This document shows, piece by piece, positions 1 through 41,862 of a DNA stretch of 41,862 bases. The stretch is taken from IMG/VR virus record IMGVR_UViG_3300012953_000060, positions 1-41,862 of that record; one strand, written 5' to 3'. The stretch's first letter is position 1. The number at the start of each line of letters is the position of its first letter. The notes beneath the pieces were generated by a model. That model saw only the letters and a list, made by a program, of their open reading frames with translations, made no database searches and was not told the origin of the DNA. The position numbers were made by a program, and so were the translations under genes. Source of the DNA: a virus. Its lineage: Duplodnaviria > Caudoviricetes.

Positions 1-24
1 CCGAGGAGGCGCTCAGAAACGAAA

Positions 25-95
25 CCACTTAACAAAGTGGCACAAACGCTACACCATTACCGCCACTTTTATGGTTATAATGGACCTATAAACAA
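25..95 (+). promoter_or_regulatory. Early-type promoter element, copy 1 (hairpin + CACCATT-N17-TATAAT)
   Basis: Hairpin CCACTT-aaca-AAGTGG at 25-40, CACCATT 52-58, TATAAT 76-81, TATAAACAA 87-95. Same layout as 978-1061. Confidence 0.65.
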
Positions 96-112
96 ATTAA
101 TCAATTAATTTT

Positions 113-325
113 ATGTCATTTTTCAATTACGTTGACCACTTAGACTACGAACTAACAAACGAAGATATGCTCCGTTGTTGCTATGATGAGGTCGTTGCTG
201 AGGCGAAAGATACTGGCGACTATCCAATGTATGGCGAAGCAGCACTATGGAGTGCCGCTTCCTTTAAACTTGAAGATTTCAAGAATTGGATGCGCCCTTT
301 ATTCTATGATGTAAATGAGGACTAG
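113..325 (+). CDS. Small acidic hypothetical phage protein (70 aa)
   Basis: ATG downstream of the TATAAT element. Acidic/aromatic composition typical of cyanophage early ORFs. Confidence 0.75.
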   Translation: MSFFNYVDHLDYELTNEDMLRCCYDEVVAEAKDTGDYPMYGEAALWSAASFKLEDFKNWMRPLFYDVNED

Positions 326-476
326 TCCCGAACAGCACGAGGTGCTGTATTCCAAAATCTATGAACTAGTTGAGCTAGACATAGATTTTGAAGTGGATGA
401 TGAGGACCTATTAAATGCATGTAGGTCCGTTATCTGGAATCTGGAACTAGATAAACGATTCTATCATACAAATTGA
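315..476 (+). CDS. Hypothetical protein (53 aa, MRTSPEQHEVLYSKIYELVELD...)
   Basis: Translated by hand. Overlaps the previous stop and fills the gap to the next promoter. Absent from the ORF track (<60 aa). Confidence 0.65.
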   Translation: MRTSPEQHEVLYSKIYELVELDIDFEVDDEDLLNACRSVIWNLELDKRFYHTN

Positions 477-502
477 ATTGTTACAAATTGTTTCAGTACC
501 CA

Positions 503-545
503 CACAAACGCTAATTTAATCGCCAAACTCCATTATAATAGCCGT
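503..545 (+). promoter_or_regulatory. Early-type promoter element, copy 2
   Basis: CACAAACGCT 503-512 (identical to 41-50), CGCCA 521-525, TATAAT 534-539. ATG only 6 nt downstream, so probably a leaderless mRNA. Confidence 0.6.
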
Positions 546-725
546 ATGAGTACAATTCAACACGAATCAATTCTTGAAACCTGTCTAGAACAGGCTATCG
601 AGAATTTCAGAGTTCACAACGAACTTACCGCCAAACAAATGGACGAATTAATAGTTTGCTCCGCTGGCACACGCCTTGCTCTTGAAAAGCAGGCAGATAA
701 ACTATTCGAGGAACTTTGCCAATGA
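546..725 (+). CDS. Hypothetical protein (59 aa, MSTIQHESILETCLEQA...)
   Basis: Translated by hand. Stop overlaps the next start (ATGA at 722-725). Confidence 0.75.
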   Translation: MSTIQHESILETCLEQAIENFRVHNELTAKQMDELIVCSAGTRLALEKQADKLFEELCQ

Positions 726-973
726 ACGAAAATTTCTTAGATTTCGTTGACTACTGCTATAGCTTCTATGGAGCAGAAGATGCCCTCTATCCAATGGGCG
801 TAACCAAAGAACAGATAGCATATGCTACGCTAATGTATTTGGACGCTTGTGCCTACTATGATAAAAACAAAGGCATCGGCGCTCCTGCTGTATGGGGCGA
901 TGGCGATTCACTAGACAGAGAGAGAGTAAGGGATATCATGCGCCAAAGGTATTCTATACCACAAGCGGTATAG
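722..973 (+). CDS. Conserved-looking cyanophage hypothetical protein (83 aa, MNENFLDFVDYCYSFYG...GDSLDRERVRD)
   Basis: ATGA coupling with the upstream ORF favours ATG 722 over TTG 716. Confidence 0.8.
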   Translation: MNENFLDFVDYCYSFYGAEDALYPMGVTKEQIAYATLMYLDACAYYDKNKGIGAPAVWGDGDSLDRERVRDIMRQRYSIPQAV

Positions 974-977
974 ATTC

Positions 978-1061
978 GGTGACAATGTGTGCCACTAATA
1001 TTTCTGGCACACACAATCACCATTCCGTTTGCTATTGACGTTATAATAGCTGTATAAACAA
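978..1061 (+). promoter_or_regulatory. Early-type promoter element, copy 3, with long stem-loop
   Basis: Inverted repeat GGTGA..TGTGTGCCA (978-994) / TGGCACACA..TCACC (1005-1021), CACCATT 1018-1024, TATAAT 1042-1047, TATAAACAA 1053-1061. Confidence 0.7.
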
Positions 1062-1078
1062 TCAAACATCTTATTCAA

Positions 1079-1297
1079 ATGAGACTTTCCCCAATCGGAT
1101 CAAACATGACAGAGGTAGAAACCGACAATGCTCGTGTTTTGTTTTCATACCGCACACCAGTTGCTGCTTACATCTTCGGCGAGGGTTTCGTCAAGTCCTC
1201 TACATGGTACAGCACAACAACTTCCCGCCATATCAACAAATGGGGTGCTAAAGAAGGTAAAGAAGTAGACCAAAAAATCCTCGATGCATTATGCTAG
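1079..1297 (+). CDS. Conserved-looking phage hypothetical protein (72 aa, ...VLFSYRTPVAA...STTTSRHINKW)
   Basis: First ORF after promoter copy 3. The FSYxTPVA / TTSRHIN pattern is familiar from small marine phage proteins. Confidence 0.8.
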   Translation: MRLSPIGSNMTEVETDNARVLFSYRTPVAAYIFGEGFVKSSTWYSTTTSRHINKWGAKEGKEVDQKILDALC

Positions 1298-1434
1298 AGG
1301 ATTTCTTCACGGATGAGGAATTGTCCGCTATCGAGTCAATGTGCCATGACTACGCCGACTACGGCGATGAGCAGGCAGAAGTTGCTGACTCAATCATTGC
1401 TAAAATCTACTTGCCCCCTAAAACAAATGCTTGA
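1291..1434 (+). CDS. Small acidic hypothetical protein (47 aa, MLEDFFTDEELSAIESM...)
   Basis: Translated by hand. Overlaps the upstream stop and looks more protein-like than the alternative frame 1313..1504. Confidence 0.65.
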   Translation: MLEDFFTDEELSAIESMCHDYADYGDEQAEVADSIIAKIYLPPKTNA

Positions 1435-1504
1435 AGTATGGATTGCCATCTTTTGCTTGATGGCGACTAATTATGCCCTTTCTATTTTTGGTTTATCACT
1501 ATGA
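1427..1504 (+). CDS. Putative 25-aa single-helix membrane peptide (MLEVWIAIFCLMATNYALSIFGLSL)
   Basis: Overlapping start/stop on both sides (ATGCTTGA, ATGA). Hydrophobic. Confidence 0.45.
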   Translation: MLEVWIAIFCLMATNYALSIFGLSL

Positions 1505-1629
1505 ACGAACTCGCCGACATTTTTGGTGCTGACTCTGAAGAAGCACTGCTCTTAGGACAGTTAGATGCTGCCGCCGTCTTTATGGAAGAGGACTTTGATC
1601 CTACACCTGGCACGGAGGACTATGCTTAG
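1501..1629 (+). CDS. Small acidic hypothetical protein (42 aa, MNELADIFGADSEEALLLG...)
   Basis: Translated by hand. ATGA coupling at 1501-1504. Confidence 0.55.
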   Translation: MNELADIFGADSEEALLLGQLDAAAVFMEEDFDPTPGTEDYA

Positions 1630-1692
1630 CCCAGAGGCATACGAAATACTCAAAGACCCAAGCCCCACTATTGAATTCTATTTTCTAACAAC

Positions 1693-1857
1693 ATGGCATC
1701 AAGCACAAAAACCACCGTCCGCTACTGGTTCAATCAGCAACCACAGGCACGCTACATCTCATTCCAAGCCTACGGGCATGCCTTAGAGTATGTGGAGAAT
1801 GTTACAAAACTTGAAGATCCAGACTGGCGAGCAGAGATTGTACCTTATGCCGTCTAG
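1693..1857 (+). CDS. Hypothetical protein (54 aa, MASSTKTTVRYWFNQQPQARYISF...)
   Basis: Translated by hand. AT-rich leader, protein-like composition. Confidence 0.6.
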   Translation: MASSTKTTVRYWFNQQPQARYISFQAYGHALEYVENVTKLEDPDWRAEIVPYAV

Positions 1858-1882
1858 AATGAATACAGTTAAAACATCACAC

Positions 1883-2104
1883 ATGAACATCGCCGAATCT
1901 AGGGAACATCTCATAGCACAGGGCTATACAGTTAAAGTGCTAAGACCTCGCCGCCCTAGAAAAGGCGAGCTAGTCATGAGTATGACAAAAGGCACACGGA
2001 CTAACACAAACCGCAGAGGGCAAGCCTACTCATCTCATGCCCTTAGACCAGATTGCTCTATCATCTCAGGACCTGAGGGCAGCTATTATAAGACATCTGG
2101 CTAA
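1883..2104 (+). CDS. Basic hypothetical protein (73 aa, MNIAESREHLIAQGYTVKVLRPRRPRKG...)
   Basis: 3' part of track ORF 1790..2104. Start moved to ATG 1883 to avoid overlap with 1693..1857. Confidence 0.65.
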   Translation: MNIAESREHLIAQGYTVKVLRPRRPRKGELVMSMTKGTRTNTNRRGQAYSSHALRPDCSIISGPEGSYYKTSG

Positions 2105-2133
2105 CAAACGTCAACAAGAGGGCCAGGGCCAGT

Positions 2134-2157
2134 ATGGGGGGTTCATACCCCCCCCAT
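2134..2157. other. G-tract/C-tract hairpin at the end of the early gene cluster
   Basis: ATGGGGGG (2134-2141), TTCATACC loop, CCCCCCAT (2150-2157). No U-tract follows. Confidence 0.6.
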
Positions 2158-2206
2158 GGCGAAAACCGCTGACTCCCCTAATCTATAACGGACCAAACTC
2201 GAATGC

Positions 2207-2214
2207 TATAAATA
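2207..2214 (+). promoter_or_regulatory. T4-type late promoter TATAAATA
   Basis: Exact gp55 late -10 consensus, intergenic, upstream of the structural module. Flanked by CTCGA/TCGAG inverted repeat. Confidence 0.6.
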
Positions 2215-2375
2215 TCGAGATTTGAAAAATTTTTCGCCAGAAAAATCCGTCTGAGGCCTCGATGAATCCCCTTACATACCCCATATCCGTACATTCTGAC
2301 AGAACGAGAAAATAAGAAGATTAAAAAGTAAGTATCACTATATAATTTTAGTATTACACTATACAATATACTTAC

Positions 2376-2558
2376 ATGTCGAATTTTGAAACAAGCACAG
2401 AAATACTCTTTGATGAAGTAGACGAAAATCATTCAGTGGCAATACCAGAGGATCTCTTAGAAGAATTAGATTGGAAAGAAGGCGATATTTTGGAATGGGA
2501 ATATCATGACTATAATGGACTTCCAGGCCTTCGCCTACATAAAGTAGGCGATGATTGA
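2376..2558 (+). CDS. AbrB/MazE/SpoVT-like DNA-binding protein
   Basis: Signature VAIPEDLLEELDWKEGDILEW of the swapped-hairpin AbrB fold. Confidence 0.75.
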   Translation: MSNFETSTEILFDEVDENHSVAIPEDLLEELDWKEGDILEWEYHDYNGLPGLRLHKVGDD

Positions 2559-2635
2559 GAGGGTTCTCTCGAACTACTTAAAGGAATACTCTAAGATTCT
2601 CTCAGGCATACGGCACGTAGCGTTTTTCATATAAT

Positions 2636-5600
2636 ATGAGTACTGCAAACTCTGGTTTAAATTGTTCTAATACGAAGGAGGAAGTTACAGCTTCTGTTCT
2701 GATTAAATGTCCTTCGACTAATAATAATGCAACCTATAGTCAAAGACTTGGAACTTCCTATAATTATACCGAATCTGTCTATAACGAGGTTCAAGGAATT
2801 ACTTTGTCGAATGGAACCTTAAGAGAGCAATGGGATACTTCGGGTGATCCAAGATTTCAACAATATAACGTAGACACTGGCGCAGCGATTTTCGAGAACT
2901 ATTGTAGAATGGATAAAGGTATCGATGAAGGATACTTCTATCATCTATGGAATTTCCCTGCAAGTCATCAATCCGTAAAAGATATTTTAGTTAAGTATGT
3001 ACCAATCTGTTTAGACTCGGATGGAGATCCAACTACAAACTGTAGTGGGTCAGCTTATTCTGCAGCAACAGGTGGTTCATGTACAAGAAAAGCAAAGATA
3101 ACCAATAATTTTACATTAGATCGAGTTGATATTGATATTAGTGGTCTACCTACAGATGAAGAACCTTATGTTTATAAGGCGGGAACACGAGATGCTGCAA
3201 TCATCTTTACATATAAAACTGATACCAGAACTGTAATTAAAGCTGGAGATGTCATTAACGGTCATACAGTGACCTCTGTAGCGAACTTTTGTGATACTCG
3301 TACCGAACAAAAGAGAATCCATCGAATTATCGGTGATTCTGCCTTTATACTCAATAATGTAACCAATATACAGGTTGGGGATGTGATTCGAGGATTTATG
3401 GGTGATGAGACTCAATTTCCTACAGGTTTAACCATTAAGACAATCAATACCTCTACAAATCGAATTGACTTAAACTTACCAAGTGGATTCTTAGGATTTA
3501 ATCGAACAAAAAGAAGAAAACTTAGAAACATTACAGTTACCGCAGCAGAACCAAATAAAATACCGAGTACTAACTATTGCTTTGCGTCTTTAGCAACAAA
3601 TGTAACTCTTGGAAATAAACAACTTGCATTTAGAATTGAAGGGCCTGGAATACATGATAATGACTGGAAGTACAATACTAACCTCAATGGTAACTGGACA
3701 AATCAAAAAGTGTTCAATGAGGGTGGAAATGCGATCTTTAATTCTACAGATACAAGAACATATACAATTACAAAGGGTGGTGCAACTATTACTGTTGTGG
3801 CAGAAGTCATAAATGATGGTGGAGAGTATGATTCAAATTGGTATATTTCCAGTTGGACTGGTGAACTTCCTGATATAGGTACAACTTTTCAGTCTACACA
3901 GAACGGAGGACGAGGAAATGTTGTCATTAAGTTCAAGGTTGAGGGTACACCTGATACAATTACGACTGATGGAGGTGACTTTACAAAGGATGCTGAGTAT
4001 ACAGGAAGTCTTTCTAGTGCAGTTATTAACGTAAGAGCGGGTTGGGGTATCATAGATCGTGCAGCAATGGTCGGAATTATCGTAAGTAAACGTAAAGATG
4101 TACTCTATGAACCTATTTTTACGAAAGATGATAACATTATTGGTGACGATTTAAATTTATTGAAGCAAAATTTCCCAGGCTTGAACGATTTAACCGATAT
4201 TACAAACGCAGAGTTCCTTCCTGTTGTCGTAGATAGTCCTTGTGATCCTTATTTGACTCCAAATACAGAGATTCCGACTAATGTGGGTACAGCAGATAAC
4301 AATACTTCCTTAGTTTCAAGTAATAATTCGACTGTAAGTGATAAAATTAGTGCAAAAATAGATGAATTAGCAGGTACTTCCTCCGTAACGGACATTTCTG
4401 ATGCGATTCAGAACATTACTATTGCAGAAACATCAGTAAATACAGTAAATAACAACTTATCAGAGGATGTAAAGACCAATATTGCGAATATTAGAGGAAA
4501 AGAGGCTGGCGATAACAATGAAGTTGGACTTACTACGAAGCAAGACACAAGTGTAAACACTCTAATCACGAATATTCTTGATAAATTCAAGGAAATTCCC
4601 GATGATATGAATACATTAGTACCAGATCACGTTCCAACCTTCGCAAATCAGGTAGATGGAGAGAATATTGGTGAAGTTGAGCTTAGAAAGAGCGCATTTC
4701 GTGATCTTCCTGTAAAACAAGACGGAATGTACTTTCTTGTAGAGGATCTTTCGTTTGTAGATAGTTCTTATGAGAATATTGGTAAAAATGCGAATAGAGA
4801 TACGATTACTGCGAGTGTATTACCTCGATGGTTGTATGGAAGTCCTACAGTTGGTACAGAAGTTGCTGGAGAGACCGAAATTGTCATTTCAGGCACTTCA
4901 TTAGGTGGTGTAAGTCCAACTAATGACCTAAAAATACTTGTAGTGGGTGTAAATGACTCAACAGGTGCAATTACACAGTATGAATTAGCAACTGACTCCG
5001 TTCCTAAACTCGCATATACATCAACATCTCCTTCTTCACAACCTACACAAGCAAATAGGACAACTTTTAACGTAACTTCGTCTGGAGGATCATATACTGC
5101 AACAATTAATACATCTGCGACAAATGCTGCAAATAGAGTAGGTCAACAATTCATCATTAGAGGAGGTCTATTAGGTGGATCTGATGGAACTAATACAAAT
5201 GATCAGAATGACTGCTTTATAACCGTTACAGGGGTCACTGGTACTACTATAACTACATTTGATGTTACTGGTACTTCTACAGGGTCAGCTACTTTTACTG
5301 GTGTATCAGCAACTATTGTAAATGGAACTTTTGATGTCGGTGTTTCATGGTTGAGTACATCAAGTACTACTGATGACGTATATACCGTGCAAGTTACCCA
5401 AGAAAAAGCGGGAAGAGGGTTTTTAGTGGGTGACGTACTCCGAATCAACGGAAGTACACTTGGAGGAACAAATACTACCCATGATCTTGATATTACGGTA
5501 ACTGCGGTTGACTATGTGGGTGGAATCTCGGAATTGACCTTTACTGGCACTCCAGAGACACTCTATACAGGTGTTAGTGGTACAAACACTGACGGAAAGA

Positions 5601-6625
5601 ACGGATCTGGTGCGACATTTGATGTATTAAAGGGTACATCTTCTACTGGTGATGCGTTATACATTGTAAATGTTGCAAGTGCTGGTACTCTTTATAATAC
5701 AGTTTCGCAACCATCTGGAATGTCGATTAGTGTAGATGATGCTCGTAGAGGTAGAATGAGTGTATCGGGTGGAAACTTAAATGACTTCCCTACTAACTTT
5801 ACGATTACCTTTTCTAGTAATGCACCTTCTCCCCTTCAGAATGGTACTGCATACGGTGCTGTCAAAGCAAGTAGTACTCAATTCTTTTTATATTATCCGA
5901 CAATTGTAAATGGTATTCAAGTTCCAGTCACTTCTACTGGTAGATATCAGTTTATGACCGCAAGAGTGCGTTTTAGTAGTAGTGCAACTAATATTACTAC
6001 TTTTTCTATTGGTTTGAATCAAATTTCGCAAACTGTTAACTATTACACTGGTACTGGTCTTACAAATTACGTTAAGGATATTGATTTGAGTGGTGCTGCT
6101 GAAATATATCCGAATAAATCATGGAAAGGTGCGGATTATGAGTATAGAAGCACTTATTTTAAAGAATATGAGTTTGATATGATTCCATTGTCGGAAAATG
6201 TATCAAAAGCAAGTTTTAATAAAGGAAATCCACTCCAGTTAGAATCGATTACCTCAAAATTAACTCAAGAGTTGAAACCAACCGATATTTCAATCAAAGT
6301 TGAAGATACAAGTCAGTTTTTAAGTTCTGGATATCTATTAATACCTAAATGGGTAAGAAAAACAGAAATTTACCTAGATTTAGGTACTGGAAGTAATCAA
6401 ACTAGAAATGAACGTAATAATTATTTCTATGATGGAGAAGAGATTATATTTTACAGTTCCAAGACCAGCACTGAGTTTCAAGGTATTAAGAGGTCTAGAT
6501 TTAACTCTGATGCATTATTCACAACTACTATGGAGCCTTATGCGAAAAGTGGTGGTATTGTAAATAGTTATCAAAAGGGATATTCAGTTCAACAATATTG
6601 GCCATACCAAGTAGGAGCGGATTAA
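2636..6625 (+). CDS. Large virion structural protein (1329 aa), probably baseplate/spike-associated
   Basis: Thr/Gly/Ser-rich beta repeats (IxGxxLGG...DxxIxV, three copies). C-terminal module (IKVEDTSQF..GYLLI..EIIFYSSK..FQGIKR) also found in gp7 and the VrlC-like protein. Abuts the PAAR-like gene. Confidence 0.75.
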   Translation: MSTANSGLNCSNTKEEVTASVLIKCPSTNNNATYSQRLGTSYNYTESVYNEVQGITLSNGTLREQWDTSGDPRFQQYNVDTGAAIFENYCRMDKGIDEGYFYHLWNFPASHQSVKDILVKYVPICLDSDGDPTTNCSGSAYSAATGGSCTRKAKITNNFTLDRVDIDISGLPTDEEPYVYKAGTRDAAIIFTYKTDTRTVIKAGDVINGHTVTSVANFCDTRTEQKRIHRIIGDSAFILNNVTNIQVGDVIRGFMGDETQFPTGLTIKTINTSTNRIDLNLPSGFLGFNRTKRRKLRNITVTAAEPNKIPSTNYCFASLATNVTLGNKQLAFRIEGPGIHDNDWKYNTNLNGNWTNQKVFNEGGNAIFNSTDTRTYTITKGGATITVVAEVINDGGEYDSNWYISSWTGELPDIGTTFQSTQNGGRGNVVIKFKVEGTPDTITTDGGDFTKDAEYTGSLSSAVINVRAGWGIIDRAAMVGIIVSKRKDVLYEPIFTKDDNIIGDDLNLLKQNFPGLNDLTDITNAEFLPVVVDSPCDPYLTPNTEIPTNVGTADNNTSLVSSNNSTVSDKISAKIDELAGTSSVTDISDAIQNITIAETSVNTVNNNLSEDVKTNIANIRGKEAGDNNEVGLTTKQDTSVNTLITNILDKFKEIPDDMNTLVPDHVPTFANQVDGENIGEVELRKSAFRDLPVKQDGMYFLVEDLSFVDSSYENIGKNANRDTITASVLPRWLYGSPTVGTEVAGETEIVISGTSLGGVSPTNDLKILVVGVNDSTGAITQYELATDSVPKLAYTSTSPSSQPTQANRTTFNVTSSGGSYTATINTSATNAANRVGQQFIIRGGLLGGSDGTNTNDQNDCFITVTGVTGTTITTFDVTGTSTGSATFTGVSATIVNGTFDVGVSWLSTSSTTDDVYTVQVTQEKAGRGFLVGDVLRINGSTLGGTNTTHDLDITVTAVDYVGGISELTFTGTPETLYTGVSGTNTDGKNGSGATFDVLKGTSSTGDALYIVNVASAGTLYNTVSQPSGMSISVDDARRGRMSVSGGNLNDFPTNFTITFSSNAPSPLQNGTAYGAVKASSTQFFLYYPTIVNGIQVPVTSTGRYQFMTARVRFSSSATNITTFSIGLNQISQTVNYYTGTGLTNYVKDIDLSGAAEIYPNKSWKGADYEYRSTYFKEYEFDMIPLSENVSKASFNKGNPLQLESITSKLTQELKPTDISIKVEDTSQFLSSGYLLIPKWVRKTEIYLDLGTGSNQTRNERNNYFYDGEEIIFYSSKTSTEFQGIKRSRFNSDALFTTTMEPYAKSGGIVNSYQKGYSVQQYWPYQVGAD

Positions 6626-6952
6626 ATGAGACCAGTACAAGTCATAGGTGGAGCAGATAGTAGTTCTGTACTAGGATGTTGTAAATGCTTTCCATTTGTT
6701 GTAGTACCAGTAGTACAAAAACAGTTTCACACAGGACTTCCAGTAGGTAGCACAGGACAACCTCTAGTGCCTGCGCCTGGCATAAACTGTTGCGGTTTTG
6801 GATGTAGACCTTGTGTTTGTCCTAGAGTTATGGTTGGAGTAGGTAAAACTTTTATAACAGGTAGAAATTTCTCTCACTTGGGAGATCCTAACCCACCTTC
6901 CGTTCCACGTTTGAACGTTGCAACACCAGCTCCTAAATTTCTTTACGCATGA
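6626..6952 (+). CDS. Divergent Cys-rich PAAR-like (gp5.4-like) spike-tip protein
   Basis: About 100 aa with PAAR-like half repeats (FHTGLPVGSTGQ; KTFITGRNFSHLGD) and 8 Cys. Lies upstream of gp25, as in cyanomyoviruses. Confidence 0.6.
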   Translation: MRPVQVIGGADSSSVLGCCKCFPFVVVPVVQKQFHTGLPVGSTGQPLVPAPGINCCGFGCRPCVCPRVMVGVGKTFITGRNFSHLGDPNPPSVPRLNVATPAPKFLYA

Positions 6953-6953
6953 G

Positions 6954-6982
6954 TTTACAACTAACAATTTATGTGTTATAAT
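6954..6982 (+). promoter_or_regulatory. Sigma70-type (early) promoter
   Basis: TTTACA 6954-6959, 17-bp spacer, extended -10 TGtTATAAT (TATAAT at 6977-6982). Confidence 0.8.
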
Positions 6983-7005
6983 AAATCAAATTTTAAATTG
7001 TACTA

Positions 7006-7146
7006 ATGGCAGTTCGTTTTAATCCTGGCACACCAACAATAGAAGCAAAACCAAAGAAATCCAGACAAGGTAACGGAAAACATTCTAAATATTCCGCTAC
7101 TAGTAAAAACAACAAACGTAAACCTTACCGAGGACAAGGAAAATAG
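7006..7146 (+). CDS. Small Lys/Arg-rich cyanophage protein (46 aa, ...PKKSRQGNGKHSKYSATSKNNKRKPYRGQGK)
   Basis: Translated by hand. First ORF after the promoter. The KKSRQG...YRGQG pattern is typical of T4-like marine phages near gp25. Confidence 0.8.
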   Translation: MAVRFNPGTPTIEAKPKKSRQGNGKHSKYSATSKNNKRKPYRGQGK

Positions 7147-7149
7147 TTT

Positions 7150-7326
7150 ATGCGAATCCAAATTTGGTACTCTGAACATATGAAAGAGTGGAGATGGTCT
7201 TTATACACAAGAAAATATGCAAAAAATGGGGATGCAACACAGTTAACAGGATCAGCACCAAAAATAAGGGATGCAATGGAAGATGTTTCCAATCGAGTTG
7301 AGTATTTAACTAAACAATACATTTGA
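7150..7326 (+). CDS. Hypothetical protein (58 aa, MRIQIWYSEHMKEWRWSLY...)
   Basis: Translated by hand. Packs tightly between its neighbours. Confidence 0.75.
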   Translation: MRIQIWYSEHMKEWRWSLYTRKYAKNGDATQLTGSAPKIRDAMEDVSNRVEYLTKQYI

Positions 7327-7333
7327 AAAAATT

Positions 7334-7567
7334 ATGACAACGAAACGTGAAAAAGTAAGGGCTCAAGTAAAGTCCAGATGGTATTATATTTTTTGGGGTG
7401 CTGCAACTGTATCCGTCTTTGCTGGACAATGGTACGTTGGAAGTGGCTTTCGTAGAATGGCAGAAACTGGTGATGCAATATCTGCTGATATTAATTTACT
7501 TGTGGAAGTTCTTACTGAACCTAGACCTCGTACAGCGCCAGCTAACATAGATGATAATTTTATATAA
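7334..7567 (+). CDS. Hypothetical single-pass membrane protein (77 aa)
   Basis: Basic N-terminus followed by the hydrophobic segment WYYIFWGAATVSVFAGQWYVG. Confidence 0.75.
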   Translation: MTTKREKVRAQVKSRWYYIFWGAATVSVFAGQWYVGSGFRRMAETGDAISADINLLVEVLTEPRPRTAPANIDDNFI

Positions 7568-7569
7568 TC

Positions 7570-7857
7570 ATGTATCAAGCATTACCAAACAGACTACACA
7601 TTAAAGACAGTGACGTAGCTGGTCAAGGTATTTTTGCTCGTGAAGATGTACCAGAAGGTTTAATTCTAGGTATGTCACATATTATTGTGGATGAAGTAAT
7701 TTATAGAACACCATTAGGAGGTTTTATTAATCATAGCGATAATCCTAATTGTGTTAAATGGAAAGAAGATAATAAATATTTCGTTAAAACTATTCGTCAA
7801 ATTCATGAAGGCGAAGAGTTATTTTTAAAATATACTTTCTATAGTGTAAAAAGTTAG
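7570..7857 (+). CDS. SET-domain protein (putative protein-lysine methyltransferase)
   Basis: SET motifs AGQGIFA, GFINHSDNPNC and IHEGEELFLKY. Confidence 0.85.
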   Translation: MYQALPNRLHIKDSDVAGQGIFAREDVPEGLILGMSHIIVDEVIYRTPLGGFINHSDNPNCVKWKEDNKYFVKTIRQIHEGEELFLKYTFYSVKS

Positions 7858-7899
7858 CAAAACTCGCATATATAGCTTAACGAATTATGTTTTTTAACC

Positions 7900-8349
7900 T
7901 TGTCGTTTAGCGTAACAAGATCTACTGCACCAACTAAAATAGTTGATAATTACTTGGGGAAGACCTCTAGGTCATTTAAAGATATTAGCTTTAATTTGAC
8001 TAAGAATCCTATCACCAAGGATATTGTCGTACTTAAAAATGAGGAAGCGATTAAGCAGTCGGTTAAAAATTTAGTGTTAACGCAAATCGGTGAAAGACAT
8101 TTTAGTCCACTTCTAGGAACCAACACAACATCCTATTTGTTTGAATTATCTACAGGATTATCTGAGAATGCTCTAATTGAAGAAATAGAAGATGTATTGC
8201 AAACTTTTGAACCAAGAATTGCTCTATCATCTGTAACTGTGAACGCAAATGAAGATTTAAACAGATTTGAATGTTTTATTGAATATTTTATTGTTGGTAT
8301 TCCAGAAGCATTACAAACCATCGATTTCATTTTAGTTCGAGAAAGTTAA
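7900..8349 (+). CDS. gp25: Baseplate wedge subunit gp25
   Basis: FKDISF...AIKQSVKNLVLT..GER.F.P..G...LFE...FEPRI (GPW/gp25 family). TTG start uncertain. Confidence 0.92.
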   Translation: MSFSVTRSTAPTKIVDNYLGKTSRSFKDISFNLTKNPITKDIVVLKNEEAIKQSVKNLVLTQIGERHFSPLLGTNTTSYLFELSTGLSENALIEEIEDVLQTFEPRIALSSVTVNANEDLNRFECFIEYFIVGIPEALQTIDFILVRES

Positions 8350-10326
8350 ATGGAGTTACCATCAGTAGCATCCTTAGAGTTTGAACAACTTAAGGCGTCT
8401 ATAAAAAATTATATAAAAACTAAGTCAGACTTTACTGATTTTGACTTTGAAGGGTCAAACCTTTCAATGTTGGTAGATATTCTTGCTTATAATACTTTAT
8501 ATACCAGTTATAACATTAATATGGCATCTAACGAGTTAAATCTCGATACTGCCGTTTTAAGAGATAATATCGTTTCACATGCTAAGAAATTAGGATATAA
8601 TCCTATATCTTATCAATCTTCAAAGGTTGTAGTTGATCTTACTTGTTCTAATGTAGGATCATTTAAAAGATTAGGTCTTAAATCTGGTGCAACCTTACAA
8701 ACCAGTTTGAATGGAAAGAACTATACTTATGTGTCGAAAGATCCAATTAACCTTACAGTTGTTCCAGGCGCATCTCAGGCGGTCTTTAGAGATGTCGAAT
8801 TAGTCGAAGGTACAGTATTCGATGTTAACTATATTGTCAACACCTCAAACGAACATCAAAGGTTTTTCATACCTAATAATTTTATTGATTCTAGTACCGT
8901 AAAAGTATTTGTTAAGGATGATGCTAGTGCAACTACATCAATAGAATACACAAGAAAAAATACAATTGTAGGTGTAAAACCATCAGATACAGTATTTTTT
9001 GTAGAAGAAGTTCAAGATCAAAAATATGAAGTAATATTTGGTGATGATGTAATTGGCAGAAAATTACAAAACGGTGAAGTAGTAACAATTAGATATATTG
9101 TAACAGCTGGTTCTGAACTTAATAATGTTAAAGAAAGTTCTTTACAGTTTATTGGAACTATTGAATATGTTGATGCATCTGATAATACTGGAAAACTTGC
9201 TCTAAGTGATGTTTCATTTACTCTAAATGATCAAAATTCAAGTGGTGGTTCATCATTTGAAAGTATTTCCTCTATAAAGTATAGGGCTCCAAGATACTAT
9301 GCTGCACAAGAAAGGGCAGTTACAGTCAGTGATTATGAATCTTTAATAATGCAACTTTATGGTAATACTGACTTAGTTAAAGTTGTTGGTGGTGAAACAC
9401 TGTTTCCACCTCAGTATGGTAAAGTCTTTATTACAATTAAACCTAAAGTAGGTGATGTAGTTAGTAGCACTGAAAAAGGAAATATAGTCAAGGATCTTAA
9501 AGATTATATTGTTGGATCTATTACACCAGTAATTGTAGATCCTAAGAAAATTAAAATTACTGTCAAACCAGTTATTGTTTATAATCAAGATAAGACAAGA
9601 AGAAGTGCTGCTGCATTAGCTAAATTAATTCGTGATTTACTTATAGATTATGAAAATTCTGATGCATTTAAGAATTTTACTGGAAGATTTTCTAAATCTG
9701 AGTTGCTTGCTGCAATTCAAAATTTAGATTCATCTATTTTATATTCAAATGTAAAAACTAAAGTTTGTGCAGAGATTAATCTTCAATCATCTACAACTGC
9801 GATTGATTATAATGGTTCATTCTTTACTAAAATGAAGAGTAAACTTGATGGAAAATATGCCGTAGTTTCTGGTTACTTCTGTTATCCAGGCTATGCAGAT
9901 CCAGTATTTATTGGAGTTCCTTCATATCAGGAAGGTTGTGTTTTAGATAATAACATTTATGTATTTGATAAAAATGGAAATAAAATTACTACAATAGGTA
10001 TAATTGATTTTGAAACTGGTAATTTTTCATTCTCTATTCCAGCATGTAGTGATAATCCTATAGATTTATGTGGATTACAAGATGGAACAGATTTAGAAAC
10101 AGATTCGGAGACTTATCCTGATATTATTATTGATGAGCCTGCTATTATTGATGATGATGACGATGATTCTGAACTTAATGATGATACTACAATCGGCGAA
10201 CCAGTTATCGGAGATGTCACTGGCGATCCTGATATAACTACTGTAACAACTGTAGTTGACGATCCTAATAATGTTATCACAATTGATGACTTTACTCCAG
10301 AAACAGATCCAAGTAAGTGTAACTAA
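8350..10326 (+). CDS. gp6: Baseplate wedge protein gp6
   Basis: FTDFDFEGSNLSMLVDILAYNT, VSHAKKLGY, YEVIFGDDVIG, AQERAVTVSDYE, PQYGKVFI. Confidence 0.95.
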   Translation: MELPSVASLEFEQLKASIKNYIKTKSDFTDFDFEGSNLSMLVDILAYNTLYTSYNINMASNELNLDTAVLRDNIVSHAKKLGYNPISYQSSKVVVDLTCSNVGSFKRLGLKSGATLQTSLNGKNYTYVSKDPINLTVVPGASQAVFRDVELVEGTVFDVNYIVNTSNEHQRFFIPNNFIDSSTVKVFVKDDASATTSIEYTRKNTIVGVKPSDTVFFVEEVQDQKYEVIFGDDVIGRKLQNGEVVTIRYIVTAGSELNNVKESSLQFIGTIEYVDASDNTGKLALSDVSFTLNDQNSSGGSSFESISSIKYRAPRYYAAQERAVTVSDYESLIMQLYGNTDLVKVVGGETLFPPQYGKVFITIKPKVGDVVSSTEKGNIVKDLKDYIVGSITPVIVDPKKIKITVKPVIVYNQDKTRRSAAALAKLIRDLLIDYENSDAFKNFTGRFSKSELLAAIQNLDSSILYSNVKTKVCAEINLQSSTTAIDYNGSFFTKMKSKLDGKYAVVSGYFCYPGYADPVFIGVPSYQEGCVLDNNIYVFDKNGNKITTIGIIDFETGNFSFSIPACSDNPIDLCGLQDGTDLETDSETYPDIIIDEPAIIDDDDDDSELNDDTTIGEPVIGDVTGDPDITTVTTVVDDPNNVITIDDFTPETDPSKCN

Positions 10327-13300
10327 TGAAATTCTTAAGCGATAACTCGGTAGACCTTTCACATTTAATTGACAATCAATTTCCTCAATTTGTAAGGGAA
10401 GATAATTCTACGTTCATTAAGTTTATAAAAGCTTACTATGAATCACAAGAATTAAAAAATTCTCCTTTTGATATTGCACAAAATTTAATAGAATATTATA
10501 ATATTGGTTTTTATAAGAAATCAGAGTTAGTAGAAAATACAAATTTAAATGGTAATATTGCTAATAGTGCTACTACAATTAATGTAGATAGTACTGTTGG
10601 TTTTCCAGATAAAGGATATATTCAAATTGATGATGAAATAGTCTATTATGGATCTAAGACTACAACATCATTTACAAGTTGTGTAAGAGGTACATCGGCA
10701 CTTATATTAACTAATATACCACTTTCTCAAGTTAGTCTTAAAACATCATTAGCTGAAACTCATCTTGATAATGCAGTAGTAACTAATGTTGCATATGAAT
10801 TTACATCAGAATTTTTTAGAAGAATTAGATCAGAGATTGCTGTAACAATACCAGAAAATCTTGTATCAGAATTAGATTTATCATCATTCTTCTCTAGAAT
10901 TAGAAGTTTTTATGGTGCAAAAGGAAGTTTAAATTCTCATGCAATTCTTTTCAGAATATTATTTAACGATAAAAAAATAAAATTTACAACTAAAACAAGA
11001 GGTAGTGGAGCAACTTTAAAAATACCTAACTTTGATGGTGCTATAACTGGTCTTGAGATAACTTCTGGTGGGTCTGGATACGATTCTAGAACAGATGGTA
11101 GTGGTTTGATCAATCCTCCTATAATAGAGGTATTTGGAAGTGGTACAGGTATCAATGTTGCAAATCCAACTGCTTTGCTTACAGTTAATAGTATTACTAG
11201 TGGAGTTATTGATGGAGTAACTATTACCGATGCAGGGGAAAATTATGTTGGGCCAATTACTGCGTTTGTAAGAGAAAGAGATTTTGCTGAAGAAGAATTA
11301 GTTACCTCGATTGCTGGCACTGGTAGTGGTGTTGTTGAAAGTTGGGATTATAATACTGGAGAACTTACATTAACTAATATTATTGGATTTTTTGTTAATG
11401 CTGATGAATTGCAGTCTGGTAGTGGTGAAGGAGCAAGAGTTTTTGTAAAAACTTTTGAAATTATTTCTCAAGATCCAGAAATAGAGTTTCCAAAAGATTA
11501 TCTCTTTAGACCTTCAAATTCAAACTATGGTGGTAAAAAATTAGCTAGACTAGAAATTGTTAAAAAGTTATCTAATATATCTGATCCATCATTAGATGTT
11601 ATTTCCAATAATAAAACTCTTGCTCCATCATACATTACATTTTTACAAGATCAAGATACTATATTTGGTGTATCTAATGTAACTATTGAAAGTAGTCAAG
11701 TTATAAAAATTGATGATGTTGGAAAACCAACTTATGAGGCAGATATTGAAATTAATGACGATTTTAATAAGATATATCTTCCAGCATCTACACAATTAGT
11801 TAAAGCATTTGATCCTTCAAGTGATACAATAATTACTGTTGATGATGCATCAGGATTTCCTACTACAAAAGGTCAAGTTTATATTGATGATGTAATTATT
11901 GATTATGATGAAAGAAGTGTAAATCAATTCTTAGGTTGTACTGTTGTATCTGGATCTGGTATTAAAGCAGTTTCTACTGAAGTAGTTGCTTATGGAAGAT
12001 ATAGAACTAGAAAACAATATACTAGAGGTGAGTTTATAGGATTAGATCAAGAAAGATATTATGGAGAAAATTTATATAGATCTAAAAATGCGGGAATTTC
12101 ATCTAGCACTGCTGATCCAACTCATAGTTTAGGAAGTATTAAAGTTGGTGATATTGAATGGGAATACATTGGAAGTTCTAAAGTAACCTATTTTGTTGAT
12201 GTTTTTGTAGGATTCCCAGAAATTAGTTGTACTGGTAATGAAGGTGAATTAACAATAAGAGTTGATAAGGTAAGGGATATAGCTGTTGGTCAGTCAGTTG
12301 TTGGTTCTGGTATAGGAGTTGGTGCAAAAATTCGTTCTATATCAGGAAAAGAGTTAACATTATCAATACCTAATACATCTAAGGTTACTGGTGGATGTAT
12401 ATTCTCTGTTGCACAAGCAAGATTAATGGGATTAGTTGATAATATCACAATTGAAAAATCTGGTGCTTTGTTCAGTCCACAAAAATACTTTTTTGATGAT
12501 AAAACTTATGAAGATTTTTCTGGAACAGAATACAGTGCATGGAATGTCAACAGTGATCATACATTAGATACAGATAACGATTTTGTAGGTATTTCACAAC
12601 TTTATAATTACAAATCACCAAAAGATGAACATGTTTACGTTTCATCTTCTGCAATACCAGGCTATATCTTTAGTGGATCTGTTAATGCTAAAAATAGAGT
12701 TCTTTCAAATATTTTTGATGGATATACCAATGCATTTACTTTAATTGGCCTTACAAATCCTATAGAAAAAGATTTATTTATTTTTAGAAATGCATTATTA
12801 CAAGATCCATCAACAGATTTTGATGTTGTAAATGATATTCTTACTTTTGTAGAAACTCCGAGTCAAAATGAACCTGTATATGTAAGATATTTTAATGATA
12901 CTAATAAAGTTACAAAATTAACATACACACAAACTACTCAAGGTGCTTCAAGTTCTACAATCACATTAAGTGGTTTAGGATCTTTTAATACGAGTAATGA
13001 TTATCTTTTTGTGACTGTAAATGGTGTATTACAAGTTGGAAATGCTATTAGTTACAATAACACTAGTAAAGTAGCAACTTTTACAGATAATGTAAATACA
13101 CTGACTACTACATTGACAGCTACTGGTGCTACATACGCTCCTGCTAATGGTAATTTAACTCTTACTATTCTTAATAGTAATTTGACTGTAGGAGATAAAA
13201 TCAAGATTGCTGACGGTGGAATAACGTTTACATGTGCTAAAGATGGTGATACAACTACTCATCCTTATCCAAGGTCTACTGACCCTGCTAGTGATGAATG

Positions 13301-16300
13301 GTTAGAAATTACAAGTATTAGTGGTAATGATCATGTAGTTAATGTAGGTATTTCTAGTGATACATCAACTCATACATTTGTTTCTGCTGTAACTAATTCT
13401 ATTACAAGAAGACCAGATAAAGTTGTAGCATATTGGATAAAAAATGCAAAAGTTTTAGATGCTATTACATCTTCCTCTTCTTCAACTTATACTTTACAAC
13501 AATCAAGTTCTAATTACACTGCTGCAACTACTGATACTGTATTTGTTGCTATAAATGGTGTAATACAAAAACCAACAACTTCTTATACAATATCTGGATC
13601 TACTTTAACATTTAGTGAGGTAAATTCTGGTACTGCAATTACTGTTATTGATTTAGAAGATGGTAGTGGTGGAGCAGATATTATAAATGTAAATTTAGGT
13701 AGTTTAGCTGGTATTAATCAAGATAAAGATAATTATAAATTACAAAAATTAGTTAAAAGAATACCTTTCCCTGCAAGTCTTATTAACAATAATGTTTTAA
13801 GAACATCTAAAGCACTTTCACCAACACCATCTTTAAAAGGTATAGGAATTACTGTAGATGGAATACAATTTAACAGTATTCAAGGTAATAAAGTACAATA
13901 TGGTGCTGTCAAATCTATTACTATAGGATCTGGTGGTAATTATGAGGTTCCATTAGATAAAACTACAACAGGTAGTGGTAAATTTTTAAAATCTTCATAT
14001 CCAAAAGTTATCTTAACTAAAAATGGTGGAGAGACATCAGATGTTACTATAAGTGAGTCAATATTTGATATGTCAGCTGGAATTAAATCAATCGATATTA
14101 ATAAATTTTTAGATATTACTCCTTTAACTGGATTTACAATAAAACCAAATGTTGAGGTAGTTAGTAGTACAACAGTCGCAACAGGGTTTAGAAAAGCTGT
14201 AGTAGATGTTAGTTATAAAAACGGAACTATAGATGGATTTATCGTAGTTGATTCTGGATCTGGATATACTGAAGCACCAACAATTAAAATAACTGGTGGT
14301 GGTAAACTTGAATCAGAAAATTTTTCAATTCCTTTCTTTAATACATCTACAAATGATCTAATTGTAACTATGGAAGGTTCAATTATATCTTCTAAGAGTG
14401 CTTCATCTACAATTACGTTAACAACTCCTGTAGGTAGTAAATTTAATGCTAATCCTGTAACAACTGTTGATAGTGGTTCTAATGGACTTGTAAAAGTTTT
14501 TGTTGCTAATGGTCAAATTGTAGCAACTCAGGTTCTTGATAAAGGTCAAAATTATTTTACTGAACCAACTATAAAAATTGTTGGAGTTGGTACAAATGGT
14601 GTTCTTAGAGCAAGATTAGATGGTAGTGGTGGAATTAGTGGAGTAGATATAATAAATGCTGGTAGTGGATATACAGTTCCACCTGTAATTACTGTTATAA
14701 ATGATGATACTTTAGCAGTCGCAAGTTCATTGTTAAATGAATGGACATTTAATATACCAAATAGATTTAATACAAAAATAGATGAATTTGGTGGTTATGT
14801 ATTTGATTCTAATAGTGGTGTTATACTAAAAGTTGCTTCGTTTACAACTAGTACATTAGTGTTGTCAGAAGCACCTACAGGTGTAGTTGTTGGAATGGAA
14901 GTTACTCATCCACAAATACCAATTGGAACTTTTGTAACTAAAATAGATACTTCTGGTAAAATAATATATCTTTCTAGATCTGGATTAGATCAAGTTACAA
15001 ATATATCATTAAATGGTTCACTTGTAAGTTTCTATCAAGGTGATGATAGATTTAGAGGAACACTTAAAGCACAAGAAGTTATATCAACAAATTTTGCCGA
15101 ATCTAGATTAAATTTTCAGTATTTACAATTAAAAAATACTACTAAATTTGAAACATATTATAATATTAGTAGTTCAGCACATTCTAAATTAGTAGGATTC
15201 TCTTATGATGGACATCCAATATATTGTAAGTATGGTTATTCAACTCCATTAGACAATACTTCTGCAATTGAAGAACAAACTTCATCATGGAGATTAAAAG
15301 GAGATAGATTCAATGGACCATTAGTTGCAGATTATCCATTAGGTTCATTTATAGAAGATTATGAATATGATAAAACATATGGAACATTAGATGAATTTAA
15401 TGGTAGATTCTGTGTAACTCCAGAATATCCAGATGGTGCATATTGCTACTTTATGGTAGATGTTTTCCCATTTATTATTGGGCCCAAATATTTCTCAGAT
15501 CCAGATTGTTATAATACTGGAAATAACAGATCTAATGATCAAATTCCTAAACATTTTATACGAGTAAACGACACTGCAAATCAATATTTCCCACAGGAAG
15601 AAAAGAATATAAACAAATCTATTTTGTTTACTGATTATTCTTCTGTAGGTACTGTTGATAATATGTTTATAGAATCAGCTGGTGATAATTATAAAGTTGG
15701 TGATAATATTGTTTTTGATGATGATGAAACTGGTGGATCTGGAGCAATTGCTTATGTTAGTTCTGTCGATTCGCCACCTATTTCGGATATTCAAATTGGA
15801 TCAGATGGTGTAATTGAATTTACATTTACTGGTACTCATCAGATATCTGAAAATGATGTTATAGATGTAACTTATACAAAACAAACAACAAATACTGTAA
15901 TTAATTTAGATACAATTTCTTCAGTTCCAACTCAATTAAGTGGTAAAAATTTATATAATGTAATTTTAGAATCTCATAAAATATACAGACTTGAATTTGG
16001 TACAACTAGACCATATAATTTATCTTTTGATATTTTAAATTTTAATCCATATTTTCAAAGAGATATTGACTTAAAACCAACTTATGTTGATATAGATCCT
16101 ACAAAAATTCCAAGTGTTATTTTCATACATACAAGTCAATCAATATTTGAACTTAGAGTAGAATCAGCACCTATTATTGGTAGACATCTTGTTACTGAAG
16201 TATTATCTCCAAATACATTTACTGTTAAAGACATTTCGGTCAAAACAGCTGATACTTCAGTAATTGATATTGCAATAAAATCTAATGGTGCATCAGGACC

Positions 16301-19300
16301 TATTAAAACAATAAATGTAGTAAATGGTGGTAGTGGATATAGAGTTTTGCCTGGCATAAAATCAATTACTTCTACATCTGGAAAAGGTGGTCTTTTACAA
16401 GCAACATCTACAACAATTGGTAGTATTAACTCTGTTAAATTTATTACTTATGGTGATAAGTTTTATGGATCAAAAACTGTAAGAAATTATGTAGATCTTC
16501 CTATCACAATAAAAGTAAAATCTAACTTTGAAATTGAGTCTGTTAAGGTTCTTACAAATGGTAAAAATTATCTGGTAAATCCTTACGTTAGAGTAAATGG
16601 ATTAAATGATGCTGCAACTTTACAACCATCATTTAGTACTGGTGAAGTTGTTAGTATGGATGTAGTTGATGGAGGTAGTGGATTTAGTACAGAACCAACT
16701 ATACAAGTATTCAGTCAGAATGGTGGTTCTGGTGCTACATTCTCATCTACATTAAGAAGAAAATCATTGACTGTTGGTGATACTCTTTCCATTCAAGGTA
16801 AGAGTAGTAGTGCTAAAATTCTTTCTGTTGATACTAGAGCATCTACAGTAGAATTATTAGTCTCATCAGGAACATTTTTGAAAGATGATGTATTGATTCT
16901 TTCTGATGGTAAAACTTATGGTACAATTATAGAAGTTAATACTGCAAAAGCTTATGCTAAATCAAATTCATTTGGACAAATCAAAGAAAAATTTATAGGA
17001 AGTGCTGGATTTATAAGTGATAGTTTTCAAAAACTTGGAGATAATACTTATTATCAAGATTGGTCTTATAGTCTATCAAATGATAGAAATATAGTTGATT
17101 GGAAAAGAAATATTAATGATAATACTCATCCAGCTGGATTTAAGTTTTTTGGTAAAAATAGATTACATAGCAGAAAATCAATATTAGGTAGATCACAAGA
17201 TATTGTAAGAAGTGCTGTTACTTTTAAATCTAGTATTAGTAGTTTATTAAATTCAGATTTACAAGTACCATTTGAAGGAAAATGTACAAAATCTTATATT
17301 TATTTTCATAACTTAGCATCTCCAAATCCATATAAAGTAAATGATATTGTATTTGGTTCTATAACAGGTAATTTAGGATTTGTCATAGAGGTTGGTGTTG
17401 GATATATTGTTGTTGAATATCAAAATGGTGAAATACAAATAGGTGAAAATGTAATTAACTATCTTAGAAATGTAACTCTTACAAGTACTTCCGAAACTTC
17501 AAAAGCTTTAGTTGCAGTTAATGGTATTTTACAATCACCAGGCACCTCTTACGATGTTTCTGCAAATCAATTATTACCTAAGTTTCCAATATTTCCAGGC
17601 GATGAAATCGTAGGACATTATTTAACTACTAAATTTGAAATTATAGAAGGAATTGGTATTAATAATGGTAATGAAATTAATTTAAGTCAAGGTGGTTTAG
17701 ATTATACAGCTTCCAGTAGTGATCATTTATTAGTTTCATTGGATGGTGTAATTCAAAAGAGTTCCAACATGACACTTGCAAATGGTGGTAAAGCCATTAA
17801 ATTTGCTGGTTCAAATCTTGCCGCAGATACAAAAGTACAATTTGTATTAGAACATTCTCAGTTACAACCATTAACATTTACTGGAAGTGCTGGTACTGCA
17901 TTTACACTAAATGTAACTCCTTCATCTAATTGTAAATTATTAGTATTCTTCGTTGGTGTTGATCAATCTCATTTATTAACAGATTACACTGTTAGTGGAA
18001 ATACAATTACTTTCGCATCTTCAGTAAATCCTGATGAAATATTTGGTTGGCATATTAACGAAACAGTTACTTGTGAAAAAGTTGCTCTACCAAATTTATA
18101 TTCTAATGCTGCTTCTGGAGTTGATAAGGTATGTAATCAAGCAAATAATATAACTTTAGAAATTAATTCAGATAATGTAAAACGAGCAAACGATTTCTAT
18201 GAAATACAAAAAGAACAACTAGATGGAACTATGTTCTTATCTGGTAGTCAAGTTTATGGTTTTGACACTAAATTTAAAACTTCAAATCCAGAAAATTCTA
18301 CAAGTCATGTAGAAGTTATTAATGATATTTCAGATAAAACAAATAATGTTACATCTACATTTGATTTAAAGATTAATAAGAATCAATCGTATACACCTGT
18401 GGATGGAATTAACTCATTACAAGTTACAGTCAATGGAACTATATTAGGAAAAAACAATAGAACTGTAACTCCTACAACGGCATCTTATGTTGCATCAACA
18501 GGTGTAATGACTCTTACAGTTCCTAATCATCAATTTGATACTGGTGATTTTGTTAAGATTGCTGATAATGCAATTACATTTACTTGTACAATGGATAGTA
18601 ATGCTACTAACCATTCATATCCAAGATCTACTGATCCTTTTAGTGGTGAATGGATTGCAGTTACAAAGGTTGATAATAATAACTTTAGTGTTAATGTTGG
18701 TAAATCACCTACAAAGAAATTTACTGCAACTGCAGCAAGTTATGCTACAGGATCAGGACAACTTACATTAACAATTGGTGGTCATACACTAAAAACTGGA
18801 ACCAAAGTTAAAATTGCAACCGACTCAATTAAATTTAATGTTGGTGGAAGTGTAATTACATATCCTAGTGCAGCTGGTGGTACTACATATGCATCAATTT
18901 TATCTGTAACTGGAACTACAATTGTTCTTGATTTTGGTGTACCTAATAATACTGCTACACATGTATTCTTATCTGGGTCAGCAGACTTAGTTAGAAATAG
19001 TATAACCACTGGTGGTGATTATACACATACCTTTGTTTCTGCAACTGTGGGTGGTATTAAGAGTGCTACTGGATATACAGTTAGTGGTACTCAGATTACA
19101 TTTATCAAACCTCCATTATTGAATGATAAAATTTCTATTAAGGATTTTGTATCAACCTATAAAGCAAATAGTGGTACTAAAAAAGGTGCTGAAGTAGACG
19201 AGTTTAATTCTGCAAATGGTGTTAGAAAAATATTTAATATTTCTGATGATGGTATACCAGAAACAGTATCTAATAAAACAGATTTATTTACAATTAAAAA

Positions 19301-22300
19301 TGGTATTCTTATCAAACCAGATATTCATTTAGGTGGTACTGATTCTAGAGATAATACACAACATATAAGTGCAGTCGGTAATAAAATAACATTTAATGTA
19401 GCACCAGCTGCTACTGATAAGATTGGTACAATGGTCTTCAATAGACAATTATTACCAGCAAATAAGAGAAATTGGGTTCTTGATAGAAATGAAGAATTTG
19501 ATGGTACTAGAAAATTATTTACATTACAATTAGGAAAAGATGATCATACTAAAAATTGTGTTGATCTAATTGGAGCTCCTACTGCTGAAAGTATAATAGT
19601 TGTTAAAAATGATAAGACTCTTGCTCCAACAACAGATTATACAATAGTTACACCTACAGATCCTAATGATATAAATGATGGTGCTGGATCTTACAGACTT
19701 AATTTTGTTGTTGCACCTACATCAACAGATATTATTCATGTAATGTATACAGCAAATGATGCCAACTTTGAAGATAGAACTGGTGAATTAAGTCAAACTT
19801 CTGCAAAAGTATTATCTTACACAAGTGCGTTGTCTGGAACTGGTTGGATTCCATTCTGTTATGTTGATGGTGATTACATTGATCAAACTGATGTAACTCA
19901 TGATCAAACTGCAAAAACACTTACATTTACAAATAATACAACATTAGCATCTCAAAAAGTAGAAGTTCACTTTAAGAAAGCAACTTTAAATACAACAAAT
20001 GTTTATGGTGATATTACAACTGCTGAATTGATAGTTAAACAACGTAATAATAACAATGTAGAAATTGCAACTACAAATAACACATATAATTTACTTTTAA
20101 GAAATGGTTCTTCTAATAGTACAATTACAGGGGTTAAAGTTGTTAATATTTTACTAAGAGATGGTTCTACACAACTTATAATAGGATCTGATCATTATCG
20201 TATACTTACGATGAATTTAAATAATCCTGCTATGTTTGATGCTGCAGGCGCTACTTTTGTTGCCGCAAATGGTATTGTATTAGCACCAGATGATCACTAT
20301 GATCATTCTGGATCAGGTACACCAGCAACTACTGGAATTGGTGATGGTAAAACATATGCAGCAATACAATTTAAATTCTATGGATATATGAATAAAGGTC
20401 TTGGTGCTGAATGGCATCTATCAGATCCAAGAGGAATGCCTTATCTTGCAAAAATTGATATTCTTACACACGATAAAGATGATGGTGATGGAAGACTTAG
20501 AAGAATTAATATGTTAAATCAAAAGACTGGATCTTTTGGTGGTAATAATAGAACATCATTTAGATTAGAAGTTGATGGTGTTAGATATACAAATTATGTT
20601 GCTGATGAAGACATTCTTGTATTTAAAAACGATATACCTCTAAAACCAAACACAGATTATAATTTATCTGGTGTAACTGATACTGCTACTTCTGAAAAAG
20701 GTGATATTGTATTTGCTTCTGCTCCTTCTTCAAGTGATACATTTTACATGGTTGCAATGCAAAGTAATGAACTATTGAGTATTACTATGACAAATAGTAC
20801 AACTGGTAGTTTGAGTAGACAACTTACAGCTGCAGAAAGAGAAGGTTTAATTATAATTGCTGAAAATAAATTACATTTTGGAAATGGTCAAGGATTTGTA
20901 ATGAATAGCAATAATCAAACTATTGTGTTTGATACTGCTCCTGGCTCTGGTTTACATACACCGTTTGCAATATCTACAAATACTGGTAAAATTGCTGATA
21001 AAATTAATACTCCTTTTGATGGTACAGAACCAGCATTTAATTTATTCTTAGATTCTGAAAACTTTGTACCAGTAGGACAATATGGAAATGATGCTGCTCC
21101 TGATGTCAATAGTTTATTTGTAACTAAAAATGGTTCACTTTTAATTCCAACTACAGATTATACTATTGGTGGGAATATAGGTTCTAAAATTGTATTCAAT
21201 GTTTCGCCATCAGTTGGTGATGATATTACAATATCAACTCAAGGTGTCATGAGACCTCTTGATAATATCAGTTCAACTACTGGAAAAGAACATACTCTTA
21301 AATTATCAAGTGCAGACTATTATCCAAATGCTGTAATTGGTAGACCAAGAGAATTAGAAAATCAAATTGTTGCGATCAAAAATAATAAATTATTAGATCC
21401 AATTAAAGATTACTATGTTCTTAATCAAAAAATTGTATTTACAGAAGCATTAATAAACAGTGATGTTATAAGATTATTAGATTGGTATGGTGATCATGAT
21501 GATTTTGCTGTAAGTTCTTACAATCAGCAAGTTGAAGTTAATGAAACTATTCAGTTGCCTGGCGAGTCATTAAGAAGAACAGTAACAGCGGTTCATTCTC
21601 CAACTGCAATCACTGTTAACAGTCCAACTGGAATTACAAGTCCATCTGGTATTAATGCAAGACCTGACGTAGTTGATGGTAAATTATCAGCAATTACTGT
21701 TGCAAATGGTGGAGTTGGTTATCCACAGAATACAAAATTCCGTACATATGGTCTCGGAGATTCTGCTTCTGCAAATACTATATTGGTTCCTACAAAAGGA
21801 AATAGTGTTAAAACTATTACTGGTTCTGGTACAGACACAGTTACAAATGCTGCATATGTTCCGTCTACAGGAGTTCTAACATTAACCATTCCTCATCATG
21901 GATTATCAACAGGTGATAATATTAAACTTGCAGATGAATCATTAACATTTAGATGTTCGATGGATAATTATGCTACCGAACATAAGTATCCTAGAAATAC
22001 TACAATTACACATACAGCTTCTAATGCATCTTATATACCTTCTACAGGTACATTGACTATTACAACATCAAAACCTCACAATTTACAAACAGGTGACAGA
22101 ATTAAAATTGGTGATAATTCATTAACATTTAAGTGTGCTTTAGATAGTTATCAAACTACACATACATATCCAAGATCAACTGATCCATTTAGTGATAAAT
22201 GGTTGCCTGTAAGTAATATTACAAACACAACATTTACTGTAAATGTTGGTTCATCTACATTAACCACATACACACCAACTGCTGTCGATTATGAACCTAG

Positions 22301-24659
22301 TACAGGTGACATGACACTGAATATTGGTTCACATAATATTTCAATTGGTGATCCTATTAGAATTGCTGATGGATCTCTAACATTTACTTGTACATTAGAT
22401 GGAAATATTGCTGAAAAATCTTATCCAAGAAGTAATGCTACATATCATTCAATAACAAATGCAGTTTATGATCCTACATCAGGTATTATGACTGTTACTC
22501 TTAACAATCATGGATTTATAAAAGGTGAATATGTTAAGTTCTTAGTTAATTCATTACAATTTACATGTACAACTGATGGAAATACAATTCCAAAAACTTA
22601 TCCTAGACCTACAGATCCAGCATATGATACATGGTTAAAAATTGATAATATAACCACAAATACATTTACAGTCCAAGTTCTTGATACTGTACCTTCAACA
22701 AATACAGCAGCACATACTTTTGTTGGTGCAAGTGTAAATGGTTTGGCGAAGAAAGTTGATCAAGCATATCAAACTGCTCTTTCAGTAATTAAAAGAACTA
22801 CTGATACTATTACTGTAAATGTTCTTGCTAAAATTCCATCCACAAATCTTAGTGTTCATACATTTGTTAAAGCTGCAACTGGTGCTATAAGTTCTGGTGG
22901 TGGTTATTTACATAGATTTGTTTCTGCTGCTGCAGATAGTATAAGTGAAAAGAGAGATTTTGCATCAGAACAATTCCTACAATCAACTGTAGTTGACGAA
23001 GATACACTTACAGTTAATGTTGGTAGAGTTCTTCCAAACACTCAGTATACACCAACAACAGGAACATCATATGATCCTGCTAGTGGATTATTAGTTTTAA
23101 ATCTTGGTGCTGAGTATAATGAATTGAAAGTTGGTAAGAGTGTTATTATTACCGACAATGCACTTAAATTTAAGTGTGCTATGGATAATAATGATTCTAT
23201 TAAGTCTTATCCGAGACCAGGCTTAGATAAAGCATCTGAAAGATCTCTTAAAATTACTGCAAAATCTGGTAATACTATAACCGTAGATGTTGGTGTTGCT
23301 GGTACAAACAAAACATTTACACCTAGCATGGCACATTATAATCAGACAACTGGTGATATGGTCATATTTATTGGACAACATGGATTGCGTAAAGATGCAA
23401 ATGTAGTTTTAGTTAATAATTCACTTACATTCCAGTGTGCTAAAGATAATTATGTAAGTTTACATACTTATCCTCGTGCTGGTACAGATCCATATGCAAA
23501 TGAAAAATCAATTGCAATTACAAACGTTGGATCTACTGAACATACAGTAACTTCAGCATCATATGTTTCTTCATCTGGTATTGTAACAATTAGTGTTTTA
23601 GATCCTAGTAACAAATTTGCAAATGATGATTACATCTTAGTTAACGATAATGCTCTTGTATTTACATGTAATTTAGATGGAAATGCAACACAACATCCAT
23701 ATCCTCGTGCTGGATATGATTTACCAAGTAATAAATGGTTGAAGATTTCCAGTAAAACACATAACAGTGGTACAAGTACATTTAATATTAATGTTGGATC
23801 ATCAACATATACTGGTACTCATACATTTGTAGGTGCTGCTGTTGATGCTTTACAGAGACAAAATGGTGAAATTACAATTAACGTTGGATTTGATTCTGAC
23901 GCTGGTGATCAATATGAACATAGATTTGTTTCTGCAACTACAGGTGCAGTGAAGTATACACCAAATTCAACACATACATTCCAATCTGCTGATGCAAATT
24001 CAGTTAAGATGCTTGGTGATGCTACACATAAATTTGTAAGATCAACTACAAATGGTGTTTCAGTTGAAGCAAAAACCTTTGTATCAGTTGGTGATACAGT
24101 CATTGATTATGTTGGTCATAATCTCAGTAATACAACATTAGTTCCAACTTATGAATCATATGTTGTAAGAGATGAACAGTTAAATTCTAGTGACGTTACA
24201 TTTGGTACTAAATTATCATCTGGTATTAATACATCAGTCGAAACTATTCCAGTTACAGGTACAGGAATGGCTTCCGAAAGTAATATTGGTATCACTATAA
24301 CATCTGGAAGTGGATCTAGTGCAGTTCTACAACCATTTGTTGTTGATGGAAAAATCACTAAAGTAGTTGTAGAAACTGCTGGAAGTGGATATGATTCTAA
24401 TGATATTGTATTGACTGTAACTAACGGAGGTGGGTCTGGTGCTGTACTGGAACCAGTTCTGAATGGATCGGGTGCATTTACTAGTGTGACTGTTACAAAT
24501 GAGGGTATTGGGTACGATTCTTATAAGGCTTTCATAAATAAGGAAGTTATAGAGTATACGAATCATACTACAACAAACCTAAAAGGTGTGACCAGAGGAA
24601 TAGCGGGTAGTACTGCCGCAACTGGTGCTCAAAATGATAAGGTCTATTTTGACTCGTAA
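10326..24659 (+). CDS. gp7: Giant baseplate wedge initiator gp7-like protein (4777 aa) with YHYH-like domain and many repeat modules
   Basis: N-terminal QFPQFVRED..FIKFIKAYYESQE and FYGAKGSL..LFRILF, internal YYQDWSYS...HPAGFKFFG, YHYH-like HSKLVGFSYDGHPIY...LDEFNGRFCVTPEYPDG. Lies between gp6 and gp8. Confidence 0.88.
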   Translation: MKFLSDNSVDLSHLIDNQFPQFVREDNSTFIKFIKAYYESQELKNSPFDIAQNLIEYYNIGFYKKSELVENTNLNGNIANSATTINVDSTVGFPDKGYIQIDDEIVYYGSKTTTSFTSCVRGTSALILTNIPLSQVSLKTSLAETHLDNAVVTNVAYEFTSEFFRRIRSEIAVTIPENLVSELDLSSFFSRIRSFYGAKGSLNSHAILFRILFNDKKIKFTTKTRGSGATLKIPNFDGAITGLEITSGGSGYDSRTDGSGLINPPIIEVFGSGTGINVANPTALLTVNSITSGVIDGVTITDAGENYVGPITAFVRERDFAEEELVTSIAGTGSGVVESWDYNTGELTLTNIIGFFVNADELQSGSGEGARVFVKTFEIISQDPEIEFPKDYLFRPSNSNYGGKKLARLEIVKKLSNISDPSLDVISNNKTLAPSYITFLQDQDTIFGVSNVTIESSQVIKIDDVGKPTYEADIEINDDFNKIYLPASTQLVKAFDPSSDTIITVDDASGFPTTKGQVYIDDVIIDYDERSVNQFLGCTVVSGSGIKAVSTEVVAYGRYRTRKQYTRGEFIGLDQERYYGENLYRSKNAGISSSTADPTHSLGSIKVGDIEWEYIGSSKVTYFVDVFVGFPEISCTGNEGELTIRVDKVRDIAVGQSVVGSGIGVGAKIRSISGKELTLSIPNTSKVTGGCIFSVAQARLMGLVDNITIEKSGALFSPQKYFFDDKTYEDFSGTEYSAWNVNSDHTLDTDNDFVGISQLYNYKSPKDEHVYVSSSAIPGYIFSGSVNAKNRVLSNIFDGYTNAFTLIGLTNPIEKDLFIFRNALLQDPSTDFDVVNDILTFVETPSQNEPVYVRYFNDTNKVTKLTYTQTTQGASSSTITLSGLGSFNTSNDYLFVTVNGVLQVGNAISYNNTSKVATFTDNVNTLTTTLTATGATYAPANGNLTLTILNSNLTVGDKIKIADGGITFTCAKDGDTTTHPYPRSTDPASDEWLEITSISGNDHVVNVGISSDTSTHTFVSAVTNSITRRPDKVVAYWIKNAKVLDAITSSSSSTYTLQQSSSNYTAATTDTVFVAINGVIQKPTTSYTISGSTLTFSEVNSGTAITVIDLEDGSGGADIINVNLGSLAGINQDKDNYKLQKLVKRIPFPASLINNNVLRTSKALSPTPSLKGIGITVDGIQFNSIQGNKVQYGAVKSITIGSGGNYEVPLDKTTTGSGKFLKSSYPKVILTKNGGETSDVTISESIFDMSAGIKSIDINKFLDITPLTGFTIKPNVEVVSSTTVATGFRKAVVDVSYKNGTIDGFIVVDSGSGYTEAPTIKITGGGKLESENFSIPFFNTSTNDLIVTMEGSIISSKSASSTITLTTPVGSKFNANPVTTVDSGSNGLVKVFVANGQIVATQVLDKGQNYFTEPTIKIVGVGTNGVLRARLDGSGGISGVDIINAGSGYTVPPVITVINDDTLAVASSLLNEWTFNIPNRFNTKIDEFGGYVFDSNSGVILKVASFTTSTLVLSEAPTGVVVGMEVTHPQIPIGTFVTKIDTSGKIIYLSRSGLDQVTNISLNGSLVSFYQGDDRFRGTLKAQEVISTNFAESRLNFQYLQLKNTTKFETYYNISSSAHSKLVGFSYDGHPIYCKYGYSTPLDNTSAIEEQTSSWRLKGDRFNGPLVADYPLGSFIEDYEYDKTYGTLDEFNGRFCVTPEYPDGAYCYFMVDVFPFIIGPKYFSDPDCYNTGNNRSNDQIPKHFIRVNDTANQYFPQEEKNINKSILFTDYSSVGTVDNMFIESAGDNYKVGDNIVFDDDETGGSGAIAYVSSVDSPPISDIQIGSDGVIEFTFTGTHQISENDVIDVTYTKQTTNTVINLDTISSVPTQLSGKNLYNVILESHKIYRLEFGTTRPYNLSFDILNFNPYFQRDIDLKPTYVDIDPTKIPSVIFIHTSQSIFELRVESAPIIGRHLVTEVLSPNTFTVKDISVKTADTSVIDIAIKSNGASGPIKTINVVNGGSGYRVLPGIKSITSTSGKGGLLQATSTTIGSINSVKFITYGDKFYGSKTVRNYVDLPITIKVKSNFEIESVKVLTNGKNYLVNPYVRVNGLNDAATLQPSFSTGEVVSMDVVDGGSGFSTEPTIQVFSQNGGSGATFSSTLRRKSLTVGDTLSIQGKSSSAKILSVDTRASTVELLVSSGTFLKDDVLILSDGKTYGTIIEVNTAKAYAKSNSFGQIKEKFIGSAGFISDSFQKLGDNTYYQDWSYSLSNDRNIVDWKRNINDNTHPAGFKFFGKNRLHSRKSILGRSQDIVRSAVTFKSSISSLLNSDLQVPFEGKCTKSYIYFHNLASPNPYKVNDIVFGSITGNLGFVIEVGVGYIVVEYQNGEIQIGENVINYLRNVTLTSTSETSKALVAVNGILQSPGTSYDVSANQLLPKFPIFPGDEIVGHYLTTKFEIIEGIGINNGNEINLSQGGLDYTASSSDHLLVSLDGVIQKSSNMTLANGGKAIKFAGSNLAADTKVQFVLEHSQLQPLTFTGSAGTAFTLNVTPSSNCKLLVFFVGVDQSHLLTDYTVSGNTITFASSVNPDEIFGWHINETVTCEKVALPNLYSNAASGVDKVCNQANNITLEINSDNVKRANDFYEIQKEQLDGTMFLSGSQVYGFDTKFKTSNPENSTSHVEVINDISDKTNNVTSTFDLKINKNQSYTPVDGINSLQVTVNGTILGKNNRTVTPTTASYVASTGVMTLTVPNHQFDTGDFVKIADNAITFTCTMDSNATNHSYPRSTDPFSGEWIAVTKVDNNNFSVNVGKSPTKKFTATAASYATGSGQLTLTIGGHTLKTGTKVKIATDSIKFNVGGSVITYPSAAGGTTYASILSVTGTTIVLDFGVPNNTATHVFLSGSADLVRNSITTGGDYTHTFVSATVGGIKSATGYTVSGTQITFIKPPLLNDKISIKDFVSTYKANSGTKKGAEVDEFNSANGVRKIFNISDDGIPETVSNKTDLFTIKNGILIKPDIHLGGTDSRDNTQHISAVGNKITFNVAPAATDKIGTMVFNRQLLPANKRNWVLDRNEEFDGTRKLFTLQLGKDDHTKNCVDLIGAPTAESIIVVKNDKTLAPTTDYTIVTPTDPNDINDGAGSYRLNFVVAPTSTDIIHVMYTANDANFEDRTGELSQTSAKVLSYTSALSGTGWIPFCYVDGDYIDQTDVTHDQTAKTLTFTNNTTLASQKVEVHFKKATLNTTNVYGDITTAELIVKQRNNNNVEIATTNNTYNLLLRNGSSNSTITGVKVVNILLRDGSTQLIIGSDHYRILTMNLNNPAMFDAAGATFVAANGIVLAPDDHYDHSGSGTPATTGIGDGKTYAAIQFKFYGYMNKGLGAEWHLSDPRGMPYLAKIDILTHDKDDGDGRLRRINMLNQKTGSFGGNNRTSFRLEVDGVRYTNYVADEDILVFKNDIPLKPNTDYNLSGVTDTATSEKGDIVFASAPSSSDTFYMVAMQSNELLSITMTNSTTGSLSRQLTAAEREGLIIIAENKLHFGNGQGFVMNSNNQTIVFDTAPGSGLHTPFAISTNTGKIADKINTPFDGTEPAFNLFLDSENFVPVGQYGNDAAPDVNSLFVTKNGSLLIPTTDYTIGGNIGSKIVFNVSPSVGDDITISTQGVMRPLDNISSTTGKEHTLKLSSADYYPNAVIGRPRELENQIVAIKNNKLLDPIKDYYVLNQKIVFTEALINSDVIRLLDWYGDHDDFAVSSYNQQVEVNETIQLPGESLRRTVTAVHSPTAITVNSPTGITSPSGINARPDVVDGKLSAITVANGGVGYPQNTKFRTYGLGDSASANTILVPTKGNSVKTITGSGTDTVTNAAYVPSTGVLTLTIPHHGLSTGDNIKLADESLTFRCSMDNYATEHKYPRNTTITHTASNASYIPSTGTLTITTSKPHNLQTGDRIKIGDNSLTFKCALDSYQTTHTYPRSTDPFSDKWLPVSNITNTTFTVNVGSSTLTTYTPTAVDYEPSTGDMTLNIGSHNISIGDPIRIADGSLTFTCTLDGNIAEKSYPRSNATYHSITNAVYDPTSGIMTVTLNNHGFIKGEYVKFLVNSLQFTCTTDGNTIPKTYPRPTDPAYDTWLKIDNITTNTFTVQVLDTVPSTNTAAHTFVGASVNGLAKKVDQAYQTALSVIKRTTDTITVNVLAKIPSTNLSVHTFVKAATGAISSGGGYLHRFVSAAADSISEKRDFASEQFLQSTVVDEDTLTVNVGRVLPNTQYTPTTGTSYDPASGLLVLNLGAEYNELKVGKSVIITDNALKFKCAMDNNDSIKSYPRPGLDKASERSLKITAKSGNTITVDVGVAGTNKTFTPSMAHYNQTTGDMVIFIGQHGLRKDANVVLVNNSLTFQCAKDNYVSLHTYPRAGTDPYANEKSIAITNVGSTEHTVTSASYVSSSGIVTISVLDPSNKFANDDYILVNDNALVFTCNLDGNATQHPYPRAGYDLPSNKWLKISSKTHNSGTSTFNINVGSSTYTGTHTFVGAAVDALQRQNGEITINVGFDSDAGDQYEHRFVSATTGAVKYTPNSTHTFQSADANSVKMLGDATHKFVRSTTNGVSVEAKTFVSVGDTVIDYVGHNLSNTTLVPTYESYVVRDEQLNSSDVTFGTKLSSGINTSVETIPVTGTGMASESNIGITITSGSGSSAVLQPFVVDGKITKVVVETAGSGYDSNDIVLTVTNGGGSGAVLEPVLNGSGAFTSVTVTNEGIGYDSYKAFINKEVIEYTNHTTTNLKGVTRGIAGSTAATGAQNDKVYFDS
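21840..24065 (+). repeat. Seven nested copies of a ~100-aa 'FxC..YPR..HxF' domain in gp7 (three further copies at ~13110-13410 and ~18456-19067)
   Basis: Seven YPR motifs (21987, 22167, 22422, 22599, 23208, 23469, 23700) and seven closing HxF motifs (22713, 22857, 22911, 23820, 23919, 23973, 24027), all in frame. Confidence 0.85.
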
Positions 24660-24665
24660 ATACAG

Positions 24666-24673
24666 TATAAATA
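24666..24673 (+). promoter_or_regulatory. T4-type late promoter TATAAATA
   Basis: Exact consensus in the gp7-gp8 intergenic gap. Confidence 0.8.
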
Positions 24674-24705
24674 AAGATAAAGTTAAAAAACATCGGAACA
24701 GATAA

Positions 24706-26274
24706 ATGCCATCACTAGTTTCTGACAATTTCAGAGTATTTGCTGCAGAGCAGTTTATGGAGGCTCTTGAGGAACCTCTAGATTCTTCTGGCAACCCTCT
24801 TTCCGACTCTTCCACGGAGGCGTTGAGAGACAGAAGTAAAGTTTATATTTTTATTGGTCGTTCACAAACTTGGAATGCTGAGAGATACTCAGGTCTAGGT
24901 TTTAACGACATTGATACTATACCTTCACCAACGGATTCATTTGATGAGTTGAGTGAAATTTATGACGATATGATCGCTATGAAGAGAATTACTCGTAGTG
25001 ATGTCAATCAAGTTGTAAGAAAAAGAACTTGGAAGACAAATACTCGTTATGATATGTACAAACATAATTATTCTACTGGTTATCAGTCAGCGACTGGAGC
25101 TAATAAATTATATGATTCACAATTCTATGTGATGAATAGTAATTACGATGTTTATAAGTGTATCTATAATGGTGAAACTCCTGCTAATCCAAATGGAGTA
25201 ATTTCTACTGTAGAACCAACAGGAACAGCAACTTCTATTTTTACTACATCTGATACTTACAGATGGAAGTATATGTATACATTAGGTATTAACGATTTTG
25301 TTAAGTTTGTTTCTAGTGATTTTATGCCACTTAAAACTGATTCTAACGTTGTTAGTGCTGCTACATCAGGAGCAATTGATCAACCTTTAGTAAGAAACGT
25401 TGGAAGTGGTTTAACTCCAGGCACATATTTCTGTCCAGTTATAGGTGATTATAGTACACTTGCAGTAGTTACATTTACAGTATCAAGCACTGCTCCGATT
25501 GCAAACCAAATTGATCCAAGCACAGTATCAATGTCTGTTGTTGGTGCTGGATATACTTATGGTACTATTAACCTTGCAGAATGTTATTCAACTTTAGCTG
25601 CTGCACAAGCAAGATCTGCTTCACCAACTGATCTTTCTACTGGTAGTGCTTCTATTGATGCTATAATCTCACCTCCAGATGGACATGGTTCTAATGTTGT
25701 GAGAGAACTTGGTGGTTACAGAGTAATGGTTAATAAAGCTGTTGAGTTCTTGGATGGTGCTGGTGACGTACCAACTGATATGCAATTTAGAAGATTTGGT
25801 CTTGTTTCTGATCCACAAACTCCAGGCAACACTGATTTAACATCAAGTACTGCTGCGGTATGTAAAGCAATTAAATTTCCTGCTGCATCATCTGTCAACT
25901 ACACTATTGGTGAAGTAATTACTCAAGCAACTACTGGTGCAAAAGGTAAGGTAATTCATTGGGATTCTGTTAACAAAGTTCTTAGATATTTCCAAAATGA
26001 ATATACTGCTGCAACTCAATTAACTACTAATCAATACAAGTTAGTAGAGTTTAGTGGTGCAAATGCGATTACTGGAGGATTATCTAGTACTGCATTAACT
26101 CCTGATACAGCTGCTAGTGGTACTACAACTGTTGCTGGTAGATCATTTACTACTGGTTATTCTAGTTCAGAGGTTAAAAAATTTAGTGGTTCTATTCTGT
26201 ACATAGAGAACAGAAAAACAATCATTAGATCTGATGACCAAATTGAAGACATTAAACTCGTTATTGAGTTCTGA
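24706..26274 (+). CDS. gp8: Baseplate wedge subunit gp8
   Basis: VYIFIGRSQTW, DMIAMKRI, YDMYKHNY, FYVMNSNYDVYKCIYN, YRWKYMY, SGSILYIENR...QIEDIKLVIEF. Confidence 0.95.
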   Translation: MPSLVSDNFRVFAAEQFMEALEEPLDSSGNPLSDSSTEALRDRSKVYIFIGRSQTWNAERYSGLGFNDIDTIPSPTDSFDELSEIYDDMIAMKRITRSDVNQVVRKRTWKTNTRYDMYKHNYSTGYQSATGANKLYDSQFYVMNSNYDVYKCIYNGETPANPNGVISTVEPTGTATSIFTTSDTYRWKYMYTLGINDFVKFVSSDFMPLKTDSNVVSAATSGAIDQPLVRNVGSGLTPGTYFCPVIGDYSTLAVVTFTVSSTAPIANQIDPSTVSMSVVGAGYTYGTINLAECYSTLAAAQARSASPTDLSTGSASIDAIISPPDGHGSNVVRELGGYRVMVNKAVEFLDGAGDVPTDMQFRRFGLVSDPQTPGNTDLTSSTAAVCKAIKFPAASSVNYTIGEVITQATTGAKGKVIHWDSVNKVLRYFQNEYTAATQLTTNQYKLVEFSGANAITGGLSSTALTPDTAASGTTTVAGRSFTTGYSSSEVKKFSGSILYIENRKTIIRSDDQIEDIKLVIEF

Positions 26275-26281
26275 TTATACT

Positions 26282-26289
26282 AATAAATA
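26282..26289 (+). promoter_or_regulatory. Late promoter variant (AATAAATA)
   Basis: TAAATA core in the intergenic gap about 20 nt before the next ATG. Confidence 0.55.
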
Positions 26290-26310
26290 CTTAAAAGAAG
26301 TCCTTCGACA

Positions 26311-29300
26311 ATGCAAAAGACCAATCTACAACTGGCGCCATACTTTGATGATTTTGATAGTTCCAAAAACTATCAAAAGATTCTATTTAAACCTGGCTAT
26401 CCAGTGCAGGCGAGAGAACTTACTCAACTGCAAACACAGTTACAGAACCAAATAGAGAAATTTGGAAATCATACATTTAAAGATGGTTCTGTAGTAATAC
26501 CAGGCCAGATTGGTTACGATCTGCAATATGATGCTGTTTTAGTTCAGAATTTAATTGGTGGTGTAGAAGTAGAAGCAACAAGAACAAGTTTAGTAGGTAA
26601 AACTTTAAAAGGATCAACTACTGGTGTAGAGGCAGAAGTTGTAAATACAATATCAGTTACAACAAGTGAAAAAAATGCGATTACATTATATGTAAAATAT
26701 ACAAAGAGTGGTTCTAGTACAGCTGGTATCCAATCAACTAAATTTGGTAATAATGAGACTTTAATTGATACATCAACTAATCTTAATGTTGCTCAAACAT
26801 ATCTTTTAAATGCTACTGAATATACTGGAAGTATAGCATACATTACAAATGGCATCTACTATATTCGTGGATTTTTTGTAGAAGTTATAGATCAAAATAT
26901 TATACTTAATCAATATAGTAACAAACCAACATATAAGATTGGTCTAACAGTTACAGAAGAAAAAATAACAAGTGATGAAGATAGTACATTATTCGATAAT
27001 GCAAATGGATATTCTAATTTTGCTGCTCCAGGCGCTGATAGATTAAAAATTACTGCATCATTATCAAAAGAGTTGACTAGTTTTTCTGATAATGGTAATT
27101 TTATAGAATTATTAAGATTAAAAGATGGTATTTTAGAAAGAATTGTTGAGACTAGTTTATACAGTGAATTAGAAAAAAATCTTGCTAGAAGAACATATGA
27201 TGAATCTGGTGATTATACAGTCAGAGATTTTACTGTTAAGGTAAAAGAAGCTCTTGATAATGGAGAGAATGGTGGTATCTATAATCCTAATGAAGTTCTT
27301 GCAGATGGTAGAAGTATTTTAGCAAGAGATCCATTAGAAACAGATCCAACAAATTCTTTTAATGGTAATAATTATTATGCTTTAGAAGTATCTTCTGGAA
27401 AAGCATATGTAAGAGGTTTTGAGATTGATAATGTTGCTAAAAAATATGTATTAGCTGAAAAAACAAGAGTAACATCTGCTTCAAATAATAAAACTACAAA
27501 TACAAGTTTTGGATCATATTTTACAATATCTTCTGCCGTACAAACTGTTACTGCTGGTCAGACTCTTTCTTTAAGAAATAGTAGTAATGCTGTTATTGGT
27601 AATGCTCGTGCTGTAGGTGTAGTTCCTGCTAGTACTGGTCATTTATTATATGTTGAGGAAGCATTTACATTTACAGATGTTGTAGTTACAGGTGATGCTA
27701 CTGCATTACAATCTGGTGATTTTATATTTTCTTCTAGAGGATCTAGAGGTGTAGTTGTATCTACAACTCTTTCTAGTGGTAATACAACACTTAGATTACG
27801 TCAAGTTGTTGGTAGATTTGTAAATAATGATGTTATAAACAATAGTAGAGATTCAATTACGTTTACAATTTCTAGTCTTACTGATTTTAAATTTACAGAT
27901 GTTAATAATATAATCAATGGTCTTGGATATGTTGCAACTGTAACTTCAAATACTGGTCTTAAAACAAAAGGTAAAAATAGTTTTATTAAAATATCAGATT
28001 TACCAGTAGCAACAATTAGTGATTATTCATACACAAAATTAGCAAGAGTAACTCTTACTGTTCAAAGTGGAGCAGTATCAATTACTGCACCAAATAATTT
28101 TACTCCTTTAACAACTGGATACTATATCACTTCAGCTACTGGAGATCATACAGCAACTGCAACTCTTACTGGAAATACTTTAGTATTATCATCTATTAGT
28201 GGAAGTCCTACTAATGGAACTAGTGTAACAATTTGGTATAAATTAAGAGTTACTAATGTTTCTGTTAGAACTAAGAAAAATAAAACATTCCAATACTTAT
28301 CAGTCACAAAGAAAAAATCATCAACTGATGTAGTCTATGGTAATAGGTATGATGATAAAGAAATTAATTTAAGATTTCCAGACGTTTATAAAATACATGC
28401 TATTCATGAGGCAGCTGTAAATGGTGTAACTGATACAAATATGTTTGATCGTTTAATTATAAATGATTCAAGTGAGGTTGAAACTGGTGATATTATTCAA
28501 AGTGGTTCTTTAAGAGCAAAAGTTATATTTAAGAATGGTGTAAATCTTCATGTCAAATATTTACAGAATCAAAAATTTACACAAGGAACAAATTTAACTA
28601 CACAAATTACTATTGTCAATAATCCTACTTTAGTCGGAAGATTTTTAACTGAAGTTACACATGGTAACTATATCGATATTACAGATAATTATGCTTTAGT
28701 TAAAAATGATGTAGAAGATAATTATAGAATTTCTAAATTATCTAGATTAGGTAATAGATCAACACCATCACAAAAAATTACTATTGTATTTGATTATTTT
28801 GAACATGGAAATACTACAAATGATTTTTATGCTACAAGTTCATTTAATACTGATGATGATGGAGATATAGAATATACAAATATTCCATATGCATATGATG
28901 GAACTCCTTATACTGATATCTTAGATTTCAGAGGAACCTATACACCAACAACTGCTTCTGGTAGTGGTACTGTAACTGCCCCATATGTTACTAGTAATGG
29001 AAAATCAGCATTTGATATTTACGAACAAACCAAGAGTGCTGCTATAACAGCATATCCAGATGAGTTTGCTACATATGATTTAAGTTACTATACTGCAAGA
29101 ATTGATAGATTATATCTTAATAAAGAAGGTAAGTTTGTAATATCACAAGGATCACCAGCAATCAATCCAGTAATACCTGAGTCTGTTTCAGATTCTTTAT
29201 TAATCAATACTATTTCTATACCAGCATATCTTAGAGATGTAAATCAAATTTCTATACAGAAAGAAGATACTAGAAGATATACTATGAAAGATATTGGTGC

Positions 29301-32300
29301 TATTGAATCTAGAGTGGATAGTATTGAATACTATACAACTTTAAGTTTACTTGAAACTGATACTAACAATATGATGATTCTTGATAGTAGTGGAAATAAT
29401 AGATTTAAAAATGGATTCTTAGTTGATAACTTTAAATCTCTTAATTTTACAGAATCTAAAAATCCAGATTTCAATATGTCCATTGATACCACACAAGGTT
29501 TGATGAGACCATATCCATATGTTAATAACATAGGTTTCAAGTGGCTTGAAACTATGGATGGTACTGCAACAAAAGTAGGTGGGTTACAAAAGACTGGTGA
29601 TTTCTTATCTTTACCATATAAAGAAGAACAATTTGCTTCTAATCCATATGCAAGTAAGGTAGTTAATTTAAATCCATTTAATGTGTTTACATGGGTAGGA
29701 GATTTTAAAATATCACCAGAAAGAGATGTATGGTTTGATACAAAAAGATCTGCTCCTGAGAATGTACCTCAAGTAGATCTTACAGGACCTATTAAATTCC
29801 TTTATGATAGGAGTGGTGCTGATGGTGAGAAATGGGGTAGTTGGAATAATACTGGTAGTGAAAGAGTAAGTGGTGGTACTGAATTTACTGATAAAAGAAC
29901 TGGTGTAGAAAACAGTTTTAGTACTGTCACACAGAATATTGAAGTTGGTGATAGAATTGATGGTATTAAAAATATTGAGTTTGCTAGATCAATTGTAATT
30001 GATGCAAAGTCATCAAGAATGAAACCAAATACAAATTTATATTTCTTTATTGATGGTGAAGATTATAATGATAGTGTATATCCTAAAATCTTTAGAAATA
30101 TTACTAGAACTGTAAATAGTACTTCTTTTGTAGTTGGTGAGAAAGTTAGAATTGAATCACAATCTGATCCAGGCACTAATCAAATTATTGCAGAAGTAGT
30201 TGTTGCATCTAAATATGATTCTACTATAACTGCTAATTATAGTGGTGCATCTACTGTAATCGCAATTGATAATGTAACCACTGTAGATGGTACATTATTA
30301 AATCCATCAAGTCCTACAGACAAAGTTAAAATAACAGGACTTACAACTGGTGCTGTTGCAGAAGTGGACTTAACTTCTCCTAGAATTTCTACTAACGATG
30401 AAGGAACTGTAGACTTCTTTATTTTAGTTCCTCCAGAAAAATTAGAAACTGGTAAGTCAAGATTAGTAATAACAGATGAAAGCACATCTACAACTGTAGA
30501 AGGTGTATCTGATACTAATGCAGTTGCTAATTATGATTCAGAAGGAACTTTATTTGAACTAACAAGTTTAAGTATAGATATGCAGATTCCTCAAATTACT
30601 GTAACACCTATTGAGGAAACAAGACAAAGATTTATACCTGATCCTCCTCCACCTCCACCTAATAACTGTGACCCATTAGCACAATCATTCTTTGTTGATG
30701 CTATTGAAGGTGGAATGTTTATTACATCTATAGATGTATATTTCCAATCTAAGGATACAAAAGTTCCTGTAACAATTGATATTCGTACTGTAGAAAATGG
30801 ATCACCAACACAGACAATTCTTCCATTTAGTGTAAAAACAATTGAAGCTGCTAATGTATCTGTAAATGCAACTAAAGCAAATACAGTAACTAAGTTTACA
30901 TTTGATGCTCCAGTATATGTAGCAAATGGTCAAGAATACGCATTTATTTTAAGATCTAGATCTTTAAATTATAAAGTTTGGGTATCTAGATTAAATCAAG
31001 TTGATGTAGATACTAGTCAATTAATTGACAAACAACCATATGCAGGGTCATTATACAAATCTCAAAACATGAGTGTTTGGGAACCAGATCAGTTTGAAGA
31101 TATCAAGTTCAATATTAATAGAGCTAAGTTTACAACCAATAGTAAATTAACTGCTCAATTAACAAATGGTATTGTTCCTAGAGTAGATCTTCCAACAGAT
31201 CCATTGATTTTTACATCTGATTCAACTGATATTACTATATTACATCCAAATCATTGTATGCATACAAAACAAAATTTTGTAAATATATCTGGTGTAAAAT
31301 CAGATGTACCAAATACTAAACTGGTAACTCCATTAGGAAATGCACAGTTTATAGTTGATACAGCTATTACATTAGCAGATGGTACATTCACACCCACTCA
31401 GTTTAATAATACAACAGTAGGAGATAATAATTTTGGATACATCAAAATTAATGATGAAATTATTGCTTACAAATCAGTAAGTGGTTCTACAATTACAGTT
31501 CCTACTGGTGGTAGAGGTGTTGGTGATACAGTTATTGTTTCACATGCTACAAATTCTGTAGTTGAATACTATAGTATTAATGGTATACCTTTAACAGAAA
31601 TTAATAAAGTACATTCATTAAAAGATGTAATTAGTATGGATAAATATCAAATTTCTGTTAATTCAAAAGCAAATGAAACAAAACAATCAGGTGCTAGATA
31701 CATTAAGGCAAGTAGAAACTTACAGTTTGAAAGTATTACACCTAGATTAAATGAAATTATATTTTCTGGTACAGAATTAACTACAAGGTTAGGTACAACT
31801 TCTGGTTCTTCAGTAAGTGAAAAGAATACAGGAACTTTCTCAACATTGCAAGATGTAAGTCTTGCTAATTTAGAAGTGAATGAATTGGATGCATCCAGTG
31901 TTATTCTTTCACCAGAAAACCAAACGGTATACTTTGGTTCTACTGATTCATTTAAATTTTATGCTGATATGAAGAGTACAGTTGATAACTTAAGTCCGAT
32001 GTTTAATCTTTCTGGATCATCTGTTATTACTGCAATGAATCGTATCAATAGAATTGATAAAACAGATGGAACTGTAGATCTTACTTCTGAACTTAATTCA
32101 GAGGGATCATTACATGATTCTGTTTATGTAACTAAAAAAGTAACTCTAGAAAACTCTTCTACTTCTATCAAAATTTTATTTGATGCAATTAGAAGACAGG
32201 GTGTTGATATTAAAGTATTTGCTAAAGTGAAAAGAGATGATGAGACAGATGATTTCAACTTATTAGATTACGTTGAAATACCTTCTACAAATTATCCATT

Positions 32301-32454
32301 CTCACCAGACAAAGAAACATATCGGGCATTTGAATATGAAATTACTGGTTTAGTAGGTTTCAAAGAATATGCTATTAAGGTTGTTATGATTGGTAACGAT
32401 CAATCTAATGTGCCTAAAATAAGAAACTTTAGAGGAATTGCCCTCGCAGTATAA
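26311..32454 (+). CDS. VrlC-like (DUF4815-type) large virion structural protein (2047 aa)
   Basis: PYFDDFD..KNYQKILFKPGYPVQARELTQLQ, AAPGADRLKI, LARRTYDESGDY, RYTMKDIG, RFKNGFLVDNF, DPLAQSF. Follows gp8, as in cyanomyoviruses. Confidence 0.88.
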   Translation: MQKTNLQLAPYFDDFDSSKNYQKILFKPGYPVQARELTQLQTQLQNQIEKFGNHTFKDGSVVIPGQIGYDLQYDAVLVQNLIGGVEVEATRTSLVGKTLKGSTTGVEAEVVNTISVTTSEKNAITLYVKYTKSGSSTAGIQSTKFGNNETLIDTSTNLNVAQTYLLNATEYTGSIAYITNGIYYIRGFFVEVIDQNIILNQYSNKPTYKIGLTVTEEKITSDEDSTLFDNANGYSNFAAPGADRLKITASLSKELTSFSDNGNFIELLRLKDGILERIVETSLYSELEKNLARRTYDESGDYTVRDFTVKVKEALDNGENGGIYNPNEVLADGRSILARDPLETDPTNSFNGNNYYALEVSSGKAYVRGFEIDNVAKKYVLAEKTRVTSASNNKTTNTSFGSYFTISSAVQTVTAGQTLSLRNSSNAVIGNARAVGVVPASTGHLLYVEEAFTFTDVVVTGDATALQSGDFIFSSRGSRGVVVSTTLSSGNTTLRLRQVVGRFVNNDVINNSRDSITFTISSLTDFKFTDVNNIINGLGYVATVTSNTGLKTKGKNSFIKISDLPVATISDYSYTKLARVTLTVQSGAVSITAPNNFTPLTTGYYITSATGDHTATATLTGNTLVLSSISGSPTNGTSVTIWYKLRVTNVSVRTKKNKTFQYLSVTKKKSSTDVVYGNRYDDKEINLRFPDVYKIHAIHEAAVNGVTDTNMFDRLIINDSSEVETGDIIQSGSLRAKVIFKNGVNLHVKYLQNQKFTQGTNLTTQITIVNNPTLVGRFLTEVTHGNYIDITDNYALVKNDVEDNYRISKLSRLGNRSTPSQKITIVFDYFEHGNTTNDFYATSSFNTDDDGDIEYTNIPYAYDGTPYTDILDFRGTYTPTTASGSGTVTAPYVTSNGKSAFDIYEQTKSAAITAYPDEFATYDLSYYTARIDRLYLNKEGKFVISQGSPAINPVIPESVSDSLLINTISIPAYLRDVNQISIQKEDTRRYTMKDIGAIESRVDSIEYYTTLSLLETDTNNMMILDSSGNNRFKNGFLVDNFKSLNFTESKNPDFNMSIDTTQGLMRPYPYVNNIGFKWLETMDGTATKVGGLQKTGDFLSLPYKEEQFASNPYASKVVNLNPFNVFTWVGDFKISPERDVWFDTKRSAPENVPQVDLTGPIKFLYDRSGADGEKWGSWNNTGSERVSGGTEFTDKRTGVENSFSTVTQNIEVGDRIDGIKNIEFARSIVIDAKSSRMKPNTNLYFFIDGEDYNDSVYPKIFRNITRTVNSTSFVVGEKVRIESQSDPGTNQIIAEVVVASKYDSTITANYSGASTVIAIDNVTTVDGTLLNPSSPTDKVKITGLTTGAVAEVDLTSPRISTNDEGTVDFFILVPPEKLETGKSRLVITDESTSTTVEGVSDTNAVANYDSEGTLFELTSLSIDMQIPQITVTPIEETRQRFIPDPPPPPPNNCDPLAQSFFVDAIEGGMFITSIDVYFQSKDTKVPVTIDIRTVENGSPTQTILPFSVKTIEAANVSVNATKANTVTKFTFDAPVYVANGQEYAFILRSRSLNYKVWVSRLNQVDVDTSQLIDKQPYAGSLYKSQNMSVWEPDQFEDIKFNINRAKFTTNSKLTAQLTNGIVPRVDLPTDPLIFTSDSTDITILHPNHCMHTKQNFVNISGVKSDVPNTKLVTPLGNAQFIVDTAITLADGTFTPTQFNNTTVGDNNFGYIKINDEIIAYKSVSGSTITVPTGGRGVGDTVIVSHATNSVVEYYSINGIPLTEINKVHSLKDVISMDKYQISVNSKANETKQSGARYIKASRNLQFESITPRLNEIIFSGTELTTRLGTTSGSSVSEKNTGTFSTLQDVSLANLEVNELDASSVILSPENQTVYFGSTDSFKFYADMKSTVDNLSPMFNLSGSSVITAMNRINRIDKTDGTVDLTSELNSEGSLHDSVYVTKKVTLENSSTSIKILFDAIRRQGVDIKVFAKVKRDDETDDFNLLDYVEIPSTNYPFSPDKETYRAFEYEITGLVGFKEYAIKVVMIGNDQSNVPKIRNFRGIALAV

Positions 32455-32456
32455 TC

Positions 32457-32678
32457 ATGGAAAATCCAGAAGTTGAAGGCCATCCAGATCTCGCAAGGGA
32501 TTCTGGATCTGGTGCTATAGTTAATAGAAATCCATATAGTTATGAACAGTATATGGAAAGTTATAAGAAAAGAATTGAGAAAGAAGATAGAATAGATAAT
32601 ATAGAAAAAAACTTAATTGAAACTAGGAAAGAAATAGATACTATTAAGGATCTTATTTTACGGCATATAATGTCATAA
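32457..32678 (+). CDS. Small coiled-coil hypothetical protein (73 aa)
   Basis: VEGHPDLARD..SGAIVN followed by a heptad-rich helix. Typical small gene after the VrlC-like gene. Confidence 0.8.
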   Translation: MENPEVEGHPDLARDSGSGAIVNRNPYSYEQYMESYKKRIEKEDRIDNIEKNLIETRKEIDTIKDLILRHIMS

Positions 32679-32701
32679 ATAGTGATGGGAAACAAATCTC
32701 C

Positions 32702-32709
32702 TATAAATA
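32702..32709 (+). promoter_or_regulatory. T4-type late promoter TATAAATA
   Basis: Exact consensus 21 nt upstream of ATG 32731. A second CATAAATA lies at 32674-32681. Confidence 0.8.
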
Positions 32710-32730
32710 TAGTATAAGTGGTAGACCCTA

Positions 32731-33060
32731 ATGGCAGCAGTTCATAATTTACACATTGATCAAGGTGCTGACTTTACTGTCGAAGTTGGTATATATGATG
32801 ATAATAATGCGGCTTGGGACCTTACTGGTTATGCAGTAGCTGCCAAGATTCAAAAATCGTATTATAGTACAACATCAACAAGTTTTATTGCAACCGTGAG
32901 TTCTACCGCATCTGGAACAGTAGTTCTAACCCTTCTTGACACTGTTACCTCAGGCATGGATCCTGGCAGGTATCTGTATGACGTAGTTGTTACGTCAGCT
33001 GGTGGTACAAAAACACGAGTCATAGAAGGAATTGTTACAATCAACCCTGGCATAACATGA
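32731..33060 (+). CDS. Small virion/fibre-adaptor-like protein (109 aa, Ig-like)
   Basis: NLHIDQGADF...DLTGY..A.I.KSY...GRYLYDVVV....TRVIEG, a pattern typical of phage fibre attachment proteins. Confidence 0.7.
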   Translation: MAAVHNLHIDQGADFTVEVGIYDDNNAAWDLTGYAVAAKIQKSYYSTTSTSFIATVSSTASGTVVLTLLDTVTSGMDPGRYLYDVVVTSAGGTKTRVIEGIVTINPGIT

Positions 33061-33269
33061 ATACTAAAGTTACTGTTCGGAACACACCTCAAGTCATTAC
33101 TGTTGCCGCTTCGGCTGGTGCTAGTGGTAGTTTAGCCACCTTGACTGATGTAAATTTATCTTCTGCGGGCGATGGTGCCGTTCTTCAATATGATGTTACA
33201 ACTCAAACTTGGATAGCTAGAAACATACTAGAAAATTCTGGTTTAACTATCAATGCAGGCTTCTATTAA
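33057..33269 (+). CDS. Small fibre-associated hypothetical protein (70 aa)
   Basis: LATLTDVN...DGAVLQYD....W fibre repeat and C-terminal INAGFY. ATGA-coupled. Confidence 0.75.
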   Translation: MNTKVTVRNTPQVITVAASAGASGSLATLTDVNLSSAGDGAVLQYDVTTQTWIARNILENSGLTINAGFY

Positions 33270-33291
33270 ATCTTTCACATAGGAACAAAAA

Positions 33292-35424
33292 ATGGCAACT
33301 TTTATTAAAGTTAAAAGGTCGAGTACAACACCAACCGCAACTCCGAGTAATCTAAGAAACGGTGAATTTGCACATAGTTATGGTGCTGGTACTTATACTG
33401 ACTTTCAAACTACAAACAACGGTGCATCAAACGTTACTTCGAGTGGTAAACTCTTCATCGGTCAAGGTACTGAAGATGGATCTGGACATGCTGCAAATAT
33501 AGATGTAATTGGTGGTAAGTATTTTACTGACATGTTAGATCATGGTCATGGTACTTTAACTGCTAACTCTGCTTTAATTGTTGACCAATCTAAAAAAGTT
33601 GATGAATTAAATGTAGATAATCTTAATTTTAATGCAAATACAATTTCAACAACAAACAGTAATGGAGATTTAATATTTGATCCAGCTGGAAGTGGTTCTG
33701 TTGTAGTTGTTGATGATACTTTTTTTGCTCTTGGTAGTGAGGAAGATGGTAAAATTGAATATGATGAAGATGGAACTGACAAAGTTCAAGTAACTGGTGC
33801 AAACTGGAAATTTAATTGCACAGTTGAGATGGACAATATTATTATTGGGCCTGATAATCCTCATAGTTTTGACATGCCAGATAATAATGCTACAGCTTTA
33901 AAAATTCATGAAGGTAGTAATAATTATCTTGTATTTACAACAACAAACGGTTCTGAGTTAACTAAATTCAGTACTGCTGCTGTTGATATTGATCTTGATT
34001 TGAATGTTGACGGTGGAGATATTACAACTAATGCAACAACATTTAATTTATTAAATGCAAATGCAACTACAGTAAATGCATTTGGTGCTGCTACAGCAAT
34101 TGATATGGGTGCAACTTCTGGAACTGCAACAATCAATAACCCAACACTAGTTGGTACACAAGCTACTCAAAATTTATACAACTCTGCTGCAACCACAATG
34201 AATTTTGCTGGTGCTGCAACTGCATTAAATATGGGTGCAACAACTGGTACTGCTACAATCAACAACCCAACTGTTGTTGGTACTCAGAGTACTCAAAACT
34301 TATATAATACAACTGCAACCACAATGAATTTTGCTGGTGCAGCTACTACTATTAACATGGGTACTAATTCAACTACATTAGACCTTGGTGATATTAGAAT
34401 TAAAGGAAATACAATTTCTACAGATAGTAACTCTGCAACAGAACTTGTCATCGACCCATTCCCCGATGCTGGAGATGCTGGTGGTGATGTTATCATTCGT
34501 GGTAATCTTCAAGTTGCTGGTACTACAACAACTGTTAACTCTTCTGAATTATCAGTTAACGATCCTATCTTTACGGTTGGTGATACTGTAAGTTCTAAGA
34601 GTGTTGTTCAAACTGCAGCAAGTGGACAAAACCAAGTTATAGTTGATAATCCTTCATCTGTTGTTGAGGGTGCAACAATTACTGGTACTGGAATTGCAAC
34701 ATCTACGACTATTTCTAATGTAGAGGTTATATTTAATACTAACGCTGGTGCGTCAAGTAACGGTCAATTTGGAACTGCTCCTAGTGCTGGAGATGCTATT
34801 CACTTCTTTGATGGTACTTCATTCTCACAAGTTGGTACATTTGTATCTCAAACAACTAACGAAGTTAAAATCAATCTAATTGCAAATATTGCTCTTGGAT
34901 CTGATAATTTCTATGATGGTGGAAGCCTAACTACTGTTAGTAGTGGAACTCCAACTGCAAACCAAAAAGTTGGTATTACTAAAGTAAGTACAAAAGTCTT
35001 TAAGACAACTACATTTACTTTAAGTAATAACACAACATCAAGTATTGCAGTCGATACACAACTTACAATCAGTCAAGCACAGGACGACAACCTAGACCGT
35101 GGTATTCAATTCAAGTATTTGAAGTCTAACTCTTCTAAAGTTGGTTTCTTTGGATACGATGATTCAAATGATGCTTTTGTATTCATCAAGGATGGTACAA
35201 ATAATTCTAATCTCTTTAGTGGAACTAGAGGAGAAGGTTGGTTCAAAACTGTTAAACTTGATGATGGTGTAAACAAAGGTGTTGCCTATTTCAACTCTGA
35301 TCTTAAGATAACTAGAACAGTTGCTGCTGGTACTGCTGATGTTGACACATCCTTCCAAATACTAACTGCTACATCTAGTGGTGTTCCTACATGGACTACA
35401 ACTGTAGATGGAGGCACTTATTAA
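33292..35424 (+). CDS. Tail fibre-like protein (710 aa)
   Basis: N-terminal IKVKRS...LRNGEFA (major-tropism-determinant-like N-terminus), GNLQVAGTTTTVNS, DRGIQF..GFFGYDDS, C-terminal DGGTY. Confidence 0.78.
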   Translation: MATFIKVKRSSTTPTATPSNLRNGEFAHSYGAGTYTDFQTTNNGASNVTSSGKLFIGQGTEDGSGHAANIDVIGGKYFTDMLDHGHGTLTANSALIVDQSKKVDELNVDNLNFNANTISTTNSNGDLIFDPAGSGSVVVVDDTFFALGSEEDGKIEYDEDGTDKVQVTGANWKFNCTVEMDNIIIGPDNPHSFDMPDNNATALKIHEGSNNYLVFTTTNGSELTKFSTAAVDIDLDLNVDGGDITTNATTFNLLNANATTVNAFGAATAIDMGATSGTATINNPTLVGTQATQNLYNSAATTMNFAGAATALNMGATTGTATINNPTVVGTQSTQNLYNTTATTMNFAGAATTINMGTNSTTLDLGDIRIKGNTISTDSNSATELVIDPFPDAGDAGGDVIIRGNLQVAGTTTTVNSSELSVNDPIFTVGDTVSSKSVVQTAASGQNQVIVDNPSSVVEGATITGTGIATSTTISNVEVIFNTNAGASSNGQFGTAPSAGDAIHFFDGTSFSQVGTFVSQTTNEVKINLIANIALGSDNFYDGGSLTTVSSGTPTANQKVGITKVSTKVFKTTTFTLSNNTTSSIAVDTQLTISQAQDDNLDRGIQFKYLKSNSSKVGFFGYDDSNDAFVFIKDGTNNSNLFSGTRGEGWFKTVKLDDGVNKGVAYFNSDLKITRTVAAGTADVDTSFQILTATSSGVPTWTTTVDGGTY
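34045..34362 (+). repeat. 126-bp (42-aa) tandem repeat, about 2.5 copies
   Basis: Units start at 34045, 34171 and 34297 (NLYNxxATTMNFAGAATxxNMGATxGTATINNPTxVGTQxTQ). Confidence 0.9.
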
Positions 35425-35443
35425 ATTATAAACTGAGGTTATT

Positions 35444-35617
35444 ATGACACCTGATGAAGCAAATGCACTCATGCAAGTTATGAGTGAAAAAGTAAATCAA
35501 TTGACTAGAGAAAATATGTTATTTGAGTCAAAAATAATTTATTTGACTCAACAATTGAAAAAATTTGAAGATGAAAAATCCTCTGAAATCTTAGAACCCG
35601 ATGGCAAGTCCAAATAG
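35444..35617 (+). CDS. Small coiled-coil protein (57 aa, MTPDEANALMQVMSEKVNQLTRENMLFE...)
   Basis: Translated by hand. GAGG Shine-Dalgarno upstream. Overlaps the gp13 start. Confidence 0.75.
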   Translation: MTPDEANALMQVMSEKVNQLTRENMLFESKIIYLTQQLKKFEDEKSSEILEPDGKSK

Positions 35618-36446
35618 TAAAGCCACTCTCAAAGAATATTGCTTAAGACAGCTTGGTAAACCTGTTATTGAGATCAATGTTGATGATGATCAAGTAGATG
35701 ATTTACTTGATGATACCATACAACTTTTCAATGAGAGGGTTTATGATGGTGTCGAGAGAATGTATTTAAAATACAAACTCACTGAAAATGATATTACAAA
35801 TGGTGGTGGAGGAAGTGCAAACGCAGGCAGAAATGAAACTGTAACTGCTACAGATAATAACGATGGTGCTTCTGGTACTTCTCGTACTCTTAATTTTGAA
35901 CAAGGAAGAGGATATTTAACATTACCAGACCATATCTTAGGTGTTGAAGGAATCAAAAAAGTTTCTAACACGATGGTTAATAATATGTTTGGTTTTAGAT
36001 ATCAGTTTTTCTTAAATGATTTCTATAATTTCTATGCATATGATATTCTTAACATGGAAATTACATTGCAGTATCTAGAAACATTAAATTTTTTAATAGA
36101 AGGTAATAAAGACGTTAGATTTAATAAGGTAACAAATAGACTCTACATTGATATTGATTGGGATTTAGCACAAGCAAATGATTATATTGTTGTAGATTGT
36201 TATAGAGCTTTAGACCCTGTGACATTTACTAAAGTATATAACGAAAGATTTGTAAAAAGATATGCTACTGCTAAAATTAAAAAACAGTGGGGTCAGAATT
36301 TAATAAAATTTACTGGTATCAAAATGCCTGGCGGAGTCGAGTTTAATGGTAGACAAATATATGATGATGCTACTCAAGAATTAAGTACTATTGAGGAACA
36401 AATGTTATCAACATATGAAACACCTCCATTAGACTTTGTAGGATGA
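35601..36446 (+). CDS. gp13: Neck protein gp13
   Basis: LKEYCLRQLGKPVIEINVDDDQVDD, KQWGQNLIKF.G..MPGGVEFNG. Confidence 0.95.
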   Translation: MASPNSKATLKEYCLRQLGKPVIEINVDDDQVDDLLDDTIQLFNERVYDGVERMYLKYKLTENDITNGGGGSANAGRNETVTATDNNDGASGTSRTLNFEQGRGYLTLPDHILGVEGIKKVSNTMVNNMFGFRYQFFLNDFYNFYAYDILNMEITLQYLETLNFLIEGNKDVRFNKVTNRLYIDIDWDLAQANDYIVVDCYRALDPVTFTKVYNERFVKRYATAKIKKQWGQNLIKFTGIKMPGGVEFNGRQIYDDATQELSTIEEQMLSTYETPPLDFVG

Positions 36447-36447
36447 T

Positions 36448-38283
36448 ATGGCTAAAAACGTATACTTTACTATAGGTACGAAGTCTGAACAAAGACTTTA
36501 TGAAGACTTGATTATCGAGTCTATGAAAATTTATGGTCTTGACGTATATTATCTACCTAGAGAAATGGTAACAACCGATAGGTTGTTTAGAGAAGATACT
36601 CTTTCTAAATTTGATGAGAACTATCTCATAGAAATGTATCTTACAAACTATGATGGATTTGAAGGTGATGGAACATTACTAACAAAATTTGGTGTAAGAA
36701 TATCAGAAGAAGCAACATTTATTGTATCAAGACGTAGATGGGAAGATTTGATACAAGCAAAATCAAACAATCTTGTTTCTGCTGAAAGACCAAATGAAGG
36801 AGATGCAATATATTTCCCATTAACAAAACAGTTATTCCAAATTAAATTTGTAGAGAATGAAACACCTCTAAGACCTCTTGGAGATGTACCTACATTTACA
36901 CTCGTTACTGAACTCATGGAGTTTGCTGATGAGAGACTTGAAACTGGTCTTGCTGAAATTGATAAAATTGCTGCAGAAGCAGCATACTCTATTGTTCATA
37001 AAGTCACTAGTGGTATCAAGTACATTTACATTACTTCTGCTGGAACTGGATATGGTTCTGGTACAACAGTTACATTTAATACTTTAGCTGGTGCTGTTCC
37101 TCCAACATCTATTGTTCCTACAGTTACAAATGGATCTATAGCATCAATTGCAATATCAAATCCTGGCAGTGGATATACAACAACTGCTCCAACAGTAACT
37201 ATTGGTGGCACTGGAACTGGTGCTACAGCACAAGCAATTCTATCTGCTGGAGGTAATTTTACATTCGGTGAATTTGTATATGGTACAAAGTTTACCGCAG
37301 ATGTAATTGCATCTAATCCAAATGCTACTTACAATTTAACAAACGTATTTACGATTCGTAAAGTAGGAAGTGGATATACTACTGCTCCTCTAGTTACTAT
37401 AGGAAAACCTGATGCTGTAACTGCAACAGCGACTGTAACTACAATAAATGGTATTGTTACAGCTTTAACTATAACATCTGCTGGAACAACTTATCCAGAT
37501 AGTATTACCAATATTCCTACCACGACAAGTGGTAGTGGAACTGGATTAAGAGTAAATGCTACTGCAAGTAATGGTGTAATTCAAACTGTAACTATTCACA
37601 CTAATGGAACTGGATATGCTGTAGGAGATACAATCAATATTGTACCAACAGGATTCCAAGGAACTCAAGCAGTATGTACAATATCAGGTGCGTCTAATAA
37701 GGTTGGTTCATTCCAGATGACTGCTGGCGGCACTGGATATACCTCAGCTCCAACTGTAACCATATCTGCTCCTGATATATCTGGTGGTACTCAAGCAACT
37801 GGAACTGCAGCAATAGTAGGTGGAGCTGTTACAAGTGTTGGAGTAACAAATGCTGGTACTGGATATACATCTACACCTACAGTTACAATTGCTGATCCAA
37901 CTAAAGTACAAGCACTTGCACAAGCAACAGTAACAAATGGAACTATCTCTGCTGTAACTTTAACTACTGCTGGAAATGGTTATATAAGTAAACCTAGAAT
38001 CATTATTGCTCCATCTCCAAGTGAACCAAAAGGTAAAGTTGCAAGATGGGATGTAACAAACAAAGAATTAGAACTTATAGATATAGTAGGAACATTCTCT
38101 GATGATGATACTTTAATTGGTGCTGAATCACAATCCGAAACTGTCATAGATAGTTTCAGTAGTATAGAAAATGAGAACGCATCTAATTCTGAAAACGATT
38201 GGTTTGAAACTGAAGGTGATAATTTAATCGATTGGTCGGAAGGTAATCCATTTGGTGAATTTGGTAATTCTGGAGTATTCTAA
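36448..38283 (+). CDS. gp14: Neck protein gp14 with large internal repeat insertion
   Basis: EQRLYEDLIIES.KIYGLDVYYLPRE, RPNEGDAIYFP, C-terminal DWSEGNPFG. About 340-aa insertion of GxGYTxAPxVTI repeats. Confidence 0.92.
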   Translation: MAKNVYFTIGTKSEQRLYEDLIIESMKIYGLDVYYLPREMVTTDRLFREDTLSKFDENYLIEMYLTNYDGFEGDGTLLTKFGVRISEEATFIVSRRRWEDLIQAKSNNLVSAERPNEGDAIYFPLTKQLFQIKFVENETPLRPLGDVPTFTLVTELMEFADERLETGLAEIDKIAAEAAYSIVHKVTSGIKYIYITSAGTGYGSGTTVTFNTLAGAVPPTSIVPTVTNGSIASIAISNPGSGYTTTAPTVTIGGTGTGATAQAILSAGGNFTFGEFVYGTKFTADVIASNPNATYNLTNVFTIRKVGSGYTTAPLVTIGKPDAVTATATVTTINGIVTALTITSAGTTYPDSITNIPTTTSGSGTGLRVNATASNGVIQTVTIHTNGTGYAVGDTINIVPTGFQGTQAVCTISGASNKVGSFQMTAGGTGYTSAPTVTISAPDISGGTQATGTAAIVGGAVTSVGVTNAGTGYTSTPTVTIADPTKVQALAQATVTNGTISAVTLTTAGNGYISKPRIIIAPSPSEPKGKVARWDVTNKELELIDIVGTFSDDDTLIGAESQSETVIDSFSSIENENASNSENDWFETEGDNLIDWSEGNPFGEFGNSGVF

Positions 38284-39347
38284 TGTTAGGAAAACATTTT
38301 TATCACGAAATTCTTAGAAAGACTATTATTGGTTTTGGAACTATATTTAATAATATAGAATTACAAAGAACTGATAATGCTGGGAATGTCGTACAAACAA
38401 CTAAAGTTCCTTTGAACTATGGCCCAAGAGAAAAGTTTCTTGCAAGAATAGAGGCGGAACCTTCATTGGATGGTCGTGCTGAAACACAAATTACATTACC
38501 TAGAATTTCATTTGAAATGAAAGGTATTAATTATGATCCATCTAGAAAGTTAGGCCCCGTACAAATACAAAGATCACAAAAAACTAGTGATACAGAAAAG
38601 AGTTACTCTACATACAGTCCTGTACCATATAACTGTGAATTTGAATTAAACATTTTAAGTAAAAATAACGAAGACTCTGTACAAATATTAGAACAGATTT
38701 TACCTTATTTTCAACCGATGTTTAATATTACAATTAATTTAATAACATCAATTAGTGAAAAGAAAGATATACCTATAATTTTAAACAATGTTGGAATCTA
38801 CGATGACTATGAATCAGATATGAGTACAAGAAGAACCTTGATTCATACTCTTAATTTTACAGCAAAGACATATATGTACGGACCTGTATCTACTGCTGAA
38901 ATGATTAGGAAGGTCAATGTTGATATTAGTGCTGCAATGACAACTGGATCTAGACACGTTAGATACAGTACAGAACCAGCTGCTAAAGTTGATCAGAACA
39001 GAGATGGTACATCAATTCCACCTACACAGTTTAATGTTTCTAGTAATACTATTACATTATCAAGTCATGGATTTGTTACTCAGGATAAGGTTACATACAA
39101 TCAAGACACATCTGGTACACCTGTTGGTGGATTAACTGATAAGAATAATTACTATATAATTAAAATTGACAATGATAACTTTAGAGTTGCAAAATCAAAA
39201 TCTTATGCTAGACAAGGATTTGCAATTGACATTACTGCACAACCTACAGGTAATGATCATAAGTTCTCTGTAATCAATACATTAGATGATGCATTTATGG
39301 ATGCAGGCGATGACTTTGGATTCAATGAAAGCTGGACTAATTTCTAA
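38283..39347 (+). CDS. gp15: Tail sheath stabilizer/completion protein gp15
   Basis: FYHEILRKTIIGFGTIFNNI, VPLNYGPREKF, LPRISFE, QILEQILPYFQP, DDFGF. Confidence 0.95.
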   Translation: MLGKHFYHEILRKTIIGFGTIFNNIELQRTDNAGNVVQTTKVPLNYGPREKFLARIEAEPSLDGRAETQITLPRISFEMKGINYDPSRKLGPVQIQRSQKTSDTEKSYSTYSPVPYNCEFELNILSKNNEDSVQILEQILPYFQPMFNITINLITSISEKKDIPIILNNVGIYDDYESDMSTRRTLIHTLNFTAKTYMYGPVSTAEMIRKVNVDISAAMTTGSRHVRYSTEPAAKVDQNRDGTSIPPTQFNVSSNTITLSSHGFVTQDKVTYNQDTSGTPVGGLTDKNNYYIIKIDNDNFRVAKSKSYARQGFAIDITAQPTGNDHKFSVINTLDDAFMDAGDDFGFNESWTNF

Positions 39348-39766
39348 TGAGTGATACATTTGACAAATTAAATAACACCTTCAATATAGAGGTTGATAAT
39401 ACAGGTGAGATGCCCAATAAATTATCAAAGGTAACGAATGAACCTCCAACAGGAGAGACAGATGTTCATGATGATTATCAATATAGTCGTGCTCAATTAT
39501 ATTCATTGATTGAGAAGGGTCAAGAAGCGATTCAAGGCGCTTTAGATGTTGCACAGAACACAGATCACCCTAGAGCATATGAAGTCGCTGGTAACTTAAT
39601 TAAAAACATAGCAGATATTGCAGATAAATTATTAGATACACAGAAAAAACTAAAAGATATAGAAGAAGAAAAACCAAAAGGTCCTTCTACAGTAAATAAT
39701 TCAGTATTTGTTGGTTCTACAGCAGAACTGCAAAAAATACTTAAACAAAAAATGTCAGATAAATAG
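39347..39766 (+). CDS. gp16: Terminase small subunit gp16
   Basis: DDYQYSRAQLYSLIEKGQEA...HPRAYEVAGNLIK...NNSVFVGSTAELQK. Confidence 0.95.
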   Translation: MSDTFDKLNNTFNIEVDNTGEMPNKLSKVTNEPPTGETDVHDDYQYSRAQLYSLIEKGQEAIQGALDVAQNTDHPRAYEVAGNLIKNIADIADKLLDTQKKLKDIEEEKPKGPSTVNNSVFVGSTAELQKILKQKMSDK

Positions 39767-39787
39767 AATTAAACGAGGATAAAAGTC

Positions 39788-40048
39788 ATGTTATTAAAAG
39801 GTGTAGAAGCAGCATTGGGTACTAACACTGCTGGTGCTAATATTTTTAGTAATGCGAGACTGGTTCGTGTTGTGAATACAACTACTACTGCACATCTAGT
39901 TACACTAGTGGCATCAGTTGGTGGATCAGCACTTGGTTCTTTTACTTTAATCGGTGGTGAGTCAGTCTTATTAGAAAAAGAACCATTAAACGGTATCTTT
40001 GCTGCAAATGCTGGAGTTAAAGCTTCTGCTGTAGGATATACAAACTAA
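39788..40048 (+). CDS. Conserved-looking hypothetical protein (86 aa, beta-rich)
   Basis: GAGG Shine-Dalgarno, preceded by late-like GATAAATA (39758-39765). ARLVRVVN...GSFTL...EK pattern. Confidence 0.8.
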   Translation: MLLKGVEAALGTNTAGANIFSNARLVRVVNTTTTAHLVTLVASVGGSALGSFTLIGGESVLLEKEPLNGIFAANAGVKASAVGYTN

Positions 40049-40308
40049 TGGAATGGGATCTAGAAGATCTTAAACAATCCATTATACAAAGTTCTATTGA
40101 TCATGAAAAAATTATGGACGACACATTTATTGAATCTTTGAAATCAGAGGGCTTTGTTTATGATGAAGACAAAGACAGATGGTTTCGTTTATGGAATGAT
40201 GGTGATGATATTGGTTTAGAATTATATAAAAAACAACCTGATGGTAGATGGGAACAAATTTTGTCAGGTCAAAGTGAGGATAGTGTTTTCCATGAAGATA
40301 TCATATAG
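40048..40308 (+). CDS. Hypothetical acidic protein (86 aa)
   Basis: TAATG overlap with the upstream gene. Confidence 0.75.
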   Translation: MEWDLEDLKQSIIQSSIDHEKIMDDTFIESLKSEGFVYDEDKDRWFRLWNDGDDIGLELYKKQPDGRWEQILSGQSEDSVFHEDII

Positions 40309-40501
40309 AACTTGTTTAGCATGTGATTCGACATGGTTGGAAGGACAATTATACTGGAGTGATGGTAAAATTGGATGTCCACATGATCTTGCAGGCTTAC
40401 TTTGTAATGATCTGAAAGATCCAGATTGTATAAATCCATGTAAGGGGTCCAATAGCGGAACCACATGGGAGCATAAAAGATATTGGCGAGATGAAAAATG
40501 A
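40292..40501 (+). CDS. Small Cys-rich protein (69 aa, CLAC..W..GQLYW..G..DLAGLLCN..CINPC)
   Basis: Six Cys including a CxxC. Start moved to ATG 40292. Confidence 0.7.
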   Translation: MKISYRTCLACDSTWLEGQLYWSDGKIGCPHDLAGLLCNDLKDPDCINPCKGSNSGTTWEHKRYWRDEK

Positions 40502-40650
40502 AACTCAAATTACCCAAGAAAAAATTATTTGACGCTGCACTTAAAATGAATAGGTGGCCAGTGCATTGGTTTGACCAGAAAAAAGATAAAGAAATAAAAA
40601 GACAAGAAAAAATTTCTAAACTGTATCCGAAAAATGAAACTCGAAATTAA
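40498..40650 (+). CDS. Small basic hypothetical protein (50 aa, MKLKLPKKKLFDAALKMNRWPVHWF...)
   Basis: Translated by hand. ATGA-coupled. Confidence 0.65.
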   Translation: MKLKLPKKKLFDAALKMNRWPVHWFDQKKDKEIKRQEKISKLYPKNETRN

Positions 40651-40783
40651 AAAATCACTTAAATATCTTTGTTCAGTAATTATCATTGGACAATTGTGTG
40701 TAATTATGGTACAATTAAACCGTAAATCAGGATTTACATGTAGAATGTCTCCTGACAGAATTGTTTATTGCTTACAAAGATGA
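40634..40783 (+). CDS. Small membrane/secreted hypothetical protein (49 aa)
   Basis: Translated by hand. Hydrophobic segment plus a C-terminal Cys pair. Confidence 0.6.
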   Translation: MKLEIKKSLKYLCSVIIIGQLCVIMVQLNRKSGFTCRMSPDRIVYCLQR

Positions 40784-40863
40784 TCACACCAAGAGCTCCT
40801 AAACCTAAGATAAGTTTTTTTGAAAGACTTCTAAGGTTATGGAATAAAGACAAGAATAGGTAA
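40780..40863 (+). CDS. Putative 27-aa peptide (MITPRAPKPKISFFERLLRLWNKDKNR)
   Basis: ATGA-coupled and fills the gap, but very short. Confidence 0.4.
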   Translation: MITPRAPKPKISFFERLLRLWNKDKNR

Positions 40864-40878
40864 AAATACCTTTATTGT

Positions 40879-40886
40879 CATAAATA
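40879..40886 (+). promoter_or_regulatory. Late promoter variant CATAAATA
   Basis: Intergenic TAAATA core upstream of GTG 40921. Confidence 0.5.
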
Positions 40887-40920
40887 ATAGTGTAAAATTA
40901 CGGGCCCACGGCTTAAAATC

Positions 40921-41085
40921 GTGTCTCATTATACAGTCGGTTATCACGACTTACAACATCATCATTATGAAATATGTGAATATGCTACTGATGCATACGA
41001 AGCAAGAATAGAAGCATTAGAGGATGTTCCTGATTTAAAAGGTCATCCTCATTTTATTGACTATGTTACTAAGGAGGAACAATGA
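40921..41085 (+). CDS. Small His-rich protein (54 aa, MSHYTVGYHDLQHHHYEICEYA...GHPHFIDY)
   Basis: Translated by hand from GTG. 7 His. Resembles a small picocyanobacterial/cyanophage protein pattern. Confidence 0.7.
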   Translation: MSHYTVGYHDLQHHHYEICEYATDAYEARIEALEDVPDLKGHPHFIDYVTKEEQ

Positions 41086-41186
41086 AAAACTTACCAATCA
41101 AATCATCATGTATTCTTTTTGGTTTAATTATTGGAACAGGATCTTTTCTTATACCAATAGCATGGGCTCATCCTATATTAGCATAA
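41082..41186 (+). CDS. Small hydrophobic peptide (34 aa)
   Basis: Strong AGGAGG Shine-Dalgarno, ATGA-coupled, one hydrophobic helix. Confidence 0.6.
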   Translation: MKNLPIKSSCILFGLIIGTGSFLIPIAWAHPILA

Positions 41187-41189
41187 AAA

Positions 41190-41429
41190 ATGGAATTAAA
41201 TGATTTTAATGTGAACAGTGTGCTTGACGAAATACGTCCTTACATTGAAGCAGATGGAGGAATACTTGAATACGTTGCAATAGATTACCTTAAAGAAGGA
41301 CCTATTGTAATGATTAGAATGTTGGGTGCTTGTGCTGGATGTGCTATGAGTGCCCAAACTTTAACTATGGGTATTGAACAAGCAATTAAAGATAAATTTC
41401 CAGAAGTTCAACAAGTTATCAATGTATGA
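41190..41429 (+). CDS. nifU: NifU C-terminal (Nfu) domain protein, Fe-S cluster scaffold/carrier (auxiliary metabolic gene)
   Basis: VLDEIRPYIEADGG...LGACAGCAMSAQTLTMGIE...FPEV, with the CxxC motif intact. Confidence 0.92.
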   Translation: MELNDFNVNSVLDEIRPYIEADGGILEYVAIDYLKEGPIVMIRMLGACAGCAMSAQTLTMGIEQAIKDKFPEVQQVINV

Positions 41430-41536
41430 ATGAAGTTGTTTGGTCAATCAATATAATGTGTGGTATACTGTTGATAGCAGTAGGTATAGTAATTTACTAC
41501 ATATTTAAGTACGATGAATTTTGGCCTAATGAATAA
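41426..41536 (+). CDS. Small single-pass membrane protein (36 aa, MNEVVWSINIMCGILLIAVGIVIYYIFKYD...)
   Basis: Translated by hand. ATGA-coupled to nifU. Confidence 0.7.
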   Translation: MNEVVWSINIMCGILLIAVGIVIYYIFKYDEFWPNE

Positions 41537-41804
41537 AAAACTGATTACTGTTTTGAGTATTCTAAGTCTTTCTGCAGCTGTTAAAGCTGAATTAGTAGCA
41601 GATTTTACTGATGAAAATTTTGATATGAATGTATTTGCTCAAGAATGGAATCAGGGGTTGAGAGAATGGGAATCGGAGAAACGTAGAACCGATCCAGAAA
41701 CATCTATAAATAAAGCATTAACAGGATTCTGGGAGGAAAATTATGGGAGCGATGATACCCCCGAGCAGGAAGAGTTGTTACAACTTCCGAGTGACGGAGA
41801 TTAA
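41529..41804 (+). CDS. Hypothetical protein with signal-peptide-like N-terminus (91 aa)
   Basis: MNKKLITVLSILSLSAAVKA, then an acidic domain. Start moved to ATG 41529. Confidence 0.65.
   Translation: MNKKLITVLSILSLSAAVKAELVADFTDENFDMNVFAQEWNQGLREWESEKRRTDPETSINKALTGFWEENYGSDDTPEQEELLQLPSDGD
41705..41712 (+). promoter_or_regulatory. T4-type late promoter TATAAATA
   Basis: Exact consensus 30 nt upstream of the nuclease ATG, inside the previous ORF. Confidence 0.6.
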
Positions 41805-41862
41805 TCGTGTTGTTGACGGCGATACTATTGATGTCACCATTGATCTTGGGTTTGACTTATAC
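41743..41862 (+). CDS. Thermonuclease (SNase-like) family endonuclease, N-terminal part, truncated by the window end
   Basis: GGAGG Shine-Dalgarno. MGAMIPPSRKSCYNFRVTEINRVVDGDTIDVTIDLGF contains the VVDGDT nuclease motif. Confidence 0.85.
   Translation, partial: MGAMIPPSRKSCYNFRVTEINRVVDGDTIDVTIDLGFDLY

Follow-up and report, generated by a model that had tools for sequence, protein, structure and literature searches.

The window considered here, a virus record of 41,862 bases taken at its full length (completeness estimate 23%), contains one very large gene whose product carries several copies of a 103-residue module in its C-terminal part. The question raised by this locus is whether these copies follow one another in tandem or are inserted into each other, and what a protein of such a design would be used for. 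The gene and a conserved segment within it are located as follows:

10326..24659, + strand: giant open reading frame containing the tree, 4777 aa; putative baseplate wedge protein at the gp7 position, with gp6 and gp8 as neighbours
16911..17255, + strand: conserved wedge segment; matches positions 680-727 of 765 in phrog_17744 and 800-857 of 903 in phrog_38653

On one side of the gene lies gp6 (PF21379, PF21387) and on the other gp8 (PF09215), and further downstream are the genes for a DUF4815 protein, the neck, gp15 and the terminase. The N-terminus of the 4777-aa protein is matched by phrog_2885, a baseplate wedge subunit (E 5e-207), and residues 2196-2310 match baseplate wedge families; for this segment the match to PF23786 is weak (positions 228-278 of 284, E 0.039). 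Short baseplate wedge proteins have this segment at their C-terminal end, and the tree sits in the extension past it. Gene order together with the wedge-family matches at the N-terminus and at residues 2196-2310 thus suggests the label gp7. T4 gp7 occupies the same interval between gp6 and gp8, and baseplate wedge families match both ends of the first 2300 residues here, but T4 gp7 is far shorter, about 1030 aa versus 4777 aa. In single-sequence searches no solved structure, T4 gp7 included, matched the sequence of the 4777-aa protein. A YHYH domain lies inside the protein (15159-15479; PF14240, E 5e-29) and is common among its gp7-like relatives.

A tblastn search with the tree region gave matches in 315 of 50,697 phage records, all of them titled Synechococcus, Cyanophage, Prochlorococcus or Marine, and from these names we infer that the source is a T4-like marine cyanophage. 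The gene at the gp7 position is represented in the virion proteome of a different cyanophage, S-CREM2, by 91 peptides (PMC10665884, table 3). T4 gp7 is stated to be absent from cyanophages of this type, and VrlC is described as its substitute (PMC7029224). This is in contrast to the present phage, in which a 2047-aa DUF4815 protein, likely VrlC-like, follows gp8 (26311-32454) and coexists with the gene at the gp7 position.

Seven copies of the module, 4 deep, occupy residues 3836-4582 of the 4777-aa protein, in the bracket order a[b[c[d]c]b]a[e[f[g]f]e]a. The pieces, and two further sites with copies in the same protein, are:

21831..22004, + strand: root copy a, opening piece covering the strands as far as YPR; insert at site 3
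22005..22262, + strand: copy b, opening piece; insert at site 5, after VNVG
22263..22439, + strand: copy c, opening piece; insert at site 3
22440..22754, + strand: copy d, intact and uninterrupted, tip of arm 1
22755..22898, + strand: copy c, closing piece; spliced HMM match
22899..22952, + strand: copy b, closing strand; end of barrel b at model residue 377-379
22953..23039, + strand: root copy a, middle piece; second interruption, at site 5; pLDDT 76, 61, 53
23040..23312, + strand: copy e, opening piece; insert at site 5
23313..23537, + strand: copy f, opening piece; insert at site 4; model range 499-711
23538..23864, + strand: copy g, intact, tip of arm 2; FCCH barrel over model residues 570-679
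23865..23963, + strand: copy f, closing piece (fifth strand and closing strand); model range 499-711
23964..24017, + strand: copy e, closing strand; a strand in the model, pLDDT 93
24018..24071, + strand: root copy a, closing strand of the H-x-F-x-R type; pLDDT 62, 58, not folded in the model
18459..19067, + strand: second nest, two copies; diverged inner copy 18714-19013 at site 5
13107..13409, + strand: single intact module copy, found alone

This bracket string had been proposed in a preliminary description of the DNA, and a parser blind to nesting recovered it exactly. The seven YPR openers agree with the frame-3 translation (21987, 22167, 22422, 22599, 23208, 23469, 23700). The seven H-x-F closers are found at 22713, 22857, 22911, 23820, 23919, 23973 and 24027 (aa 4130, 4178, 4196, 4499, 4532, 4550 and 4568), but the count of literal motifs needs a correction: an eighth, HGF at aa 4062, is part of the opening of copy d and not a closer. 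Insertion at three different loops holds for the window protein, whereas the family uses five. The nested pair at 18459-19067 was missing from that description. The inner copy of this second nest (18714-19013) is without Cys and YPR. Close relatives have three copies at the position of the second nest, and two nested copies plus a single one at the position of 13107-13409.

The inner copies were excised in silico and the remainders scored with an HMM of 105 positions built from 3 intact copies. All five interrupted copies then span the profile end to end, from position 1 or 2-4 to 102-104, and none of the spliced outer fragments fails to match it. The spliced scores, with the best single piece in brackets, are 81.6 bits (62.7) for a, 106.0 (93.3) for b, 90.8 (58.7) for c, 79.7 (66.0) for e and 56.5 (46.0) for f. 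It should be noted that these scores measure completeness; they cannot assign the short closers to copies and were left out of the pairing.

The order of pieces was then analysed in 259 sequences (240 proteins, 18 locus ORFs and the protein of the window). A profile of 103 positions from the intact copies was re-estimated on fragments with no assumption about pairing, and the proteins were cut by a local parser which has no stack. The points at which a copy pauses or resumes cluster at five loops, named 2, b, 3, 4 and 5. In a first pass, with no rules for permuted or missed pieces, the latest pause was resumed in 587 of 893 informative cases and the oldest in 361 of 893; the shuffled fraction was 0.41, and 22 of 202 parses were perfect. 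Five proteins were inspected and contained, at site b, copies in circular permutation that start with the closing strand, as well as weak pieces which had been missed, and the parsing rules were refined after this inspection. The refined test leaves out 109 of 404 clusters because they touch a sequence end and covers 142 multi-copy architectures in 229 clusters. Last-in-first-out closure is seen in 577 of 650 informative resumptions (expected 291), counts which are not independent trials since the architectures share descent. The 1000 shuffles give a fraction of 0.416 +/- 0.023 with a maximum of 0.485, and a first-in-first-out rule accounts for only 107 of 335. Perfect balance is found in 35 of the 142 architectures, against 6 under an oldest-first rule, and 1 is purely tandem. 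Over all resumptions 786 of 1113 are matched and 254 have no waiting partner.

Since the rules had been refined on five proteins, a run on proteins outside the training set serves as an untuned check. Here 139 proteins gave 50 architectures after 81 of 187 end-touching clusters had been dropped, and last-in-first-out closure was seen in 33 of 36 cases (expected 16.6; shuffles 0.557 +/- 0.08, maximum 0.79), with 3 of 23 oldest-first and 10 of the 50 architectures perfect. The comparison of nesting topology among relatives, which the preliminary description had proposed, thus gives dominance of last-in-first-out closure in both sets, and as far as sequences can tell the bracket order is widespread.

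P0004 contains the largest balanced tree, with 25 copies and a depth of 10. Perfectly parsed trees have gaps of at most 32 residues and no other domain grafted on. Two or three loops are interrupted in 64 of 291 distinct inner copies, and the opening of an outer barrel can be up to 2,600 residues away from its last strand. In one case (L213:184-3498) a single root seemingly has children at four loops. Permuted copies at the loop after the Cys, of which 31 were counted, are exemplified by P0004 aa 1863-2231 and L017:3304-5859. A diverged subfamily of the module without YPR, nested and with a different N-terminus, is found in P0298, P0363, P0364 and P0376; these four contain 10-24 Cys-type and 10-27 His-type motifs each, and one of them is nested at site b.

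The closers come in runs which look alike, and piece order alone therefore cannot pair them with openers. To this end mean-field covariation was learned on 674 intact copies only (effective number 416). Under the resulting couplings, 66 of 78 trees score better with their short closers paired as nesting demands than with random pairs, and 64 of 78 better than with the closer order reversed; counted by architecture, nested beats random in 23 of 24. The register is 45-88, 44-89, 43-90 and 42-91, such that Cys43 faces His90, and the pairs 5-100, 4-98 and 2-101 run from one end of the module to the other. A pairing test that used similar intact copies as anchors is weak (72 of 281 against a chance value of 61), with 36 of 102 against 19 at 60% identity and 9 of 23 against 3.3 in a third count. 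In all 45 non-redundant parents of the e-f-g cassette the closer is of the H-x-F-x-R type, which makes up 68 of 1049 distinct closers and to which the last closer of the window belongs; the opening piece of these parents resembles that of a best in only 18 of the 45. Relatives differing by one copy are also informative. L023:428-1369 carries an additional copy within the counterpart of the copy left intact in the second nest of the window, and the closer that matches stands in second place, which is the order that nesting predicts; L212:253-1215 is without exactly the middle child found in L210:2092-3351. Covariation, order tests, these gains or losses of single copies and the structural model described below speak against local pairing of the H-x-F closers, in line with the distant partners assigned to them from the start.

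An AlphaFold model was made of residues 3834-4581 with 59 natural, unspliced alignment rows, of which only 5 cover the first 400 residues; 8 rows of arm-1 type are aligned on arm 2. The mean pLDDT is 83 and the pTM 0.49. Arm 2 is near 90, including its two orphan closers, and arm 1 near 80, while root a ranges from 53 to 76 (first piece 66-73, fifth strand 53-61, closer 58-62 and without a strand). The topology was read from the ranges of structure alignments. Copy b, completed by the third closer, is spanned at model residues 58-379 by solved barrels in many rows, among them 9mc4_A (Z 8.0 over 82 residues, rmsd 2.7); copy f is spanned at residues 499-711 in one row, by 5vj7_B (Z 5.4, 77 residues, rmsd 3.8). 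In these two predicted barrels the pieces are up to 320 residues apart. The uninterrupted tips match as well, barrel g an FCCH domain (Z 8.0, residues 570-679) and barrel d an endosialidase barrel (Z 7.8, residues 205-313). For copy c there are weak rows only, 145-357 (Z 2.8) and 146-333 (Z 3.9), for copy e a single poor one, and in the fold searches of the model no row spans root a. Foldseek with the whole 748-residue model returned non-specific beta-protein matches only. An independently predicted arm, in a BFVD model from phage ACG-2014d, can be superposed at 3.1 A across 326 columns.

In the structural check of nested topology b and f are predicted as discontinuous single barrels, but root a is unassembled. 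A relative, L144:737-1996, whose root is split into four pieces by three child copies, was modelled from 10 rows at pLDDT 88 and pTM 0.77, with all root pieces at pLDDT 82-94; its fold-search rows cover the three children, and none spans the root. With root a not assembled, branching in the window rests on the sequence together with this confidently predicted three-armed relative, and closure of root a is putative. We hold the nested fold of the copies with high confidence and consider the branched root likely. The module itself is predicted to be a six-strand barrel.

The best match for a single barrel is that of the endosialidases (K1F endoNF, phi92), with Z 7.8-8.1 and rmsd 1.9-2.3 A over 75-83 residues at 18-23% identity; for chain 4hiz_C the values are Z 8.1, 75 residues and rmsd 1.9. 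The barrel of the endosialidase tailspike binds polysialic acid. It also belongs to a host-facing tail protein but is present once per chain. PF12195 was not matched by the 4777-aa protein, and two relatives reach only E 0.03-0.05. Next come the FCCH domain of human UBA1 E1 (Z 8.0) and a phage tail chain of the FCCWL1 type, 9jlf_E (Z 7.5), and a viral FCCH cluster comes closest among the named Atlas clusters (score 0.93). The Pfam family E1_FCCH (PF16190, cut-off 29.5 bits) is not reached, with 18 bits over positions 2-24 of 70. Known FCCH domains are single, and the module here adds a Cys-bearing hairpin ending in YPR and the His closing strand. After these two the other fold matches are phage tail chains and flavin-reductase barrels. 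Superposition on solved barrels of the FCCH and endosialidase type as a group gives Z 7.5-8.1 and rmsd 1.9-2.8 A over 75-83 residues. With Z middling at about 8, and with flavin reductases and E1 sharing the barrel, the fold shows no function. A match to an iota-carbonic anhydrase, 7c5x (E 3.9e-5, profile positions 11-54 only), found no support in the fold searches and was rejected.

The principle of recursive and branched self-insertion is already known from RNA polymerase. Si3 of the cyanobacterial beta' subunit (RpoC2) is described as eight SBHM/HABAS hybrid-motif domains in a six-level bifurcating recursion (PMC13114784), and four of the eight are assembled from distant segments in the crystal structure (PMC10895346). 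As in the phage trees, a small beta domain has been inserted into its own copies at level after level, with bifurcating nodes. Si3 lies in the trigger loop of the polymerase, whereas the host of the tree is a phage structural protein, and the hybrid motif differs from the FCCH/endosialidase-like six-strand barrel which the fold searches indicate here; no hybrid-motif chain was among the 50 matches listed in four such searches. In contrast to Si3, the phage trees come in 142 architectures with up to 25 copies, 10 deep, five graft sites and permuted copies, and the window's own tree, with 7 copies and a depth of 4, does not reach the size of Si3; the depth counts for the phage trees and Si3 may start from a different zero. 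The suspicion that the architecture was new stands in so far as literal-phrase searches of open-access text turned up no publication that describes such nesting for a virion protein of a phage, and the main text of PMC13114784 contains neither 'phage' nor 'virus'. It falls for the type of architecture, which is known from Si3 (PMC13114784, PMC11515920).

In balanced trees the Cys is present in 464 of 464 copies and the His in 460 of 460, a conservation partly built into the selection of copies. Other candidate metal ligands are less conserved (His52 68%, Asp46 76%). Since Cys and His are near-invariant and are kept in the relatives without YPR, a metal clasp is plausible, and it is possible that Cys43 and His90 form such a clasp joining distant pieces.

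The family is small, with 749 representatives among 1.84 billion. The N-terminus of the window protein is shared by 56 of 120 long matches, and the remainder are 7 other groups and 8 singletons. In 61 gp7-like proteins 888 of 900 copies lie past the conserved wedge segment (phmmer). In phage Syn1 the same cassette is found in a different protein of 3380 aa, located between a virulence-associated (VrlC-like) gene and the neck genes, a region called the host recognition cluster (PMC7029224). Whole cassettes recur within single proteins (L008, P0028, P0035). A four-copy cassette can be present two or three times in one protein, as in L008 (L008:7721-8983 and 10058-11317) and P0035. Duplication of a parent into its own loop was considered and rejected: of 188 cases, 13 have the parent as the most similar copy, where chance gives 20, and identity between parent and child exceeds that of other pairs in 5 of 21 trees only. 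No DNA repeat was found at the graft junctions. The children being no closer to their parents, and the cassettes recurring, the grafts likely came from other copies, genes or phages.

The reading we favour, with a probability of roughly 0.55, is that copies of the module, inserted into one another's loops, build a root barrel and two three-barrel arms which together present a many-headed surface for contact with host sugars. The two ends of the module would lie side by side, and a copy or a whole sub-tree could then be grafted into any of the five loops with the host barrel left intact; the covariation between the module ends would explain both the near-linkerless grafting and the permuted copies. 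The seven copies in the C-terminal part would form the root barrel and its two arms, with the chain running out along each arm and then back. The tips of the arms would fold first, and each outer barrel only once its last strand arrives. That strand would dock on the Cys-bearing strand with the His opposite the Cys, giving a candidate metal site to clasp the far pieces. Root and arms likely project from the baseplate as a stiff surface for the first contact with host sugars. Display and binding are favoured by the position of the copies past the wedge segment, the Syn1 cassette in a host-recognition region, the endosialidase match and the outward orientation of FCCH barrels on phage tail tubes (PMC13576161), and on these grounds we lean slightly towards a host-binding role; outward display, sugar binding and metal are putative. 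A bolder formulation is tentative and rather unlikely as a whole: that cyanophage trees are natural dendrimers, made of a five-loop barrel with a Cys-His metal clasp joining its early and last strands and recombined, copy by copy, in permuted form or as complete sub-trees, into branched receptor-binding arrays of up to 10 barrels in depth, that their self-nesting is the deepest reported in any protein, and that their shape is a heritable tuning of host attachment.

The alternative that survives best accepts the nested fold and takes the tree as structural or shielding decoration without receptor binding, be it a strut, a spacer, armour against grazers and proteases or scaffolding for further virion proteins. 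Tips and stems consist of one and the same barrel, perfect trees carry no foreign domain, core conserved residues are kept equally in tips and inner nodes, and FCCH barrels serve as decorations of phage tail tubes (PMC13576161), all of which would suit this role. It fits less well with the 10-22 copies in trees of widely varying shape and size among 56 gp7-like proteins, and with the presence of trees in proteins of the variable host-recognition region, and we regard it as unlikely, if well worth keeping in mind.

In a second alternative the barrel is merely tolerant of insertion and gathers copies by recombination, with little selection on shape. The 142 architectures in 229 clusters agree with such neutral accretion, and so do close relatives, which differ by entire copies. 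This is at variance with the e-f-g cassette, whose identity stays near 50% across 49 non-redundant loci, and with the remodelling of host copies according to graft site, Trp65 being present in 0 of 71 site-4 host copies but in 102 of 172 tips; the alternative is improbable.

A third possibility is that the barrels, or the six wedge copies, swap strands with one another, in which case the bracket tree would record the history and not the exact shape. The recursively inserted HABAS domains of Si3 do exchange elements (PMC11515920), the closers are short and alike, and root a is unassembled in the single-chain model. Such models nevertheless close b, f and the four-piece root of the relative with good confidence, and the couplings favour the nested partner, which makes extensive swapping quite improbable. 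Ordinary tandem repeats with degenerate pieces, local pairing of closers and brackets by chance are a reading that could appeal to the 107 of 142 architectures which parse imperfectly and to the few tandem clusters (the one in the refined test and P0248 in the unseen set), but it is largely refuted by order tests far above all 1000 shuffles, the discontinuous barrels of the model, the covariation and the unseen proteins.

If the barrels of the nested, branched tree do bind host sugars, tree shape becomes a testable variable of host range. Repeat proteins usually extend in a linear row; this virion protein has grown into a tree, and its relatives build more than 100 tree shapes from the one module. 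The trees are a natural test set for the folding of discontinuous domains and a candidate scaffold, with five known graft sites, for the design of branched single-chain proteins. They also partly explain the gp7-like proteins of 4,500-7,900 residues in marine cyanophages, where standard domain annotation is uninformative.

Some minor observations concern the rest of the window. The neck protein (611 aa) and gp15 (354 aa), encoded at 36448-39347, have C-terminal extensions which match repeats of giant structural proteins. A 1329-aa ORF at 2636-6625 matches a single PHROG family, which is unannotated, along 166 residues, and nothing in Pfam. A second type of repeat, of about 70 residues and with the pattern NGV-x-Q-x-P ... 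Y-T-x-S-G ... I-T-F, recurs in the 4777-aa protein at about 12700-13660, 17500-18100 and 19050-21500.
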